Source of the DNA: Patescibacteria group bacterium
GTDB lineage: Bacteria; Patescibacteriota; Minisyncoccia; Phycocordibacterales; CAIZLB01
Direction of reading: 5' to 3'
Assembly (NCBI GenBank): GCA_040386515.1
Contig: JAZKFG010000005.1
Span: 9,313-73,312, forward strand
Length of the DNA: 64,000 bases
This document shows positions 1 to 64,000 of the stretch, one piece after another. The translations under genes and the position numbers were made by a program. The notes beneath the pieces were generated by a model that had not been told where the DNA came from, did no database searches, and saw only the letters and a list, made by a program, of their open reading frames with translations. Within the stretch, counting starts at the first letter, position 1; every line of letters starts with the position of its first letter.

Positions 1-401
1 TTAAGATCAAAAGCGCTAAATGACACTCGAGAAAGCGTTACCGCTGCCAACTGATCAAAAAGTGGAGATACGGCAGTGTGATTTCTCACTAAACCATCAA
101 CTAAATTAAGTCTATCTTGTAGATTTTTAATCTCAGTAATAGTTTCTGTAGTATTACGCTTTTGATATGCAGCAAGATCTTTCTCTGCTTGTGCTTTGGT
201 CGTGTTTGCCAATTTATCAAGGAAAAATACAACACCTCCCGAAACGAGACTACATACGAACAAGAAAAAACAGATAAGCGTTACGAGACTACCCGTAGTA
301 CTGTGACCTCCACTACTCTTTTGTATCTGACCATCCTCAGATACCACGTTATCAAGTGATGATTTTGGTATAAATGAAGTTGTTTGAAATCTTGTTTCCA
401 T
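1..401 (-). CDS. Membrane protein, PilN/PilO-like pilus assembly component; 3' end truncated by the window edge
   Basis: Minus-strand ORF starting with ATG at 399-401 immediately downstream of pilM. The translation (METRFQTTSF...LVTLICFFLFVCSLVSGGVVFF...) has a short cytoplasmic N-terminus, one TM helix and a periplasmic coiled-coil-like region. The ORF track did not list it because it runs off the window edge. Confidence 0.35.
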   Translation of the reverse strand, partial: METRFQTTSFIPKSSLDNVVSEDGQIQKSSGGHSTTGSLVTLICFFLFVCSLVSGGVVFFLDKLANTTKAQAEKDLAAYQKRNTTETITEIKNLQDRLNLVDGLVRNHTAVSPLFDQLAAVTLSRVSFSAFDL

Positions 402-446
402 ATATATAATATTTTTTTAAATATTCTATTCATTAGTATACCAAAA

Positions 447-1568
447 TCAATCCTGCAATGCACGAAGTGCAAGCCCGATCGCAGGTGCAAATGTTAATCC
501 GGTTGTTTTTAATGCTTCTTGCAAAAAGGCAGGAGTCTCAACTTTAGCAAAAGGCAATGAATATGCAACTTCGCATGCCAAACTTTTTTGCATAAGTTCC
601 AAGAATCCCTTGAGTCCTGAACTACCCCCCGTAAGCAGAACTTTACCGATTGTTTTACTAAACTTTTTTTGAAATGCACTGATTACTGATTGCACTTCAC
701 TCATTACGTATTCTTGATGAATACTGATAAGTTCTAAAATCTTAGCTTCGTCTGCCACGCCACTCTTACCAAGAGATCTCTTTAAATGCTCTGCTTGATC
801 AAATGTAATTCCCAAGCCTTTAGAAATTGAAAACGTAATATCCTGCCCTCCTCGGTTTATTGTGTGAGATGATACAAGCAAACCATTATCAATAATATAA
901 AGCTTCAGACTTGCTGCCCCAAAATCAACAATCATGACAGGACCAGATTCTCCTGAAAGACTCGCTCTGGCTGTTGCAAATGCTTCCACCTCAAAAAAAC
1001 TAGTCTCGAGCTTAGTCTCATTTACAATTGTCGTATAGCTATTAAGAACCTGATTATGAATAGCCACCATAAGTACATGCAGCTTTTTTTGATTTTCCTC
1101 TATTTGTCGAGTAGCATCGTCGTTTGACTCTATAAACTCCAAACTTGTATCTCGTGGCGACGGAATTACAAACCAATCCATTGTGACTTCATTGATTGGC
1201 ACAGGGATATATTTTCGCGCTTCAAGAGGAATCATAGTAGCAAGTTCCGCTTCAGCAACTGGAGGCACATCAATTACACTAACAAGACTAAGTTTAAGTG
1301 GAATAGACATTCCACCTTTAAGGGTTGTAATCTCAGCTTCTTTAATTAAATCCAATATTACAAGGGAAATATCCTTAGGCGACATATTAACAACTTGCCC
1401 AACAGAGAGTTTATTGTACGGTCCAAGACCTAACTCACCGTACGTTTCAAGTACAGCTCGGCCTTTCTTCTTCTTTATTTGCACTATTTTTAGTGACGAA
1501 GAACCTATGTCGATACCTATCACGCTGGTTTCAGGTATGGAAAAAATATTTTTAGTAAAAAAAGACAT
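447..1568 (-). CDS. pilM: Type IV pilus assembly ATPase-like protein PilM (actin/FtsA fold)
   Basis: 373 aa. The N-terminal VIGIDIGSSSLKIVQI motif and overall length are typical of PilM. Followed on the same strand by the PilN-like ORF. Confidence 0.75.
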   Translation of the reverse strand: MSFFTKNIFSIPETSVIGIDIGSSSLKIVQIKKKKGRAVLETYGELGLGPYNKLSVGQVVNMSPKDISLVILDLIKEAEITTLKGGMSIPLKLSLVSVIDVPPVAEAELATMIPLEARKYIPVPINEVTMDWFVIPSPRDTSLEFIESNDDATRQIEENQKKLHVLMVAIHNQVLNSYTTIVNETKLETSFFEVEAFATARASLSGESGPVMIVDFGAASLKLYIIDNGLLVSSHTINRGGQDITFSISKGLGITFDQAEHLKRSLGKSGVADEAKILELISIHQEYVMSEVQSVISAFQKKFSKTIGKVLLTGGSSGLKGFLELMQKSLACEVAYSLPFAKVETPAFLQEALKTTGLTFAPAIGLALRALQD

Positions 1569-1649
1569 ACGTTTAGATTATTATACCACTTATATTTTCT
1601 TTATCAAAAATTTACCAAAAGATTATGTGGTGTAGCACATACTTTTGAC

Positions 1650-2270
1650 ATGCCACTCATATATCATACAACATCTGTCAATGAAACCTTAGAGTCTCAT
1701 GTGTATATACGCTCATATAAAGATCCTGAGATAAAAGGAGCTATGCATGCCTATAAGTTCAATGGCGATACAAATGCCAAACAAAGATTTATTCTGTACA
1801 TCTTAGACCTATGTATTATTTTAGGTAATTGCATATATACTTCCCCTCCTTCAACCATGCATGCTCGAGGAGAAAAGAAAGTTGATAGTATGTTTGAGCT
1901 TTTAAAGAGTGCAGTTAGGATTTTGCGGCAATATACGCAAGGCAGTGCTCATGCTGCACAAAGTATATTTTCCATTTCATCAAAATATCTTAAGCATAAA
2001 AAAGCTCAGCATATTGGTGGCACACGAAAAATCCGAACTGCAGATATAGATAAGAGATACACGGTACGTACTGCGTATAAAATAAAACTTTGGATGAGCA
2101 TACACATACGTAAACAAAGGCATTTTTCATACGTAATACTCGACGACGTCTCCTCTACTGGCGCCACACTTATCGCTTGCCGAAATACCTTGTCAACATA
2201 CATGTCAATGATACAAAGAAAAAACCCAGATATTAGTTATAATATCCAGATTTTCTCTATTTTGCATTGA
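1650..2270 (+). CDS. comFC: ComF-family phosphoribosyltransferase-like competence protein
   Basis: PRTase signature VILDDVSSTGATLIAC plus the HIGGTRKIR motif typical of ComF/ComFC. Confidence 0.5.
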   Translation: MPLIYHTTSVNETLESHVYIRSYKDPEIKGAMHAYKFNGDTNAKQRFILYILDLCIILGNCIYTSPPSTMHARGEKKVDSMFELLKSAVRILRQYTQGSAHAAQSIFSISSKYLKHKKAQHIGGTRKIRTADIDKRYTVRTAYKIKLWMSIHIRKQRHFSYVILDDVSSTGATLIACRNTLSTYMSMIQRKNPDISYNIQIFSILH

Positions 2271-2330
2271 AAATTTTTAACGAAAAAAATCTGCATTCGT
2301 GATGGATGGCAATGACAAAATTCGAAAAAT

Positions 2331-2366
2331 AAAAAACCCACTTCGCGTAGCGGTGGGCTTTTTTAT
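2331..2366. terminator. Putative bidirectional intrinsic terminator between convergent genes
   Basis: A-tract, CCCAC...GTGGG stem and T-tract, lying between comF (+) and the helicase (-). Confidence 0.45.
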
Positions 2367-2379
2367 TTAGAGAATTTTA

Positions 2380-3894
2380 TTAAACGAATGTAAACGCCTT
2401 CCCTGTCCGCCCTGCTCGTCCTGCTCGGCCGATTCGGTGAACGTAGTCATCATGAGTCTGAGGAACAGTATAGTTGATCACGTGTGATACATCTTTTACG
2501 TCAATTCCTCGAGCAGCAACGTCTGTTGCAACAAGAACATCTGATATACCAGTTTTAAACTGATCAAGTGTTCGAGCTCGCTCTCGCTGTCGCTTATCAC
2601 CATGCAAGAATCCTGTTTTAAATCCTGCTTTTTCAAGACCATGTGCAACTTCTTCTACTTCTCTTTTTGTTTCCACAAAGATAATAGTTCTTGTAGCGCC
2701 TTCAGATTTTAACAAGTCGCATAGAGTTTTAAATTTATCTTCTCTTCGTACTTTGATAATATCTTGTTCTACAGTCTTAGTACTTCCTGGAACTGCAATG
2801 TCTACAACATGAGGTTCTTTTTGGAAAGTTTGTACAAGTGCTCGAATCTTTGGCGGCATAGTTGCTGAAAAGAATAGAGATTGTCGTACAGGATTTAGTC
2901 CTTTAAGGATCTCAGTAATATCATCAACAAATCCCATATCAAGCATATGGTCTACCTCGTCAAGAACAACGTTGTTGAACTGACTGTATACAATACATCG
3001 TCGGTGTGCCAAGTCTTTAATTCGTCCTGGTGTTCCGATAATAAAATGGTTTACCATTCGTAGATTTTGAATCTGTCGGAAAATTGGCATACCACCAACG
3101 CACACTGTAGAGAAAATTTTCATTCCTTTTGAGAACTCTTCAAATTCTTTATTGATCTGCATTGCAAGCTCACGTGTTGGAGCAAGAATAATAACTTTTT
3201 GAGTTGGATCTTTTAAAACCTTATCAATAAGCGGTAGTAAAAAGGCAGCTGTCTTTCCTGACCCTGTGTTTGCAAGTCCAAGAACATCTTGTCCTTTTAA
3301 TGCATACATAATAGTCTGGTCCTGAATAGGAGTAGGATTTTCATATCCTTTTTCCTTTAGGTTAGCCTGAACTTGATCTGCAAACTTAAAGTCAGCAAAT
3401 GTATGTTCTACAGATACTTTTTTAGTTTTAGCTTTTGCTTCTTTTTCAAGAGTAGCAACATCTGGTTTATATATAAATTTTGAGTGATCGATTCTTTCGC
3501 CTCGAGCAGGACCTCGTCCTCGTCCGCCGCCAAATCCTCCTCCACTTCTACCACCACCAAATCCACCTCGAGCTGGACCACCAAAACTTGGTCGTCCTGG
3601 TCGAAATGCCGGTCGGTCAAATCCTCCGCCTCGCTGACCTCCAAAATCATTACCGCCTCGTGGCGCGTAATCTCTTGACGGTCTTGGTGCAGCAGAAAAT
3701 CCTCCTCGTGAAAAGGCTGGTTTTGTAGGTGAGACATATGGTCTCGTTTGACGAACAATTCGTGTAGTGCTTGATGCAGTAGAAGGAGTACTTGAGAATC
3801 CTCTCGTTCGTGGTGATATTGATGGTTTTGATTTAAAAGATCGATCGGACGCATCACCTTGAGGCCGAGAGCTTATTCTATTTTTTGAGTACAT
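2380..3894 (-). CDS. DEAD-box ATP-dependent RNA helicase with an N-terminal Gly/Arg-rich (RGG-like) tail
   Basis: Core motifs are present in canonical order: motif I AxTGSGKT, motif Ia PTRELA, motif II DEVD, motif III SAT, motif V ARGID and motif VI HRIGRAGRAG. The first ~140 aa are RGG/GGF low-complexity sequence. Confidence 0.9.
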   Translation of the reverse strand: MYSKNRISSRPQGDASDRSFKSKPSISPRTRGFSSTPSTASSTTRIVRQTRPYVSPTKPAFSRGGFSAAPRPSRDYAPRGGNDFGGQRGGGFDRPAFRPGRPSFGGPARGGFGGGRSGGGFGGGRGRGPARGERIDHSKFIYKPDVATLEKEAKAKTKKVSVEHTFADFKFADQVQANLKEKGYENPTPIQDQTIMYALKGQDVLGLANTGSGKTAAFLLPLIDKVLKDPTQKVIILAPTRELAMQINKEFEEFSKGMKIFSTVCVGGMPIFRQIQNLRMVNHFIIGTPGRIKDLAHRRCIVYSQFNNVVLDEVDHMLDMGFVDDITEILKGLNPVRQSLFFSATMPPKIRALVQTFQKEPHVVDIAVPGSTKTVEQDIIKVRREDKFKTLCDLLKSEGATRTIIFVETKREVEEVAHGLEKAGFKTGFLHGDKRQRERARTLDQFKTGISDVLVATDVAARGIDVKDVSHVINYTVPQTHDDYVHRIGRAGRAGRTGKAFTFV

Positions 3895-3902
3895 TTGCTT
3901 GT

Positions 3903-3931
3903 ATCATAGCACAGTGTAAGACTGTTGACAA
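3903..3931 (-). promoter_or_regulatory. Sigma70-like promoter for the DEAD-box helicase
   Basis: On the minus strand the sequence reads TTGTCA-N17-TATGAT. The -10 element ends only ~8 nt before the ATG, so the message would be leaderless or nearly so. Confidence 0.35.
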
Positions 3932-3956
3932 GTCCCCCTATATTATGTTGGGGATA

Positions 3957-6179
3957 TTATTCTGGCGTTGTAGCAGAAGGAGTTTCTACGGTTTGAGTTG
4001 GTGTAGGCTCCTGCACTATTGGTTCTGGGACAATAACAGGTTCTACAGATGTTGAAGTACTCACAATCGGTTCAGACTGACTAGGCTGAACAGGTGAAGG
4101 TGTTTGAATATTTACATTAAACCCTCCCCCATTTTGAGCTGCCATTCGTAGAAGGTTTTTGAATTGATCTTTACTAATACACACTTCATCAGAACATACT
4201 TGTCCTTCTACATTTAGCTTTGAATCTTGTTTAACTGTAAATGTAGTATCGTCCGTAAACCATACAGCAATTTTCTCAACTTTTGCTGCCAATTCCTTCA
4301 CCGCATTCACAAGCGCCGCCAATATCGGACGATCAGCAAGAGTAAGAAACCCTCTCGCATCTTCTCCTACAGCTTCAGGAATATTCTCTTGTATGTTTTG
4401 AGCTGAGAACCCAGCATAGTTATTTACCGTGTCATATCCTGTTTCTGGTTTCCATTTATATACAATAGGGTTAATGCCTAGTATTTTATCTAATCCTGTT
4501 TTAAATTCTCCTTGTATATCTTTTAGTCTTTCATCAGATGATACGGTTACGTTACCAAGTGAGTCTACTACTAAGTTTGCTCCTCCACCTACGAGTGAGG
4601 TGAAGCGTATGGTTCCTGAGGCGGTGAGGTTGGCAGAGGGGGTTGAGGTGCCGATGCCGAGTCTACCATCATGAGTAAGTCTCATTTTTTCTGTTCGAGA
4701 TATTGTTCCTGATGCGATTGTTTCAAAAGACAATTCACCTGGAGCTGAAGTTGATGTCCAAGTTTGAGGAGCATATCCAGTAATTGCAGCTGCATTACGC
4801 ATTGATGTGCCATCATTTCCCCCAAATATTAAACCTGCTAATCTATCACCTGTTGCCATCGCTGCACCATCATTTGCATATAACTGTATAAATGAACCAC
4901 TTGAAGGTCCAGTTGCAGCGCTTGATTCACCAACGAATACTGCTCCAGATGATGTATTCCCTACACCAATTCCATTTGATCCCGCACCAGTAAACACACT
5001 AGTCGATGTTGAAATTTGCCCAATTTGTAATTTATATACAGGAGTTGTTGTTCCAATACCTAGATTACCAAGATGATCAAGCCGCATCCTCTCTGCTGGT
5101 GTTGCATTGTTTGCAGTTGAGAAAACTAAAGCACCTTTGTAAGTATTTATATCAGTAATAATTCCAGACATACGAGCAATATCTGTTCGAGTTGTACCTG
5201 TTCTTCGTGCAGTAAACAATATACCCGAACCTGTATTTACAGCCGCAGTTCCTCTGTTATCGAGTCGGAGAAAATCAGGAGCCGATCCACTAACTGAATC
5301 AGTGATATCGAGCTTGTATTCAGGACCTGTGTTGCCGATACCCACCAGTCCGCCGAACGGCGCCATCTGAATAGATCCCTTATTGGATGACAGATCATTT
5401 CCAGGAGCGATTTCGATAACATTATCATCAGCGCCTGCTGAGCGAATTATTGAGGCATTACCTCCATACATTTGCCCTGCACTTTGTTGACCTATAACCA
5501 ACCCTCTCCCTCCTGAATTTGCCCTTTCCAGAAAAATAAATTTATCTTTCGTACCCGTAATATGAATCCCTTGTGTCTTATTTACACCTAAATCAATAGT
5601 AAGTGCAGTGGTTGAACTCGCGGCAGTTGTTGTTCCAATAGCAACATTTCCAGCAGAATAATATGTAGTTGTTCCATTTGCTTGCCATAGAGATACTGAA
5701 GTCCACGTAGTTCCATTTGATGTATATAGAGTGTTGTCAGTAGTATTAAAATATAGTGATCCAGCAGGACCTACTGTTGGCGCAGAACTGTAAGAAAACG
5801 TTCCAAAAGATTTAAGAGCAGTTGGTGCAGCGTTGAGTGAAGTACGTGGAGATAGATCAGTGCCGTTGATATTTACTTGAACATACAGAGCTTGATCGAA
5901 GTTAACTCCTGTAGTATCTGATTCTGTGAATGAAGTACCAAAGTAACCATTAGCAACAGTTACTGTTTTTACAATTGGAGATCCTGTCGTACTTCCTCCT
6001 GAAAGCGAATCATAAAATGTAAATGTTGCGTTAACACTACTACTTAGTGGAGCACCATTACTAAAAAGTTGCCCCTGAAAACCTAAACTCTTTGAGGGTG
6101 ATGCAGCGAAAATACTTGCACTAGAAATAAGCGCAGTGATGAGAAAAGTGGAGATGAGTAATAAAGTTCTTTTCTGCAT
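3957..6179 (-). CDS. Secreted fibre-like protein, paralog 1 of 3. It has a signal peptide, a conserved N-module, a Gly-rich beta-repeat core, a C-terminal Peptidase S74-like intramolecular-chaperone domain and a Pro/Thr-rich tail.
   Basis: 740 aa. N-terminal signal/TM segment followed by the AASPSKSLGFQGQLFSNGAPLSSSVNATFTFYD module shared with 30384-34598 and 52899-54761. The C-terminus carries SSDERLKDIQGEFKTGLDKILGINPIVYKWKPETGYD...RGFLTLADRPILAALVNAVKELAAKVE, consistent with the SDxRxK autocleavage family. Confidence 0.8.
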   Translation of the reverse strand: MQKRTLLLISTFLITALISSASIFAASPSKSLGFQGQLFSNGAPLSSSVNATFTFYDSLSGGSTTGSPIVKTVTVANGYFGTSFTESDTTGVNFDQALYVQVNINGTDLSPRTSLNAAPTALKSFGTFSYSSAPTVGPAGSLYFNTTDNTLYTSNGTTWTSVSLWQANGTTTYYSAGNVAIGTTTAASSTTALTIDLGVNKTQGIHITGTKDKFIFLERANSGGRGLVIGQQSAGQMYGGNASIIRSAGADDNVIEIAPGNDLSSNKGSIQMAPFGGLVGIGNTGPEYKLDITDSVSGSAPDFLRLDNRGTAAVNTGSGILFTARRTGTTRTDIARMSGIITDINTYKGALVFSTANNATPAERMRLDHLGNLGIGTTTPVYKLQIGQISTSTSVFTGAGSNGIGVGNTSSGAVFVGESSAATGPSSGSFIQLYANDGAAMATGDRLAGLIFGGNDGTSMRNAAAITGYAPQTWTSTSAPGELSFETIASGTISRTEKMRLTHDGRLGIGTSTPSANLTASGTIRFTSLVGGGANLVVDSLGNVTVSSDERLKDIQGEFKTGLDKILGINPIVYKWKPETGYDTVNNYAGFSAQNIQENIPEAVGEDARGFLTLADRPILAALVNAVKELAAKVEKIAVWFTDDTTFTVKQDSKLNVEGQVCSDEVCISKDQFKNLLRMAAQNGGGFNVNIQTPSPVQPSQSEPIVSTSTSVEPVIVPEPIVQEPTPTQTVETPSATTPE

Positions 6180-6239
6180 GATAAATAAACGTAATATGAC
6201 TATTATTATATCTTTTTTGCGCTCAACTCACAAGAATTT

Positions 6240-7181
6240 CTACAGACTGAACAACGTCTTAGCCGTAAAATACACAACATAAAATCCAACAATCATATAC
6301 GGACCAAAAGGCAGCTCACTCTTAAGTTTCAATGCAGGCAAATATTTTATCAAACGTGCAGTAGTTTTTGATTTAAACAATCGAACATGGAGTGCATTAT
6401 CTTTATTTGAAAAAGCTTCAACAAGCTCTCGAAGAAGCATTATTGCAAGAGCCGCAATACATCCAATCCAGAATGAATAAATAATTGCAGTGAATCCACT
6501 TCCTATTCCAAGTGCCCAGCCAATCACAAGAGCAAGCTTTGCATCACCAAGCCCCATCCATCTTCCTCCCGACACTAGCCATAGTAGTGCAAATGGTAAT
6601 GCGGTTAACAATCCAGAAGAAATACTAAACAAGAAATCTACCGTTCCACTTGTACCAAAGAAAATAAGTGCCAGGAGCATTTTTGCCAAAGCAATGCCTG
6701 ATGCCAAATACACCAATCCATCTGGAATAATCTTATGCTTCATATCGTACACTGCAATAACAATAAAGAGTGCTGCGATTTTAAGATCAAATATTAAAAA
6801 CAAAATCTGAAGCCATGGATGTATTGCCAGCACATCAGTTACCGTTGATGTATCAAACATATGCATTCCGATAAATGAACCTCCGTGTGTTCCAAAGAAA
6901 TACGCATAAAATATACCTGTTAATAAAAATCCAGTGAGTAGTTCTACAGTTGGATATTGTGGAGATACCGCAGAATGGCAGTGTCGGCACTTTCCTTTAT
7001 TTACCACATAACTCAATACAGGAACAAGATCAAGAGGACCAAGTGTTGTGTTGCAAGAAAAACACTTTGATCTACCCTTTGCAATACTGAGGCCGGTATT
7101 ATATCGATAAATTACTACATTTAAAAAACTACCTATTACTATTGAGAAAATAAAGAATGTAAGTATGGCGAAATAAATCAT
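6240..7181 (-). CDS. pilD: Type IV prepilin leader peptidase / N-methyltransferase (A24 family)
   Basis: Polytopic membrane protein with an N-terminal CxxC...CxxC zinc-binding DiS-P-DiS-like segment (CFSCNTTL...CRHCHS) followed by the A24 peptidase region. Confidence 0.8.
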   Translation of the reverse strand: MIYFAILTFFIFSIVIGSFLNVVIYRYNTGLSIAKGRSKCFSCNTTLGPLDLVPVLSYVVNKGKCRHCHSAVSPQYPTVELLTGFLLTGIFYAYFFGTHGGSFIGMHMFDTSTVTDVLAIHPWLQILFLIFDLKIAALFIVIAVYDMKHKIIPDGLVYLASGIALAKMLLALIFFGTSGTVDFLFSISSGLLTALPFALLWLVSGGRWMGLGDAKLALVIGWALGIGSGFTAIIYSFWIGCIAALAIMLLRELVEAFSNKDNALHVRLFKSKTTARLIKYLPALKLKSELPFGPYMIVGFYVVYFTAKTLFSL

Positions 7182-7201
7182 GGTTATGAGTATAGCATAT
7201 A

Positions 7202-8092
7202 TTAAATAAGCATCTGAAGATACCGTTCATCATTAATAAGTTCTACCTCTTTATGAATCATATAGTTATAGGCAATATGACTGACTGCATTTTCTAAAAA
7301 ATGAGTTTTGAAATCATTATTTATAGAACCAATATTCACTTCAGAAAATCCAAGAGCAGTGAGCTGCCTTGCTCTTTCAACATATAAAAACACGCCTAGC
7401 TCTGTATACCCTCGTAAAACTTTATTGAACATAGCTAATAATTTTCCATTCAGAGCTGGAACGCAGAGCGTATATCCAACTACTTTTCCTTTATCTAAAA
7501 CTACTCCACCAATTAATTTTGGGTCATTTTGATATTGCTCTAAAAAATATAAATCATTTTGAGTTCTGGCGTATTTATTAAATTCCTCAGATCTTGTTGT
7601 ATTCCATTTTTCTATAAATGCTTTAATTCCCTCTATATGTTCTGGTTTGTATATTTCATACGTTAAGCCAATGTTTTTTCTTATTGCCTGATTGTATTTT
7701 TTACGAATGCTTTTGTTGGTTAGATCTGCAATAGATTGTAATTGAATTTCGTATTCAATATCTGAAATATATGGTTTGTCGGCTGGAATGGTTGAAGTCT
7801 GATTTGCAGCCATATATACTGGCTTAAAATATTGTTTAACAGCAGCAATCATTTCTGTGCTCGGATGATCAAATAAAAAGCGAATGTCGTTTAATTTTTC
7901 TTTATTAACAAGCAAAATATTTTCTGCACCGAACTCTGCAATGTATAAGCTTTTTAAGCTGCGAGTTAGGAATGTGTTTAGTACATATGGCGAGAAAAAG
8001 AAATACGGAAGGTATGAGCGTGATGAAAGAAACTCTTCAAGAATTTGATGAGCGTTTTCGGGTGGGATTTTGGTAATGGTTAGTTCGGACAT
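7202..8092 (-). CDS. Hypothetical protein (possible DUF2156/GNAT-like fold; weak)
   Basis: 296-aa ORF with no motif I can assign confidently. Confidence 0.4.
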   Translation of the reverse strand: MSELTITKIPPENAHQILEEFLSSRSYLPYFFFSPYVLNTFLTRSLKSLYIAEFGAENILLVNKEKLNDIRFLFDHPSTEMIAAVKQYFKPVYMAANQTSTIPADKPYISDIEYEIQLQSIADLTNKSIRKKYNQAIRKNIGLTYEIYKPEHIEGIKAFIEKWNTTRSEEFNKYARTQNDLYFLEQYQNDPKLIGGVVLDKGKVVGYTLCVPALNGKLLAMFNKVLRGYTELGVFLYVERARQLTALGFSEVNIGSINNDFKTHFLENAVSHIAYNYMIHKEVELINDERYLQMLI

Positions 8093-8097
8093 TTTTG

Positions 8098-8529
8098 CTA
8101 TTTCATCTTAGTAAACACTCTATCATCCTTACTCTCATCAAGATTCGGCTGCATCTTTTTCCACACCACTTGCATACCTGCATTAGCTGGATAAAAGGTA
8201 AATAACACATCACCCTTCTCATAAGTTGGAAGTGTATTCTTTTCTCCATACGAATCAAAAACCACATCGAATCCACTTCCATTTTGAACTACTGCTGCAT
8301 TAATATCTTTCATTGTCTGAAATCCATCAACTGAAACATGTGCCTTTTCATTCTTTACCGTAACGACATATGACCATGTTTGATTTGGTGGTACGTATTC
8401 TCCAAACTCATATGTTCCATTTGGATTTGAGGTTGCATATCTACTGCACATGTATGCAATAAGTATGGCAATAAGCGCGATAGCTACAGCGACTAGGTTT
8501 ATGATAGTTCGTTTCTTTTTCATTTTCAT
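8098..8529 (-). CDS. Hypothetical membrane-anchored protein
   Basis: N-terminal TM helix (LVAVAIALIAILIAYM) followed by a soluble domain. Confidence 0.45.
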   Translation of the reverse strand: MKMKKKRTIINLVAVAIALIAILIAYMCSRYATSNPNGTYEFGEYVPPNQTWSYVVTVKNEKAHVSVDGFQTMKDINAAVVQNGSGFDVVFDSYGEKNTLPTYEKGDVLFTFYPANAGMQVVWKKMQPNLDESKDDRVFTKMK

Positions 8530-8580
8530 ATATTCGATTATACCATATCAAGAAACCTATAAATCTGCTATGCTCTCTAC

Positions 8581-9168
8581 ATGAACATAACTTCAGCTAC
8601 ATTTGTCCGAGGATGCACTCATGACACAAACCTCATACAAGACAACATTCCTCAAATAGCCTTTATTGGCCGATCAAATGTCGGCAAGTCTTCAGTGATC
8701 AATTCTCTCGTAGGAAGAAAAGCTCTAGCTCGATCTAGTTCAACTCCAGGCTTTACAAAAGAAGCTAATTTCTTTTTGATAAATGAAAACACATACATTG
8801 TCGATCTTCCAGGATACGGATTTGCCAAAGGATCAAAGTCTGACCAAGAAAAAATTATGCGACTTATTCAGTGGTATGTGTTTCATCCTGATCTTGAACA
8901 AAAAAAGATTGTATTAATTCTTGATGCAAAAGTAGGACCATCACCTCAAGATGTTGAGACACTTCGACAGCTTGAAGAAGCAGGTAAAGATATTGTGATC
9001 GTTGTAAATAAAGTAGATAAGGTAAAGCAAGGAGAACTAAATAAAACACTTAAAGTAATTGATAGTGTTGTTGGAGGCCATACAGTTATTCAATACTCTG
9101 CTGAGAAAAAGATCGGCGTTGATAAGTTACGAGAGGTCGTATTTACAACAGTTAATGATATACTGTAA
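8581..9168 (+). CDS. engB: Ribosome biogenesis GTP-binding protein EngB/YsxC
   Basis: G1 motif GRSNVGKSS, G3 motif DLPGYG and G4 motif NKVDK, with the length and motif order typical of EngB. Confidence 0.75.
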   Translation: MNITSATFVRGCTHDTNLIQDNIPQIAFIGRSNVGKSSVINSLVGRKALARSSSTPGFTKEANFFLINENTYIVDLPGYGFAKGSKSDQEKIMRLIQWYVFHPDLEQKKIVLILDAKVGPSPQDVETLRQLEEAGKDIVIVVNKVDKVKQGELNKTLKVIDSVVGGHTVIQYSAEKKIGVDKLREVVFTTVNDIL

Positions 9169-9170
9169 AA

Positions 9171-9683
9171 ATGTTTAAACTCGTTAAAATCTTTTTAATT
9201 TGTGGAGTAATATGTATAGGTCTCATTACCTTAATTGGAATGAGCGGTGATACAGAATCTGATGAACCAGTATATAAAGTACATAATTCAGAAGAGATGC
9301 ATAAAGTTATTAACACTCTGATCGAAACAGGCACTCCTGCAGATTGTAAAAGAATGAAAGCGCCGTGGTTTACATTTTCAGATGAAGCATTAAATCCAGA
9401 ATTAAATTGCATTTGGAAATTTGCAAAGGCAAAAAAAGATGTGTCTATATGTAAGCTAATACCCAGCGAACAATTAAACTCATACGAACGTTTTTGCATT
9501 GGCGATGTTGTCCGTATCACTAAGAATGTAAAAGATTGTGATCAATTTTCTGACACAATCAAAGATGGGTGTATTTCCGAAGTTTCTCAAGCAATACCGG
9601 ATAGATTAATATGTAAAAATATTACGACACCTGATACACAAAAAGGATGTGAAATGGTTTGGGATAATATTTTTAACCAATAA
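9171..9683 (+). CDS. Cys-rich membrane-anchored/secreted hypothetical protein
   Basis: N-terminal TM/signal segment, and at least 10 Cys residues in the ectodomain. Confidence 0.45.
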   Translation: MFKLVKIFLICGVICIGLITLIGMSGDTESDEPVYKVHNSEEMHKVINTLIETGTPADCKRMKAPWFTFSDEALNPELNCIWKFAKAKKDVSICKLIPSEQLNSYERFCIGDVVRITKNVKDCDQFSDTIKDGCISEVSQAIPDRLICKNITTPDTQKGCEMVWDNIFNQ

Positions 9684-9695
9684 AGCACTACTTGC

Positions 9696-10259
9696 CTAAG
9701 CATTATACAATCTCACGCGTATAGTATTTCCTGAGAAATGATTGGTGAATTTCTCAACGTCTATTTCAACAGCTTCCCATTCCCTCTCTCCATATGAAGA
9801 TGTATGATGAACAATTAATGAGATTATTTTTCCATCTTCTTCTACATATCCAATCACAGGAACTAAGTGTCCTGTTTTTTGATTATCAATAAATGCAGGA
9901 CCAATTGAAACTATAAATATATTATCTTGGTCAATGTATCTTTTAAATTCTTGAATATCTTCAATTTTCATTCTCCCTGCATCAATTCCTCTATCATTGA
10001 ATTCTTTTGCTATTTTATGATGTATACAACCTACACCTAATTTGTATACTCCTTTTTCTTCCATTTCCTCTATAAGCGATGCGAATAATTGATCTTTATA
10101 TTTATCATGCAAATTAAAAACCATTTTCATACAGGCAATTCCGCATACTCTGTTTTCCCACTGTAATGCATGTTCTTTGTCTTTAAATCCTCTTTCCTGC
10201 CACTCGTGACTTGAGCGCTGTGAGAAAAATGGAATTATATGTATGACTTTCTTTTTCAT
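9696..10259 (-). CDS. Peptidase C39-like (papain-fold) domain protein
   Basis: RVCGIACMKMVFNLH resembles the C39 catalytic Cys motif (CGxAaLamvl), and a downstream GHLVPVIGY supplies the His. Confidence 0.45.
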   Translation of the reverse strand: MKKKVIHIIPFFSQRSSHEWQERGFKDKEHALQWENRVCGIACMKMVFNLHDKYKDQLFASLIEEMEEKGVYKLGVGCIHHKIAKEFNDRGIDAGRMKIEDIQEFKRYIDQDNIFIVSIGPAFIDNQKTGHLVPVIGYVEEDGKIISLIVHHTSSYGEREWEAVEIDVEKFTNHFSGNTIRVRLYNA

Positions 10260-10265
10260 ATTCGA

Positions 10266-11159
10266 CTACAACTCAATCTTGCCTTGTACAGTATGCAATT
10301 CAACATTTTTAATAGTTGGATATTGTGTAAGCGTATCCTTAAGTACAGCAAACAAATGCTGAGTCTGACAGCTACTTAATGAGCTAAGAGGTTTTCCTGC
10401 TCGAGTCATATTGCTTGTAAGCATTACCTTTGCAACACCTTTTTCAATAGTTACTGATTTATAAACTCCATATTCTGCCAATTCATTACCAAAAAGTATT
10501 TTCAATGACGCATCGGCAACCGATGTTGTTTTAGGCACCTGATATGTAACTGGATATGTTGCTGCACATGTCTCAGTTTCTGCAACTTTTTTATCTTGTA
10601 GATATACAGTCAATGACATTTCATTTGCAGGAGGAAGAGTAACAGTGAAATCTACTTTATTACTTTCCTTTCCCCAAGGTGATGTATATATTTTATATTT
10701 TCCAGGAGTGATACTCACATAGTTTTTGCATGGCTGGCCAGAATATGAATTATTCTCCTTACAAATATTTGCATCAATTTTTACACGTATAGTATTATCT
10801 TTTCTTGGCACATATCCAATACCTGCAAGAAATGCAACTTCCCCTTTACTGTTTTCAATGAGTGCATCCATATCACCTTCTAGGCCCGCGAAATTAACAC
10901 CCTTCAATTCAATAATTGTTCCAACTGGACCTGATGATTGCGAAATAGATGAAATAAATGGCGCATTATGATCAGTTGGAGTTTTTACTGTATTTTGTGT
11001 AGGAATAACAGGAGTTGGATTATTTGTATTCGTATCTGTTGTTGCAACAGCCGGCGCATCTTCCTTTTTATCAGTATATAAATATATACAGCCAGCAATT
11101 GCCAGTGCAGCTACAATAGCAAGAAGAGGGATAATATAGCCTTTTTGTGTATTTCTCAT
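10266..11159 (-). CDS. Membrane-anchored protein with an IPT/TIG-like Ig domain
   Basis: N-terminal TM helix, a Thr/Pro/Asn linker, and an ISSISQSSGPVGTIIELKGVNF IPT/TIG-like motif. Confidence 0.4.
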   Translation of the reverse strand: MRNTQKGYIIPLLAIVAALAIAGCIYLYTDKKEDAPAVATTDTNTNNPTPVIPTQNTVKTPTDHNAPFISSISQSSGPVGTIIELKGVNFAGLEGDMDALIENSKGEVAFLAGIGYVPRKDNTIRVKIDANICKENNSYSGQPCKNYVSITPGKYKIYTSPWGKESNKVDFTVTLPPANEMSLTVYLQDKKVAETETCAATYPVTYQVPKTTSVADASLKILFGNELAEYGVYKSVTIEKGVAKVMLTSNMTRAGKPLSSLSSCQTQHLFAVLKDTLTQYPTIKNVELHTVQGKIEL

Positions 11160-11198
11160 AATATATTATTATATCTTATATTCTCACCTCATGTGTGC

Positions 11199-12851
11199 CT
11201 AGTTATTCCCACTCAACTCATACCCAAGAGCATTCAATGCCTGATGCGATCTATCAAACACATCCCCACTCTCAACAATCCGTGTAAAGTCATGACTATG
11301 CTTCAACTGCTTTGCAATAAGCGGGCTGATACCAGTAATAATTGCTCGTCCACCTTTCTTTGAAATAGCTGCCAAAATATCATCGAGTGCTTCAATACCA
11401 TCTACATCAACATATACAAGCTCTCGAAGTCGCAGCACTATGATATTGCATCCGAATAACGTTTTCTCAATTCGATGTACATGCACATGCGCATTGGCAT
11501 ATGTAAGGTGACCTTTAATTGAGTACACGCACACATGAGCGTCTGGTGCGATTTCAAGCTTATGATCTGCTTCCCCTCCAATGATACGGTTAATTATTTT
11601 TTTATCTTTATTTACTACAAGTTCGAACTGTCCTTTTGACATTCGCTCAATAAGAATAATAAGCGAAATAGTTGTACCAACAAGAATACCAATCATGGCA
11701 TCTTCGTATACTGATATGGCCGCCACAATAATTGCCACCGCAAAGGCAGTTTTGTCACATGCGTAGAGTCTTTTAAAATGCTTAACCTCAACCATTCGAA
11801 TAGCTGCGAAAATAAGAATAGCTGCAATACCGGCCATTGGCATATAGTTAAATGCAGACAAAAGAACAATTGAAATAATGGCAACCATTAACGCGTTCAT
11901 TCCTTGTGACATTTTACTTGTTGCGCCTGATCGAACGTTAAGGGATGTTCGTACGAATACTCCAGTTGCAGGAAGTCCTCCAAAAAATCCAGAACCAATG
12001 TTAGCGAGACCGAGGCCAAGAATTTCTTTTCTCTGATCATGTTTTGTCTTTGTCATTCTATCGGCAATTTTTGCAGAAAGAATAGTTTCAAGAATTGCAA
12101 CGAGCGCTACAGTTGCAGCTGGAAGCACATATGAGTTTGCAAATACAAGATCAGGAATTGAGAAAATAGAGAGCTTTAGATTTGGAAACACTTCGCCAAG
12201 CGTAATCAGGTCAAATGGCAATGATCCCTTTTGTGCAAAATATCCTACTGCAATTGCAATAGGTGCAAGCAATACTGCTCCTGGAAGTTTTGGAAAAAAC
12301 TTGAGCATTGCAAACAAGAACGCAAGTGAGAAAATAAAAAACCCAGTGATAGCTGGACTTGCGAGTTGAATATGTGAAAATGTTTCTAGAACATTTGAAA
12401 GGAATCCTGCATGTTTAGTAAGATTTGTTAATCCGAATGCAAAGTTCAATTGGTTAAATCCAATTACAATTGCAACAGATAATGTAAATCCATGAATTAC
12501 ACTTGATGGAATATAGGTAATATATTTATCCAATCGAAGTGCCCATGCAATGATAATAATAATTCCGGCAATGATGGCAATACTTGAAAGTGCTGCAGGA
12601 CCAAACTGAAGCGCTGCCGCTGCAAGAATTGCAGTAAGAGCTCCGGCAGGACCAACGATGTTAAATTTACTTGCTGAAAATAGTGCTGCAATAAGTCCTC
12701 CCCACACTGCTGTAATAATTCCGTTCAATGGAGATGCACCCGAGGCGATGGCAATAGAGATAGAAAGCGGGATTGAAACTAGGGCTACGGTTAGGGCTGA
12801 TTTCCAGTTTTGCTTAAGTTGAGTAAAGAAATTCGTTTTGAATGTCTGCAT
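11199..12851 (-). CDS. SulP-family anion transporter with a C-terminal STAS domain
   Basis: 550 aa. The N-terminal sulfate-transporter signature (SIPLSISIAIASGASPLNGIITAVWGG) and a multi-TM core are followed by a STAS-like C-terminus. Confidence 0.85.
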   Translation of the reverse strand: MQTFKTNFFTQLKQNWKSALTVALVSIPLSISIAIASGASPLNGIITAVWGGLIAALFSASKFNIVGPAGALTAILAAAALQFGPAALSSIAIIAGIIIIIAWALRLDKYITYIPSSVIHGFTLSVAIVIGFNQLNFAFGLTNLTKHAGFLSNVLETFSHIQLASPAITGFFIFSLAFLFAMLKFFPKLPGAVLLAPIAIAVGYFAQKGSLPFDLITLGEVFPNLKLSIFSIPDLVFANSYVLPAATVALVAILETILSAKIADRMTKTKHDQRKEILGLGLANIGSGFFGGLPATGVFVRTSLNVRSGATSKMSQGMNALMVAIISIVLLSAFNYMPMAGIAAILIFAAIRMVEVKHFKRLYACDKTAFAVAIIVAAISVYEDAMIGILVGTTISLIILIERMSKGQFELVVNKDKKIINRIIGGEADHKLEIAPDAHVCVYSIKGHLTYANAHVHVHRIEKTLFGCNIIVLRLRELVYVDVDGIEALDDILAAISKKGGRAIITGISPLIAKQLKHSHDFTRIVESGDVFDRSHQALNALGYELSGNN

Positions 12852-12927
12852 ATATGTTTGTTAATGAAATTATAATTAAGAAGATTTTATTGTATTCCTA
12901 TTGACGCTAAAAATCAACTGTGGTTAA

Positions 12928-13545
12928 ATGGATGGTGGGAGTTTGGAGAGGTTCCAGACTAGCACCTTGACGGTCCCCAAGAAGAAAACACCACCACCTA
13001 CCACGTTGAACAATATGCCAAACACTTGGAAAGCACTCATTGTTTCACTTCCGCAACTGCTCGTTTCAACCATAATCAACCAGGCCGAAAAATATCCTGA
13101 GCACTGGGATAAGATAGAGTATTTGGATCCCACTCGGAAAAATGATATTAAGCCCAACCTCCACGAGAAGTTTTACCCTGGAGTCAAATGGGTACGCGAC
13201 ACCCTACTCACGCTAACCACCCGCCGAAGATTAATCGGAATGGAGGCAGGAGCCACGCCTGAAGAAGCCTTTGCTCAAATCTTGGAACACGAACACGGCA
13301 AGATTAAGGAGAAATTCAGAATTTTACGCTGCGATTATCCAGGACACTGTTTCCTTGTCCTCACAAATGAAGACGGCTCACTCAAAAAAGTGCCGCTCGA
13401 AGTTGGCATGGAACACATTGCCTATCCTGGCGATGTCCACGGAATAATTTGCGAGAAAGGCATTTTGGTTTTTGAAATCATCGTGGAGAATTTCGATACC
13501 AATGACATCAAGGGTTATACCCCTCCAATGGCCCGCGCTGCCTGA
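12928..13545 (+). CDS. Hypothetical protein encoded in a GC-rich compositional island
   Basis: ORF with visibly higher GC than its neighbours and GC-rich codons. The true start may be the internal Met (MPNTWKAL, ~13009). Confidence 0.45.
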   Translation: MDGGSLERFQTSTLTVPKKKTPPPTTLNNMPNTWKALIVSLPQLLVSTIINQAEKYPEHWDKIEYLDPTRKNDIKPNLHEKFYPGVKWVRDTLLTLTTRRRLIGMEAGATPEEAFAQILEHEHGKIKEKFRILRCDYPGHCFLVLTNEDGSLKKVPLEVGMEHIAYPGDVHGIICEKGILVFEIIVENFDTNDIKGYTPPMARAA

Positions 13546-13580
13546 TTTTTACAATCTGATTTAAAATCCGATTCACTCAC

Positions 13581-13627
13581 ATCGCCCACCCAGCTGTTAC
13601 AAACAAGCTGCGTGGGCGATTTTTTAT
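13581..13627. terminator. Bidirectional intrinsic terminator
   Basis: GC-rich stem ATCGCCCACCCAGCT...AGCTGCGTGGGCGAT followed by TTTTTT, between convergent genes. Confidence 0.6.
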
Positions 13628-13630
13628 TTA

Positions 13631-14509
13631 CTATTTTAACTTCCCTCGTAAAAGATTTCTATATCTAAACTCTTTTGCAACAAGACCAGTGTACGCAAAT
13701 CTTCCTTCAAAATCTGTTCCGGTGTAATCCATCAAACTTGGATTGACTTCATCTAATGATGAACTTATAGTCTTTTCTAGTTCTTCTCGCAAGTCTGCCA
13801 ATACTTCAACAACTCGTGCCGGTAAATTCTTAGAACGCATTTTTAAAAATAGTTTGATATCTAATATTGTTTCTCGGATTTCATCAATAATTGTTTCTTC
13901 ATGTAATTTGATTTGTTGTGTATCAGATTTTTCATATGAATTCATGTCAACATTTTCATCAATTTGAATTCCATCTTCGCCTGTAGAGATACGTTTCCAA
14001 ACACCACCTTGTTTAGTAATATTCTTCCCTGTACTTCCAGGTGCATGTCCAATAAAATAATTCTTAAATTTTATATCAACCACTTCATTGTGAGTTATTT
14101 TATTCACCTTATCCATAATTGAAGAAATCTCTTTTTTATATTCATCTTCAATCTGCCATTCATTACTCTCTCCTTCAATTAATCCAAGGGCGCCTTCAAA
14201 TAAATTTTCTAGAGATGTATCTGCCAATCTATATGTATTAGACAAATTCAATATTGCATACGGATCATTAAGTATTTGTTTTATTCTAGCCTTTAACTCA
14301 GAAGAAACATCACTATCATTAATCATCTCTAACAATCCAGAATCAATAAAAGTTTCATCCAATATTTCCTGAGCTTTTTTAGTACTCATATCTCCAGTCA
14401 TCATTTTGTCATATATGACCATACAGGTTTGACGAGCATTCTCCATATTTCCTAAAAACTGTCTCTTTGATTCCTGATTTTCTATTTGGTATGCGGTTGG
14501 GTTTTCCAT
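13631..14509 (-). CDS. Hypothetical protein
   Basis: 292-aa ORF with no recognisable motif. Confidence 0.45.
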   Translation of the reverse strand: MENPTAYQIENQESKRQFLGNMENARQTCMVIYDKMMTGDMSTKKAQEILDETFIDSGLLEMINDSDVSSELKARIKQILNDPYAILNLSNTYRLADTSLENLFEGALGLIEGESNEWQIEDEYKKEISSIMDKVNKITHNEVVDIKFKNYFIGHAPGSTGKNITKQGGVWKRISTGEDGIQIDENVDMNSYEKSDTQQIKLHEETIIDEIRETILDIKLFLKMRSKNLPARVVEVLADLREELEKTISSSLDEVNPSLMDYTGTDFEGRFAYTGLVAKEFRYRNLLRGKLK

Positions 14510-14720
14510 AGGGCTTATTATAGCATTTTACATTATGCACATGTCTCTTTGACATAAATCATATATTATGATATTTTATTGAAATGCATAGTAATTATTG
14601 CAAAAGAAATATAAACGTCCAGGCCACAGTAATGGGGTCGATTTTTGATGTGTATTCATCAAATTCGTTTGTATTTAGCTGCGATAATTTTATCTATTAA
14701 TTCTCTTTAATTTTTACTAG

Positions 14721-14755
14721 AAAAATCTCAGCTAAACGGAAGCTGAGATTTTTTC
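14721..14755. terminator. Orphan terminator-like hairpin in a divergent intergenic region
   Basis: AAAAATCTCAGC-taaacggaa-GCTGAGATTTTTT. Both flanking genes diverge away from it. Confidence 0.45.
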
Positions 14756-14794
14756 GTTTAGCATTACCAACAATAAAATAAAAAACATACATAT

Positions 14795-15367
14795 ATGGAC
14801 GAAACACCAACACATGTAGTATTCCTCAAGGGCAAGAAAACAACTCTTCGCCCCTTGGAGAAAAAAGATATTCCCTTGCTCACCAAGTGGATCAATGATC
14901 CTGAAGTGACGAAATATCTTTGCGCATATTTGCCCATGTCTATCAAAGACGAGGAGGATTGGTTTGAAAACCTTAGCAAAAGGAAACAAATTGATATAGT
15001 ACTCGGCATTGAAGTAGACGGTAAACTAATAGGAACAATGGGAGTTCATGGAATATCGTGGAAGGATAGAGCAGCAACGACTGGTGCAATGATTGGAGAG
15101 AAAGAATATTGGGGACAAGGATATGGAACTGACGCTAAAATGCAGCTCCTCAACTATGCTTTCAACACTCTTAATCTGCATAGAATCGCTTCCTCAGTAA
15201 TTGAGTTTAACAAACGCAGCCTTAACTACAGTCTGCATTGTGGATACAAGAAGGAAGGTGTAAGAAAAAAGCGTTTCTTTATTAACGGCAAATACCATGA
15301 TGAAATAATCTTGGCCGTCTTTAAAAAAGACTGGCTGCCGTACTGGAGAAAGTATCAAAAGAAATAA
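14795..15367 (+). CDS. GNAT-family N-acetyltransferase (RimJ/RimL-like)
   Basis: 190 aa with a RimL-like N-terminus (LRPLEKKDIPLLTKWINDPEV) and a conserved acetyl-CoA-binding core. Confidence 0.7.
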   Translation: MDETPTHVVFLKGKKTTLRPLEKKDIPLLTKWINDPEVTKYLCAYLPMSIKDEEDWFENLSKRKQIDIVLGIEVDGKLIGTMGVHGISWKDRAATTGAMIGEKEYWGQGYGTDAKMQLLNYAFNTLNLHRIASSVIEFNKRSLNYSLHCGYKKEGVRKKRFFINGKYHDEIILAVFKKDWLPYWRKYQKK

Positions 15368-15433
15368 TAATTAAATAGGTCGTTAAATTTCAAAGAGTCT
15401 GACCAGCTCTTTTTTTAATGGTACAATTTAATC

Positions 15434-16150
15434 ATGTTAAAAAACACTCATAAAGGATTTATGGCCATTGTAGTAGTTGTAGTAATTGCACTCATTGCAA
15501 TTACTGGTGCATATTATGCAGGCACATTGCATGCCAATAACGATGTTGAAGTAATTCAAGCAACAACAACAGATTCTCTACCTGTTGCATCAAATAAAAA
15601 ATCATACACATCAAATATTTTCGGCATTCAATTTGAATATCCGAAAGAATGGTATGCACATGAAAAATTAAGATTCGGAAGTGATATTTCTTTTTTGAGC
15701 ACTTCAACAAGACCAGACGAGCTCAATGCAAGCTGTGAGTGTGATGGTGATTTATATTATTCTCTCGCACGAATCAATGTAATGGATTCTTATGCAACAA
15801 AAGAAGAAGCTCTAAAAGAGACTACGAGCTTGCTTATGTATAGAGGCGTTACTGAACAAATGATTAACGACGAAAATATACAAAAACCAGAAACCTATCC
15901 TCGAGCACTCGAACTTGCAAAACAAGCTGGTGTAAAAATAGGTAAAACATTTTTTATAAATAAAAACGGTCTACGCGTTGTAAGACAATATGGATTTGGA
16001 GAACTGAATGGAGAAAGAATAGTGGAAGTGTACTTTGTGTATGTAGGAGATAAAATCTATCGTATTTCTGGAAAAAATAATGATGTATTTAATCCAGCTG
16101 AGGATGCTGTGCTTAGGGATATTGCAGAGTCTTTTAATGTTGTGAAATAG
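15434..16150 (+). CDS. Hypothetical membrane-anchored protein
   Basis: N-terminal TM helix (FMAIVVVVVIALIAITGAYYAG) followed by a soluble domain. Confidence 0.45.
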   Translation: MLKNTHKGFMAIVVVVVIALIAITGAYYAGTLHANNDVEVIQATTTDSLPVASNKKSYTSNIFGIQFEYPKEWYAHEKLRFGSDISFLSTSTRPDELNASCECDGDLYYSLARINVMDSYATKEEALKETTSLLMYRGVTEQMINDENIQKPETYPRALELAKQAGVKIGKTFFINKNGLRVVRQYGFGELNGERIVEVYFVYVGDKIYRISGKNNDVFNPAEDAVLRDIAESFNVVK

Positions 16151-16152
16151 AT

Positions 16153-16389
16153 TTACTTAATATCAGACAAATAACACAAAGGCGATGCTCCGCCTGGTTT
16201 TGACCATGCACTTGTCTTTCCACAAGTACGACCATTTTTCATAGTGTTGTATGGACACGGACAATTTCCTTTATAGTTTTGAATTGATTTACGAATCATT
16301 TCATTCTTCTTTGCAACGGATGTTGCAGCGAAAGATGTTTGAGGAAGAATGAGTAGTGTTAGTATGGTTATTGTTGAGAGTGTTTTCAT
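16153..16389 (-). CDS. Small secreted Cys-containing protein
   Basis: Signal peptide (LTLLILPQTSFAATS), then CPCPY...RTCGK...PLCY. Confidence 0.4.
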   Translation of the reverse strand: MKTLSTITILTLLILPQTSFAATSVAKKNEMIRKSIQNYKGNCPCPYNTMKNGRTCGKTSAWSKPGGASPLCYLSDIK

Positions 16390-16393
16390 ATGT

Positions 16394-17197
16394 TTATATT
16401 TTATTACACACTAAAACAGCGGCGGCATTTTTACCATCGTAAATAACAATTGTTGCTCTATCCCCTATGTTTAAATCTTCTATTGTCGCAGGACCGTCTG
16501 AGTTTTTAATTTCAGTCTCATCAGTAATATTCATTTTTTGACCAACTCCGTTCGCCCCTTTAATAGTGATTGCACCACTTCCTATTTCAACTATTTCTCC
16601 TGTACCGTTAGTTTCACCGCAAGGATTACTTCCTTGAAGAGTTTGAACACTACTCACCGGCGGTATATCCAAGAAAAATGTATAGAACGCATACGATGCA
16701 GCAGTGATAGCCAGGAGTATTGCAATAAGTATAGTTTTATATTTCTTTTCACGAATCCGTTTTGCAAGAATTAAAAATATTCCGTATCCAATGAGTACAC
16801 CAATTGCATTCAGTATCACATCATCAATATCAAAAATTCCTACCTTTAATACCACTTGTAGAGTTTCAATAATAAGCCCTGAGAGTATTGAAAGAATAAC
16901 AGACTTTTTCCATGTCATATTTCTATGTACCAGAGGCACGAGAAATCCTATTGGTAGTAGTAACCCAATATTTCCTATGAGATTAATTCCTGCGATAAGC
17001 CATCCTTTATAGCCGAATAAATACGGGAGAATAGTTTTGAATGGAATGAAGTTTGCTTCGTGACCTGCATTTGCTCCGCCGAAGTTGAGCATGAGTTGCC
17101 CTACTCTGATCATAGGTATGTCTTTAAATACCATTACTTTAATTAGTATGGCAATGTAGGCAATGAGGAGTATTAGTGGGATGAGACGTTTTTTCAT
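16394..17197 (-). CDS. VanZ-like family membrane protein with a C-terminal extracytoplasmic domain
   Basis: Multi-TM N-terminal region with VanZ-like segments (NLIGNIGLLLPIGFL, SGLIIETLQVVLKVGIFDIDDVILNAIGVLIGY). Confidence 0.55.
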   Translation of the reverse strand: MKKRLIPLILLIAYIAILIKVMVFKDIPMIRVGQLMLNFGGANAGHEANFIPFKTILPYLFGYKGWLIAGINLIGNIGLLLPIGFLVPLVHRNMTWKKSVILSILSGLIIETLQVVLKVGIFDIDDVILNAIGVLIGYGIFLILAKRIREKKYKTILIAILLAITAASYAFYTFFLDIPPVSSVQTLQGSNPCGETNGTGEIVEIGSGAITIKGANGVGQKMNITDETEIKNSDGPATIEDLNIGDRATIVIYDGKNAAAVLVCNKI

Positions 17198-17235
17198 AGC
17201 TTAATGGTATCAGTAAGCAATGGTTAAGTTAAGTA

Positions 17236-17571
17236 TTATGTAACTTTTTGCTTTTTAACATACTCCCTACAAAAACCATAAAAAATTAAAAATGTTAGCA
17301 CCACGAATATCAAACCAAATATTGGAAATATAAATATATACTCACTTACAAAAATAACTTTATTAACATTATCAGGATCATACACAATTGGAAATATTTC
17401 CCCCACTTTGTATACATCATGGTTTCTACTTGTATATATAATTCTGTTAGTATATTCCTGCCCCTTATTATCTTTAAATGAATAGTCAAGATTCATTCCT
17501 CTTGTACCTGAAAAATATTCTACACCGATAACAACCGCATCTGTCTTACTACCTGTAAAATACAATATCAA
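17236..17571 (-). CDS. Hypothetical protein with a C-terminal TM helix
   Basis: 111-aa ORF with a hydrophobic C-terminus. Confidence 0.35.
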   Translation of the reverse strand: MILYFTGSKTDAVVIGVEYFSGTRGMNLDYSFKDNKGQEYTNRIIYTSRNHDVYKVGEIFPIVYDPDNVNKVIFVSEYIFIFPIFGLIFVVLTFLIFYGFCREYVKKQKVT

Positions 17572-17668
17572 TCCTTTTACTGAGAAAGTAGCTCCGGTTA
17601 ACGTAAATATTAAAAGAAGAAATGAAAGTATTATATTTTAAAGCTTTTTTTTCATGTATGTTTTTTAA

Positions 17669-18175
17669 TTATTTATTTACTTCTAAATCCATCTGAGCTT
17701 TAATGTCCAAAGCCCTTTCCATAATATGATCACCCACAGGACCCCAATCAAAATATTGTTTATAATCTTTAGGATCAATGAGTTTAATTTCTGTAATTTC
17801 TCCATCATCAGGATCTTCCATAAAATCACCATATGGTTCAACAAGACATACTGATCTTGTTTGAGTTGTAGGAACTTCAAATTCATAAATATCTTGAAAT
17901 CCTATAAATCTTTGTTTGATTACTCTCATATTAGATTCTTCTTGCACTTCTCGTACAACCGTTTCTCTAGCAGTCTCACCCTCTTCAGTTCCGCCACCTG
18001 GCGGTGTCCAACTATCTTTTTTCTTTGCGTATACGATGACAAGTTGATCTTTGTAAAAACAGAATGCGTGAACACCTTTAACTTTTCTGTCTCCGAGTTC
18101 TGATTCACTTTCAATATCGTTGTAGATAACTTCAAATGATTTATCAGGAGTATTGATTATAGATTTAATTTGCAT
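17669..18175 (-). CDS. NUDIX hydrolase
   Basis: Nudix box GGGTEEGETARETVVREVQEESN. Confidence 0.8.
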   Translation of the reverse strand: MQIKSIINTPDKSFEVIYNDIESESELGDRKVKGVHAFCFYKDQLVIVYAKKKDSWTPPGGGTEEGETARETVVREVQEESNMRVIKQRFIGFQDIYEFEVPTTQTRSVCLVEPYGDFMEDPDDGEITEIKLIDPKDYKQYFDWGPVGDHIMERALDIKAQMDLEVNK

Positions 18176-18179
18176 TGTG

Positions 18180-18251
18180 CGGGCCCACTCAGAGTCGAAC
18201 TGAGAATTGCGCGTTTGGAGTGCGATGTTTTACCATTGAAACTATGGACCC
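18180..18251 (-). tRNA. tRNA-Trp (anticodon CCA); no CCA encoded
   Basis: Cloverleaf folded by hand, with a 7-bp acceptor (one GU) and a T-arm CTCAG-TTCGACT-CTGAG. The anticodon loop is CUCCAAA; the anticodon stem has only 3 Watson-Crick pairs. Confidence 0.55.
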
Positions 18252-18312
18252 ATATATACAACAAAAGCTGTACTCACCCAGTGTAGCACAGCTCTCGTTA
18301 TTTATAAATGGA

Positions 18313-18630
18313 TTAAAACTTAACTGCCGTTCCTGAAACATTGATCATGAGCATACTCCCTCGTGCTCCAATAACCTCAAAATCGAAGTCAATCCCCACA
18401 ACAGCGTCAGCCCCTCGTGCAGCTGCATTCTGTTCTAGTTCCTGAAGAGCAAGTTCTCGAGCTTTTTTAATCTCTACTTCATATGTATTTGATCGTCCTC
18501 CAAAGAAATCTGTAAATCCTCCGAAAATATCTTTCACAAAGTTAATACCCAATACATTCTCAGCAGTGATTACACCTATATATTCTCTAATTTCCTTCCC
18601 TTGAATTGTTGGTGTAGTTGTGAGTATCAT
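18313..18630 (-). CDS. YbjQ/UPF0145-family protein
   Basis: 105 aa; GVITAENVLGINFVKDIFGGFTDFFGGRS is typical of the family. Confidence 0.8.
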   Translation of the reverse strand: MILTTTPTIQGKEIREYIGVITAENVLGINFVKDIFGGFTDFFGGRSNTYEVEIKKARELALQELEQNAAARGADAVVGIDFDFEVIGARGSMLMINVSGTAVKF

Positions 18631-18635
18631 ATAGA

Positions 18636-18800
18636 TTATTTCTTTGATTCTTCAAACATTTCTCGCTTTCGAGTAACTTTACTATACTTTTTCATCTTAA
18701 GCTTTGGCATAGTTGAACTACCAGCCTTACCTGACTTGTGCATGTAAATTGTTTCTCCAGTTTTTTTGTTTTTTAGTTTTACGATTTTTTTCTGTGGCAT
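18636..18800 (-). CDS. Small Lys-rich basic protein (hypothetical)
   Basis: The 96-aa ORF in the track overlaps tRNA-Tyr. It is trimmed here to the internal Met (MPQKKIVKLKNKK..., 54 aa). Confidence 0.3.
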   Translation of the reverse strand: MPQKKIVKLKNKKTGETIYMHKSGKAGSSTMPKLKMKKYSKVTRKREMFEESKK

Positions 18801-18820
18801 ATGTTTAATATTTTTATTTT

Positions 18821-18906
18821 TGGTGCGCAGAGTAGGATTTGAACCTACGTAGCCCGAAGGCGTCTGATTTACAGTCAGATGCGATTGACCACTCCGCCAT
18901 CTGCGC
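18821..18906 (-). tRNA. tRNA-Tyr (anticodon GTA), class II long variable arm, CCA encoded
   Basis: Acceptor GCGCAGA/TCTGCGC, anticodon arm TCTGA-CTGTAAA-TCAGA, T-arm GTAGG-TTCAAAT-CCTAC, and a 3' ACCA. Confidence 0.8.
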
Positions 18907-18972
18907 ATGTTTACTGTACCTATCAAATATACACTATTTTAAGGAAAAAACAATGCCCTATATACATATATG

Positions 18973-19000
18973 AAAAACCCTGCCGTAAAGCAGGTTTTTT
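18973..19000. terminator. Intrinsic terminator downstream of clpB
   Basis: AAAAACCCTGC-cgtaaa-GCAGGTTTTTT with flanking A- and T-runs. Confidence 0.6.
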
Positions 19001-19004
19001 CTAT

Positions 19005-21695
19005 TTACTCGCCAACCTCAACTTTTTCCTTCTTTGCTTTAGCAGTCGCAAATGAACTTTTCTTCGTATCAAACTTTAGATTGCCTTCTTTATCCATATC
19101 AATTGTTACTTTAGCATTCTCTCGTAGACCTTCTGTAATCATCATCGAGGCAAGAGGTGTTAGAACTTTTGACTGAATCAATCGTCGTAGCGGTCGAGCA
19201 CCGTATTGTGGACTATACCCTTCTTTAGCAAGATAATCGTACACTGATGATTTGAACTCAAGGGTAATCTCTTTCTCAGCAAGCCGGGCGTGAACTTTCT
19301 GCACTTCAATGTCTACAATTTTTCGAATTGCTTCAGGACCAAGAACATCAAAGAGCACAATCTCATCAAGTCGGTTTAAGAATTCTGGCTTAAAGCTTTC
19401 TTTAAGTGCATCCATCACCTTATCTTTCATGCCATTATAGTTTTGCTTATCATCTTGTGAAGAGGCAAAACCAATATTTTGCATACGATCAATATATTGA
19501 GCACCAATGTTTGATGTCATGATAATAATTGTATTTTTAAAGTTCACTGTTCTTCCCTTTGAATCTGTCAGACGTCCGTTATCAAGAACCTGAAGTAAAA
19601 TGTTAAATATATCCGGATGAGCCTTTTCAATCTCATCGAACAGGATTACTGAATACGGTTTATGTTTAACTTTATCTACCAGTGTTCCACTATCTTCGTG
19701 ACCAACATATCCTGGTGGCGCTCCGATAATCTTAGACACCGTGTGACGCTCACTAAACTCTGACATATCTACTCTGATCAATGATTTCTCATCATCAAAC
19801 ATAAAGTTTGCCAATGCTTTTGTAAGTTCAGTCTTTCCTACTCCAGTTGGACCTAAGAATATAAATGAACCGATAGGTCGAAGCGGATCATGAATACCAA
19901 CTCGTGATCGCTTAATAGTATCAACTACTCGCTTTACGGCATCATCCTGCCCTATTACCTGGCCTTTAAGAACTTCTTCCATTCGCGCAAGCTTCAACAC
20001 TTCTTCTTCAAGCATGCTTGTAACAGGGATACCTGTCCATCGAGCAACAACCTGTGCGATATCAGCTTCATTGATTTCTTCTTTAAGAATTCTTTTTTCA
20101 GAATCCATTTTTCGAAGTTTTTTAAGCTTATTCTCAAGATCTTTTTCTAGGAATGGAAGTTTGCCGTATCGAATCTCTGCAGCCTTTGCAAGATCAGCCC
20201 GAGCTTCTGCTCGCTCTGCTTCTTGTCTCAATGTTTCCAATGTCTTTTTAATTTCTTTAATGGCATTGATAGCTTCTTTCTCACCAATCCATTTTGCTTC
20301 AACATCTTTAACGTCATCTTTAACATTGGCAATACTATTTTCAATATCGCGAATACGATCTTTAGTTACTTTGTTTTCAGGATCTTTTCGTAATGCCTCT
20401 CGCTCAATCTCAAGACGCATAATCTTTCTATGAGCATCTTCTACTACCTGAGGTTTATTTTCAAGAGAAATTTTCAGTGTTGAGGCAGCTTCATCAATAA
20501 GATCAACTGCCTTATCAGGAAGCTGTCTATCTGTAATATATCGACTTGATAGTTTTACTGCAGCAACAATTGCCTCATCGAGAATTCGCACTCCATGGAA
20601 TAATTCATACTTATCTTTAAGACCTCGTAGAATTGCAGTGGCATCTTCTATACTCGGCTCATCAACATATACAGGCTGGAATCGTCGCTGCATTGCAGGA
20701 TCTTTTTCAATATGTTTTTGATACTCTCGAAGTGTTGTAGCACCGATTGCTTTAAGTTCACCTCGTGAAAGTGCTGGCTTTAGCATGTTTGAAGCATCAA
20801 GAGATCCTTCTGCTCCACCTGCACCCATAATAGTATGAGTTTCATCGATGAAAATAAGAATTCGTCCGTCAGCTTTTTCAACTTCTTTTAAAATACTTTT
20901 TAGTCTGTCTTCAAATTCTCCTCTGTACTTTGTACCAGCAACCAAAGTTCCCATATCAAGAGAAAGTAATTCTTTGTCTTTCAAAGATTCTGGCACATCT
21001 CCCATAGCAATACGATTTGCTAATCCTTCTACGATTGCAGTCTTTCCAACTCCCGCTTCTCCGAGAAGTATTGGATTGTTTTTTGTTCTTCGTGAAAGAA
21101 TTTGTATTACTCTACTGATCTCTGCATCTCGTCCAATTACAGGATCAAGCTTATGCTCTCGAGCAAGTGCTGTTAAGTTACGAGTGTATTTCGCAAGAGC
21201 TTTTGTTTTCTTTTCACCTCCTTGTGCAGATGCTGTTCCTGAACCTTTTTGTGACTTCAAAGATTCAAGTGCTTTCATGCATGCTTCTTTATCTATTTTA
21301 AATTTTTCAATCAACTCTCGTGCTGGGTTTAATGAATCAAAAAAAGCAATGAACAAATGTTCAACTGATACAAAGTTATCTTTAGTCTGAGTAGCGACCA
21401 ATCCTGATGATTCTATAACCTGAGCAAGCTCTGGAGTAAGGAAAAGCTGGTACGCTGGACTTAATGTATTTGAAGATTCTCCGCCATCAATTGCCTCTAG
21501 GGCATTATCAAACATGAGGGGGTAATCAACCTCCAGTTTTTCAAGTAAAGTCACCACTAAAGAGTCTTCTTGATTTAACAAAGAAGCCAATAAGTGCATA
21601 GGCTGGACGTTGGTTTGTCCCCTTTCAATAGCAAGCTCGTGCGCTCGGCGAATCGCCTCTTTCGCACGTGTTGTAAAATGGTTTAGAGGTGGCAT
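19005..21695 (-). CDS. clpB: ATP-dependent chaperone ClpB (AAA+ disaggregase)
   Basis: 896 aa with a Clp N-domain, two AAA+ modules (GEAGVGKT and GPTGVGKT Walker A motifs) and a coiled-coil middle domain. Confidence 0.95.
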   Translation of the reverse strand: MPPLNHFTTRAKEAIRRAHELAIERGQTNVQPMHLLASLLNQEDSLVVTLLEKLEVDYPLMFDNALEAIDGGESSNTLSPAYQLFLTPELAQVIESSGLVATQTKDNFVSVEHLFIAFFDSLNPARELIEKFKIDKEACMKALESLKSQKGSGTASAQGGEKKTKALAKYTRNLTALAREHKLDPVIGRDAEISRVIQILSRRTKNNPILLGEAGVGKTAIVEGLANRIAMGDVPESLKDKELLSLDMGTLVAGTKYRGEFEDRLKSILKEVEKADGRILIFIDETHTIMGAGGAEGSLDASNMLKPALSRGELKAIGATTLREYQKHIEKDPAMQRRFQPVYVDEPSIEDATAILRGLKDKYELFHGVRILDEAIVAAVKLSSRYITDRQLPDKAVDLIDEAASTLKISLENKPQVVEDAHRKIMRLEIEREALRKDPENKVTKDRIRDIENSIANVKDDVKDVEAKWIGEKEAINAIKEIKKTLETLRQEAERAEARADLAKAAEIRYGKLPFLEKDLENKLKKLRKMDSEKRILKEEINEADIAQVVARWTGIPVTSMLEEEVLKLARMEEVLKGQVIGQDDAVKRVVDTIKRSRVGIHDPLRPIGSFIFLGPTGVGKTELTKALANFMFDDEKSLIRVDMSEFSERHTVSKIIGAPPGYVGHEDSGTLVDKVKHKPYSVILFDEIEKAHPDIFNILLQVLDNGRLTDSKGRTVNFKNTIIIMTSNIGAQYIDRMQNIGFASSQDDKQNYNGMKDKVMDALKESFKPEFLNRLDEIVLFDVLGPEAIRKIVDIEVQKVHARLAEKEITLEFKSSVYDYLAKEGYSPQYGARPLRRLIQSKVLTPLASMMITEGLRENAKVTIDMDKEGNLKFDTKKSSFATAKAKKEKVEVGE

Positions 21696-21715
21696 ATTTT
21701 GAGTATAACATGGGT

Positions 21716-21772
21716 GTCAAATTTTTGACCTTTTTAACACAAATGTCACTCTTATATTATACAAGAGTGACA
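21716..21772. promoter_or_regulatory. Two palindromic operators in the clpB upstream region
   Basis: GTCAAA-tt-TTTGAC lies at 21716-21729. A perfect 10-bp inverted repeat TGTCACTCTT-N9-AAGAGTGACA lies at 21744-21772, and its spacer contains a TATAAT on the clpB strand. The second site resembles the CIRCE class (CACTC-N9-GAGTG core). Confidence 0.4.
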
Positions 21773-21809
21773 TGAAGTATTTGTGAAGTTTTGAAATCAA
21801 ATTATTTCT

Positions 21810-23555
21810 TTATACTCTATCTTTAATTTCCTTTAGCAATTCTTCAATCATTTGATCAAGATGCACAGGATCTTTTTTACCATCTCTACCTTCAAGAGCC
21901 ATAAGCTCAGCTTCCATTTCCTTATCTCCAATCACTAGATTGTATGGAATTCGCTCTGTCTTTGATGCTCGAACTTTTTTACCAAGACTGTCTCCTGAAT
22001 CATCTAGCTCAACTCGTATGCCGGCTGCTTTCATTTTTGCATATACCGCATCTGCAAAATGAGCCTGTCTCTCACCTATTGGAATAATCTTAACTTGAAC
22101 CGGTGAAAGCCATACTGGAAAATGTCCGGCATAGTGTTCAATCATCACACTTAAGAATCTTTCAATAGAACCCATAATTGCAACGTGTAGCATTACAATA
22201 TCTTCTTTTTCTCCTTTTTCATTAATACAGAAAAGCTCAAATCTTTTTGGCATTACAAAGTCTAGCTGTATTGTTGCAACTTGATGATTTCGTCCGATTG
22301 CATCCTTTGCCATGAAGTCAATTTTAGGACCGTAAAATGCTGCTTCACCTGGACCATCAATACTTTTTGAAACATTCGATTCGATTACTTTTTTCAATGT
22401 ATCCTCAGCAATATCCCAGTTTTTCACATCTCCAAGATATTTTTCTGGAGTTTCAGGATCTCGTCGAGACAATCGAGGAACAATTTGATTAAATCCAAAA
22501 GTAGAATAAAAATCAAAGATAATTTTCCACACACTTTTAATCTCTTCATCAATCTGATTCACTCGGCAGAATACGTGGGCATCGTCTTGTGTAATACAAA
22601 GCACTCGTGAAAGTCCTGACAATTCTCCTGACTGCTCATCTCTATATACTGCTGTTGTCTCACAATATCTCTGCGGCATATCTCTATAACTTCGCATCTG
22701 TGAATCGAAAATCTGTGTATGGTGCGGACAGTTCATCGGCTTCATAACATACTCGTGATTTTCTCTTGTTGTAATTTTAAACAAGTCATCTTTATATTTA
22801 TCCCAATGACCTGACTTCTGATACAACTCTTTTTTAGTAATGTGAGGAATTGAAACTTTCTGATATCCATATTTTGATCGAAGCTCCATAACATAATCAT
22901 TTAAAAGCTCTCGAAGAATTGTTCCCTTTGGAGTCCACAGTGGTAGTCCAGGTCCAACAAGCTCAGAAAATGTAAACAACCCCATTTCTTTTCCAAGCTT
23001 CTTATGATCTCTCTTCTTCGCCTCTTCAAGATTGAATATATATGTATCCAATTCATCTTTTGTAGAAAATGCCAAACCGTAAATTCGTGTAAGCATTTTA
23101 TTTTTCTCATCCCCTCTCCAATATGCTCCAGCAATTCGAGTAATTTTAAAACTCTCTGGATCAATAATTTTCATGCTTGATACATGACCACCTCGGCAAA
23201 GATCAGTAAAATCACCTGATGTATATAGAGTGATTTCTTCACCTCGAGAAACAATACCTTCAATAAGCTCAAGTTTGTATGGATTACCTGCAAATATTTC
23301 CCGTGCTTCATCAGCTGAAACTGTTCGCGCAATAAAACCATCCCATATTGGCAAAAGATTTTTCATAACGGCCTCAATCTTAGGAAGATCCTCCTCCGTA
23401 ACCTTAGCCATATCAATATCATAGTAAAAACCATCATCCACAGCAGGACCTAGGGTAATCTGTGCGGTTGGATATAGCTTTAAAACGGCCGCACCAAGAA
23501 GGTGTGCCAATGAATGTCTAATATGTTCTATTGGTTCTGTATTCATATTTTCCAT
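21810..23555 (-). CDS. thrS: Threonyl-tRNA synthetase (lacks the N-terminal TGS domain)
   Basis: 581 aa with an N2 editing domain (HSLAHLLG), a class II catalytic core and a C-terminal anticodon-binding domain. Confidence 0.9.
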   Translation of the reverse strand: MENMNTEPIEHIRHSLAHLLGAAVLKLYPTAQITLGPAVDDGFYYDIDMAKVTEEDLPKIEAVMKNLLPIWDGFIARTVSADEAREIFAGNPYKLELIEGIVSRGEEITLYTSGDFTDLCRGGHVSSMKIIDPESFKITRIAGAYWRGDEKNKMLTRIYGLAFSTKDELDTYIFNLEEAKKRDHKKLGKEMGLFTFSELVGPGLPLWTPKGTILRELLNDYVMELRSKYGYQKVSIPHITKKELYQKSGHWDKYKDDLFKITTRENHEYVMKPMNCPHHTQIFDSQMRSYRDMPQRYCETTAVYRDEQSGELSGLSRVLCITQDDAHVFCRVNQIDEEIKSVWKIIFDFYSTFGFNQIVPRLSRRDPETPEKYLGDVKNWDIAEDTLKKVIESNVSKSIDGPGEAAFYGPKIDFMAKDAIGRNHQVATIQLDFVMPKRFELFCINEKGEKEDIVMLHVAIMGSIERFLSVMIEHYAGHFPVWLSPVQVKIIPIGERQAHFADAVYAKMKAAGIRVELDDSGDSLGKKVRASKTERIPYNLVIGDKEMEAELMALEGRDGKKDPVHLDQMIEELLKEIKDRV

Positions 23556-23599
23556 GGTAGCACGGAGTTAGCACATGGTTCAATGAGTATGCAAACCCC

Positions 23600-23887
23600 C
23601 TAAAGCTTCTTTGCTCTGGGATTGTAGTAATATTTTACATATAGAAACCCAACAAGAAAAAATAAGATGATTTCAAATGGAGTGTTTGAATTCAAGAAAC
23701 TACTTCTTCCAGTACCAGAGGATGGTTTATGATACATAAATATAAATTCAAAATATTTATTGTGTATTTGAAATGTTGATTGAATATATATCAAAAGAAT
23801 CCCAACAGCATACACGAGAATCAACCAAGTTGCTGCAATAAAAATCATATTCTTAAACATTAAAACTCCTTTTTGCTGATTTTTCAT
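23600..23887 (-). CDS. Hypothetical small membrane protein
   Basis: Two predicted TM helices. Confidence 0.35.
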   Translation of the reverse strand: MKNQQKGVLMFKNMIFIAATWLILVYAVGILLIYIQSTFQIHNKYFEFIFMYHKPSSGTGRSSFLNSNTPFEIILFFLVGFLYVKYYYNPRAKKL

Positions 23888-23926
23888 ATTTATAGTATAT
23901 CAAAATTAATATGCTAAACTAAATAT

Positions 23927-24175
23927 ATGGATCAAAACAACCCAATCAAAAAAACAGATGATCAATCAGATATTAACAAAACAGATATTATATTAACTGA
24001 TGATGCCATTGAAGAACTCTTGCCTACTGAGGAAGAATTAGCTCTTGAAAAAGACCCTATGACAGAGGCTCAAGCTGAAGAAGAAGTAGGTGCGGACGAA
24101 CCTGTTGAAGAAGGAGGTCAGGTTAATTTCAATGAGGAAGATGAAGAGGATGACAAGCAAAAATCTATCAGTTAG
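23927..24175 (+). CDS. Hypothetical acidic protein
   Basis: 82 aa, very Asp/Glu-rich. Confidence 0.3.
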   Translation: MDQNNPIKKTDDQSDINKTDIILTDDAIEELLPTEEELALEKDPMTEAQAEEEVGADEPVEEGGQVNFNEEDEEDDKQKSIS

Positions 24176-24190
24176 TATACACTGTCCCGT

Positions 24191-25258
24191 ATGAGTGTTC
24201 TCAGAAAAACACATGAAATAATCGACGATTTGCTTTCGGCAATCGATAGTGCACAGAATGAAATTCTGCTGCAGATTTTTTATATTGATAATGATGAAGT
24301 CTTTTCTCGCTTTGTTGAGAAAATGATTGAAAAGTCTATTGCAGGCATTAGAGTATATTGTTTGGTTGATGCATTAGGTGCAGGACAACTCGCAGTTCGA
24401 GGTGTTGAAAAGCGACTGAAGGATGCGGGTGTGCGTGTTGAATATTTTAACTGGCTTACTCCTTGGAAGCGAGGTAATAAAAAGTTTTGGTATTTTAGAA
24501 ATCATAAAAGATCTCTGATTATAGATAACAAAGTAATGCATCTTGGAGGATGGTGTATTGGTGAGAAAACCCAAGACTGGATTGAGGCACATATTGTCAC
24601 TCGCGACATTGATGCTGTTCAAGCTGGAGCCACTGACTTTTGGAATATGTATAAGTATTCTCACAAAACCCAGCTCAAGTTTTCGCATCAGAAAAAGTTT
24701 TTATATACTTCTAGTTCTAATATTGCGTATACCTATCAGGCTCCTCTTTTGAAATCTCGCTTCATTTACTACACGCATAAAAAGCTTGTTCAAAATACTC
24801 AAAATCGCATTGTACTTATAACTCCATATTTCTCCCCTATTCACGGATTAATTCACGCAGGATATGAGGCTCGAAAAAGAGGCGTGTCTATTGATATTTA
24901 CATACCAGAAAAAACAGATCACCATTTTGTAGATCTTGTTGCCAAAACATATATTCATAAATTATTGAAAGCCGGAGCAAATGTATATCTTTCGAAAACA
25001 ATGATTCATGCAAAAGTGTGTTTGTTTGATAACACTGCATATATTGGAACCATGAACCTTGATACTATTTCTCTTCGATACAATTTTGAAAATGGATTAT
25101 TCACTCGTCAAAAAGAAACTATTACCGAACTCGAGCAGGACTTGATTATCCTTCAAAGTCAGTGTGAGAAAATAGATTTAGTTGAATGGGAAAAAAGAAT
25201 GACGTGGTTTCAAAAGCTTTTAGGAAGAGTTATGAAAGTGTTGAGACCTTTTGTATAA
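24191..25258 (+). CDS. Phospholipase D-family protein (cardiolipin synthase-like)
   Basis: Two HxK(x4)D motifs: NHKRSLIIDNKVMHLGGWCIG and IHAKVCLFDNTAYIGTMNLD. Confidence 0.65.
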   Translation: MSVLRKTHEIIDDLLSAIDSAQNEILLQIFYIDNDEVFSRFVEKMIEKSIAGIRVYCLVDALGAGQLAVRGVEKRLKDAGVRVEYFNWLTPWKRGNKKFWYFRNHKRSLIIDNKVMHLGGWCIGEKTQDWIEAHIVTRDIDAVQAGATDFWNMYKYSHKTQLKFSHQKKFLYTSSSNIAYTYQAPLLKSRFIYYTHKKLVQNTQNRIVLITPYFSPIHGLIHAGYEARKRGVSIDIYIPEKTDHHFVDLVAKTYIHKLLKAGANVYLSKTMIHAKVCLFDNTAYIGTMNLDTISLRYNFENGLFTRQKETITELEQDLIILQSQCEKIDLVEWEKRMTWFQKLLGRVMKVLRPFV

Positions 25259-26462
25259 CCTGAACAATCTTTCTTACATGTTTCCATGTTGTTCCTTGTC
25301 CCAAACTGATTCTAAGACTTGACCCTCCGCAATCTTTCCCGAGTGCGTCTACCACAAAAGACCTAGATTCTTCTTGTGAATTTTGACATGCGGTTACTGC
25401 TGACACTTCTACTCCTGCAACGTCAGCTTGAAATACTGCAAATTCAGAATCAATTCCAGGAATGCAAATATTAATATTATTTACAATTCGTGAATCTCGC
25501 TCAAGCGAACCATTTACAAAAACATGTTCTGGCAAATTGCTGAATATAAATTCTTGCATTGGAGCAATTCTTTTTACTTCGCTTTCTCTTTTTTTGAAAA
25601 CATTTTTCAAAGCTAAAGCAAATCCAGCAATGCTTGGAAGATTTTCTGTGCCTGCGCGCAATTCCATCTCCTGTCCACCACCTTTATATATTGATGAAAT
25701 CTTTGTTCCTCGTTTTACATACAAACATCCAATTCCTCGTGGACCGTATATTTTTCCTCCGTCTAGCGTAAGTAAATCAACTCCGAGTTTGTCAATTGGC
25801 ATGTCAAGATAACATGGTGCCTGACATGCATCAGTATGAAAATATGGATAGGCGCTTTCAGAATTCTTTCTATACCCTCTTACCATTCGAGCAATATCTT
25901 TAAGAGGTTGAATTGTTCCGATTTCATTATTTACAAGCATTATAGAAACGAGAATAATATTTTTCTCTGTTTCAAAAACTTTTTTCAATTCAGACAAGTC
26001 AACAACTCCTTCTGCATCTACAGATACAAAACTTGCAGAAACTTTCCCTTTCTTAACTAAGCTCTCAACAACTTTTTTAACCGCAGGATGTTCTATGACA
26101 GAAGTGACAATATGCGGAATAACAGAATTGGTCTCATACCAAGCCTCTACCACCCCAAGAATTGCCATATTGTTTGACTCTGTTCCGCTTCCTGTAAAGA
26201 AAATCTCATCAGAATGGACACTGTTGGCCGATGTACCTGACAGGAGCATTGAAACCTCTTTTCGGCTACTTTCGAGCATTTTCTTAGCTTGTACTGCCGA
26301 TCCGTACAATGCTCCTGGGTTTTTGTCGTAATTCTTATAGATATTAGACATTAACGATAAAACATTGTCACTTATGGGTGTGAGAGTCGCGTAGTCAGCG
26401 TAAATCTTTTTTGAAGGCCGTTTTGACGGCCGAAATGGGTAAAAAATCCTTGAAAACATTGT
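25230..26462 (-). CDS. Class V aminotransferase-fold cysteine desulfurase-like protein
   Basis: PLP-Lys region LDGGKIYGPRGIGCLYV and an active-site-Cys-like SAVTACQNSQ. The track ORF extends to 26603 and overlaps infB, so the start is set at the internal Met (MFSRIF). Confidence 0.6.
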   Translation of the reverse strand, partial: TMFSRIFYPFRPSKRPSKKIYADYATLTPISDNVLSLMSNIYKNYDKNPGALYGSAVQAKKMLESSRKEVSMLLSGTSANSVHSDEIFFTGSGTESNNMAILGVVEAWYETNSVIPHIVTSVIEHPAVKKVVESLVKKGKVSASFVSVDAEGVVDLSELKKVFETEKNIILVSIMLVNNEIGTIQPLKDIARMVRGYRKNSESAYPYFHTDACQAPCYLDMPIDKLGVDLLTLDGGKIYGPRGIGCLYVKRGTKISSIYKGGGQEMELRAGTENLPSIAGFALALKNVFKKRESEVKRIAPMQEFIFSNLPEHVFVNGSLERDSRIVNNINICIPGIDSEFAVFQADVAGVEVSAVTACQNSQEESRSFVVDALGKDCGGSSLRISLGQGTTWKHVRKIVQVIQKVSTLS

Positions 26463-26475
26463 GTTTTTTCTATAA

Positions 26476-28776
26476 ATGTGTATTATAATGTATACCATGA
26501 CAGTCAATAATAATCCACAGTCAGAAGATGATTCATTCGGAGGAGCCTTCGGTGGTGCTTTTGGTGGAGCGTTCGAAGTTAAGTTCAATAGTGATGGATC
26601 CACGTCTAAAGTAGCAGCAACAGAGAAAGAAGAAGCTCCTGTTAAGAAAACTGCTCGAAAAACAAAAAAAGATGAGGTTGTTATCGTTAAAAAAGAAGTT
26701 CGGACATCTTCGCGAACATTTGCTGCAGCTGATAGAGTTGCTCCTGCCCCAAAACCTAGTCAATCAACATCCGGAGATTCGTGGATGAAGGATTTTCCAT
26801 TTACATATGAAAAAAATAAGCCGGCAGCAGCACCTGAAACAACAGCCCCTGTTGCACAAACTCCAGCACCTCAAGTTGCCCCAGAGCCAGTTCGAGTTAC
26901 TCCAACATACGTTTCTTCTCCTGCCCCAACTCCATTTAAATCTAAAATAATCACACCAGAAGAAAAAAAGAAAAATCTAGAAGCCGCAGCTGCTGCAGCA
27001 CCTATAGCAAAAGCAGCAAGTGATGACCGAGGTACTGCATTTGCAAAAACATTCCTTAAAGGATCAGGTATAAAACATAAACCGCGTCCGACAACATCTG
27101 GACCAAGTACATACAAACCATCCGGACCGTCAAGACCTTACTACGAACCACGAGTACGAAGAACTAAAGTTAAAAACGCTCCGACACTTAAAACTCGAAT
27201 TAGTGGAAAATCAAATCAAAATGTTCTTGAAGTTAAAAAGCATATTGGTGCTGATGTAAAAGCCAAAGCTCCGGTTGTAGTAATCATGGGTCACGTTGAT
27301 CACGGAAAATCAACATTGCTTGATTATATTCGAAGTGCAAATACTGCAGATCGAGAGGTTGGAGGTATTACACAAAAGATGTCTGCATACGAAATAGTTC
27401 ACAATGGCAATCCAATTACTTTTTTGGATACACCAGGACACGAAGCATTTAACTCTATGAGAACACGAGGTGCACGAGCAGCAGATATTGCAGTGCTTGT
27501 TGTATCAGCAGAAGATGGCGTAAAACCTCAGACACTTGATGCGCTTGCCTCTATTCAAGAAGCTGGTGTTCCCTTTTGTATTGGGGCAAGTAAAATAGAC
27601 AGAGAAGGAGCTGATATTGAAAAGACAAAACAATCTCTTGCAGAAAATAGTATTTTCGTTGAAGGATACGGTGGAGATATTTCTATTATTCCTTTTTCAG
27701 GAAAGACAGGAAAAGGAGTTGATGATCTTTTGGATATGATTTTACTTATGGCTGAAGTTGCAGATCTTACAGCTGAGTATGATGTTCCGGCAGAATGTCT
27801 TGTTATCGAATCAGGACGAGATAAAGTTAGAGGAATTCACGCAACACTTATTGTAAAAAACGGAGAGCTTGTTACTGGATCATTTTTAGTATCAGGAGGC
27901 GAGATTTCACCAGTGCGAATTATGGAAAATTATGAAGGAAAAGCAATTAAGAAAGCTATTCCAGGACAGCCTGTACGAATTGTAGGATGGACTGATGCAC
28001 CTCAGGTTGGTGACATGTGTATTATGTGTCGAGACAAAGAGTCAGCAGAAGTTCTTGCAGCAGAACAAAAAGAGTTGCTAGCCCTTGGTGCAGAAATGGA
28101 TGGAACAAATAAGACAAAGCCAAATCCTCAAGTAAACATTCGAGCAATGTATGGTCTTGAAAAAGATGATACATGGACACTTCCCCTTGTACTTAAGGCA
28201 GACAGTGTTGGAACCCTTGATGCAGTAAAGCAAGAGATCGCAAAGATTCAGCTTGATCGAATTATTGTTCGAGTTATTCGAGCAGAGACTGGAGATATTA
28301 ATGAAAATGATATTAAGCTCGCACAAGGCAGTAAGGATTCTATAGTTCTTGGCTACAATACAAAAATTGATGCACAAGCTCGACGTGTTGCCGAAACTCA
28401 GAAAACCACAGTTGAAACATTTGATATTATTTACAAGCTTACAGAATGGGTTACCGAAGAAGCAAAGAAGCGAGCACCTAAAGTTACAAGTGAAGAATCT
28501 CATGGTCAGCTTAAAGTTCTTAAGACATTTAGTATTAATAAGAACAAGCAAGTTATGGGAGGAAAAGTTGAAACTGGAAAACTATCTCTCGGTGATACTG
28601 TTAAAATTCTTCGACGAGACAATGAAATTGGTCAAGGAACAATTGTTGAATTGCAGCAAATGCGAGCTGCAGTTAAAAGCGTTGAGGCTGAAAATGAATG
28701 TGGACTTATGGTTGAATCAAAAATAGAAATTGTAAGTGGAGACGTTCTCTCAGCTGTATCGATTGTAGAAAGATAA
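26476..28776 (+). CDS. infB: Translation initiation factor IF-2
   Basis: 766 aa. A low-complexity N-terminal region is followed by a GTPase domain ([17 protein letters not shown]) and C-terminal IF-2 domains. The exact start is uncertain. Confidence 0.9.
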
Positions 28777-28787
28777 ATAATATACCT

Positions 28788-29129
28788 ATGAAAAAAACAA
28801 ACAACATACGAAGTAAAGAAGTAACACGAGGACGAGGAACATCAATTGTACGAAAGTTAGTTGATGAGTATATTACTCGTAACTCAGGAGGTCAGTCATT
28901 GATTACAGTAACATCTATTGAACAAGCAGATAGAAGTAATAATGTACTTATTCGAGTAAGCGTTCTTCCTGAAACTCAAGAAAATGCAGTGGTTGATTTT
29001 CTTGAAAGAAATGCATCTGATATGCGAAATTATATCAAAGAAAATTCACGATTAGGCATGCTCCCTTTCCTTTCTTTTGAAATTGATAAGGGTGAAAAAC
29101 ACCGACAAAGTATTTTTGAGATTATATAG
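28788..29129 (+). CDS. rbfA: Ribosome-binding factor A
   Basis: 113 aa lying directly downstream of infB, which is the conserved arrangement. The sequence carries the KH-like RbfA core. Confidence 0.7.
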   Translation: MKKTNNIRSKEVTRGRGTSIVRKLVDEYITRNSGGQSLITVTSIEQADRSNNVLIRVSVLPETQENAVVDFLERNASDMRNYIKENSRLGMLPFLSFEIDKGEKHRQSIFEII

Positions 29130-29165
29130 TTTCGTGCTATATTGGGTGAAGCTGTAGTGTTTATA

Positions 29166-29242
29166 GGGCGCAGTGGCGAAGTGGTTTAACGCGGCAGTTT
29201 GCAAAACTGATATTTCGCCGGTTCAAATCCGGCCTGCGCCTC
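29166..29242 (+). tRNA. tRNA-Cys (anticodon GCA)
   Basis: Acceptor GGGCGCA/TGCGCCT, anticodon loop TTGCAAA, T-arm GCCGG-TTCAAAT-CCGGC. Confidence 0.7.
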
Positions 29243-29260
29243 CTGTTGGATAAAATAGTC

Positions 29261-29343
29261 GCCTTGGTGGTGGAATGGTAGACACGAGAGACTTAAAATC
29301 TCTTAGCAGCAATGCTGTGCGGGTTCGAGTCCCGCCCGAGGCA
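29261..29343 (+). tRNA. tRNA-Leu (anticodon TAA), class II long variable arm
   Basis: Acceptor GCCTTGG/CCGAGGC, anticodon arm AGAGA-CTTAAAA-TCTCT, T-arm GCGGG-TTCGAGT-CCCGC. Confidence 0.8.
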
Positions 29344-29394
29344 CATAACAAGAAAGAGTATCCGAAAGGATACTCTTTCCATATTAGCCGAGGG

Positions 29395-29501
29395 AAAAGT
29401 CTGTAAGACTTTTAGGGATTCGAAAAGCTTTACGATGTTTGTGAGGACCTCTGGTCCGAATCAAACCGTAAAGGTGTACTGAAGCTGTAAGCTTCGAGTC
29501 C
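29395..29501 (+). ncRNA. Candidate structured RNA element in the tRNA-Cys/tRNA-Leu trailer (copy A; homologous to 59344-59456)
   Basis: Two hairpins with covarying stems, a closing helix GGATTC/GAGTCC, and conserved blocks CGAAAAGCTTT, TTGTGAG and AAAGGTGTACTGA shared with the tRNA-Lys trailer. Confidence 0.35.
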
Positions 29502-29517
29502 ATGTTATACTCTTCAT

Positions 29518-29907
29518 ATGAAAAAAGTATTTAAGATACTAATATACATATTCCTTATTACCTTATTGTGGGTTATATTTCTAAATACTTTTGGCATTAG
29601 ATTATTCGCAATACATGATTCTTTATTAGAAAGCAAGATCATGACTCTTTTAGATACAGAACATATCAATCTTCCTGAGGGAGAATATAATACTAGGAAA
29701 ACCTACATTCATAAATTTAATGATGATGATTATATTATCTATCAATATTATACTGGTATTCCAGATGACTCTTCATCATCTCTCAAAAAAACAATTATTC
29801 TCGGAGTTAATAATGATGGGAGCTTTTATATAAAATCTGAAAAGAGTAAATCTAACTGCTCTCGAGGTAAAGTTTGGTTTGGTCCTCATGCAGGTTGGTG
29901 TAAATAA
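29518..29907 (+). CDS. Hypothetical membrane-anchored protein
   Basis: N-terminal TM helix (ILIYIFLITLLWVIFL). Confidence 0.4.
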   Translation: MKKVFKILIYIFLITLLWVIFLNTFGIRLFAIHDSLLESKIMTLLDTEHINLPEGEYNTRKTYIHKFNDDDYIIYQYYTGIPDDSSSSLKKTIILGVNNDGSFYIKSEKSKSNCSRGKVWFGPHAGWCK

Positions 29908-29910
29908 TAT

Positions 29911-30381
29911 ATGAACAAATTTAAATACTCTATATACAAACTCACCCACCCTTTCTTCCGTCTCTATTGGAGAATCTTTAAACCTAAAACTTTTGGAACC
30001 AAAGCTTTACTTATATATAAAGACAGTATTCTTCTTACTAAGAATATTAATAGTTCACACTGGGGACTTCCTGGAGGAAAAATAGATAAAGGAGAAACTC
30101 CAGAACAATGTATTTGCAGAGAATTGCAAGAAGAGTTAACTTTATCTTGTTTAGTTCCAGAATTTAAACTTGGAACATTTACATCCAATAATGAAGGTAA
30201 AAGAGATACTGTATATGTATTTGCATTTCTCCTCCCTTCTCAAGATTTTACAAAGCAATGGGAATTACATGATGCAGAATGGTTTAGTATTACAGATTTA
30301 CCAAAAGACACAAGTCCAGCAACACTGAGGAGAATTAATGAGTTTAAAAACAATGAAAGAAATATAGTGAGTATTTGGTAG
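29911..30381 (+). CDS. NUDIX hydrolase
   Basis: Nudix box GGKIDKGETPEQCICRELQEELTL. Confidence 0.8.
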   Translation: MNKFKYSIYKLTHPFFRLYWRIFKPKTFGTKALLIYKDSILLTKNINSSHWGLPGGKIDKGETPEQCICRELQEELTLSCLVPEFKLGTFTSNNEGKRDTVYVFAFLLPSQDFTKQWELHDAEWFSITDLPKDTSPATLRRINEFKNNERNIVSIW

Positions 30382-30383
30382 AG

Positions 30384-33300
30384 TTACTCCCCATCAACAA
30401 CAGGAGCTGGAGTTTCAACCGGTGCAACAGGTTCAGGTGCAGGAGGAGTTACTTCTTCAGTGACTTCAGGTTCAGGAGTTGCACTTGATGAATCTGAAGG
30501 TGGAGGTACAACAGGTACTGTTGGTGCTGATGATGAATGTCCTCCTCCACCATTATTACCCTTTGCATTTAACATCATTTGCTTAAACTCTTGCTTTGTC
30601 ATACACACTTCCTCAACACAGAATTGTCCGTCGAGCTTGATTGAACTATTTTCAGGCACTGCCAGAGTTTTACCATCATCTTTAAACCATGCTGCAATCT
30701 GTTCAACTTTTGTCGCTAATTCTTTTACTGCATTTACAAGTGAAGCAAGAATAGGTCTGTCTGCAAGAGTTAAGAATCCTCGTGAATCAGTCGATACCGC
30801 TTCAGGAATTGCAGACTGAACATTCTGAGCACTAAATCCGGCATAACTATGTTCAGTGTCATATCCAGTTTCTATTTTCCATTTATACAAAATCGGATTA
30901 ATTTGCTTAATCTTATCAAGTCCAGAAATAAACATTCCTTGAATATCTTTTAGTCGTTCGTCAGATGATACGGTTACATTTCCAAGAGAATCAGTGATTA
31001 AGTTGGCACCCCCTGAACCAAGATTAATAAATCGAATTGTTCCAGATGCGGTCAATGTTGCTGATGGAGTACTTGTTCCAATACCCACATTTCCATTTGA
31101 AGTTATTCGCATTCGCTCAACATTATTCGAACCAAAGATAACATCAGTTGCATCAAGTGTTGCCATCATAATATTTCGTGAAGTTCCTGCCGTGTTAAAT
31201 ATTGCATCAACAGTATTTCTTGGAATTGATCCAAGGAAGTTTCCGGTGTAATTCACTCCTGCCTGGCTAAATGCAAAATAGTGATCAGATGTATCTTTGA
31301 TGAGGAATCTAAAGTCAGCTCCATTTCCTGTGCTTGTATTACCCATCTGAACCCCTGATGCACCGTTAAAGTTATCTGAAATATTTGCTGCAAACGTACT
31401 ATTACCTCCTATTGAAAGCGGAACAAAGGCAGCACTATTTGCGTTTACAGATAATTTGGCAAGCGGTGTTGTAGTTCCAATTCCAACATTTCCATTTGCC
31501 TGAACATTAAACAATGACGCATTAGATGCGCTCCAAATATCTATAATTGGGGCAGTTTGTGAAGTTGTTGCTTGTGCTGCAAATGTAGTACTGCCGATAT
31601 TAGTAGAAAATACATGCAACTTTGCTAAAGGTGATGTTGTTCCTATTCCGAAGTTTCCATTTGCATCCAGTGTCATTTTTGGAACAGTTCCTCCACCAGT
31701 TGTATCATTACTATAAAAAGTCAGAGCGTACGCAGATGACATTCTTAAGCCACGTGTGTTTCTCAAATCATAATCCATGTTAATACTTCCGTATTTTGTT
31801 CCTGTGTTTGTATTGCTAAATATCCAATCAAGACCGTAGCCCTGACCGGTCCCTCCTCCTCCAAGTGTAATACGTGTACTTCCTGTTTGATTACCTCCAA
31901 GATGTAATGCACTCATTGCAGAAGTGGTTCCAGTACTTATCCAACCATTTGAGGAATTAACAAACAATGCCGGCGCTGACGATGTTCCAACATTGAAACT
32001 ACCAGCAACATCAAGCTTTGCAGACGGTGACGAAGTTCCTATCCCAACATTTCCAGATGTTCCATCAATAACAAGCAACGGTGCTACTGTGTTTGTTATA
32101 AGAAACTTTCCAGCCCCTCCACTATTTGCAGAGCCGGTTGAAAGTATGTCAAAAGTTTTACCTCCAGTGTCTGTATTGACAAATTTCCAAACTGTACCAC
32201 CTGCTGCAGCAGAAGCCATTGTAAATAATGATCCAGGTGTTGTAGTTCCTATTCCGACATTTCCAGCAGATGTAATTCGAAGCCGTTCAGTTATGTTACC
32301 TGCATTTGGTCGAGTACTAAGAGCGATATATCCTCCATAATTTCCAGAAATTGAATCATCTCGTCCAGATCGAATCGCTGCATTAATTGCAACTGCCCCA
32401 GAGGTATTGTATTTTGCCCCGAATGAAAGCGTACCTCCATAATCTACAGTCGGTGACCCATCATTTGCAATAATGGCAACTTGACCCGAGCTAGTTCCAT
32501 TAACTAAAGTTTTATTCGGCGAAGCAAATACCGCTGTAAATGCTCGGTCAGAAGCACTACTTCCATCAAGTGTACCTGATTGAACACTCAATAAGCTGTT
32601 TGGAGAAGTTGTTCCAATTCCGACATTTCCAGCGTTAGTTATTTGAAATACAGACGTTCCATTTTTTGCAATTGAAACAAAATCAGCATTACCAGTGTTA
32701 TCAATTTTCAATGTTGGTGCAGCTGAGAAACCACTTTGTAGATGCATCAATGCAATACCAGGTTCATTTAATCGAACAAAAGATGTACCTGAAACATATA
32801 CATCTAATGCTGCTGCAGGCGTTGTTGTTCCAATTCCAACACTTCCAGCTAAGTAACCAACATTAGAACCATTAGTAATCCACTGACTACTCACCTTACT
32901 TGCCCACTCAGTTGTTGACGCACTAAGAGGAATTACATATCCTGAAGTGAGTGATAATATTCCAGTAGTAGATGAGTATGATAGTCCTGTTGCATCTGTT
33001 GAAAATGAATTCCGCACACTTGATGTACTAAATATTCCAGTGAGCTGCGAACCATCTCCAATAAATGCTGTGGCGTTCACATTTCCACTAAAGTAACCAT
33101 TACCAATTACTGAAAGTTTTTGCACTGGAGTTGTTGTGCCCATACCAACATTTCCATTATCCAAAATACTAAACAACGCAGTATTTGCAGAGTTGGTTGT
33201 CTGGAAGTTTATTCCCGTTGTTGTTCCAATCCCCTTTATTGCAAGACGTGAACTAGGAGTTGTCGTGCCTCCGATTCCGACATTGCCATTTAACAAAATA

Positions 33301-34598
33301 ATCATTTTTGCACTATCAGACGGACCGATAACGGTCGAGTTTGCAATTGCATTAGTTAATGATGTTCCAAAGGCAGAAGCATTGTTAGCAGTGACTGAAT
33401 TGGAAAATCCAAATGCCATACTATTTGATGAAGATGCGGCTATTACGTTATTGTATCCAAATGCATTACTCAAAGAACCTAAAGCGCTGTTATTATTTCC
33501 AAACGCCGACGTACGAAATCCATTTGCCGTATTGAGTGCACCCACTGCAGATGCATAATCCCCACCTGTTGCGAGGTTATTATTTCCGAAAGCACTTGCA
33601 TATTGTCCGACAAGACCAGCTGAGGTAGAACTACCTGCGACGTTTCCGGCACCGAATGCAGATGTCAAATGGCCGGCTGCCTTATTCTGCAATCCCATAG
33701 CACTATTTCCATACATCCAAGACAGAGAACCTGTTGCCACATTTGCCATACCTACTGAGATAGAATAATTACCTGCAATATTCCCATTTCCAATAGCGCC
33801 ACCTCCACCAGGAAATAGAGGGTCTACCATGTTATCAAGTCCGAATGTATATGAGTTTGAGGCTGCGGCAACCTGAGTTGGCAATGAGTGCGAAGACTGG
33901 ACATCTATTGACCCTGCACCTCGAGCATTACCACTTATGTCTCCCATTACGACAGCATTGTTTGAATTTATAACCTTAATATCACCCTGAACAGTTAGCG
34001 CTGAACCTGGCGTCGTTGTTCCAATTCCAACATTCCCTGTATTAAAATACGTATCACTGTCATTCATCAACCATGGTGATGTAGAAGCTGAACTAGCCGT
34101 AACATTCCAAGATGTTCCATCAGATACAAACAATGTATTTGAGACATTGTTAAAATACAAAGATCCAGCTGGACCTACTGTTGGCGCTGATGCATATGAA
34201 AATGCTCCAAAAGATTTTAATGCGGTTGGCGCAGCATTAAGTGCAGTTCGTGGAGATAAGTCAGTACCATTAATATTTACCTGAACATATAATGCTTGAT
34301 CAAAGTTAACACCAGTTGTGTCCGCTTCAGTAAAAGATGTTCCAAAATATCCGTTAGCAACAGTTATTGTTTTTGCAATTGGAGAACCTGTTACTACTCC
34401 TCCTGAGAGTGAATCGTAAAATGTAAATGTTGCGTTTACTGATGATGATACTGGCGCATTGTTACTGAAAAGTTGCCCTTGGAAACCGAGTGCTTTTGAT
34501 GGACTTGCAGCATATATATTTACAGCGAAAAAAAGCGTAGAAATTGCAGAAATGAGAATGGTAAATAAAGTTCTTCTCTTCATGATGCATACACGCAA
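30384..34598 (-). CDS. Giant secreted fibre-like protein (1404 aa), paralog 2 of 3. It has the same N- and C-terminal modules as paralogs 1 and 3, around an expanded Gly-rich repeat core.
   Basis: Signal peptide; the shared N-module AASPSKALGFQGQLFSNNAPVSSSVNATFTFYD...; at least 9 copies of the (N/A/S)GNVGIGTTTPxxxLxV repeat; and the C-terminal SSDERLKDIQGMFISGLDKIKQINPILYKWKIETGYD...RGFLTLADRPILASLVNAVKELATKVE with a Pro-rich tail. Confidence 0.85.
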   Translation of the reverse strand: MRVCIMKRRTLFTILISAISTLFFAVNIYAASPSKALGFQGQLFSNNAPVSSSVNATFTFYDSLSGGVVTGSPIAKTITVANGYFGTSFTEADTTGVNFDQALYVQVNINGTDLSPRTALNAAPTALKSFGAFSYASAPTVGPAGSLYFNNVSNTLFVSDGTSWNVTASSASTSPWLMNDSDTYFNTGNVGIGTTTPGSALTVQGDIKVINSNNAVVMGDISGNARGAGSIDVQSSHSLPTQVAAASNSYTFGLDNMVDPLFPGGGGAIGNGNIAGNYSISVGMANVATGSLSWMYGNSAMGLQNKAAGHLTSAFGAGNVAGSSTSAGLVGQYASAFGNNNLATGGDYASAVGALNTANGFRTSAFGNNNSALGSLSNAFGYNNVIAASSSNSMAFGFSNSVTANNASAFGTSLTNAIANSTVIGPSDSAKMIILLNGNVGIGGTTTPSSRLAIKGIGTTTGINFQTTNSANTALFSILDNGNVGMGTTTPVQKLSVIGNGYFSGNVNATAFIGDGSQLTGIFSTSSVRNSFSTDATGLSYSSTTGILSLTSGYVIPLSASTTEWASKVSSQWITNGSNVGYLAGSVGIGTTTPAAALDVYVSGTSFVRLNEPGIALMHLQSGFSAAPTLKIDNTGNADFVSIAKNGTSVFQITNAGNVGIGTTSPNSLLSVQSGTLDGSSASDRAFTAVFASPNKTLVNGTSSGQVAIIANDGSPTVDYGGTLSFGAKYNTSGAVAINAAIRSGRDDSISGNYGGYIALSTRPNAGNITERLRITSAGNVGIGTTTPGSLFTMASAAAGGTVWKFVNTDTGGKTFDILSTGSANSGGAGKFLITNTVAPLLVIDGTSGNVGIGTSSPSAKLDVAGSFNVGTSSAPALFVNSSNGWISTGTTSAMSALHLGGNQTGSTRITLGGGGTGQGYGLDWIFSNTNTGTKYGSINMDYDLRNTRGLRMSSAYALTFYSNDTTGGGTVPKMTLDANGNFGIGTTSPLAKLHVFSTNIGSTTFAAQATTSQTAPIIDIWSASNASLFNVQANGNVGIGTTTPLAKLSVNANSAAFVPLSIGGNSTFAANISDNFNGASGVQMGNTSTGNGADFRFLIKDTSDHYFAFSQAGVNYTGNFLGSIPRNTVDAIFNTAGTSRNIMMATLDATDVIFGSNNVERMRITSNGNVGIGTSTPSATLTASGTIRFINLGSGGANLITDSLGNVTVSSDERLKDIQGMFISGLDKIKQINPILYKWKIETGYDTEHSYAGFSAQNVQSAIPEAVSTDSRGFLTLADRPILASLVNAVKELATKVEQIAAWFKDDGKTLAVPENSSIKLDGQFCVEEVCMTKQEFKQMMLNAKGNNGGGGHSSSAPTVPVVPPPSDSSSATPEPEVTEEVTPPAPEPVAPVETPAPVVDGE

Positions 34599-34695
34599 GT
34601 GATGCTTATATTATATGCGTTTTTCGTAACTTTAACAAGAAAAAACTCCACAGAATTGTGAAGTTTTTTCGAGCAAATTTTTTACAATTTTTTAA

Positions 34696-35322
34696 CTAAT
34701 AATTTGACTGAAAAGTGGCCGGATATGTCACACTAACTTCCCCATTTGCAGATGTTGCAACTGCTCTAAAATAATATGTTCGATTTGACTCAAGCGGAAG
34801 CGAAACAACATTGTTTGCTGTAAGCAAACTTGTGCCCGTCATCACCCCTGTACCGCTCAAAGTAACGGTCATTGGAGTCACAAATACATTTTCTGTTCCC
34901 GTGATTGGAGAAGTACTGTAGAATACGCTTACTCGACTAGGAATATTTGTATTTACATTAAATGTAGCTGTATTTCCATTCAATGTTACTCCAACAGGAG
35001 TTGTAAACATTGGCGCTGAACCTAATGTAGTCCCGCCCATTTGTGAATTTATAACCGACATGGTCTGAGGACCAACTCTTCCTACTTGGCTAATGCCATT
35101 TTTAGCCTGAAATCTAGTTACCGCCGCTTTTGTAAGTGATCCAAAGTACCCTGTTACAAGTCCTGATGGATACACGCTGCTATCCGTTGCGAGAAATCTC
35201 TGCAAATCAGAGACATCTGTTCCTTGCGAACCTAACTCTAATTGTCTTGTCAGAGCTGCAAAAGTTAATGCAGGTGCCAAGGCAAACGCTAAACAAATTA
35301 ATACTATGTTGAATTTTTTCAT
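34696..35322 (-). CDS. Secreted protein with a peptidoglycan-binding (PG_binding_1-like) domain
   Basis: Signal peptide plus the GTDVSDLQRFLATDSSVYPSGLVTGYFGSLTKAAVTRFQAKNGI motif typical of PGRP-type PG-binding repeats. The C-terminal half is Thr/Val-rich and beta-rich. Confidence 0.5.
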   Translation of the reverse strand: MKKFNIVLICLAFALAPALTFAALTRQLELGSQGTDVSDLQRFLATDSSVYPSGLVTGYFGSLTKAAVTRFQAKNGISQVGRVGPQTMSVINSQMGGTTLGSAPMFTTPVGVTLNGNTATFNVNTNIPSRVSVFYSTSPITGTENVFVTPMTVTLSGTGVMTGTSLLTANNVVSLPLESNRTYYFRAVATSANGEVSVTYPATFQSNY

Positions 35323-35511
35323 AAGTTTATTTTAATTGGAATTAACTGTCACTATGAATAATTATAAGTATTGAGCTTGTAGCATAACTCAAATATTGTT
35401 AAAGAATATTCTTGGGATGCACGACAAGAATGTTAATGCGCGGAAACTGCTACATAATTAATTATGTGCACGTTTGCTAACTCATGACAAGGACTTATGC
35501 ACCGAAAAAGA

Positions 35512-36540
35512 CTATGAAATCGTAATGTGTTTAATCTTCCGTATTACCTTATGATATATATCTTTTACAGCCATCAATTCGTGTTCATGTGTAAGCTTTT
35601 TGGGGAGCGCTGGTATTTTGCTTCGAAGCTTGGCACTTGTCGGACTTTCATGCTGAATAACATACATGAGTGCTTCAGTTAAAAACTTGGCCGACTGCAT
35701 AGGAACAAGCGGTGCCGCAACAAAGGGCTCAAATTCATATGCATCTCCTACTCGCGTCGCAATACACGGAACATGCATATACATTGCGGTCAATAACGTA
35801 TATAAATCACCTGAACTCGTTCGAGGGGAAATAAATATATCGAAGGCAGGAATATATTGTTCAGGATTTTCCACCTGATCAACAATAAAACAAATCCCCT
35901 GAACATGTGAATTTTCAATTTGCTTTTGCAAAGCAGAATCAACATGACCATCATGCAAAATAACAAAAATAGTATTAGTTAAGTTTTTATATTTATCGGC
36001 GAGATAGGCAGCATCAATCAAATGCTCGACCCCATTCCCTTCATCCTGTCGTATAACAGTTCCAACTATTCGAATATTTTTTGTAAATGCAATGCCAAGC
36101 TTTTTATATATAAAACTTCGGGCTGTGTCTTTTTTTAATATCTCAGTTGTAGGAATCAAATCAATGCCGCGATAAATAAGCGAACGCTTTGATTTTCCAG
36201 CAAGGTGATATTGATCAATATGATCCATATCGTATTTTGAAGTACAAATTGTATGACCATACAAATGTCGTGCACACAGTTGTTTTAAAATATACCAATA
36301 GGTAAACATTATCGGCGCATATAATGTGCGGACAACTTTGATTCTATGCAAAAAAGCAATTAGTGCATATATGCCAAAAGTTTCCTTACCTGTTGCGCGC
36401 ATATGAATAACATCAGGAGTTGTTTCTTTGAGCACATTCCAAAAACGCTTATAGTCAGAAAACCCTTTCTCTACAAGGTAAATATCCTGCTCTGGTATGT
36501 GAGGAGGAGTATATGAATGTATAAAGTGTAATACTCTCAC
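35512..36540 (-). CDS. GT4-family (GT-B fold) glycosyltransferase
   Basis: 342 aa. N-terminal MRVLHFIHSY and a C-terminal donor-binding half typical of group 1 glycosyltransferases. Confidence 0.55.
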   Translation of the reverse strand: MRVLHFIHSYTPPHIPEQDIYLVEKGFSDYKRFWNVLKETTPDVIHMRATGKETFGIYALIAFLHRIKVVRTLYAPIMFTYWYILKQLCARHLYGHTICTSKYDMDHIDQYHLAGKSKRSLIYRGIDLIPTTEILKKDTARSFIYKKLGIAFTKNIRIVGTVIRQDEGNGVEHLIDAAYLADKYKNLTNTIFVILHDGHVDSALQKQIENSHVQGICFIVDQVENPEQYIPAFDIFISPRTSSGDLYTLLTAMYMHVPCIATRVGDAYEFEPFVAAPLVPMQSAKFLTEALMYVIQHESPTSAKLRSKIPALPKKLTHEHELMAVKDIYHKVIRKIKHITIS

Positions 36541-36578
36541 GCATGTATATTATACCGCGATATACAAAAGCATACTAA

Positions 36579-39449
36579 TTACTTAATCATGCTTAATGGA
36601 GACTTCACTTCTTCTTTTTTCTCTTCCTTTTTATATTTTTCCATAATACCTTCTTCAACCATATCTCGATCTTGACCGTATGTTAGATATGAAAGCTCTT
36701 TAAGATTTTCTACAATATTTGGATTGCCTTTTTCTTGCGGCATCATTTGTATGTTAAATGGCTTTGTCGGCTTTCCATATGAGAGCATTTTCACATAGGC
36801 ATTAAAGTTATCAATATTCATAATATCGTTCGCCATAAAAGTGGGCTCAAATTGCTTTTCAAGATATTCTGCATCCTCAGCACCAACTCGATAGACCACC
36901 ATATTTCCAACGTTACCAAACACAGATGCCTTGATTTTATCATCAAGCTGAGCAATGAACTGATGAGCCATTGTAAGCGACAATTTATACTTTCGTGCCT
37001 CTGACAAAATAGTTGAAATAGACGGTGTGGTTACGTTTTGGAACTCGTCGATATACAAATAAAACGGCGGCATATCTTTTCCGAATGAATCCACACGCGA
37101 AAGTGCGGCCATCAAAATCTTTCCTACAATAATCAAACCGATAAGGTTAGAGTTAATTTCACCCAACTTTCCTTTTGCCAAGTTCACCAGCAAAATCTTT
37201 TTCTTATCCATGATTTCTCGAAAATTAAAACTAGAATGTTCCTGAGCGATAATCGGTCGCATAATATCATTGGCCAAAAATACATCAAACTTTGATGTGA
37301 TATATGGCACCATGTTTGCAAGGCCAGATTCCCCGCTTGTCTTTTCTGCAATTTCAACCCAAAATTGCCGCACGATCGGATTTTTACATCGTGAGATTTT
37401 CATGTCTCGGAAGCTTTTAACGGCCATTACTCGAGAAACATCAAGGAGTGTACACCCGCTCGATGGATCTTCGATTACAAGCATTGTGGCATTTCTAAAA
37501 TACTGCTCAAACATCGGCCCCATACTTTCAGGCACGCCACCGTATAACTTTTGGAAAATACTAAAAAGCTCGTTTACCACGAATGTTTTTTGCTCAGGAT
37601 GCGATGGATCATATTCGAGCATGTTCAATGCCATTGGACGTTCTGTATAACTTGGATCAAAATAAATAACATCATCAAATCTATCCTTTGGGATTTTTGA
37701 AAGAATATCCTGAATGTCAGATCCGTGCGGGTCGATAAAACACACTCCTTCTCCATTTTTAATATCTTGAAGAATGAGATTTTTAAGAATACTTGATTTA
37801 CCCACACCAGTTTGTCCGATCACATACATGTGTCGAAGTCTGTCTTCTGGCGCCATGTAAACTGGCTGTTCAACATTTCTATGAAGATTCTTACCGAGAA
37901 GCACACCTGTGCGAGGAAGGTCGAGTGGGGCCGGAGCAGTTCCAGCTTTTGACTGCTTGAGCTGCGGCGCATTTGTAGCTCCAGAAAGCATTGGAAAATG
38001 CATCACACTCGAAAGCTCTTTTATAGAAAGCGGAATAATTTCTTTTTGATTAAAAATACGAAATGAAAAATCATGCAAAAAACTTTGTAGTCTAGCTTTC
38101 TCTGGTCGCTCCCACGAAAATCCATTTCCAAGCGCATTATTAAACTGATTAAAACTTGATTCAAGATCAGAAAGTATTTGCTCGGCACGAATCGTATTCG
38201 CAGCTGATGCAACAAGACGAATATTTGTTTCAACAATTGGCGTAGTTATTTTCTTGGTGATTTGCTCAAGGGCTATCTGGTCAACAACTTTTTCTTTATC
38301 TTTTTTATTTTTATCATCTCCATTGACTGCGTGCTCAACCAATTCTTTCCCAAGCTCTCCTGCAGCTTTAGTAAAATGTCCCCACATGGTGTGGCGAATA
38401 TCGATAGACTTTTTCAACGAATCACCCTTACGCACTTTATCAAGAGACTCTTTAAAAAGCTTTGTATAATAATCTCCGACCTGACTAAATACAACCTGCA
38501 CAGATGCCCCTTCTCCCTCTCTTTGAATCTTAGAGAGCGTATTGAGTGTTACCTGCAAAGGATCATGATCAAATTCATCATACATTTTTATAGGAAAAAT
38601 TTCATTCTTAGTTGAAGTTGCATATGAGCCAACGCTTGATCCATCAGAGTTAAAGATATTATAATCGTCATGTTTTATTTCTATTTTTGCACCTGGAAAT
38701 ACAGACAAAATATGCTTTTCAAAAAGATCCGCTTTTGCATCTGGAATAGAAACATAGAAAATAAATTCTTCACTTGCATCAGCCACTGCAAGCTCAATAG
38801 TCATATGATTTTTACTATCTCCCTGCTTTTTACCAGCATCAGAAATAGACATCATACCTGCATAAAATTGTTCCATTGCAGAAAGAAGTTCTTTCAATGG
38901 CCGTTGTCCTGCATCTTTTTTATCAGCTTTAAAATCAGGCAAAGACACTTCATACAATGTATGCGTGATTGATTTTTGTATTGGCTCGCCTTCTTTTAAA
39001 TCCTTAATTGTTAAACCCGCTTTCAAATATTCAACAAGAAATCTATGGAAATCATCTTCGAGATGAGGGTTTTTGGTTTGATGAATGGCAGACAAAGCAT
39101 TATGAATACCGTATTTTTCCATTAAGGTAAAATACTCTTCCATGTTTTTATCATGTGCTTCAGGCGAAAGCTTAAGAACTATTTCTGTACCTCGAGTCTC
39201 ATGCTCTTGAGGTGTAGCCTTATACGATTCATGCAAAAGATCACGGCCAGTATTGGCATGATATTCTTTTATTTCCTCGCGGATAATCTGATCCTGTTCT
39301 TTTTGTCCGCCAATAGTTGCTTCATGTGCTTTTACTTGCGCACGTAAATAATCCAACTCTTCTTCTAAGGTTGTAAAAGGTTTTTTTTCAGGCTCTGCAG
39401 AGAGATTAGGTTGGCCTGCAATATTTTCTATGTGTTCTCTATCGATCAT
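36579..39449 (-). CDS. P-loop ATPase of the FtsK/HerA/VirB4/TraG superfamily (AAA_10/DUF87-like) with a ~500-aa uncharacterised N-terminal domain
   Basis: Walker A GQTGVGKSS is followed by CFIDPHGSDI, which matches the DPxGE motif of DUF87/VirB4/VirD4 ATPases. Walker B is YLYIDEFQ, and a downstream RKYKLSLTMAHQ matches the RK...Q motif of conjugative ATPases. No TM helices. Confidence 0.55.
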   Translation of the reverse strand: MIDREHIENIAGQPNLSAEPEKKPFTTLEEELDYLRAQVKAHEATIGGQKEQDQIIREEIKEYHANTGRDLLHESYKATPQEHETRGTEIVLKLSPEAHDKNMEEYFTLMEKYGIHNALSAIHQTKNPHLEDDFHRFLVEYLKAGLTIKDLKEGEPIQKSITHTLYEVSLPDFKADKKDAGQRPLKELLSAMEQFYAGMMSISDAGKKQGDSKNHMTIELAVADASEEFIFYVSIPDAKADLFEKHILSVFPGAKIEIKHDDYNIFNSDGSSVGSYATSTKNEIFPIKMYDEFDHDPLQVTLNTLSKIQREGEGASVQVVFSQVGDYYTKLFKESLDKVRKGDSLKKSIDIRHTMWGHFTKAAGELGKELVEHAVNGDDKNKKDKEKVVDQIALEQITKKITTPIVETNIRLVASAANTIRAEQILSDLESSFNQFNNALGNGFSWERPEKARLQSFLHDFSFRIFNQKEIIPLSIKELSSVMHFPMLSGATNAPQLKQSKAGTAPAPLDLPRTGVLLGKNLHRNVEQPVYMAPEDRLRHMYVIGQTGVGKSSILKNLILQDIKNGEGVCFIDPHGSDIQDILSKIPKDRFDDVIYFDPSYTERPMALNMLEYDPSHPEQKTFVVNELFSIFQKLYGGVPESMGPMFEQYFRNATMLVIEDPSSGCTLLDVSRVMAVKSFRDMKISRCKNPIVRQFWVEIAEKTSGESGLANMVPYITSKFDVFLANDIMRPIIAQEHSSFNFREIMDKKKILLVNLAKGKLGEINSNLIGLIIVGKILMAALSRVDSFGKDMPPFYLYIDEFQNVTTPSISTILSEARKYKLSLTMAHQFIAQLDDKIKASVFGNVGNMVVYRVGAEDAEYLEKQFEPTFMANDIMNIDNFNAYVKMLSYGKPTKPFNIQMMPQEKGNPNIVENLKELSYLTYGQDRDMVEEGIMEKYKKEEKKEEVKSPLSMIK

Positions 39450-39535
39450 ATATTGTTACGATTTCATATATAAGTATACCTATGTCGTCTCGATAAAGAA
39501 AGAACAAAAAAAATAATCGCTCCGATATGTTGCGA

Positions 39536-40345
39536 TTATTTTTCTTCTGTTAATATTTCACATCCGTTTTTGGTAACCACAATAGTATGTTCTACATGTA
39601 CACTCAATCCTTTATCCTGAGTCGCATATGTATATCCATCTTTAAGCAGTTTCATTCGAGGGCTTTTTTCAGTTAGAATAGGCTCAATAGCTAAAACCAT
39701 TCCTTCTCGAAGTATTGGGCCGCTTCCTTTTTTACCGAAGTTAGGCATAAACGGATCTTCATGCACACCATGTCCAATACCATGTCCACCAAGCTCATAT
39801 GGAAGTGAAAACTTATGTGTTTTATCATGCGATGCCAATACAGTCTTTTCTATAGCATGACCCACTGTACCAGTTCGCACTCCTGGCTTTACTGTGGCCA
39901 GAGCGGCCGCTAGAGCCTCTGTAGCCACTTGTATCATGCGAGAACCAACTGTATTGTAACTATCCCCACCCACAACAATTGTGACAGCACTGTCGGTAAA
40001 TAGCCCCTTATAGATCAATCCCATATCCAGGACGACAACGTCTCCGCTCTTTAATGTTTTAGGATTTTCATTTGGTATTCCGTGGACGATTTCTTCATTT
40101 ACAGAAATACAAATAGCTCCTGGAAATGGCCGAGTAGCACCTCCTGGCGTATAGTTTAAAAATGCAGGAACAGCTCCAACTTCTTCACAAAGTTTTCGAG
40201 CTTCTTTATCAAGTTCCAATGTTGTTACGCCAGCTACAGTTTTTGCTTTCAGCGTATTTAAAATTTGCGCCAAAAAACGCCCACCTTCTCGAAGTAGGTT
40301 GATTTCATTTTCCGTATAAATTGTAATTGGTGAATATGAAGACAT
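39536..40345 (-). CDS. map: Methionine aminopeptidase, type I
   Basis: 269 aa with the metal-binding residues of the pita-bread fold. It sits at the canonical position after adk and secY. Confidence 0.9.
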   Translation of the reverse strand: MSSYSPITIYTENEINLLREGGRFLAQILNTLKAKTVAGVTTLELDKEARKLCEEVGAVPAFLNYTPGGATRPFPGAICISVNEEIVHGIPNENPKTLKSGDVVVLDMGLIYKGLFTDSAVTIVVGGDSYNTVGSRMIQVATEALAAALATVKPGVRTGTVGHAIEKTVLASHDKTHKFSLPYELGGHGIGHGVHEDPFMPNFGKKGSGPILREGMVLAIEPILTEKSPRMKLLKDGYTYATQDKGLSVHVEHTIVVTKNGCEILTEEK

Positions 40346-40351
40346 GATATA

Positions 40352-40969
40352 TTAAGCAGGCAAATGAGATCGAATGAGTGCTTGCACTTCTTCAATACTG
40401 CCTTCGCCTGGAATTTGAACGAAATCAAATCGCGGATTTGCTTTAAAGTATTCAACAGCCTGCATCACTTCAGTTTCAAACCAGTGTGATCGAAGCTCAA
40501 GTTGTTCTTTTGTCTGATCATCAACTCGCCCACGCTCATGCATACGAGCAACAGACCAGTCATGACTCACATCTAAGAATACGATTTTTGGTTTTACAAA
40601 AAGTGTTTCGTCGAATCTATTGTAAAATGACAAAGCATCTTCAATAATTTTTGCTTCTGTAAGAGATCGAGGAGCACCGTCGAACATAATATGCTCTTCG
40701 GCTGTATAGTCTTTACACAAGATATATCCCCACATGCTTATGGCAAGAAATTCAGGTTCTCGTCTTCCCTCAAGATATGCTTGCTTTGCAAGATTTCCAG
40801 AAACTGTTTTTTCTTCGATAAATGAACGAAAATACACACCTGTTTCTATGTGAATCATTTGCGCATTTGCATCTTGCTGCTTAAAGTATTCTTCTAAAAG
40901 CTTTATCTGAGTACCCTTTCCTGAACCAGAGCGACCAATGCATATTATAGTTTGAGGTAACATATGCAT
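40352..40969 (-). CDS. adk: Adenylate kinase-like protein
   Basis: P-loop GRSGSGKGTQ (compare GPPGAGKGTQ) and FDGAPRSLTEA (compare LDGFPRT). Canonical position between secY and map. Confidence 0.75.
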   Translation of the reverse strand: MHMLPQTIICIGRSGSGKGTQIKLLEEYFKQQDANAQMIHIETGVYFRSFIEEKTVSGNLAKQAYLEGRREPEFLAISMWGYILCKDYTAEEHIMFDGAPRSLTEAKIIEDALSFYNRFDETLFVKPKIVFLDVSHDWSVARMHERGRVDDQTKEQLELRSHWFETEVMQAVEYFKANPRFDFVQIPGEGSIEEVQALIRSHLPA

Positions 40970-40989
40970 TAAGTATACAATATTATTTC

Positions 40990-42264
40990 TTAATACTCTC
41001 GCATTCCGATCTGAGCATCTGTCTTTTTGATGATATCAATGATAGTTGAAACCACGATAAGCACTCCAGTTCCTCCGATTGTAATAGACGCAATTCCAGT
41101 GAATGACTGTACAATACTTGGCAGAATTGCAATCAATCCTAGGAATAGGGCTCCAACAAGAGTTGTTCGAGTTACGATCTTTGACAAATAATCAATTGTT
41201 GCATCTCCTGGTCGAATACCTGGAACAAATGCTCCGCCTCGCTGTAGGTTTTCTGATATTTTCTTTGGATCAAATGTGATCGCTGTGTAGAAGTACGTAA
41301 AGAAGAATACAAGAAGGAAATACAATATTCCGTGTACAAGTGCATTTTGCAACCAGTATGACAAGAATGTTCCAGCATTTGCCAAGAAAGGCACACTTGA
41401 AGTCTTGATAAAGTTTGCGATAAATGATGGGAACATCAAAAGTGTAAGCGCAAAGATAATTGGCATTACTCCAGCTTGGTTTAGACGAATTGGAATATAT
41501 GTCTGAGTACTTCCTGCTCCCTGACTTGCAGATGAACGAGCCTGACGAGCATATGTAACTGCAACAAGTCTTTCTGCCTCAGTGATGTAAATAATTGCTG
41601 CGATAGCAAGAATTACAAGTACAACCATTGCAATAAGCGTTGGAGCTTGTGATGGGTCATATGTTGCAATTACTCGAGACAATGCTTGTGGAAATCCTGA
41701 GATAATACCTGTTGCAATAATAAGAGATATACCATTTCCAATACCAAATTCTGTAAGTCGTTCACCAATCCACATAAGGAGTACTGATGAGGCAACTACA
41801 ATGATACCGATTTGAATAAATCCAAATGCTGACAATGCACCAAATACATCTGGAGATTGCTTGCTGATAATTGCTACAAGACTAAATGTCTGAATAAGCG
41901 CAAGCGGCACAGTAAGCATTCGACTATATTGTGAAAGCTTCTGTCGTCCAGCAGCTCCTTCTTCTTGCTGTAATTCCTTCATTCGAGGGAATATCATAGT
42001 CATCAACTGAACAATGATAGACGCAGTGATGTATGGTCCAGCTCCAAGCATAAGAATTGATAGACTTGAAAGTCCACCTCCTGAGAATAGGTTAAGAACC
42101 TGGAAGAAACTATTGTCTCCAAGAAATCGTTCAAGTGCCAGAGTGTTAACTCCAGGAACTGGAATAGCTGATAACGCACGAAAAACTATAAGCATGCCGA
42201 GTATGAAGAATACTCGATTACGTATAGTTTTTTCGGCGAAAATTGTTTTTAGTTTAGTTAGCAT
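40990..42264 (-). CDS. secY: Preprotein translocase subunit SecY
   Basis: 424 aa with 10 TM helices. Canonical position after L15. Confidence 0.95.
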   Translation of the reverse strand: MLTKLKTIFAEKTIRNRVFFILGMLIVFRALSAIPVPGVNTLALERFLGDNSFFQVLNLFSGGGLSSLSILMLGAGPYITASIIVQLMTMIFPRMKELQQEEGAAGRQKLSQYSRMLTVPLALIQTFSLVAIISKQSPDVFGALSAFGFIQIGIIVVASSVLLMWIGERLTEFGIGNGISLIIATGIISGFPQALSRVIATYDPSQAPTLIAMVVLVILAIAAIIYITEAERLVAVTYARQARSSASQGAGSTQTYIPIRLNQAGVMPIIFALTLLMFPSFIANFIKTSSVPFLANAGTFLSYWLQNALVHGILYFLLVFFFTYFYTAITFDPKKISENLQRGGAFVPGIRPGDATIDYLSKIVTRTTLVGALFLGLIAILPSIVQSFTGIASITIGGTGVLIVVSTIIDIIKKTDAQIGMREY

Positions 42265-42697
42265 ATACTTTTCCTCCTGCTTTTTCTATCTTTTCGATAG
42301 CAGATGCAGAAACTGCAACTTTTTTAAATGTTAAGGCCTGAGTAATTTCTCCTGTACCTAGTACTTTAATACTTGGAACTTTTCCTTTTACAAGCTCAAC
42401 TAGTTTAAGGTCAACAAACTTTTTAGGTGTAAGAACTGTGTTAGCCTCTACCTGCGATAAATCTTTAAGATTTACAATGATAGGCTTAATCTCGAAAGAT
42501 TTGTTCATGTTCTTTCCTCGTCCTCGTAGTTTAGGAATTTTCTTAATAACTTCTCGGATCTCTGGACGCATTTTTCGTCCGGCACGTGATGCCTGACCTT
42601 TTTGTCCACGACCTGAAGTCTTTCCTCTTTTACTTCCTCGTCCTACCTGCTGTTTTGTTTTTCTTTGTGTATTTCTTTTAAGTGTATGTAATTGCAT
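42254..42697 (-). CDS. rplO: 50S ribosomal protein L15
   Basis: N-terminal Gly/Arg/Lys-rich region (GRGSKRGKTSGRGQKGQ) and operon position. Confidence 0.9.
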   Translation of the reverse strand: MQLHTLKRNTQRKTKQQVGRGSKRGKTSGRGQKGQASRAGRKMRPEIREVIKKIPKLRGRGKNMNKSFEIKPIIVNLKDLSQVEANTVLTPKKFVDLKLVELVKGKVPSIKVLGTGEITQALTFKKVAVSASAIEKIEKAGGKVYAN

Positions 42698-42701
42698 ATG
42701 T

Positions 42702-43346
42702 TTACTTTAAATGTTTAACTTTTTTACTTGTAGACAGCATTGACAGAGCAAGGATAGCAGCCTGAGCATTGTTCATTCGGTTTTTTGTACCTGAACGTAG
42801 CTTTCCGATAACATCCTTAATTCCTGCAATCTCGATTACATCACGAACTGATGAACCTGCTACGATTCCCTTTCCTGGTGCTGGTCGGATTTCAACTCGT
42901 GCAGATGAGAATTTTGCAGCAACTTCGTGTGGAATCATTCCATCTTTGTTTAGAGGAATTCGGATAAGATTTTTCTTTGCTTTTCGGTATGCCTTATCAA
43001 CTGCAGCTGCAGTATCAAGTCCTTTACCTGTTCCAAATCCTACTCGTCCTTTTTTGTCTCCAGCAATAACTGCTACAGCAAAACTAAACTTTCGTCCTCC
43101 TGAAGTAACTCGAGTTACTCGTCGAATATCAACGATTTTCTGATCAAATTCTGGCTTTGGTTTAGGCTCTCGCTTTGGACCTCCTCTTCTGTCTCCTCGA
43201 TCTGGTCGTGGATTCTTTCGGAAAGTTCTCTGGTCAGAAGGTGCTGATGCTTCAGTAGACGCAGGTGCAGCAGAAGCAGTCTCAGTAGGAGTAGTAACCT
43301 CTGTTGTTTCTTCGTTTGTTTGTGTTGGCTCTATTATATCTGTCAT
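42702..43346 (-). CDS. rpsE: 30S ribosomal protein S5 (with an N-terminal Thr/Ala/Glu-rich extension)
   Basis: S5 dsRBD plus C-terminal domain (VVAVIAGDKKGRVGFGTGK...). It lies between L18 and L15 with no L30 gene between. Confidence 0.9.
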   Translation of the reverse strand: MTDIIEPTQTNEETTEVTTPTETASAAPASTEASAPSDQRTFRKNPRPDRGDRRGGPKREPKPKPEFDQKIVDIRRVTRVTSGGRKFSFAVAVIAGDKKGRVGFGTGKGLDTAAAVDKAYRKAKKNLIRIPLNKDGMIPHEVAAKFSSARVEIRPAPGKGIVAGSSVRDVIEIAGIKDVIGKLRSGTKNRMNNAQAAILALSMLSTSKKVKHLK

Positions 43347-43380
43347 ATGTGTTTATTATCTATGTATACTATGTATGTGA

Positions 43381-43722
43381 TTAAAATTCTAGTCCCGCTT
43401 CTCGAGCAGCGTCGGCTAATGCAAGCACTCTTCCTGTAAAGATGTACCCGTTTCGATCAAATACAACCTTAGTTATATTCTTAGCTTTTGCAGCTTTTGC
43501 TAATTCCTGTCCAACTTTTGTAGCTGAATTCATCTTTGTATCTTTCATTGCAGATGAATTAGCCTGTGCAAGAGTTGTTCCTGTCATATCGTCAATAAGC
43601 TGTGCATAGATAGCCTTGTTAGACTTGAATACAGTTAGTCGTGGTCGTTCTGCAGTTCCACTAACTTTTGAACGTATTCTATTTTTGATTCTGTCTCTAC
43701 TTGAGAGGTATATTTTTTTCAT
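43381..43722 (-). CDS. rplR: 50S ribosomal protein L18
   Basis: Operon position and a conserved C-terminus ([22 protein letters not shown]). Confidence 0.9.
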
Positions 43723-43745
43723 ATATGTGATTTATTTAAATTAAA

Positions 43746-44279
43746 CTATGCAGCTTTTTTACCTTGTTTTCGTAATATAACTTCACCTTCATATCTAAAT
43801 CCTTTTCCTTTATACGGTTCAGGTTTCTTTAGAGAACGAATTTTAGCAGCAAAGCCTCCAACTGATTCTTTGTCGATACTTGTAAATGTAAAGACACCCT
43901 TTTCAGAAGTTACTGTTACATCACTTGGAATTTCAACTTTTGTTGGATGTGAAAATCCAAGAGCAAGGTTTAGGATATTTCCCTGAACATCACCTTTGTA
44001 TCCAACTCCTTCTAGAATTAGTTTTTTCACAAATGGAGTATTAACACCTTCAATCATGTTTTTAACATGTGATGCGTATGTTCCCCAAAGTGATCTACCA
44101 AAAGAAGTATTTTGCTTGTGAACAAAAGAAACTTTATCCCCTTCAATCACAATATCAACTATTGGTAATATCTTTTTTGAAATTTCACCTTTTGGACCTT
44201 TTACAGTCACCATTCCATCTGCAACAGTAACTGTTGTTCCATTAGGTATTTGTAGTATTTGTTTTCCGATTCTTGACAT
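43746..44279 (-). CDS. rplF: 50S ribosomal protein L6
   Basis: MSRIGKQILQIP... duplicated-domain L6. Confidence 0.9.
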   Translation of the reverse strand: MSRIGKQILQIPNGTTVTVADGMVTVKGPKGEISKKILPIVDIVIEGDKVSFVHKQNTSFGRSLWGTYASHVKNMIEGVNTPFVKKLILEGVGYKGDVQGNILNLALGFSHPTKVEIPSDVTVTSEKGVFTFTSIDKESVGGFAAKIRSLKKPEPYKGKGFRYEGEVILRKQGKKAA

Positions 44280-44387
44280 ATGTTTTTAGTATTATTTCGT
44301 ACTTTTGCAGTATATAACTTATAAAGTAGAAGATCTTTAGCTTATGCAAGGCGCTCCTGTGCCTCAATCCCTTGCGGGATTGTTTTG

Positions 44388-44780
44388 TTACCAGATCTTG
44401 AAGAGAAACTCTCCTCCAACTTTCTGACTTCGAACTTCTGAATCAGATAGTACTCCTTTTGGTGTACTTACCAGTAATGCTCCGTATCCATTTTTTACCT
44501 GGTGAGCATCAAGGTATGATCCATACATTCGTCGTGAGAATTTTGAAAGCTGGTGTACACCTGTGATCCGAGGCTTTCCATCTGCTTCGTATAGCATTCC
44601 AACTTCGATGTATTGAATTGGTGCAGTTCCTGTAACTTTCACTTTTCCAACGAACCCAAGTGCTGAAAGCTTCTCAAGTACAGCCTGTCTAAATTTTGAA
44701 AAACCAAATGTAACCACCTCTTTTCCTGCAAGGTTACCTGTTTTCAAGTTATTTATTATTTGTGATATTCCGTGATTCAT
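44388..44780 (-). CDS. rpsH: 30S ribosomal protein S8
   Basis: Conserved C-terminus SDSEVRSQKVGGEFLFKIW. Confidence 0.9.
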   Translation of the reverse strand: MNHGISQIINNLKTGNLAGKEVVTFGFSKFRQAVLEKLSALGFVGKVKVTGTAPIQYIEVGMLYEADGKPRITGVHQLSKFSRRMYGSYLDAHQVKNGYGALLVSTPKGVLSDSEVRSQKVGGEFLFKIW

Positions 44781-44822
44781 ATATTTATATTTACTTTATC
44801 TTAATAGTGAAGTTATTGACTG

Positions 44823-45008
44823 TTACCATGATGATTTTTTAATACCTGGGATCATTCCTTCGTTTGCAAGCTCTCTAAAGCAAATTCGGCAAAGATCGAA
44901 GTCTCTCATGTATCCTCGCTTTCGTCCACATTTAAAACATCGACGAACTACTCGACTTTTAAACTTTGGTGTTTTTTTTGCTCTTTCAATTACTGATTTT
45001 TTTGCCAT
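44823..45008 (-). CDS. rpsZ: 30S ribosomal protein S14 type Z (zinc-binding)
   Basis: 61 aa with the CxxC...CxxC motif ([20 protein letters not shown]). Confidence 0.9.
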
Positions 45009-45025
45009 GATATTTTCTTATATTA

Positions 45026-45583
45026 TTATTTCTTTTTTTCGTCTGCTTTTTTAAATAGGAATCCAAGAGTATCCAAAAATGCTTTTGTCTCCGGAGCTGC
45101 CTTACTTGTCGTAACAACAGTTACCCCTAGACTAAACACGTCTGCAATATTCTCATCTGATGTTTCAGGGAATACAGTATGTTCTTTAATACCGAATGAA
45201 AAGTTACCCATTGGGTCAACTCCAGTTGCAGCAATACCTCGGAAGTCTTTTGTTCGTGGAAGACCAATATTTACAACTTTCTCAAGGAAAGACCACATCT
45301 TTTCTCCTCGCAATGTTACTTTGTATCCTGATGGATCTCCAGCTCGTAGTTTAAATGTTGCAATTGACTGCTTAGCTGTTGTCGTAACAGGCTTCTGTCC
45401 TGTGATTTTTGTTACTCGATCAAGCATAAGCTCTTTCTTCTTTGCATCTTTGATAGATCCAATAGTTGTACTTACAATAACCTTCTCAATTCGAGGAGCT
45501 TGTAATTTGTTAGTATATTTGAAATCCTTTTTAAGGTGATCAAATGCTTTTTTTGCTTTTTCTTTTACAGTTGTGTGTGACAT
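45026..45583 (-). CDS. rplE: 50S ribosomal protein L5
   Basis: 185 aa at the conserved position between L24 and S14. Confidence 0.9.
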   Translation of the reverse strand: MSHTTVKEKAKKAFDHLKKDFKYTNKLQAPRIEKVIVSTTIGSIKDAKKKELMLDRVTKITGQKPVTTTAKQSIATFKLRAGDPSGYKVTLRGEKMWSFLEKVVNIGLPRTKDFRGIAATGVDPMGNFSFGIKEHTVFPETSDENIADVFSLGVTVVTTSKAAPETKAFLDTLGFLFKKADEKKK

Positions 45584-45606
45584 ATATGTATTATTATTTT
45601 ACAGGA

Positions 45607-45822
45607 TTATTTCACGAGTGAAACGTTTGATATATGAATAGGATGCGAAACTTCTACAAGCTGTCCTTTCTGTCCTTCTTTTGTTCCTTTCTTATGCACT
45701 TTTTTCATATTAATACCCTCAACAAGAACTTTTCCTTCTTTTGCAAGAACAGTCAAAACAGTAGCTGTCTTGCCTTTGTCGTCTCCTGCGAGTATTTTTA
45801 CTGTGTTTCCTTTTTTTATCAT
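45607..45822 (-). CDS. rplX: 50S ribosomal protein L24 (short, KOW domain only)
   Basis: MIKKGNTVKILAGDDKGKTATV is a KOW motif. Confidence 0.85.
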   Translation of the reverse strand: MIKKGNTVKILAGDDKGKTATVLTVLAKEGKVLVEGINMKKVHKKGTKEGQKGQLVEVSHPIHISNVSLVK

Positions 45823-45861
45823 ACGTTTATTATTATGTTATTTAAATTATTTACACGTGCG

Positions 45862-46233
45862 CTATACAATTTCGGGTGCTTTTGAAGCAATAGTCTGATA
45901 TCCTCGTTCTGCAATCTCTCGTGGGATTGGACCGAAAATTCGTCCTGCAATTGGCTCACCTTTTGTCTTGTCGATAAGAACTACTGCATTTTCGTCAAAA
46001 CGAACATATGATCCGTCTTTTCGTCGAATTGCTTTTCGTGTTCGAACAACAACTGCTTTGTGCACGTCTTTTCTTTTTGTTCCCTTTCGAGGTTCTGCTT
46101 TCTGAACAGCAAGGATAACAGTGTCGCCGATATGTGCATATCGTCTCTTTGATGATCCAAGTACTTTAAATACTCGACCGATCTTTGCGCCTGAGTTATC
46201 TGCTATTGCTACTATTGTTTGTGGTTGTATCAT
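45862..46233 (-). CDS. rplN: 50S ribosomal protein L14
   Basis: MIQPQTIVAIADNSGAK at the N-terminus. Confidence 0.95.
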   Translation of the reverse strand: MIQPQTIVAIADNSGAKIGRVFKVLGSSKRRYAHIGDTVILAVQKAEPRKGTKRKDVHKAVVVRTRKAIRRKDGSYVRFDENAVVLIDKTKGEPIAGRIFGPIPREIAERGYQTIASKAPEIV

Positions 46234-46237
46234 ATAT

Positions 46238-46483
46238 TTATTTTACTAGAGTAAATCTTTTATCTTTTGATATTGGAGCTGTCTCTATGATTTTAACCAT
46301 ATCTCCAATTTTTTTAGTATTTCCAGCATCGTGTGCCTTATACTTTTTTGAGATAGTTACGAATTTCTGATATTTTGACATCTTTACATATCGGTCAACT
46401 TTAACCACGATAGTATCTGTCATCTTGTCAGATGTTACTACTCCTTCCAGTATTTTTTTATTTGTTGTTACTTCTTTTTTCAT
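46238..46483 (-). CDS. rpsQ: 30S ribosomal protein S17
   Basis: OB-fold motifs (LEGVVTSDKMTDTIVVKV). It lies directly after L16, with no L29 gene between. Confidence 0.9.
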   Translation of the reverse strand: MKKEVTTNKKILEGVVTSDKMTDTIVVKVDRYVKMSKYQKFVTISKKYKAHDAGNTKKIGDMVKIIETAPISKDKRFTLVK

Positions 46484-46500
46484 ATGTTTATATAAATATA

Positions 46501-46923
46501 TTATCGTGATACCATTTTTGTCTTAACAGGAAGCTTTGAGTTAGCTTTTCTGAATGCTTCTTTTGCAATCTCTGGAGTTACTCCATCAACTTCAAATAAC
46601 ATACGTCCTGCATATGTCTCAAAACAGAATCCATCTGGCTCTCCTTTTCCTGATCCCATCGGTACTTCAGCAGCTTTTTTTGTAAATGGTCTGTCAGGGA
46701 AAATTCGTGTCCAAATTCGTCCAGTTTTACCTAGAGTTTTTGCAATAACTTTTCGAGCAGATTCGATCTGGTTTGAAGTTATACGTGACTGAGTAACAGC
46801 CATAAGACCGTGAGCTCCGTTTGCTAGTGTAAGGCCACGTGTTTCCACTTTAGAACTCAACACTTTAGGATTGCGTCGAGTAACTTGCCATTTTCGATGT
46901 TTTACTTTTTTTGGGAATAACAT
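46501..46923 (-). CDS. rplP: 50S ribosomal protein L16
   Basis: MLFPKKVKHRKWQ N-terminus. Confidence 0.95.
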   Translation of the reverse strand: MLFPKKVKHRKWQVTRRNPKVLSSKVETRGLTLANGAHGLMAVTQSRITSNQIESARKVIAKTLGKTGRIWTRIFPDRPFTKKAAEVPMGSGKGEPDGFCFETYAGRMLFEVDGVTPEIAKEAFRKANSKLPVKTKMVSR

Positions 46924-46944
46924 AGTAGTATATTATTTATTTAA

Positions 46945-47610
46945 TTATCGAGTTAATCCTTTCTCAAAGATATCTCCTTTATAAATCCACACCTTGATAC
47001 CAATATCTCCGTACAACATGTGTGCTTTGTTTCGAGCAAAGTCGATATCAGCTCGAAGAGTCTGTAGAGGCACTCGTCCTCGTTTGATTTCTTCACTTCG
47101 TGCCATATCTGCTCCACCTAGACGTCCACCAAGGTAGATTCGAACTCCCTTGATATCTTTAACGGCCATAACTTTTTCAACCATTTGTTTTAGGACTCGT
47201 CGGTATGGAAGTCGCTTCTCAATACCTTCAGCAATCATTTGACTTACAATTGCAGAGTTTGCTTCTGCATTTTTAATTTCAACAACTTCAACCTGTAGAT
47301 TTGGTTTTACCTCACCTGACTTGATAAGAATTTTCTCAAGTGCTGCTTTGATTTTAATAACACCCTCACCACTTTTACCAATCACAATACCTGGTCGTGA
47401 TGTGTTAATAATAACTTTAATCACTTTTGTATTTCGCTCGATTTCTACAAGTCCAATAAATTGACCCTTAAGATTTTTCTCAAGCCATTCTCGCATTACG
47501 ATATCTCCTCGAAAATGCTTTCGGAAATCAGCGTTAAGAGAAAACCATCGAGATTTCCAGTCTTTTGTGATACCAAGTCTATGTGCGTACGGATGAACAA
47601 TTTTTGTCAT
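46945..47610 (-). CDS. rpsC: 30S ribosomal protein S3
   Basis: KH domain plus S3-C domain. The start is set at the internal Met (MTKIVHPYAHRLGITKDWKSRWF), which matches the canonical S3 N-terminus and avoids overlap with rplV. Confidence 0.9.
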   Translation of the reverse strand: MTKIVHPYAHRLGITKDWKSRWFSLNADFRKHFRGDIVMREWLEKNLKGQFIGLVEIERNTKVIKVIINTSRPGIVIGKSGEGVIKIKAALEKILIKSGEVKPNLQVEVVEIKNAEANSAIVSQMIAEGIEKRLPYRRVLKQMVEKVMAVKDIKGVRIYLGGRLGGADMARSEEIKRGRVPLQTLRADIDFARNKAHMLYGDIGIKVWIYKGDIFEKGLTR

Positions 47611-47632
47611 ATGATTGAATAGTGTGTTTAAA

Positions 47633-47998
47633 TTATTTTGTTTTCTTGTTAGCTTTAACTTTTGCCTTTGGATGATCACCTACTGCAAGAGTAACAACAA
47701 TATGAGAAGTTCTCTTATTGATTCGAGCACCTACACCTCGAGCTCGTGGCATCATTCTTTTAAGAACAAACCCTTCGTCAACAGTGATGTTTTTGATTCG
47801 TAGTGTTCCTACTTCATTTCCAGCATGCACTGCGTTTGCAATAGCACTCTCAAGAAGCTTTTTGATAACTGGAACAACTCGCTTTGGTGTAAAGTTTAGT
47901 GTGTTAAGAGCAGCGTCAACTTTCTTACCTTTAACAAGGTCAGTTACAAGTCTAACTTTTCTAGGTGATTGTCGATAATTTTTAAGTATTGCTTTCAT
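47633..47998 (-). CDS. rplV: 50S ribosomal protein L22
   Basis: MKAILKNYRQSPRKVR N-terminus. Confidence 0.9.
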   Translation of the reverse strand: MKAILKNYRQSPRKVRLVTDLVKGKKVDAALNTLNFTPKRVVPVIKKLLESAIANAVHAGNEVGTLRIKNITVDEGFVLKRMMPRARGVGARINKRTSHIVVTLAVGDHPKAKVKANKKTK

Positions 47999-48027
47999 AA
48001 ATTTGAGATGTATTGATTAACGGACGA

Positions 48028-48375
48028 CTATTTTTTCTTTGCGGCTGCAGGAGCTGCCTTTGCTGACTTAGCAGCTGTAATTTCAGCTTGCTTCTTAGCA
48101 GCATCTTGCTCTTTCTGCATCTTTCCTCCATGACGAGTAAATTTACGAGTTAGAGAGAATTCACCAAGTCTATGACCTACCATATCTTCAGTTACAAGAA
48201 CTTCAACATGAACACGTCCATTGTGTACTCCGAAAGTAAATCCAATCATTTCAGGTGAAATAGTACTGCTTCGGTACCATGTTTTGATAACGCCAGCTTG
48301 TGCAGGAGTCTTACCCTCTATTTTCTTTAGAAGTCTTTCTGCGATATATGGGCCTTTTGATAGTGATCTTGTCAT
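48028..48375 (-). CDS. rpsS: 30S ribosomal protein S19 (with a C-terminal Ala/Lys-rich extension)
   Basis: GPYIAERLLKKIEG...TWYRSSTISPEMIG...HNGRVHV is conserved S19 sequence. Confidence 0.9.
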   Translation of the reverse strand: MTRSLSKGPYIAERLLKKIEGKTPAQAGVIKTWYRSSTISPEMIGFTFGVHNGRVHVEVLVTEDMVGHRLGEFSLTRKFTRHGGKMQKEQDAAKKQAEITAAKSAKAAPAAAKKK

Positions 48376-48430
48376 ATTATTTGTCTTTTGTGTCTATTGA
48401 TATTAGCAATTTATTGTGATTTAGTCAATG

Positions 48431-49264
48431 TTATTTCTTTTTTCGTCTTGAAACGATAAGGCGATTTGAGTATTTCTTAGGAGTTCGAGATTTCTGTCCT
48501 TTTCCAGTTGGTTTACCGTAAATTGAGATAGCTCGTCTTCGTCCTCGTCCTTGTCGTCCTTCACCTCCTCCGTGTGGGTGATCTACTGGGTTCATGGCTG
48601 TACCTCGAACTGTCGGTCGAATACCTTTCCATCGACTCTTTCCGGCTTTACCGAAGTTCTGAAGATGACTTTCTTCATTTGAAACTTCTCCGATAGATGC
48701 GCAGGCAGTATCGATAATCTTTCGAACCTCAGATGAAGGCATTTTTACTAGTGCGTATCCAGCATCATGGGCTACGATTTGAGCATAGTTACCAGCTGAT
48801 CGAACAAGCTTTCCACCTCCTTGTGGCTTTAGTTCAATATTATAAATGTTTGTTCCTACAGGAATGTTTTTCAAAACCATTCGACATGCAAGCTTAACCT
48901 CTGTTTTCTCTCCTACAACAAATGTATCACCAACTTTGATACTTTTTGGAGCAATAATGTATCGCTTCTCACCATCTTCATACTGTACCAGAGAAATAAA
49001 GGCAGTTCGGTTTGGATCGTATTCAATTGAAACAATTTTTGCAGGAATATTCTTTTTATCGTATTTAAAGTCAATTTCTCGATAACTTCTTTTGTTACCT
49101 CCTCCTTTGTGACGAGTTGTGATTCTACCTGTGTTGTTTCTTCCAACAGATCGCATTCGACCGTATGTAAGAGCCTTGTGAGGTGTACTTGTAGTCAAGA
49201 TGTCACCATACTCGATGGTAACCATATTTCTTCTTGACGCTGATCGTGGACTATATCTTTTCAT
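48431..49264 (-). CDS. rplB: 50S ribosomal protein L2
   Basis: 277 aa with GRNNTGRITTRHKGGG and the C-terminal HPHGGGEGR. Confidence 0.95.
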   Translation of the reverse strand: MKRYSPRSASRRNMVTIEYGDILTTSTPHKALTYGRMRSVGRNNTGRITTRHKGGGNKRSYREIDFKYDKKNIPAKIVSIEYDPNRTAFISLVQYEDGEKRYIIAPKSIKVGDTFVVGEKTEVKLACRMVLKNIPVGTNIYNIELKPQGGGKLVRSAGNYAQIVAHDAGYALVKMPSSEVRKIIDTACASIGEVSNEESHLQNFGKAGKSRWKGIRPTVRGTAMNPVDHPHGGGEGRQGRGRRRAISIYGKPTGKGQKSRTPKKYSNRLIVSRRKKK

Positions 49265-49300
49265 ATGTTTTATATATTGTGTGTAAAATTATAAGCTGTA

Positions 49301-49576
49301 TTATGCAATGTCTATCTTGTCACCTTTTTTAAGTGTAAGAATTGCTTTTTTAAATCCTGAAACTCGACCTGGTCTACCTCGTCGAAGTACATTTCGAGGC
49401 TGAGTGTTCACAATGTTAATCTTAATAGGACTAACTTTGTAAGTCAGTTTTACCTCCTGTCGTAGGTTATCCTTATTAGCATTTTGTGACACAAGAAAGA
49501 TGTACTTATTTTTATCAGTACTTATCATTGCCTTCTCAGTTACTCTTGGTTTTATTATGTAGGTTTCTTTTTTCAT
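49301..49576 (-). CDS. rplW: 50S ribosomal protein L23
   Basis: 91 aa at the operon position between L4 and L2. Confidence 0.85.
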   Translation of the reverse strand: MKKETYIIKPRVTEKAMISTDKNKYIFLVSQNANKDNLRQEVKLTYKVSPIKINIVNTQPRNVLRRGRPGRVSGFKKAILTLKKGDKIDIA

Positions 49577-49595
49577 ATATGTACTATTACGCTGC

Positions 49596-50312
49596 TTATG
49601 CTTTATTAAATCTTTCTACAAGACTATCGATTGATTCTTTTGGCGATACAAAAACGATATATTTGTATTTTGAAACAATCAGAGGGTTAATACTTGAAAC
49701 TGTCTGAACTTCGATGTTTTTAAAGTTTCGAGCACTCAAGATAGTATTCATATCATGTGATGGAGTAACGATAAGTGCAGCGTTATGCTTTTTTGAAGCA
49801 AGAGTTGTAAATGAATCGTTTGCACCAGCAAGATTAGCGATCAAAGATTTGATTTCTGTAGTCTTTGGAGTTGTGATTGCTAGAGTATCTAGGAAAATGA
49901 TTTCTGAGTCAGAAAACTTCTTAGAAAGAATAGTTGCAATAGCTTTATCTTTAGCTTTCTTGTTTACTTTTCTGTCGAAGTTTTTATCATTTCGAGGACC
50001 GTGAGCTACACCTCCACCTACCCAGATAGGAGATCGTGAAGATCCGTGTCGTGCTCGACCTGTACCTTTTTGTCTCCATGGCTTCTTTCCTCCTCCAGAT
50101 ACTTCACCTCGTGTTCGAACGTGCGCGAAAGGATGTCGAGCAGATGTCTGAAGAGATGTGATAACCTGGTGAACAAGGTCACCGTTCCATGATAGTCCAA
50201 AACATGATTCTGGAAGTGCAATAGTTCCTGCAGCCTTTCCTTCTTTAGATAGGATTGGAGCATTGAAATCTACTACTTTTTTTGTCTTTTTTTCTTGTGT
50301 TGTCTTTGTCAT
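49596..50312 (-). CDS. rplD: 50S ribosomal protein L4
   Basis: GGGKKPWRQKGTGRARHGS motif. Confidence 0.95.
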   Translation of the reverse strand: MTKTTQEKKTKKVVDFNAPILSKEGKAAGTIALPESCFGLSWNGDLVHQVITSLQTSARHPFAHVRTRGEVSGGGKKPWRQKGTGRARHGSSRSPIWVGGGVAHGPRNDKNFDRKVNKKAKDKAIATILSKKFSDSEIIFLDTLAITTPKTTEIKSLIANLAGANDSFTTLASKKHNAALIVTPSHDMNTILSARNFKNIEVQTVSSINPLIVSKYKYIVFVSPKESIDSLVERFNKA

Positions 50313-50348
50313 ATATTTTTTGTGATACTACAGTATAAATTGCGCTAA

Positions 50349-50960
50349 TTACTTTTGTACGATTTCTACAACAGTACCTCGTCGACCTGGAACAGCTCCT
50401 TTGATGTACAAAAGATTATTTTCTGTGTCCACTGCTACTACAGTCATATTTTTAAATGTCATCTTGTCTCCACCCATTCTTCCTGCCATACGTGTTCCTT
50501 TGAACACTCTCTGGTATCCACCGGCACCTGATGATCCTCGCTCTCTTTCTGAGTGCTTCTGACCATGTGATCCAGGACCTCCTTTGAAGTTATATCGCTT
50601 TACAACACCCTGGAAACCTTTAGCTTTAGTTGTTCCTGATACAGTAACGATATCACCTGATACGAATTCGAATGGAAGAGTATCTCCCTTCTCACCAAAA
50701 AGGCCTTGTACCTCTTTTAAGAGCGCAAAGCCTTTTTTAGCATCAGATGCAATACCACTATGAATTTTTACAGCTTTAGACAGCTGGTTAACAGATTTAG
50801 ATCCAAATCCAATTTGTACGGCGTCATACCCATCAGTAGTTTTATCTTTCTTCTGAGTAATAGTCATAGGACTAAATGACAAAACAGTTGCAGGGTAAAC
50901 CTTGCCTGTTTCATCAAATAACTGAGTCATATTCTGTTTTGTTGCGATTGTATACTTCAT
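50349..50960 (-). CDS. rplC: 50S ribosomal protein L3
   Basis: 203 aa with the conserved FKGTRMAGRMG region. Confidence 0.95.
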   Translation of the reverse strand: MKYTIATKQNMTQLFDETGKVYPATVLSFSPMTITQKKDKTTDGYDAVQIGFGSKSVNQLSKAVKIHSGIASDAKKGFALLKEVQGLFGEKGDTLPFEFVSGDIVTVSGTTKAKGFQGVVKRYNFKGGPGSHGQKHSERERGSSGAGGYQRVFKGTRMAGRMGGDKMTFKNMTVVAVDTENNLLYIKGAVPGRRGTVVEIVQK

Positions 50961-51074
50961 ATTTTTATTGTTAATCTTTTGTATAAGGTATATACCAGAG
51001 CAGGTTTGTGTGTCGAGTAACTCATTGAGTCTTGGACACTATCCTGATGATCCTTTACATAAGAGGTTTGTAAA

Positions 51075-51434
51075 CTACATCATCTTAACATCAACGTTTA
51101 CCCCTGAAGGTAGAGTCATGTTAGTGAGTGACTCGATCACTTTAGCAGAAGGGTTAAGAATGTCAATCAATCTTCTGTGTGTTCGTGACTCAAACTGTTC
51201 TCGTGAGTTCTTATAGATGAACGCTGAACGGTTTACAGTGTACTTCTTGATCTCAGTTGGTAGAGGTACTGGACCATGTACTATTGCATCATGTTTTAAT
51301 GCTGTTTCTACAATCTGTTTTACAGATGTATCTAGCAAACGAGCATCATATGCTCGAACACGAATTCGTAGTTTTGAAGTAACTTCAACGTCTGATTTAG
51401 ACTTCTTTTTTGTGCTTTTTATGGCTGTTGACAT
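51075..51434 (-). CDS. rpsJ: 30S ribosomal protein S10 (with an N-terminal Lys/Ser-rich extension)
   Basis: S10 core (RIRVRAYDARLLD...) heading the S10 operon, after a ~17-aa extension. Confidence 0.85.
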   Translation of the reverse strand: MSTAIKSTKKKSKSDVEVTSKLRIRVRAYDARLLDTSVKQIVETALKHDAIVHGPVPLPTEIKKYTVNRSAFIYKNSREQFESRTHRRLIDILNPSAKVIESLTNMTLPSGVNVDVKMM

Positions 51435-51480
51435 AGATTTGGATATTACACTATTTTATCAAAAAATGCAATGACTATAG

Positions 51481-51508
51481 ATTATAGCACTGCATTTTTT
51501 GTTGATAA
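51481..51508 (-). promoter_or_regulatory. Putative S10-operon promoter in the tuf-rpsJ spacer
   Basis: On the minus strand: TTATCA-N16-TATAAT. Confidence 0.35.
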
Positions 51509-51536
51509 TGCGTACGTTAGTTTATTTTTTGACTAA

Positions 51537-52742
51537 TTACGCAACGATTTTTGTTACAACTCCGGCTCCTACAGTCTTACCTCCTTCTCGGATAGCAAAT
51601 CGTGTATTGTCCTCTAGAGCGATTGGAGCTACAAGCTTTACTTTAAAAGTAACTGTATCTCCAGGCATAACCATTTTTCCTTCTTCAGCTAGTGTTACTT
51701 CACCTGTTACGTCAGTTGTTCGAACGTAGAACTGTGGCTTATAACCTGAGAAGAATGGTGTATGTCGTCCTCCTTCTTCTTTCTTCAAGATGTATACTTC
51801 TGCTTCAAAGTCTGTATGAGGCTTAACTGAACCTGGTTTAGCAAGTACCTGTCCTCGTGAAATATCTTCTTTCTTTACAGATCGTAGTAGTAGTCCAGCG
51901 TTATCTCCAGCCATACCTTCTGATAGAGATTTGTTGAACATTTCAACCCCTGTAACGATAGTCTTAACAGTGTCTTTTAGACCTACGATTTCGATTTCTT
52001 CACCAATTTTGATGATTCCTTTCTCGATTCGTCCTGTAACTACAGTTCCTCGTCCTTCAATAGAGAATACGTCTTCTACTGGCATTAGGAAAGGTTTGTC
52101 AGTCTCACGTACTGGTGTTGGGATAAATGAGTCGATAGCGTCAGCTAGATCAACGATTTTCTGTGCCCACTCATCACTAACATCTGCTGCGTTCAAAGCT
52201 TTTAGAGCTGAACCTCGGATAACTGGTGCGTTAGCTCCATCAAATCCGTTCTTTGTTAGAAGTTCACGTATTTCCTCTTCTACAAGGTCAAGCATGTCTT
52301 TATCATCAACCATGTCACACTTGTTCATAAATACAAGAATCTGAGGTACTCCAATCTGCTTTGCAAGAAGAACGTGCTCACGTGTTTGTGGCATAGGTCC
52401 GTCTGTTGCTGCAACCACAAGGATAGCACCGTCCATCTGAGCTGCTCCTGTAATCATGTTTTTGATGTAGTCGGCGTGACCTGGAGCATCAACGTGTGCG
52501 TAGTGACGTGTTGGTGTCTCGTATTCACAGTGAGCAAGAGAAATAGTAATTCCTCGAGCTTTTTCCTCTGGAGCTTTGTCAATTTCGTTCATTCCTAGAA
52601 GTTTGGCTCCATAACCATTTCCCTTCTTTGAAAGAACACTAAGAATAGCCGCTGTAAGAGTTGTCTTACCGTGGTCAACGTGGCCGATTGTACCAACGTT
52701 TACGTGTGTTTTTGATCGATCGAATGCTTCTGCTACTGCCAT
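51537..52742 (-). CDS. tuf: Elongation factor Tu
   Basis: 401 aa with [18 protein letters not shown] and NKCD motifs. Confidence 0.97.
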
Positions 52743-52898
52743 ATATTTTTATATTCAATTAATTAATATTTTATGTAATTTTGCGAATTTTTGGTTTGGG
52801 GTAAATGTACGTGAATAACTTACCTCAAAGCAAAAAGAAAATCGCAATGGATACAAGTGTAGCAACTGCGATTCTTATTGTCAATCAATATTATAATC

Positions 52899-54761
52899 TT
52901 ATTCTGTTGTTGTGTCTGTTACTGGTGCCGGAATTGGATCTGGCACAGGTTGTACAGCTGGTTCAACCTCAGGTGCTGGCGCTGGTGTAACTGGTACTTC
53001 AACTATTTGTTCAGGAGTACTGCTTGAAGTCGGTGCTGGTGGAGGTACAGAAGGAAGCGGCTGCTGAATAATATTAATGTTTTGACTTGTCATCAGTGTT
53101 TCAATTTGATCCCCTGTTATACAAACTTCTTGACCATTAGTTTTTTGAACACATAGATTTTTAGTTTTAACAATATCGGTCTCTACAAGTTTTGTTTTAA
53201 CCGCTTCAGCAAATCCCTCCACCTTAGCAGCAAGCTCCTTCACCGCATTCACAAGCGCCGCAAGGATAGGACGGTCAGCTAATGTAAGAAAACCTCGTCC
53301 ATCTGTTCCTACAGCTTCTGGAATATTTTCTTGAACATTTTGTGCACTAAATCCTGCATATGCATTTGTTGTATCGTACCCAGTCTCTGGTTTCCATTTA
53401 TACATGATTGGGTTAAGACCTAGGATTTTCTCTAATCCTGTTTTAAATTCTCCTTGTATATCCTTTAGTCTTTCGTCAGATGATACGGTTACGTTACCAA
53501 GTGCATCAGTTGAGAGTGATCCTGCACCAAGTGATGCAAAACGTACTGTTCCTGTTGTTGTAAATTGAGCTGTTGGGGTTGAGGTTCCGATGCCGACAAA
53601 TCCGTTTGCCATAATTCTCATTCTTTCAGAAGTGGTTGTTCCGACAGTCGTACCAAATATTAAATCGGTATCAAGCACAGTCGGAGTGTGGACCTGTGCG
53701 GACATAGCACGAATGAATGCAGTTGTTGTTCCTGGATCTGTGAGCTGCGAGTCGTTACTTGAAAAATTAATCATTCCAATTGGTTCATTTGCAGATATAG
53801 CGTAACGAAATGATCTAAGGTTGAGACTTCCACTAGATGAGGCGGCACCAGTTAGGACATATGTGCCCGATCCAGCTACAACCAAACGAGCATCCACAAC
53901 TGAAGAACCTATGCCAACATCTCCAGGAGTAGTAATAATCATTTTATCACTACTTGCAGTTGTGTTTGTTGCAGCACGGTTTGCATTTCCAAAACGCAAC
54001 ACACCAGCTGACATACGCATATAGCCAAATGGACGACCTACTGGATCGGCAGAATCAGCAACATTAGTATCCTCTATTCGAAGGAATCCACCATTAGCAC
54101 CAGAAATTCTAAGTGATGCGGTTCCAGCAGGATTCACCACATGAAAAAGTTCACTTGGAGTACTCGTTCCAACCCCAACCTTTCCAGCAATATAAGTAAT
54201 ATCAGTACCACTTGTTACCCATGGAGTTGATACAGTCCACGTTGTTCCGTTTGATATATACAGAGTGTTATCAGTTGTATTGAAATACAGAGATCCAGCT
54301 GGACCAACTGTTGGTGCACTTGCATATGAGAATGCTCCAAAAGACTTAAGAGCAGTAGGGACTGCATTCAAAGCAGTTCGAGGACTTAGATCTGTACCGT
54401 TGATATTTACCTGAACATACAATGCTTGATTGAAGTTTACTCCTGTTGTATCTGCTTCTGTAAATGATGTTCCAAAGTAACCATTTGCAACAGTTACTGT
54501 TTTTACAATCGGAGAACCTGTTACAGCTCCACCTGAGAGTGCATCATAAAATGTAAATGTTGCATTTACTGATGATGAAAGTGGAGCTCCACTACTATAT
54601 AGCTGTCCTTGAAAGCCAAGAGACTTTGAAGGAGAGGCAGCGAAGATAGTTGTTGCTGAAAATATACCAACAACAAGCATGGCAGACAAAAGATATTTTT
54701 TTGTAGTTAAAGTTCGTTTCATGTATATAGTTATTGTATATGTTTTTTCACTAATTAACAA
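52899..54761 (-). CDS. Secreted fibre-like protein, paralog 3 of 3 (conserved N-module, Gly-rich core, S74-like C-terminal domain, Pro-rich tail)
   Basis: 620 aa. Signal peptide; N-module AASPSKSLGFQGQLYSSGAPLSSSVNATFTFYD...; C-terminus SSDERLKDIQGEFKTGLEKILGLNPIMYKWKPETGYD...RGFLTLADRPILAALVNAVKELAAKVE; Pro/Ala/Val-rich tail. Confidence 0.8.
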   Translation of the reverse strand: MLISEKTYTITIYMKRTLTTKKYLLSAMLVVGIFSATTIFAASPSKSLGFQGQLYSSGAPLSSSVNATFTFYDALSGGAVTGSPIVKTVTVANGYFGTSFTEADTTGVNFNQALYVQVNINGTDLSPRTALNAVPTALKSFGAFSYASAPTVGPAGSLYFNTTDNTLYISNGTTWTVSTPWVTSGTDITYIAGKVGVGTSTPSELFHVVNPAGTASLRISGANGGFLRIEDTNVADSADPVGRPFGYMRMSAGVLRFGNANRAATNTTASSDKMIITTPGDVGIGSSVVDARLVVAGSGTYVLTGAASSSGSLNLRSFRYAISANEPIGMINFSSNDSQLTDPGTTTAFIRAMSAQVHTPTVLDTDLIFGTTVGTTTSERMRIMANGFVGIGTSTPTAQFTTTGTVRFASLGAGSLSTDALGNVTVSSDERLKDIQGEFKTGLEKILGLNPIMYKWKPETGYDTTNAYAGFSAQNVQENIPEAVGTDGRGFLTLADRPILAALVNAVKELAAKVEGFAEAVKTKLVETDIVKTKNLCVQKTNGQEVCITGDQIETLMTSQNINIIQQPLPSVPPPAPTSSSTPEQIVEVPVTPAPAPEVEPAVQPVPDPIPAPVTDTTTE

Positions 54762-54768
54762 ATAATTA

Positions 54769-55164
54769 TTATATATACGAAGTATAAATCAAAACAGATT
54801 CCAAAACTTTACTCAAATCAGTATCTGCTTTAACAAAATAATGATGAGCTCCTAGACCCATTGTGTCAGCAATTGAATCCATGTCTCCTCTATTCGAAAG
54901 AATAATAATAAATACTTGCTTTCCCCAACTATCCTGCGTACGAAGTTTCGTAATAAATTCAACACCATCCATAATCGGCATAGATAAATCTGTAACAATA
55001 ACTTGAGGTCGTTCACGTTCTGCAATTTCCAACCCTTCCTTTCCATTGGTCGCAGTTAAAAGATCAAAACCGTAATCAGAGAATTTCTCAACAAGAAGCT
55101 TTAAAAAAGACTCTTCATCGTCAACAAACAGGATTTTCTTTTTTTCATCATCCCCTTTATTCAT
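54769..55164 (-). CDS. Stand-alone response-regulator receiver (CheY-like REC) domain protein
   Basis: 131 aa with an acidic pocket (FVDDEE) and a phospho-acceptor Asp in IVTDLSMPIMDG. It lies 8 bp upstream of fibre paralog 3 on the same strand. Confidence 0.75.
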   Translation of the reverse strand: MNKGDDEKKKILFVDDEESFLKLLVEKFSDYGFDLLTATNGKEGLEIAERERPQVIVTDLSMPIMDGVEFITKLRTQDSWGKQVFIIILSNRGDMDSIADTMGLGAHHYFVKADTDLSKVLESVLIYTSYI

Positions 55165-55243
55165 AAGTTAAATTATACAATACAATTAAGAATTTCTATA
55201 GGGTTGATTGCCATTTTGTTGTCAAATACGTATAATGCAATAT

Positions 55244-55618
55244 ATGAAGCCTATACATAACACGTATAAACTAGCGTTGATTATTGTCCTACTTATCGGA
55301 GCTGCTATAGGAGCTTATTTTCTATACAAGAATAAGACGCCTGTATTAAATGATATTGATGCAGCTAAACAAGAAGCTCTTGAGGTTAAGCAAGGCCTAA
55401 GCAAGCATCTTGTGCTGCCTGATGGAGAAGAGCCAGACATTCGAAAGATTAATCAGAAGCTAGAGGATCCATTTTTTGTAAATGCAGAAATCGGCGATTA
55501 TTTAATTATTTTCTATAAGAGTCGTATTGCTTACATCTACTCTCCAAGTAAAGATATTATTACGAATGCAGGGGTTGTCTTTGTAAATCCGCAGCAAGCT
55601 AGTACAACTAAAAAATAA
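55244..55618 (+). CDS. Hypothetical membrane-anchored protein
   Basis: Start set at MKPIHNTYK. It has an N-terminal TM helix (LALIIVLLIGAAIGAYFLY). Confidence 0.4.
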   Translation: MKPIHNTYKLALIIVLLIGAAIGAYFLYKNKTPVLNDIDAAKQEALEVKQGLSKHLVLPDGEEPDIRKINQKLEDPFFVNAEIGDYLIIFYKSRIAYIYSPSKDIITNAGVVFVNPQQASTTKK

Positions 55619-55681
55619 AGACCGGGACTTTGAGTTGTCCACGGCCTATTGGAAATAGATTCATATTAAGTGACAAGGAAA

Positions 55682-56041
55682 TTAAACAAGCTCTAGGAGT
55701 CGAATGTTAATTCCCTTGCGAAACCAATGCTTGGTGCAGCGAATTTTAGCCCTACAATCATTCGTAAGCGAGGAAACGAGTTTTGAAGTCAAAGGAATAC
55801 GAACTTCTTTATCACATATTCCATTTGGCAATACGATGGAAACATATCCCTTCTTTATATCAGAAATTTCAACGACTAGGTCGCAGGTAAAGTATTCAAT
55901 TCGCTCACAGAGCATTATCAAAGAAATACCAACCAGCGCCACAAAAGGGGCATATATCGGATTTAAAAAAATCATACATAGGATGGGTAAAGGTGCAATT
56001 TGCACTATATACTCATATTTTCCAAAAAACAATGTTCCCAC
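55682..56041 (-). CDS. Hypothetical small membrane protein (uncertain; competes with an unlikely N-terminal extension of ruvA)
   Basis: 119-aa ORF with hydrophobic segments, lying opposite the ruvA upstream region. Confidence 0.25.
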   Translation of the reverse strand: MGTLFFGKYEYIVQIAPLPILCMIFLNPIYAPFVALVGISLIMLCERIEYFTCDLVVEISDIKKGYVSIVLPNGICDKEVRIPLTSKLVSSLTNDCRAKIRCTKHWFRKGINIRLLELV

Positions 56042-56059
56042 TCTATGCTATGATAGAGC

Positions 56060-56657
56060 CATGATTTCATATCTTGAAGGAACAGTTCGCGATATAGACA
56101 GTAAATGCATATGCCTTATGACAACAGCTGGCGTTGGGTATCAGGTACAACTTGGCAAAATGGATTTAGAGAGTGTGAATTTAGGCGATGCAGCTTCATT
56201 CTATATTTATACAAATGTGAGAGAAGATGCACTTGACTTGTTTGGATTTGTTGAGCGGTCAGATAAAATAATGTTTGAGCAGCTTACATCGATTTCTGGT
56301 ATTGGACCACGGTCAGCACTGAGCATACTTTCCCTTTCAGGAAGTGAAGTGTTGTACGAACATGTGGTGAAAAATAATACTGCATATCTGACACAAATTT
56401 CTGGTATTGGAAAAAAGATTGCTGAAAAGATTGTATTAGAACTACGAGACAAGCTTCCGAAAATTGCTTTTGATTTTTCAAAATCTGGAAATACTGGAAC
56501 AAGTACGCATATTGAAGACATTGAAGTATTTGAGGCACTTAAGGCTATGGGTTACTCTGCCAAGGAGGCTAAGAATGCGCTCGATAATATTCCAACAGGA
56601 CTTTCTACAACGAGTGAGAAGATTAAGGCTGCGCTGCGAGTTGTTGAGAGAGATTAA
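56060..56657 (+). CDS. ruvA: Holliday junction DNA helicase subunit RuvA
   Basis: The start MISYLEGTV matches the canonical RuvA N-terminus (MIGRLRG...). Helix-hairpin-helix motifs (ISGIGPRSA, ISGIGKKIAEKI) and a C-terminal domain III are present. Confidence 0.8.
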
Positions 56658-56777
56658 TATATATGCTACGCTAACATCAAACCTATGTTGATGAGAAAAT
56701 CCCTACAGACTTGGTCAGGCTTCACGAGCTAAAAAATCTTTTTATTAAAAGATACTTTTTAACTCAACATCACTCAT

Positions 56778-57626
56778 ATGCAAAACTCTTTATTGAACAC
56801 TCGATGTGTTCAGATGGCCTGTATGAATTTAGGTATTCCCTACAAGTCATACGATGATAATCAAAACTTTATAGAAATACGTATTCACAATAAGCCGTAT
56901 TTCTTTGTAAACTTTTCAACGCCTTTTAATGGTGAAGGAATTAGTTTTGTCTGCAAAGATAAATATTTTACGTACAAACTTCTCCAACATGTTATTCGCA
57001 TGCCGAGGACACTCTCCTTCTTTGATCCTGAATATCCGAATGATGCATATAAACAATATGTTAAGGAAAAAGATAACCCTGAAATTGTTGATTCAATAGT
57101 GGAGAACTTTTCATTTCCAATAATTGTAAAAATGAATCAAGGCTCAATGGGTAGAAATGTATTTGTATGCAATACCAAATCAGAAATACTCCAAGCAGTT
57201 GAAACAATTTATAAAAAAGATTCTACTCTGTATGATTATATAGCTCTTGCTCAAGAACATATTTCAATTCAAAAAGAGTACCGAGTGATTATCTTTAAGC
57301 GGGAAATTATGCTTATATATGAGAAGGACTTCTCGAGGGCAATCATATCGGACAATATTAGTCCGCTGCATCAGGAAAATTCAAAGGCGGTTCTTATTGA
57401 AGATATAGCGATTCGTACAACATTACAAAACTTTATCGAACCTATATTTGACTCCTTTGATATACAATTCGCTGGACTTGATATTATAGTTGATAATAGA
57501 GGACAGTTATATCTTCTTGAGATAAATAGCAAGCCAGGGTTCTCATATTTCGTACGAGACAATGGAGAGCAGAGGTTGATGCACATGTACGAGGATATAT
57601 TCACTAAACTAATTAACACAAAATAA
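56778..57626 (+). CDS. ATP-grasp fold protein (RimK/glutathione synthetase-like ligase)
   Basis: KMNQGSMGRNVFV and LLEINSKPGF motifs. Confidence 0.55.
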   Translation: MQNSLLNTRCVQMACMNLGIPYKSYDDNQNFIEIRIHNKPYFFVNFSTPFNGEGISFVCKDKYFTYKLLQHVIRMPRTLSFFDPEYPNDAYKQYVKEKDNPEIVDSIVENFSFPIIVKMNQGSMGRNVFVCNTKSEILQAVETIYKKDSTLYDYIALAQEHISIQKEYRVIIFKREIMLIYEKDFSRAIISDNISPLHQENSKAVLIEDIAIRTTLQNFIEPIFDSFDIQFAGLDIIVDNRGQLYLLEINSKPGFSYFVRDNGEQRLMHMYEDIFTKLINTK

Positions 57627-57630
57627 ACAT

Positions 57631-58476
57631 ATGGCACATATTTTAAATGGAAAAAAACTAAGCATTGAGAGAGCAGAAAAATTGAAAGAGACTGTTTCCC
57701 TTCTCCCCACTCAACCAACTTTAGTCATTATACAAATTGGAGATGTTGCTGAATCTAATATTTATATTCAAGGAAAAACAAAGATGGCCGAAAAGATTGG
57801 TGCCAGGGTGCAACGTGAAAAATATTCTGCAAATATTTCTGAGAAAGAAATTATTAAGGATATTGAAAAGTTTAATCAAGACAAATCAGTTCACGGCATT
57901 ATTATACAGCTCCCTATTCCTGAGAGTTTAGATAAAAATAGTATTATTGATGTCATAGATCCAAATAAAGATGTTGATGGTTTGACTGCGCAAAATATAA
58001 AACAGCTTTGCATTAACAATACTGGAATAATTCCAGCAACTACAAAAGGCATACTAACATTGTGTAAAGAAAACAATATTGTTTTACAAGGAAAACATAT
58101 TGCTATCATGGGAAGATCTACTCTTGTTGGAAAACCCACAATGCTTGCGTGCGTAAATGAAAATGCAACAGTGACTTTGTGTCACAGCTATACGAAGGAT
58201 TTAGAAAAGATTACTCAGAGTGCTGATATTATTATTACTGCAACAGGTACGCGAAATCTTATTACGAAAAATCATGTTCGAACAGGACAAATTATTATTG
58301 ATGTAGGCATACATGCAATTGAAGAAGAAAATAGAAAAGTAAGTGGAGATGTTTCTTATGATGAGGTTGCGGAAATTGTTGAAAGCATTACTCCAGTTCC
58401 TGGAGGTGTTGGACCGATGACAGTTATTTCTCTTTTTGAAAATCTTGTTGATGCATACAAAAAACACGCCTTGTAA
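57631..58476 (+). CDS. folD: Bifunctional methylenetetrahydrofolate dehydrogenase/cyclohydrolase
   Basis: 281 aa with the FolD motifs GRSTLVGKP, DVGI and TPVPGGVGPMT. Confidence 0.9.
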   Translation: MAHILNGKKLSIERAEKLKETVSLLPTQPTLVIIQIGDVAESNIYIQGKTKMAEKIGARVQREKYSANISEKEIIKDIEKFNQDKSVHGIIIQLPIPESLDKNSIIDVIDPNKDVDGLTAQNIKQLCINNTGIIPATTKGILTLCKENNIVLQGKHIAIMGRSTLVGKPTMLACVNENATVTLCHSYTKDLEKITQSADIIITATGTRNLITKNHVRTGQIIIDVGIHAIEEENRKVSGDVSYDEVAEIVESITPVPGGVGPMTVISLFENLVDAYKKHAL

Positions 58477-58707
58477 AAAACAGAAGCGTGAGTGTAAAAA
58501 TAAAACGGTGGGATGGATTCCTCATGGAATCCGAAAAGGGACAAGTAATCCCTCTTCGAAGCAAAATGAGCTGGGAATCAATAAGCATTGGGGGCAGTAA
58601 ACTTCTTCGAAGAGGGAGTGTGTCAATTGAAAGTCGCGAACATTCAAGACACGTCAACAGATTGAAAGTGCATATGACAACTGGGATTGCCACAGAGAAA
58701 ATATACA

Positions 58708-59190
58708 CTACTTCAGGAAGTCATACAATACTACTCCCGCACATACAGAAACGTTTAATGATTCTTTATCTCCTTTCATTTCTATTTCGATAATAGAATC
58801 ACAGAGTTTTAATATTTCTTTCGGCACGCCGTCTACCTCATTTCCAAAAATACACAAGATCTTTTCAGGTTTTGTAAATGATGTGAGGGGGACAGAATTA
58901 GAAGCTTGCTCAATTGCAACAATAACAAAGCCTTCTTTTTTGGCTTTTTTAATTATATCCTTAGCTTTTTCTATATATTCCCATGCCACAGTTTTCTCTC
59001 CACCAAGGGCTGTTTTTGCAATCTCTTTTTGAGGGCCAGATGAAGATCTGCCAAATCGATCTGTCGGTCTTGGCGTTGTACCAGATAGAAATATCTTTGA
59101 AGCACCGAAACAATCAGCTGATCTAAATATAGAACCAACATTATAAGCGCTTCGAATGTCAGGAAGGAGTATATGGACAATAGGATTCAT
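58708..59190 (-). CDS. SpoU/TrmH-family RNA 2'-O-methyltransferase
   Basis: SPOUT motifs IFGNEVDGVP and SLNVSVCAGVVLYDF. Start set at MNPIVH. Confidence 0.7.
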   Translation of the reverse strand: MNPIVHILLPDIRSAYNVGSIFRSADCFGASKIFLSGTTPRPTDRFGRSSSGPQKEIAKTALGGEKTVAWEYIEKAKDIIKKAKKEGFVIVAIEQASNSVPLTSFTKPEKILCIFGNEVDGVPKEILKLCDSIIEIEMKGDKESLNVSVCAGVVLYDFLK

Positions 59191-59221
59191 GTAGTGTATT
59201 ATACACAAGTATTGGTTTTAT

Positions 59222-59294
59222 GCGTTCGTAGCTCAGTCGGTAGAGCACCTGCCTTTTAAGCAGAGGGTCGTAGGTTCGATTCCTACCGGACGCA
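59222..59294 (+). tRNA. tRNA-Lys (anticodon TTT)
   Basis: Acceptor GCGTTCG/CGGACGC, D-arm GCTC-AGTCGGTA-GAGC, anticodon loop CTTTTAA, T-arm GTAGG-TTCGATT-CCTAC. Confidence 0.85.
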
Positions 59295-59297
59295 CAG

Positions 59298-59335
59298 ATA
59301 GAAATAGCCGCACATTTGTGCGGCTATTTCCTTAT
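59298..59335 (+). terminator. Hairpin immediately 3' of tRNA-Lys (terminator or processing stem)
   Basis: 13-bp stem AAATAGCCGCACA/TGTGCGGCTATTT followed by CCTTATTT. Confidence 0.45.
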
Positions 59336-59343
59336 TTGTCCGA

Positions 59344-59456
59344 GCAAGCCAACTGCTTGGCTTGCGTGTAGGAATCGAAAAGCTTTGCCTTATTTTCGAG
59401 CAACATTGTTGTGAGAAAATGGCAAAGGTGTACTGACCCTGTAAGGGTCGATCCGA
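59344..59456 (+). ncRNA. Candidate structured RNA element in the tRNA-Lys trailer (copy B; homologous to 29395-29501)
   Basis: Same architecture and conserved blocks as copy A, with compensatory stem changes. Confidence 0.35.
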
Positions 59457-59562
59457 CGGATGCATAAGATTTAATTCCCTTCTCGTACTCCTATTATACC
59501 AAACAATCACAACTATGCAAGGGACTTGTCAAGTGGCTGTCAAGTATATATAGTATGGTGAT

Positions 59563-61458
59563 ATGAAATACATCTATGTCATAAAAGAATATATTACTGT
59601 TGCTTGGCAATGCCTTGCATATATTTACAAATTCGACAAAAAAGGTACTGTCGGTCGTTTATCTATTCTCCTCTTATTCCCCGTCATTGCCAATATATTG
59701 AATATTGCCAATGCCCATCTTGCTGACAGCATGCAGAAAAACTTTGGTACTGGATTAATCAGTGCAATAATACCCATTTTTTTAGTAGTAGTATTTTTAG
59801 AAATTGTTGATGAAATATTTACATACTTGAACCGTCGCGTACAATGGGTAACGAATTCAAAGCTAAACTTAATTTTGGATATTGAAAGACAAAAGAAAAG
59901 AGCACAATTTTCTTTACCATTTATTGATTCTGAAGATAATGATCAATTAAATCAAAGAATTCTGACCAGTGGAGATGGATACAATTCCCAACTTAGTCTC
60001 TTAAGTTCTATCCCTCAATTTCTAACAACTTTTATTAATGTTTCATTTGCGCTTTGGATTGTGGTTATGTTTAATCCTCTGTGGGCATTAATTTTATTTG
60101 CAACATCAGTGCCTAAGTTTTTTATTTTATTTACTAATTCTTTTGCAATACGAAAAAACTCTGAAAATCATCTTACGTATAACCGCATAACAAATACATA
60201 TAGAGACCAGATTACAAACTATACAAACTTGAAAGATAGTAAAGTATCAAATGCGACAAAACCTCTTCTTGATATATATGTGGACAGGAGAGAATTTTAT
60301 AGAGAAACACAGTATGCATTATTTAAGAAGTATTTAAATTTAAACTCCCTGGCTGGCTTATTTGCACTATGCTTTGGATTCTTTGTGCAATATTTAGTTA
60401 TTAAAGAAGTAATACTAGGAACAGTCCTTATTGGCCAGGCAACATTGATTGTGCTTCAAATTTTCAGGCTTCAATCAGGAATCGATGCCTTGGCGTATTT
60501 TTTACCGGCACAATACGAAAATGTTGTAAGTGCTAAGTACTTATTCCTATATCTTTCTACACAGGAAAATGTCGAGAAACAAGATGCAGAGATAATAATG
60601 ACAACTCAAGATACAGAAAACACAATTGAAATGAAAGATGTAATATTCTCTTATCCTGAAATCCATTTCGAGGAAATGCGAAATCTTGTGAAAGAAATCG
60701 ATACTGTCTCAGAAAAGTTTTTTGGTTTAAATAAAAAGGAAGAACATAACAAAAAGAAAAGCAATGATTTTACATTAACCATTCCCTCACTCACTATCAA
60801 AAAAGGAGAGCGAGTTGCGGTGGTAGGAAAAAACGGAAAAGGTAAAACAACATTTTTGCAGCTTGTTCTTAATCTATATCAACCGGACCAGGGTGAGATA
60901 AAAGTGTTTGGAAATGTACTTAAAGACATGAATCAGACAGATGTACAAAAATATTTCTCTATGCTCTTCCAGGATTATGGGCAATCGAATTTTAAAGTGA
61001 ATGAATATATTGGACTTTCTGAAGTAACTGATCCAGATCTTGAACGCGTTAAAATTGCTGCGCAACTTTCGACTGCTTCTGAATTTATAGAAAAATGGAG
61101 AGACCAGTATACGCAGCAATTAGGTGTTTCATTTAAAGGAGTAAAACCATCCAAAGGCCAGTGGCAAAAACTTGCCCTCGCCCGAGCAATATATAAAGAC
61201 GCACCAATACTCGTACTCGATGAACCAACCTCAGCCATCGATCCAGTTTCTGCAAAACAAATATTCGAAAACCTTGCGCAGCTCGATCCTGAAAAAATAT
61301 TAATTTACGTGTGTCACACAATGGTTGATATTCCCATTGTTGCCACACGAGTAATTGTATTCGAAGATGGAAATATTGTTGGTGACGGAACTCATGAACT
61401 ACTTCTAAAAACTTGCCCTCAGTATAAGGAGTTGTATGAGAGTGAAAGAAGAGCGTAA
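59563..61458 (+). CDS. ABC transporter, fused permease/ATP-binding protein
   Basis: N-terminal 6-TM domain; the nucleotide-binding domain has Walker A GKNGKGKTT, Walker B ILVLDEPTSAID and a degenerate signature SKGQWQKLALA. Confidence 0.75.
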   Translation: MKYIYVIKEYITVAWQCLAYIYKFDKKGTVGRLSILLLFPVIANILNIANAHLADSMQKNFGTGLISAIIPIFLVVVFLEIVDEIFTYLNRRVQWVTNSKLNLILDIERQKKRAQFSLPFIDSEDNDQLNQRILTSGDGYNSQLSLLSSIPQFLTTFINVSFALWIVVMFNPLWALILFATSVPKFFILFTNSFAIRKNSENHLTYNRITNTYRDQITNYTNLKDSKVSNATKPLLDIYVDRREFYRETQYALFKKYLNLNSLAGLFALCFGFFVQYLVIKEVILGTVLIGQATLIVLQIFRLQSGIDALAYFLPAQYENVVSAKYLFLYLSTQENVEKQDAEIIMTTQDTENTIEMKDVIFSYPEIHFEEMRNLVKEIDTVSEKFFGLNKKEEHNKKKSNDFTLTIPSLTIKKGERVAVVGKNGKGKTTFLQLVLNLYQPDQGEIKVFGNVLKDMNQTDVQKYFSMLFQDYGQSNFKVNEYIGLSEVTDPDLERVKIAAQLSTASEFIEKWRDQYTQQLGVSFKGVKPSKGQWQKLALARAIYKDAPILVLDEPTSAIDPVSAKQIFENLAQLDPEKILIYVCHTMVDIPIVATRVIVFEDGNIVGDGTHELLLKTCPQYKELYESERRA

Positions 61459-61662
61459 TTACTTCAACACCAACCCTTCTAACTCTTCCCACATATCACA
61501 TTCACCCATATGGCTTTCGTGATATATATCTAAAAGCACTCCCATATCATCCTTTACTCTTTTTCCGTATCCATCGCTTAACTTTTTTGCCTGAGTATAT
61601 ACATATGGTGTTAATCCACTCTCCTTTTGCGTAGCACCAAGTGCTTGAGCAATAGTCTTATA

Positions 61663-62208
61663 TTACCACCAAAGCACTCCAAAGAACTCCTCTGGTGCCA
61701 CGTGTAATGCTCTAATACTATCAATACTTTGCCAAGCTCTGGCCTTCTGTGAGGGTGTTCTCTTTTCTCTTGGAATACTTAAAAGTTCAGCATATGCGTG
61801 TGCCGCTGGAAAAGTCTTTTTAGAAATATCTTCCTTAATCTCAGTTCCACCAGCATACTCCTGTACTTTTACTTCTTTAAAATCAGATACAATGGCTACT
61901 GTCTTTTCATCCAAATCCTCTTCCACAAAAAGATATATGTGCGGTGATGCAATGTAGTTTTCTATATTTTTTACAATATATTCTTTAATATCTTTTTTTG
62001 CCTGCAACAAACCCTTAGCAACAAAAATATGCTTATCAAAGAAAAGACCCTGAGAAGTTGTTGCACCCTCAAAGTCCTCTATGTTGAATGTATCTGCATG
62101 AATATAAAACACTTGTGCAAATTCACGTTTACTCCGAAGACTCTCAACTATGCGCTGAGTATGGTCTTGTATTTTCTTAACATGAGTACCGTGAATTAGG
62201 TAAAGCAT
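61663..62208 (-). CDS. holA: DNA polymerase III delta subunit-like protein (HolA-like). The frame continues past an in-frame TAA for a further 67 codons, to 61462.
   Basis: The N-terminus MLYLIHG... and FYIHADTFNIEDFEGATTSQGLFFDKHIFVAKG match the HolA N-domain pattern. The stop at 61663-61665 (minus strand) is followed in the same frame by YKTIAQALGATQKE...LEGLVLK*. Confidence 0.45.
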   Translation of the reverse strand: MLYLIHGTHVKKIQDHTQRIVESLRSKREFAQVFYIHADTFNIEDFEGATTSQGLFFDKHIFVAKGLLQAKKDIKEYIVKNIENYIASPHIYLFVEEDLDEKTVAIVSDFKEVKVQEYAGGTEIKEDISKKTFPAAHAYAELLSIPREKRTPSQKARAWQSIDSIRALHVAPEEFFGVLWW

Positions 62209-62209
62209 A

Positions 62210-62581
62210 CTATTCCTGAGCCAATGTTTCTTTCAACTCTGCAATTTCAAGTTCTTCATCAACAACACTTAATTCAGCAGCAAGCTGCTCAATTTCCTCG
62301 AACTCTGCCTGTACTTCTGCAAGGCCTGCTTTAACTTCTTCTTCAATTTTTGTTAATTCTACATCCATTTCTGCATCTATTTTTGCAAGCTCGGCTTTTC
62401 CTTCTTCAGTCGCCTCCTCTTCAAACATTTCATCAATGTCTTGCTGAATTAGGGCAGCAATTTTATCTTTTGTCTCGTCATCCAACTCTGTCACCGACTC
62501 CAATAGAGAAACAATTTCTTGCTTAATACTGTCTTTGATTGAACTATCTTTTATGCTTTGTGCGTATTCTTGTATTGTCAT
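62210..62581 (-). CDS. Hypothetical acidic coiled-coil protein
   Basis: 123 aa, Glu/Asp-rich with heptad-like periodicity. Confidence 0.35.
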   Translation of the reverse strand: MTIQEYAQSIKDSSIKDSIKQEIVSLLESVTELDDETKDKIAALIQQDIDEMFEEEATEEGKAELAKIDAEMDVELTKIEEEVKAGLAEVQAEFEEIEQLAAELSVVDEELEIAELKETLAQE

Positions 62582-62596
62582 ATATGTAAATAAATA

Positions 62597-63214
62597 TTAT
62601 TGAACTTCTTGTAATCGACCTAGTAGGAACATTTCTTGCGCATATCTTTCTTGAAGTTTTTTAGTTTTGGCCTCAGATGCTTCTTTCATCATTCGAGTAT
62701 TATTTACCATTGATTCAAGTTTTCTTTTTGCAGAAAATTCTTGCGCACTTCGTATTTTATTTCTTCCCCACTCCATAACATTTTTACCTTTTTGTTTTGT
62801 TCCTTCGTATGCCGCCGCAATCGCATCTCGTCCCGCTGTAACTCCTTCTCTTGTTTTATTTGCTAGCGCCTCTTTAACTTTTCCTGCTGCGTCTTTAACT
62901 TTCATAAAACCTTTAACTGCAATATCATCAATTGATAACATTGTTGCGGCCCCTTCTTTTACTCCTGATTTTAATAGATTTGCTCCACCTCTTACTGCCT
63001 TCGCACCAACTTTTAATGCTCCTTTGAATAATTTAAATACACCTTTTCCAGTTTTTAATGCTGCCTTCGCCAACACTTCAGCACCACCCTTAAGCACTGC
63101 TCCAAGTTTTCCCATTCGCTCATGGCCTACTGAATTAAATTTTCCTCCTTCTTGCGAAGCAGCTGGTGCTTCTACTAATTGTCCTTCTTGTATGTTTGGG
63201 TTTTCTTTTGTCAT
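62597..63214 (-). CDS. Hypothetical Lys/Ala-rich protein
   Basis: 205 aa; Ala/Lys/Gly-rich, with repeats predicted to form amphipathic helices. Confidence 0.4.
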   Translation of the reverse strand: MTKENPNIQEGQLVEAPAASQEGGKFNSVGHERMGKLGAVLKGGAEVLAKAALKTGKGVFKLFKGALKVGAKAVRGGANLLKSGVKEGAATMLSIDDIAVKGFMKVKDAAGKVKEALANKTREGVTAGRDAIAAAYEGTKQKGKNVMEWGRNKIRSAQEFSAKRKLESMVNNTRMMKEASEAKTKKLQERYAQEMFLLGRLQEVQ

Positions 63215-63284
63215 AGGTAAATTGTATCACACCCTTCATGAAGGATGTAATAGTATTTACAGCTATATATAGTAAGCTTTTTAA

Positions 63285-64000
63285 CTACTGTGCGCCACCC
63301 CAACTTAACCCCTTCTTCACACTGGTCTCAATAGGCACAACCTTATCCTCTCCAATACTGTCCAATATTCTCTCCATAACGCCTCGAATATGCTTGATGC
63401 TTTCATCGACAAATTTAAGATTACTATTATCCATTTCAAAAATAAGTTCATCATGCACCTGTGCCACAATGCCAATTTTATCACTTAAATTATTTTTCTT
63501 AATCCACGCATCAATATTTACCATAGCCATTTTTACCATGTCGGCGTTCGTTCCCTGAATAGGCGCATTGATAGCCATACGCTCTGCAGCCGCTTTTATA
63601 AATGAAATAGGTGACTTTATCTCAGGGAAATATCGTCGTCGCTTAAAGAGCGTTTCTGTATACCCTTTTCTCTCTGCCTGGATTTTGCAGTCCTGTAAAT
63701 ATTTTGCTAAGCCTGAAAATGTACTGTAATAGTTCAAATAAAAATCCTGCGCTTCTGTTTGTTTTACTCCAAGACCTTTGGCCAAAGCCTGAACCCCCAT
63801 ACCATATAGAATTCCGAAGTTAATTGTTTTAGCATGACGTCGCATTTCTGGAGTTACATCAGCAACATCAACTTTATACATTCTGGCTGCAACTCCTGTA
63901 TGAATATCTTCGCCGTTTGTGAAGATTTCAATAAGCTCTTTATCTTTTGATAAAATGGCAGCAATTCTAAGCTCTACTTGAGAATAATCGATAGTCACCA
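63285..64000 (-). CDS. polA: DNA polymerase I (family A) C-terminal polymerase domain; the N-terminal part lies beyond the window
   Basis: Motif A DYSQVELRIAA, motif B RRHAKTINFGILYGM and motif C VAQVHDELIFE. Confidence 0.85.
   Translation of the reverse strand, partial: VTIDYSQVELRIAAILSKDKELIEIFTNGEDIHTGVAARMYKVDVADVTPEMRRHAKTINFGILYGMGVQALAKGLGVKQTEAQDFYLNYYSTFSGLAKYLQDCKIQAERKGYTETLFKRRRYFPEIKSPISFIKAAAERMAINAPIQGTNADMVKMAMVNIDAWIKKNNLSDKIGIVAQVHDELIFEMDNSNLKFVDESIKHIRGVMERILDSIGEDKVVPIETSVKKGLSWGGAQ

Follow-up and report, generated by a model that had tools for sequence, protein, structure and literature searches.

The closest described counterparts of the gene studied here are the mosaic adhesive trimer (MAT) fibres of Bdellovibrio bacteriovorus, for which structures are available (Caulton et al., Nat Microbiol 2024; PMC10769870). 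In these fibres, the beta-helix domains are trimeric and intertwined, and a short capping loop closes each of them at either edge. The consensus of the loop is V-G-(I)-G/N-small-x-x-P-x-x-x-L (where small is also written 'pi'), and the loops given, Supplementary Fig. 18 included, comprise LVGIGTATPAAPLH, AVGIGTTNPSGILH and, in MyRF, RVGINTDRPDEALV (PMC10769870). In Bd3182, two capping loops flank the part of the beta-helix face where the ligand cleft is found, and Patescibacteria do not figure among the other lineages listed (PMC10769870). For comparison we used the structures of Bd3182 (8ojn/8onb/8onc; S74 subgroup), Bd2133 (8ond), Bd1334 (8oml, 8on4) and Bd2439 (8ol4/8onf).

Related architectures occur elsewhere. 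Phage S74 fibres and tailspikes, such as the T5 L-shaped tail fibre pb1 (4UW8), the K1F endosialidase (3GW6) and the families phrog_9942 and phrog_18345, end, downstream of a triple beta-helix stalk, in an intramolecular chaperone that trimerises the fibre and uses a Ser-Lys dyad to cut itself off, an arrangement that the protein described here probably shares. The ICA domain and beta-helical stalk of MyRF (7DC3) have the same capping loop just upstream of an S74-type domain; however, MyRF forms no fibre, has one stalk module only, and serves eukaryotes as a membrane-bound transcription factor. The heads of trimeric autotransporter adhesins (Fusobacterium CbpF, 9u93/9u94; 9gh4) are built from short left-handed beta-roll-type repeats, xxSxAFGxxNxAxG.

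Here we describe fibre gene B, which lies in a 64,000-nucleotide stretch (the window) of contig JAZKFG010000005.1 from a Patescibacteria group bacterium. It is an ordinary, previously undiscussed member of a family of trimeric, self-cleaving surface fibres that is very large, with 230,190 representative proteins at E ≤ 1e-3.

Domain layout and paralogs

Fibre gene B was taken from the ORF list as a 1404-aa frame at 30384..34598 on the minus strand, as are the parts and paralogs given coordinates below, opening at a TTG at 34598. The true start is likely the ATG at 34583, five codons downstream, as chosen by NCBI, whose product (MES2623306.1, 1399 aa) is named 'tail fiber domain-containing protein'. 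Reading of the translation revealed a signal-peptide-like N-terminus, MKRRTLFTILISAISTLFFAVNIYA (aa 6-30; 34509..34583), with a basic n-region and a hydrophobic core followed by I-Y-A|A; this pattern also occurs in paralogs and relatives. A conserved N-terminal domain (aa 30-187; 34038..34511) follows, common to both in-window paralogs and sharing 68-74% amino-acid and 75-78% nucleotide identity with them. In a predicted model, its first ~95 residues resembled a generic beta-sandwich only.

At the other end of the protein, Pfam identified a Peptidase_S74 intramolecular chaperone/autoprotease core (PF13884; aa 1212-1268; 30795..30965) with an E-value of 2e-11 and 44.4 bits against a gathering cutoff of 22, the only Pfam match at E ≤ 1. 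Its SDERLK sequence supplies the S-D-x-x-x-K dyad, with Ser1212 at 30963-30965 and Lys1217 at 30948-30950. The remaining C-terminal propeptide (aa 1269-1404; 30384..30794) is 46-63% conserved in sequence among paralogs and relatives, and contains a Cys pair (C-x4-C) and, from about aa 1343, a Pro/Glu/Val-rich tail.

Two paralogs share these ends within the window: paralog A (3957..6179; 740 aa; MES2623277.1) has a different, shorter centre, and paralog C (52899..54761; a 620-aa ORF, or 607 aa from the ATG at 54722 in NCBI, MES2623333.1) has the shortest. Four more lie on other contigs under neighbouring NCBI accessions, whose numbering suggests the same MAG. The genome thus seems to hold seven such fibre genes, a repertoire of about 19 kb in a ~0.7-Mb Patescibacteria genome. 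All seven have the N-domain and the S74 end in common, the latter with S-D-x-x-x-K in 7/7, and differ in their centres, which carry 2-10 motifs in proteins of 607-1399 aa.

A capping loop at module boundaries

The initial annotation had singled out many copies of a GNVGIGTTTP-type motif in the centre of the protein, and this was borne out. Searching with the regex G[NS][VF]G[IM]G, we found ten copies of G-[NS]-[VF]-G-[IM]-G-(G)-T-x-x-P-x3-L, whereas 20,000 shuffles of the protein gave a mean of 0.005 and a maximum of one; recurrence of the motif is statistically significant. Paralogs A and C hold two to four recognisable copies, in line with the one or two first noted there. Motif 1 (aa 188-203, GNVGIGTTTPGSALTV; 33990..34037) matched the MyRF 7dc3 stalk, weakly, by phmmer (aa 181-212, E 0.17). 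Motif 2 (aa 438; 33240..33287) has a one-residue insertion, GNVGIGGTTTP, and is followed by motif 3 (aa 482, GNVGMGTTTPVQKLSV; 33108..33155). Motif 4 (aa 585; 32799..32846) lies inside a stretch aligned to Bd2133 8ond, and motif 5 (aa 657; 32583..32630) was also recovered by phmmer against the PDB. Motif 6 (aa 779; 32217..32264) is preceded by ERLRITS. Motifs 7 (aa 849; 32007..32054), 8 (aa 981; 31611..31658) and 9 (aa 1036; 31446..31493) lead to motif 10 (aa 1169; 31047..31094), which aligned to Bd3182 8ojn and stands exactly 43 aa before the S74 serine; the corresponding distance from the last motif is 41-43 aa in 7/7 paralogs.

Contrary to the initial proposal, these copies are not periodic, because their spacings are 250, 44, 103, 72, 122, 70, 132, 55 and 133 aa. 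What recurs is the ~14-residue boundary loop already described as the capping loop, punctuating heterogeneous modules of 44-133 aa. Since the loop closes each edge of a beta-helix domain, it appears once per module boundary and with no fixed period. The idea of an iterated beta-repeat thus survives in part: the motif does recur, and in a fibre protein rich in beta structure, but it marks the edges of units and is not itself the unit.

The sequences between motifs, first described as Ser/Thr/Asn/Ala-rich spacers, are not low-complexity linkers and match solved beta-helix domains. Three long modules stand out: m5 between motifs 5 and 6 (aa 649-795; 32214..32654), m7 between motifs 7 and 8 (aa 841-997; 31608..32078) and m9 between motifs 9 and 10 (aa 1028-1185; 31044..31517). 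Full-length mutual homology is detectable in these three only, and weakly (E 2e-4 to 3e-5), the best being m5 against m9 (E 3e-5). A profile of the ~135-aa inter-motif unit, built from 39 diverged homologous sequences, m5 among them, and searched against the PDB, matched Bd2133 8ond at E 5.8e-30 (profile positions 1-134 on chain residues 18-149), Bd1334 8oml at 1.8e-19 and 8on4 at 5e-8, Bd2439 8ol4/8onf at 1.3e-11, and Bd3182 8ojn at 1.6e-7. Single-sequence phmmer matches to 8ond, 8ojn and MyRF 7dc3 landed exactly on motif copies.

Homology to relatives breaks at the same places. The breakpoints, at query residues 203, 488, 971, 1024 and ~1160, all fall in the neighbourhood of a motif (naive p ~6e-4). 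The conserved N-terminal block ends at motif 1, homology with one relative (P0003) stops at residue 488 (motif 3) and with another (P0005) begins at residue 971 (motif 8), homology with paralog A begins at residue 1024 (motif 9), and the conserved C-terminal block begins near motif 10, at residues 1140-1168 in five relatives.

The motif at the DNA level

A ~30-nt DNA motif had been reported at nine positions. All nine coincide with a 31-nt family of ten direct copies, at 31065, 31464, 31629, 32025, 32235, 32601, 32817, 33126, 33258 and 34008, which are 74-90% identical and lie 132-882 nt apart. The tenth, at 31065-31095, was missing from the initial DNA list, although its peptide had been listed. 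The 24-mer first proposed occurs eight times in the window at ≤3 mismatches, compared with none in 100 shuffles.

Such repeats might mark a contingency gene, in which slipped-strand mispairing or unequal homologous recombination adds or removes periodic ~30-nt units and so shifts fibre length rapidly. The ten direct copies of the 31-nt core and the variation of motif number and length among paralogs are consistent with this, as is a relative (L001) in which 300-nt repeats are 89-96% identical and a 51-nt unit stands in tandem at least 38 times, showing that the fibre family does undergo recent duplication. The substrate for slippage is, however, absent from fibre gene B. Tandem Repeats Finder returned no tandem repeat in the gene (0 rows), even at the lowest score threshold; the copies are separated by unrelated lengths; exact repeats within the gene reach 18 nt at most; and identity drops to 60-70% beyond the 31-nt core. 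The gene therefore lacks the long, highly identical or head-to-tail direct repeats of tandem-repeat contingency loci. When motif copies were compared, codon positions 1+2 were 87% identical, whereas identity at position 3 was just 47%. Conservation of the peptide together with codon bias thus accounts for the DNA 'repeat', with no homogenisation and no recent duplication of motif copies; the repeat is most likely a by-product of keeping the motif peptide in an AT-rich genome. Likeness between modules also reaches only E ~1e-4. Lastly, a single sequence of the gene was found among 15 billion proteins, with no sign of length variants. We consider the contingency reading very unlikely for this gene and largely refuted. 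The associated claim that repeat number modulates fibre length holds in another sense: motifs scale with protein length among paralogs. Given constant ends and centres with 2-10 motifs, module number, and not slippage, sets fibre length over evolutionary time.

Nature and proposed role of the fibre

The database name suggests a genuine phage or prophage tail-fibre gene, and four to five stretches do match PHROG tail-fibre families (phrog_9942, E 7e-29; phrog_18345, E 1e-23; phrog_33119, E 1e-6), while phage tailspikes and fibres typically bear an S74 domain. Nevertheless, the gene is encoded neither among phage structural genes nor in a prophage. Its context is chromosomal and housekeeping (infB, rbfA, NUDIX, SecY, adk, map, r-proteins including an r-protein operon, tuf, clpB, thrS), with a PG-binding protein and a glycosyltransferase also nearby. 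Pfam scans of 20 neighbouring ORFs returned cellular functions only, further ORFs judged by eye from their translations were EF-Tu-, ClpB-, ThrRS- and DEAD-box-helicase-like, and none of the window ORFs scanned was a phage structural, lysis or integration gene. Moreover, an export signal appears to replace the virion-attachment N-terminus of phage S74 fibres, the three in-window paralogs are dispersed over 50 kb beside tuf, a DEAD-box helicase and a prepilin peptidase, and the remaining four paralogs come from other contigs of apparently the same MAG. A genuine phage or prophage tail-fibre gene is thus improbable. A trimeric autotransporter adhesin of the YadA/Hia type would account for a segment of YadA-head-like (Hep_Hag-type) short repeats at about aa 256-430 (33309..33833; for example, SAFGNNNxAxGxxSxAFG): by phmmer against the PDB, aa ~298-507 align with the Fusobacterium heads CbpF 9u93 (E 3e-7) and 9gh4 (E 2e-3), and homologs of the fibre contain PF05658, though the segment itself has no Pfam match. 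The short beta-roll-type repeats shared with these heads fall in aa ~300-430. This likeness is confined to one cassette, about 180 of 1404 aa; the C-terminus is an S74 domain, and no YadA anchor or other C-terminal beta-barrel was found in fibre B by Pfam at E ≤ 1. Patescibacteria have a monoderm-type envelope and are not known to possess an outer membrane for a YadA-type anchor. We therefore regard an autotransporter as the most improbable of the identities considered.

The composition of the core (aa 205-1160; 59% G+S+A+T+N) could instead point to a Ser/Thr/Asn/Gly-rich, mostly disordered surface protein, in which the motif would be a short linear motif such as a glycosylation or cell-wall-binding site. 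The AF2 monomer model of one module was indeed of low confidence (pLDDT 61.5). The poor model and its Foldseek matches to 8ond/8oml, which were not significant (E 0.07-0.4), also count against our preferred reading as a trimeric fibre. A low monomer pLDDT is expected anyway, because the trimer would be obligately intertwined. Against disorder, the profile matches crystallised beta-helix domains over its full length, and the inter-motif sequences were conserved enough for that profile to be built from diverged homologs. Disorder is accordingly a highly improbable account, only marginally less so than an autotransporter.

Collectively, our results make it likely that the product of fibre gene B is secreted and forms a homotrimeric surface fibre within the S74 branch of the MAT/phage-tail-fibre superfamily; the gene is carried on a Patescibacteria (CPR) chromosome. 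Bdellovibrio MAT fibres start with a signal peptide that runs directly into a conserved beta-rich N-domain of ~130 aa, to which the signal-peptide-like start and N-domain of fibre B may correspond. Like those fibres, fibre B has a homologous shaft of beta-helix modules (trimeric in Bdellovibrio) bounded by capping loops and, as in the S74 subgroup, an S74 terminus with SDxxxK; it also belongs to a multi-gene repertoire with constant ends and mosaic centres, in an organism that, like Bdellovibrio, presumably lives by attaching to other cells. It differs in its producer, a member of the Patescibacteria and not a Gram-negative predator, and in holding the YadA-head-like cassette, which, unlike CbpF, comes without a membrane anchor domain. 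In addition, the region just before the S74 cut, the distal tip once processed, is conserved among paralogs and the mid-shaft is variable, whereas the emphasis in Bdellovibrio is on variable C-terminal tips. Any specificity must therefore reside in the shaft, a less common arrangement among adhesins and a point against our preferred explanation.

By analogy with characterised S74 fibres, we infer the trimer state, autoproteolysis, surface retention by the N-domain and a role in adhesion. The protein would be exported by Sec, after which the C-terminal S74 domain would nucleate trimerisation and set the register of the three chains. The shaft would then fold as a chain of beta-helix modules, three long (~130 aa) and several of 44-103 aa, together with the YadA-head-like beta-roll, and Ser1212/Lys1217 would release the chaperone by cleavage. 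The N-domain, with its conserved beta-sandwich, may hold the mature ~1180-residue fibre on the cell while the variable shaft displays binding surfaces. Length diversity in the family could arise as whole modules are slowly gained, lost and exchanged where motifs mark their boundaries, a turnover that here may have produced about seven paralogs whose ends are constant and whose centres differ.

Fibre B is probably a host-adhesion fibre, and its likely role would be to recognise a host cell or surface glycan and adhere to it. More tentatively, the MAT-like repertoire might form a host-recognition system, the episymbiont counterpart of the prey-recognition fibres of Bdellovibrio, with capping loops that double as preferred junctions for exchange of beta-helix cassettes between paralogs; neither idea was found in the literature searched for Patescibacteria. 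We think this possible but rather doubtful; such exchange would retarget the fibres.

Recurrence of a peptide motif in fibre gene B

Fibre gene B is a mechanical ORF with a TTG start (30384..34598, minus strand, 1404 aa). Its product carries ten copies of the motif G-[NS]-[VF]-G-[IM]-G (aa 188, 438, 482, 585, 657, 779, 849, 981, 1036 and 1169), versus a chance expectation of 0.005 copies (maximum 1) when the protein was shuffled 20,000 times, which bears out the recurrence described in the initial annotation. Taken together, the copies give the consensus GNVGIGTTTPxAxLxV, and a short beta-strand-like stretch, x-phi-x-phi-x (for example ERLRITS, ERMRITS or SLFNVQA), often precedes it. At the DNA level, ten 31-nt copies share 74-90% identity, and all nine DNA positions previously listed fall in this family. 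The 24-mer singled out earlier occurs eight times in the window at up to three mismatches, versus none in 100 shuffles.

It had been proposed that these repeats are periodic and can change fibre length by slippage. We found no such periodicity: successive motifs are separated by 250, 44, 103, 72, 122, 70, 132, 55 and 133 aa, and Tandem Repeats Finder returned nothing on gene B, even at the lowest threshold. A blastp search of the protein against itself gave no off-diagonal HSP; such internal homology as exists was detected with phmmer (below). Outside the 31-nt core, identity between copies drops to 60-70%, and the longest exact repeat within the gene is 18 nt. Identity among the motif copies is 87% at codon positions 1 and 2 but 47% at third positions, and the motif codons (GGA, AAT, GTT, ATT, ACA and CCA) are the preferred set of this AT-rich genome; the nucleotide repeat is therefore the shadow of a conserved peptide. 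Neither recent duplication nor gene conversion has left a sign in it; slipped-strand mispairing would find no substrate there, and homologous recombination a poor one. With no tandem array, short exact repeats and diverged third positions, the slippage mechanism is not supported for gene B. A six-frame scan confined the motif to the three fibre ORFs, hence there are no silent cassettes in the window.

Recent duplication does occur in the fibre family, although gene B is without any. A contig of another Patescibacteria MAG (JAZKJG010000001.1, L001:9980-20597) encodes a fibre that exceeds 3,539 aa and shares the N-domain of gene B. Within it are 300-nt repeats, 89-96% identical, and a tandem array in which a 51-nt (17-aa) unit recurs at least 38 times. 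This locus, L001, would be a much better candidate than gene B for recombinational length variation.

The motif as a capping loop of beta-helix modules

A phmmer search of the whole gene B protein against PDB sequences matched three groups: Bdellovibrio bd2133 (8ond) together with a "cell wall surface anchor family protein" (8ojn/8onb/8onc), aligned on motif copies; MyRF (7dc3), likewise on a motif copy; and the heads of Fusobacterium trimeric autotransporters (9u93, 9gh4), aligned with aa ~300-507. The matched Bdellovibrio structures are mosaic adhesive trimer (MAT) fibres (Caulton et al. 2024, PMC10769870). Their beta-helix domains are trimeric and intertwined, with edges closed by structurally identical "capping loops" of consensus V-G-G/N-pi-x-x-P-x-x-x-L, a loop also present in MyRF; the loops in Supplementary Fig. 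18 of that paper include LVGIGTATPAAPLH, AVGIGTTNPSGILH and, from MyRF, RVGINTDRPDEALV. The ligand cleft of Bd3182 sits between two capping loops, and the beta-helices of Bd2133 and Bd1334 come in full (131-143 aa), shorter (94 aa) and partial (46 aa) forms (PMC10769870).

To look at internal homology, the gene B protein was cut at the motifs and each piece was searched with phmmer against 120 homologs. Three pieces of ~130-145 aa (long modules at aa 649-795, 841-997 and 1028-1185) are mutually homologous over their full length (E 2e-4 to 3e-5), and two short pieces (aa 430-500 and 973-1052) are alike (E 4e-9); the remaining pieces have the motif alone in common. A profile of the long module between two motifs, A1, built from 39 long units of diverged homologs, matched 8ond over all 134 profile positions (E 5.8e-30), then 8oml (1.8e-19), 8ol4/8onf (1.3e-11), 8on4 (5e-8) and 8ojn (1.6e-7). 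An AlphaFold2 monomer model of one A1 module had a pLDDT of 61.5, and Foldseek against PDB ranked 8ond and 8oml at the top with non-significant E-values of 0.07-0.4, so the model carries no weight here. Sequence comparison identifies the GNVGIGTTTP motif of gene B as the capping loop of MAT fibres. The earlier guess of a beta-fibre was right in spirit; the supposed Ser/Thr/Asn/Ala-rich spacers are beta-helix modules of differing length.

We also noted a 103-aa unit of two parts at approximately 33108..33416 (aa 474-576). The first part reads '...FIGDGSQLTGI'; the second, TGLSYSSTTGILSLTSGYVIPLSASTTEWA, matches phrog_28668, a family of unknown function (E 9e-10), is repeated many times in L001, and is a second, unnamed repeat type of these fibres.

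With E ≤ 1e-3 as the threshold, the A1 profile retrieved 230,190 representatives of 50%-identity protein clusters; tightening it to E ≤ 1e-30 left 18,622. Since some members run to 50-70 modules and more than 7,000 aa (maxima of 70 matching stretches and ~7,900 aa), and the 120 listed homologs carry up to 22 motifs each, gene B (1399-1404 aa), initially called giant, is modest in size for its superfamily. In the listed homologs, motifs are most often 70-90 aa apart, with a separate group of spacings near 43 aa. No Pfam-A or NCBIfam model tried matched the capping-loop beta-helix module in the gene B protein, and an NCBIfam search of the protein returned no family. Pfam DUF7884 fell below its cutoff; PF26696 and PF25371 are recorded for some homologs, and PF26696 may be a model of this module.

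Architecture, paralogs and genomic setting

The NCBI product of gene B (MES2623306.1, 1399 aa) begins at an ATG five codons downstream of the TTG; the intervening codons (MRVCI...) cover 34584..34598. The ATG is probably the correct start, because it gives a canonical signal-peptide n-region (MKRR) and agrees with the paralogs. Likewise, the start of paralog C is most likely 54722 and not 54761. Read by eye, aa 6-30 of gene B have the look of a Sec signal peptide. YadA-head-like repeats follow at aa ~256-430 (phmmer against PDB sequences), and a Peptidase_S74 domain lies at aa 1212-1268 (Pfam E 2e-11, 44.4 bits versus a cutoff of 22), with Ser1212 and Lys1217 as the dyad of S-D-x-x-x-K. Past the Pfam S74 core (30384..30794, minus strand, in gene B), a Cys pair is retained in all three window paralogs, spaced C-x4-C but C-x9-C in paralog C, and a Pro/Glu/Val/Thr-rich tail of ~60 aa ends each of them; this C-terminal region would go with the released chaperone.

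If gene B works as characterised S74 fibres do, its C-terminal domain would bring the chains together as a trimer and set their register. The shaft would then fold as a chain of triple beta-helix modules, each closed by capping loops, and Ser1212/Lys1217 would cut the chaperone free. The N-domain (aa 30-187) would keep the fibre on the cell, and binding clefts would be presented laterally by the variable modules of the shaft. Bd2133 measures 150 Å for 370 aa and full-length Bd3182 550 Å (PMC10769870); at the 0.4-0.7 Å per residue taken from these MAT figures, the mature gene B chain of ~1,180 aa would very roughly span 50-80 nm.

Two paralogs, A (3957..6179, 740 aa) and C (52899..54761, 607-620 aa), lie on the minus strand of the window. 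They share with gene B the N-terminal ~200 aa (68% aa and 75-78% nt identity) and the C-terminal ~260-375 aa (46-51% aa identity), but differ in the centre; the best database relatives of gene B also have the ends, not the centre, in common with it. Because NCBI accessions of four of these relatives (MES2622897, 2623182, 2623249 and 2623250) interleave with those of the window genes (A 2623277, B 2623306, C 2623333), one MAG of ~0.7 Mb apparently holds all seven paralogs, each named 'tail fiber domain-containing'; the contigs measure 292, 119, 43 and 236 kb. The family takes up about 19 kb of this apparent MAG. The seven paralogs have 2-10 capping loops in 607-1399 aa. The last loop lies exactly 43 aa from the catalytic serine in gene B (31094 down to 30963, aa 1169 to 1212) and 41-43 aa across all seven. 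We noted that the ~50 residues ahead of the S74 cut are conserved among paralogs, which implies a constant tip after cleavage and a variable mid-shaft.

The inner limits of the conserved blocks (gene B residues 203, 488, 971, 1024 and ~1160) each fall in a motif neighbourhood (naive probability 6e-4); BLAST HSP ends are approximate. By sequence comparison, this placement fits whole-module exchange at domain boundaries. Motif DNA may aid recombination at these junctions, or selection may merely retain junctions there.

Several stretches of gene B are matched by PHROG tail-fibre families, and a literal phage tail fibre was considered. Cellular neighbours, the lack of phage genes among the Pfam-scanned and eye-read neighbours in the window, and the export signal speak against this reading. 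Neighbours were called by Pfam scan unless read by eye from translations. One side of gene B has a NUDIX hydrolase and, read from translations, infB-like and rbfA-like ORFs beside it. Immediately upstream, on the same minus strand, is a secreted PG_binding_1 protein (34696..35322), followed by a GT4 glycosyltransferase (35512..36540, minus) and a 956-aa TraG/VirD4/HerA-like ATPase (36579..39449, minus); map, adk, secY and ribosomal protein genes lie on that side as well. The ATPase may belong to the type IV secretion system that PMC12102498 describes for Patescibacteria. Beside paralog A are a prepilin peptidase (A24_N_bact + Peptidase_A24, 6240..7181, minus) and, about 2.4 kb off, pilM (447..1568, minus), which ties the fibre family to the genes of type IV pili. 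By eye, a DEAD-box-helicase-like ORF occupies the other flank of paralog A, an EF-Tu-like ORF lies beside paralog C, and ClpB-like and ThrRS-like ORFs lie between paralogs A and B.

A candidate host adhesin

Published structures already account for the motif and module, in a superfamily of more than 200,000 representative members. No close ortholog of gene B was found: it is one sequence among 15 billion proteins. N-domain scans of genome and of metagenome contigs each gave two distant loci, two of them truncated, and no close ortholog, and a protein search with the N-domain alignment (A3) gave a single 110-aa fragment and missed even paralogs already in hand, which makes it uninformative. Full-text searches returned no paper for GNVGIGT and none tying Patescibacteria to S74 or MAT fibres, and Patescibacteria are not among the other lineages listed in the MAT paper (PMC10769870). 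What is new here is a member from a phylum in which this fibre family has not yet been discussed.

Adhesion to a host surface is the most likely role of gene B, because the Patescibacteria cultivated so far live as episymbionts, according to the literature searched. In that literature, host binding by Patescibacteria has been demonstrated for type IV pili. These pili are the known host-attachment system of Saccharibacteria. The Bdellovibrio fibres, with which many prey surfaces are recognised, have the same design: a self-processing trimer with conserved ends and a variable centre. Should the patescibacterial fibres prove to be host adhesins, the beta-helix modules that vary among them would be direct candidates for what determines host range in an uncultured lineage.

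Follow-up and report, generated by a model that had tools for sequence, protein, structure and literature searches.

A soluble ATPase of the VirB4/VirD4 clade in Patescibacteria, with a small partner protein either fused or encoded by the gene directly upstream

The window, by which we mean the whole 64-kb stretch of DNA that was analyzed, carries four adjacent, co-oriented ORFs on the minus strand, encoding an ATPase, a glycosyltransferase (GT), a PG-binding protein and a fibre (Table 1). They lie where a first-pass annotation of this DNA had placed them, and Pfam found the GT4 and PG-binding domains that it had named. The genes secY, adk and map are directly upstream of the ATPase gene; infA...rplQ were not among the window ORFs scanned.

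Table 1. Features of the ATPase locus and its immediate surroundings (positions in the window)
Feature	Position	Strand	Evidence or remark
map, type I methionyl aminopeptidase	39536..40345	-	TIGR00500 5.5e-73
Terminator-like hairpin + T-run in the 86-nt map/ATPase gap	39508..39544	-	dG -13.8 kcal/mol, z -3.3 vs shuffles
VirB4/VirD4-clade soluble ATPase, 956 aa, long form (partner + DUF8128 + ATPase)	36579..39449	-	ORF, Pfam, AF2
N-terminal extension, aa 1-150, fused copy of the small helical partner	39000..39449	-	
DUF8128 domain, aa 150-520	37890..39002	-	
RecA-type ATPase domain, aa 521-940	36630..37889	-	
Walker A GQTGVGKS, aa 545-552	37794..37817	-	
Walker B YLYIDE, aa 797-802	37044..37061	-	
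RKYKLSLTMAHQ motif, aa 819-830	36960..36995	-	aligns to TrwB RKAGLRVVAGLQ
GT4-family glycosyltransferase	35512..36540	-	Glyco_trans_1_4 1.3e-10, Glyco_transf_4 8.2e-8
Promoter-like site before the PG-binding gene	35461-35490		
PG_binding_1 protein	34696..35322	-	Pfam 8.2e-12
Terminator-like hairpin + T-run after the PG-binding gene	34639..34670	-	dG -17.5 kcal/mol, z -4.8
Promoter-like site TTGTTA-17-TATAAT before the fibre gene	34610..34638	-	10/12 consensus match
Fibre, 1404 aa, Peptidase_S74 chaperone domain	30384..34598	-	Pfam S74 2e-11

The ATPase had been assigned to the VirB4/HerA/TraG superfamily, and rightly so. The motifs GQTGVGKSS, FIDPHGSD, YLYIDEFQ and RKYKLSLTMAHQ on which that call relied are all present and, across 79 diverse homologues, residues G545, G548 and K551 of Walker A, D801 and E802 of Walker B, and R819, K820 and Q830 of the RKYKLSLTMAHQ motif are invariant. 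Three Pfam families are matched above their cut-offs, T4SS-DNA_transf (35.0 bits, cut-off 20.1), TraG-D_C (28.0, cut-off 22) and TrwB_AAD_bind (22.1, cut-off 20.5), as is DUF87, and no KAP NTPase family, the class that the annotation had set against its own proposal, occurs among the Pfam matches at E<=0.01. A PDB search with the family profile retrieved TrwB (2.4e-7) and DotL (1.3e-5) and no VirB4 chain at E<=0.01; the single sequence gave only a weak match to the TrwB P-loop. In the AF2 model of the 956-residue protein (pLDDT 87.7), the RecA-type domain bears a helical insertion (aa 620-725), and the all-alpha domain inserted in the NBD of T4CPs is present. VirB4, VirD4, DptH and HerA cannot be told apart by the fold of this ATPase domain; judged by its sequence, the domain is closest to the type IV coupling proteins TrwB, DotL and TraD.

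The N-terminal half had been described as novel, without TM segment and without recognisable motif. The second point holds: no hydrophobic segment was found in aa 1-520, and the only stretch of the protein with KD19 > 1.6 (aa 765-783) is, in the model, a helix of the ATPase core just before Walker B. The other two do not, for this half is PF26449 (DUF8128), a precomputed Pfam domain on the 100%-identical entry P0001 and on all 120 listed homologues; scanning the first 515 and the first 160 residues directly against Pfam gave nothing because the copy used did not include the DUF8128 model. The fold of the domain is of the VirB4 type and presumably corresponds to the N-terminal domain of VirB4. 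The 956-aa gene encodes a P-loop motor from the VirB4/VirD4 clade, that of the type IV secretion ATPases; it is predicted to be soluble and catalytically intact, and consists of three pieces.

The first of these pieces, a helical module of ~150 residues, has its own small gene in shorter relatives, immediately ahead of the ATPase gene. Alignment of the partner with the long form (hhalign, 96.1%, E 3.3e-9) superimposes partner columns 4-130 on aa 19-146, and aa 114-145 of the fused module form a conserved motif, GIHNALSAIHQTKNPHLEDDFHRFLVEYLKAG. An HMM of aa 88-150 matches the ORF directly upstream of the ATPase at 14 short-form loci and 1 long-form locus; elsewhere it hits none among 11,761 ORFs, the only other match being the ATPase ORF itself. 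Upstream or fused, the partner shows no TM helix (max KD19 <= 1.4), and for this reason the possibility that the upstream protein is a VirB3-like membrane protein was rejected. A dedicated small partner, fused to the ATPase in one lineage and encoded by its own gene in others, defines a two-gene unit that can be tested genetically.

The ATPase gene, which is chromosomal, is strongly conserved in Paceibacteria-type Patescibacteria, a group of ultra-small cells. A word-indexed search returned more than 2,187 homologues and, at E<=1e-30, there are 5,234 representative clusters; the closest relatives all belong to Patescibacteria. The identical protein is named [quoted passage not shown] at NCBI. 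In about half of the long-form relatives, the gene comes after adk-map, where the ribosomal-protein/secY cluster ends, and just as frequently it precedes ndk: map is upstream, on the same strand and within 4 kb, at 21 of 39 long-form loci, and ndk is downstream at 21 of 43. A relative of 76% identity without map upstream (L008) has other housekeeping genes around it (rplS, rplJ, NUDIX), and its locus was found to contain no T4SS genes. The ATPase is indeed the orphan that the first-pass annotation had taken it for, no other T4SS component being present among the scanned ORFs of the window. Around the short forms, 122 flanking ORFs were scanned, and their 25 most frequent families include none of VirB6/VirB8/TcpE type and no T4SS family.

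Host cells are indispensable to Patescibacteria, and in the single cultivated model studied the chromosomal T4SS is essential. This system is found in most Patescibacteria, and its locus has been reported to be without a recognisable coupling protein. Thousands of orphan "T4CP homologues", to which no role is assigned, lie elsewhere in the genomes of the group; a recent study counted 5,713 of them in 2,918 patescibacterial genomes and left their architecture undescribed (Quinonero-Coronel et al. 2025, PMC12102498). In Ca. S. epibionticum, the t4cp homologue is non-essential though the T4SS genes are essential (PMC12102498), an observation that would speak against coupling to the T4SS if that gene is of the DUF8128 type; the lack of a membrane anchor in both the ATPase and its partner also speaks against it. 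Our ATPase is almost certainly one of the orphan "T4CP homologues" so counted, since it matches VirD4-type HMMs, is chromosomal, lies far from virB4 and comes from a Patescibacteria MAG. A literature search on DUF8128 returned no paper, and no description of the VirB4-type fold of this domain, of the small partner and its fusion, or of the map/ndk synteny was found in the literature searched. The orphan has a VirB4-like, putative docking domain, a small partner and an intact catalytic site under strong selection, which together yield a testable hypothesis, that of a motor plugging into a membrane machine.

Like its structural relatives, the ATPase would probably form a ring, and ATP would probably drive the feeding of a polymer substrate, either DNA or unfolded protein, through the pore of this ring. 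[quoted passage not shown] If the analogy applies, the small partner and the N-domain, itself VirB4-like, may serve as the docking surface through which the motor is coupled to a second machine, for which the chromosomal T4SS of most Patescibacteria would be the best candidate. This link to the T4SS is one that we infer, as no T4SS gene lies near the ATPase in the window or at the loci examined. We judge the chances of this overall reading, a VirB4/VirD4-clade motor with its partner as a docking platform, to be about even. Tentatively, the abundant orphan "T4CP homologues" might together represent a motor of their own with two components, a small soluble helical partner and an ATPase in which a VirB4-type N-domain is joined to a VirD4-type catalytic domain. 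They would then be a third branch next to VirB4 and VirD4, acting as the coupling ATPase reportedly missing from the essential T4SS locus of the phylum or as its motor for DNA uptake or transfer.

An alternative is a motor exapted for a T4SS-independent role, in which the ATPase and its partner would translocate DNA by themselves, either at the membrane or in the cytoplasm, for example DNA intake in natural transformation, or chromosome and nucleoid processing in the manner of HerA or FtsK. Such a role is hinted at by the finding that T4CP homologues occur in more genomes than VirB4, which was counted in 2,417 (PMC12102498), although the surplus could stem from incomplete MAGs. The combination of a VirB4-type N-domain with a T4CP-type sequence is, however, a signature of type IV secretion; moreover, no nuclease, helicase or competence gene recurs beside the ATPase, and no Pfam family is found in more than 3 of the 122 neighbour ORFs. 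We regard an exapted motor as possible and rather unlikely.

It might also be supposed that the ATPase is an anti-phage or anti-plasmid motor translocating on foreign DNA, like DptH/DndH of the Dnd systems or mad8 of MADS. PADLOC did return a partial mad8/HerA match, which is limited to the ATPase core, but scans of the window and of neighbour ORFs revealed no methylase, nuclease, Sir2 or other effector, and both the fixed housekeeping position on the chromosome and the high conservation of the gene are unlike typical defence islands. A defence function is therefore improbable.

The first-pass annotation had proposed, among other possibilities, a dedicated module for export, assembly and glycosylation of the fibre; on this view the four ORFs would form one unit, in which the ATPase, the GT and the PG-binding protein would serve to export, glycosylate and anchor the fibre. 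Besides the adjacency and common orientation of the four genes, this proposal can call upon a relative with an 83%-identical ATPase (L001), in which ATPase, GT and PG-binding genes are kept together, and upon the 38-nt gap between ATPase and GT, which contains no significant hairpin (z -0.3), so that these two genes could be co-transcribed. Nevertheless, it failed the comparison of gene order that the annotation itself had suggested: at only one of the 43 long-form loci with enough downstream sequence do GT and PG-binding genes come after the ATPase, and at none does the fibre. In L001, PDZ and DUF378 genes lie where the window has its fibre, and the GT is only 50% identical to ours. The fibre gene is also set apart from the genes before it by the terminator-like hairpin and the promoter-like site ahead of it (none of 200 shuffles was as stable as this hairpin). 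The PG-binding protein, with its hydrophobic N-terminus MKKFNIVLICLAFALAPALTFA, and the fibre both begin with signal-peptide-like sequences; the fibre, which matches tail-fibre families of PHROG (7e-29 and 1e-23), carries its own S74 folding chaperone domain; and the ATPase has no membrane anchor. Finally, the window contains three scattered S74 fibre genes, and neither of the two others (3957-6179 and 52899-54761) adjoins an ATPase of this kind. The GT and PG-binding genes are thus lineage-specific neighbours outside the conserved unit, and the fibre is a variable insertion. None of the three has an evolutionary link to the ATPase, and the adjacency of the fibre gene is coincidental. The module is very improbable, and a tempting annotation suggested by simple adjacency, that of an operon for fibre export and glycosylation, is removed.

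That the gene is a decaying remnant of an integrated conjugative element, as its orphan status and the distant homologues on conjugative-type plasmids and in phages might suggest, is essentially refuted by its conservation, the ORF being intact at 956 aa, all catalytic residues invariant, identity 59-83% among the 120 listed homologues with the ATPase half almost invariant, and no integrase, relaxase, flanking repeats or marked shift in composition being seen around it in the window; the other description offered by the annotation, a novel variant of a type IV-like secretion ATPase, was a fair one.

The reading that we prefer, a VirB4/VirD4-clade motor docked through its N-domain and partner, can be set against the known systems. 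Like the type IV coupling proteins (VirD4, TrwB, TraD, DotL, Cagbeta), the ATPase matches T4CP profiles and has Walker A and B motifs, but its scores stay below the curated NCBIfam cut-offs for these proteins (SXT_TraD, 68 vs 366 bits; conj_TOL_TraD, 48 vs 648; CD1115 VirD4-like, 34 vs 250). It differs from them in having no N-terminal transmembrane anchor and, instead, a VirB4-like N-domain of 370 residues with a fused soluble partner. Its gene is conserved on the chromosome and does not belong to a mobile element, and neither relaxase nor mating-pair-formation genes were found among the window ORFs scanned or at the related loci examined. With VirB4 (TrwK of R388, VirB4 of Thermoanaerobacter pseudethanolicus) it has the VirB4-type N-terminal domain in common. 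Among the profiles that the annotation had proposed, T4SS-DNA_transf and DUF87 matched, whereas CagE_TrbE_VirB and AAA_10 did not; nor did the TIGR VirB4/TrbE families, at E<=0.01 in Pfam and NCBIfam. Its upstream partner, unlike VirB3, has no TM helix, and no VirB3, VirB6 or VirB8 genes are nearby; the canonical VirB4 of Patescibacteria is reported near dnaA/dnaN. Neither the N-terminal barrel of HerA-type translocases nor their NurA or effector partner was found for the ATPase, and beyond the partial PADLOC match there was no fit to the system models and cognate partner genes of the Dnd and MADS defence ATPases (DptH, mad8).

The ATPase also resembles soluble DUF87/T4CP-like ATPases from Bacillus, Streptomyces, Sulfolobus, haloarchaeal plasmids and Bacillus phages (phage G gp156; phrog_5156), which are carried by mobile elements, are 20-28% identical to it and have no characterised function in the retrieved annotations. 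The phrog_5156 family matches aa 188-948 at 3.4e-81. The sole protein of this group that was checked in detail, from a B. subtilis plasmid, has the same N-domain and ATPase and no TM segments (E 9e-24, 4e-24 and 5e-43 for three profile segments). On a Bacillus plasmid, a distant homologue of the same soluble architecture has a replication-relaxation (relaxase-like) gene and conjugation genes of the Tcp type as its neighbours, an arrangement that suggests an ancestral role in the coupling of DNA transfer.

The ribosomal-protein cluster of this low-GC Patescibacteria MAG runs on the minus strand through secY, adk and map, and then into four more genes, encoding the 956-aa ATPase, a GT4-type glycosyltransferase (GT), a PG_binding_1 protein and a fibre of 1404 aa bearing a Peptidase_S74 chaperone domain. 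This four-gene block, and all the ATPase motifs quoted in the first-pass annotation, are present as described there. The ATPase has indeed no TM segment, its single hydrophobic window (aa 765-783) being a helix of the core that precedes Walker B, and no type IV secretion component besides it was found among the window ORFs scanned. None of infA, rpmJ, rpsM, rpsK, rpsD, rpoA and rplQ was found among these ORFs either, and all are absent after map in the six relatives with gene lists (6/6); the usual spc-alpha operon link is broken in the lineage of the window and its relatives. The window also carries the type IV pilus gene PilM (1.3e-33) and a prepilin peptidase gene with A24 domains.

Coordinates of the features discussed (window positions, unless a relative's locus is named)
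Feature	Position	Strand	Remark
secY	40990-42264	-	part of the ribosomal-protein cluster run
adk	40352-40969	-	between secY and map
map	39536-40345	-	directly 5' of the ATPase gene
956-aa ATPase	36579-39449	-	first of four genes past map
ATPase-GT gap	36541-36578		GT start GTG, 38 nt past the ATPase stop codon
GT4-type glycosyltransferase	35512-36540	-	second of four
PG_binding_1 protein	34696-35322	-	third of four
1404-aa fibre, Peptidase_S74	30384-34598	-	fourth of four
S74 fibre, 740 aa	3957-6179	-	
S74 fibre, 620 aa	52899-54761	-	
PilM	447-1568	-	
Prepilin peptidase (A24)	6240-7181	-	
Variable stretch, window	29167-34598		between PG-binding gene and rbfA/infB
Variable stretch, L001 (83%-identical relative)	14927-15972		PDZ and DUF378 genes
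Interposed genes, L003 (67%-identical relative)	6519-9607		between map and ATPase
913-aa homologue and the genes downstream, L088 (B. subtilis plasmid)	7749-17598		

The N-terminal half, which had been thought novel and without recognizable motif, is already catalogued: every homologue carries there the precomputed Pfam domain PF26449 (DUF8128), and its fold is of the VirB4 type. In the C-terminal half, T4SS-DNA_transf, TraG-D_C and TrwB_AAD_bind each exceed the Pfam cut-off, bearing out the proposed VirB4/HerA/TraG superfamily; NCBIfam TraD-type and VirD4-like models match with scores far under cut-off. The database entry 100% identical to the protein bears the NCBI name [quoted passage not shown]. 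A profile of 79 diverse homologues retrieved TrwB (2.4e-7) and DotL (1.3e-5) but no VirB4 among PDB sequences, and no VirB4 family of Pfam or NCBIfam matches the ATPase. By sequence, then, the C-terminal half groups with type IV coupling proteins. A confident AlphaFold2 model (79-sequence alignment, mean pLDDT 87.7, pTM 0.77) was ranked by Foldseek closest to full-length TrwK/VirB4, over ~900 aligned columns; the matches to TrwB, Cagbeta, HerA and DotL are confined to its ~410-residue ATPase half. Comparison of the ATPase domain alone scored 31.2 for the C-terminal domain of a monoderm VirB4 (4ag5), 29.8 for DptH, 28.4 for TrwB, 26.1 for HerA and 24.3 for DotL. The predicted fold of the catalytic domain is that of the VirB4/VirD4/HerA clade, within which it allows no choice. 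The most fitting description of the protein is a soluble hybrid, with a coupling-protein-like catalytic sequence in a VirB4 architecture. A KAP NTPase, the alternative raised earlier, finds no support, no KAP family matching in Pfam or NCBIfam.

More than 2,187 homologues came from a word-indexed search; the 120 matches listed share 58-100% identity with the query, and all those with an organism name are from Patescibacteria or Parcubacteria. In an exhaustive search of representatives, 21,054 clusters passed E <= 1e-3, of which 5,234 also passed E <= 1e-30; relatives are encoded in no fewer than 596 species genomes. Some representatives (P0171, P0173, P0181 and P0191, among others) reach 1,400-2,000 aa, with an N-terminal DUF8128-ATPase core and, after it, a C-terminal extension of 600-1,200 aa. 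When conservation was scored over 79 sequences, with identities down to 29%, the residues of Walker A (G545, G548, K551), the DPxG motif (D573, P574, G576) and Walker B (D801, E802) were invariant, as were E817, R819, K820, Q830 and Q834. The ATPase half of long forms, in which a small partner, DUF8128 and the ATPase are fused, is almost invariant. Such conservation indicates an active enzyme under purifying selection, and is at odds with the suggestion that it is a remnant of a type IV-like secretion ATPase.

Many relatives are short forms of ~800 aa, whose alignment to the query begins only at residue ~150. In the loci inspected, a same-strand ORF of roughly 125-150 aa lies almost always immediately 5' of the short form, abutting or overlapping its start. 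An HMM of long-form residues 88-150 was run against 11,761 ORFs from both strands of all fetched loci (E <= 0.01). It matched 48 times within long-form ATPase ORFs and 15 times in the ORF immediately 5' of the ATPase (14 short-form loci and one long-form locus), and nowhere else; where the sequence reached far enough upstream, 13 of 31 short-form loci had a detectable partner. When a profile of 22 partner ORFs was compared with that of the long forms, the match had 96.1% probability (E 3.3e-9). Since the whole partner aligns to long-form residues 19-146, the window's gene is, on this alignment, a partner-ATPase fusion. Partner ORFs and long forms share a helical core module, whose motif is KG(V/I)..A...(N/D)P(Y/H).LD.FHD.L. 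The partner ORFs have no TM helix and no Pfam domain was found in them; they are annotated only as hypothetical proteins.

The first-pass annotation had suggested, as one possibility, that ATPase, GT, PG-binding protein and fibre form one fibre module. This reading is rejected on synteny, a variable slot, sequence signals and export features. Among 86 distinct related loci (same-strand neighbours, counted where flanking sequence sufficed), map lies within 4 kb upstream in 21/39 long forms and 0/15 short forms, and ndk within 2.5 kb downstream in 21/43 and 1/27. A downstream GT was found in only 1/43 long forms, as was a PG-binding gene (1/43), and a fibre in none (0/43); the short forms have none of the three (0/27 each). 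Thus, the gene order is not kept with fibre or GT genes in relatives. L001 and the window share the backbone map-ATPase-GT-PG-binding-...-rbfA-infB-aminotransferase-PLD-ThrRS, but differ in its variable stretch: L001 has PDZ and DUF378 genes there, the window the fibre. Also in this stretch of the window are a NUDIX gene, an unannotated ORF of 129 aa, tRNA-Leu and tRNA-Cys, none of these four being listed for L001. In L003, map and the ATPase gene are separated by three genes (HTH transposase-like, unannotated, and RVT_1 reverse transcriptase), the outer synteny adk-map ... ATPase-ndk being retained.

The 86-nt map-ATPase gap contains a hairpin and T-run (dG -13.8, z -3.3). The 97-nt gap before the fibre has a stronger hairpin (dG -17.5, z -4.8, equalled in stability in 0/200 shuffles), followed by a promoter-like TTGTTA-17-TATAAT, and the 189-nt GT-PG-binding gap a promoter-like site (10/12 match); only the 38-nt ATPase-GT gap is devoid of such signals. 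Taken alone, these signals are weak evidence: they come from consensus scans, and the region as a whole yields no more of them than shuffled sequence does. A perfect TATAAT lies ~10 nt 5' of the GT start, and the match of the GT to Glyco_transf_4 begins only at position 50 of the profile.

The fibre and the PG-binding protein have N-termini resembling Sec signal peptides (MKRRTLFTILISAISTLFFAVNIYA/ASP and MKKFNIVLICLAFALAPALTFA/A, respectively), and the fibre has its own intramolecular chaperone domain. The mechanically called fibre start is TTG 34598; ATG 34583, five codons on, yields the signal-peptide-like N-terminus and is more likely to be the true start. Two more fibre-like proteins, of 740 and 620 aa, end in the same Peptidase_S74 domain, and neither gene has an ATPase of this kind beside it. 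One adjoins the prepilin peptidase gene and the other immediately precedes tuf and the S10 operon. Three such genes in 64 kb suggest a multi-copy surface-fibre family.

Distant relatives, sharing 20-28% identity, are found in Bacillus phages, e.g. gp156 of phage G, phrog_5156 matching ATPase aa 188-948 at 3.4e-81, and on Bacillus, Streptomyces, Sulfolobus and haloarchaeal plasmids. The B. subtilis plasmid NZ_OX419581.1, classed as non-mobilizable in PLSDB, encodes a 913-aa homologue with both N-domain parts, the ATPase domain and no TM segment. Directly downstream of it lie a replication-relaxation gene and TcpC-, TcpD-, TcpE- and VirB4-like genes. This is the location expected for a conjugative coupling protein, and the homologue may be an unrecognized coupling-protein type for Tcp-type conjugation systems.

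The window's protein is a soluble ATPase of the VirB4/VirD4 clade, encoded by a conserved core chromosomal gene. Its catalytic site is intact, its N-domain is of the VirB4 type, and it includes the helical partner as a fusion. It would assemble into a ring, as its relatives do, and the ring would move unfolded protein or DNA; docking onto another machine would fall to the N-domain and the partner. The phylum's T4SS would be the best candidate for this machine, for two reasons: the VirB4 N-domain is the surface to which small subunits of the T4SS bind, and the plasmid homologue lies within a cluster of conjugation genes. The chief alternative is a DNA motor that is independent of the T4SS and acts in uptake or chromosome processing. 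In its favour are neighbourhoods that are purely housekeeping, T4CP homologues being more widely distributed than VirB4, and the non-essentiality reported for the t4cp of Ca. S. epibionticum; the study that noted this also stated that exaptation "cannot be ruled out" (PMC12102498). A defence ATPase resembling DptH or mad8 is unlikely, and so is a decaying remnant of a mobile element.

In a survey of 3,035 Patescibacteria genomes, Quinonero-Coronel et al. (2025; PMC12102498) found VirB4 in 2,417, usually near dnaA/dnaN, and 5,713 VirD4-type T4CP homologues in 2,918, just 148 of them near virB4. According to Wang et al. (2023; PMC10633639), no coupling or relaxase protein is recognizable in the essential T4SS locus of Ca. 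S. epibionticum. The gene described here almost certainly belongs among the orphan T4CP homologues counted in that survey; that it exists, and as an orphan, was therefore known before. In the literature searched, we found no description of the VirB4-type fold of DUF8128, of the small partner and its fusion to the ATPase, or of the map/ndk synteny, whose long-form carriers are Nomurabacteria-, Kaiserbacteria-, Zambryskibacteria- and Taylorbacteria-type genomes. The gene family is common and has been counted before; its architecture and partner provide a testable handle on the role of the abundant orphan coupling-type ATPases of Patescibacteria. VirB3 is a membrane protein, whereas the partner is not, but the position of the partner gene 5' of the short-form ATPase resembles that of virB3 ahead of virB4, and in the R388 structure the VirB4 N-terminal domain is wrapped by VirB3 (PMC9259494).
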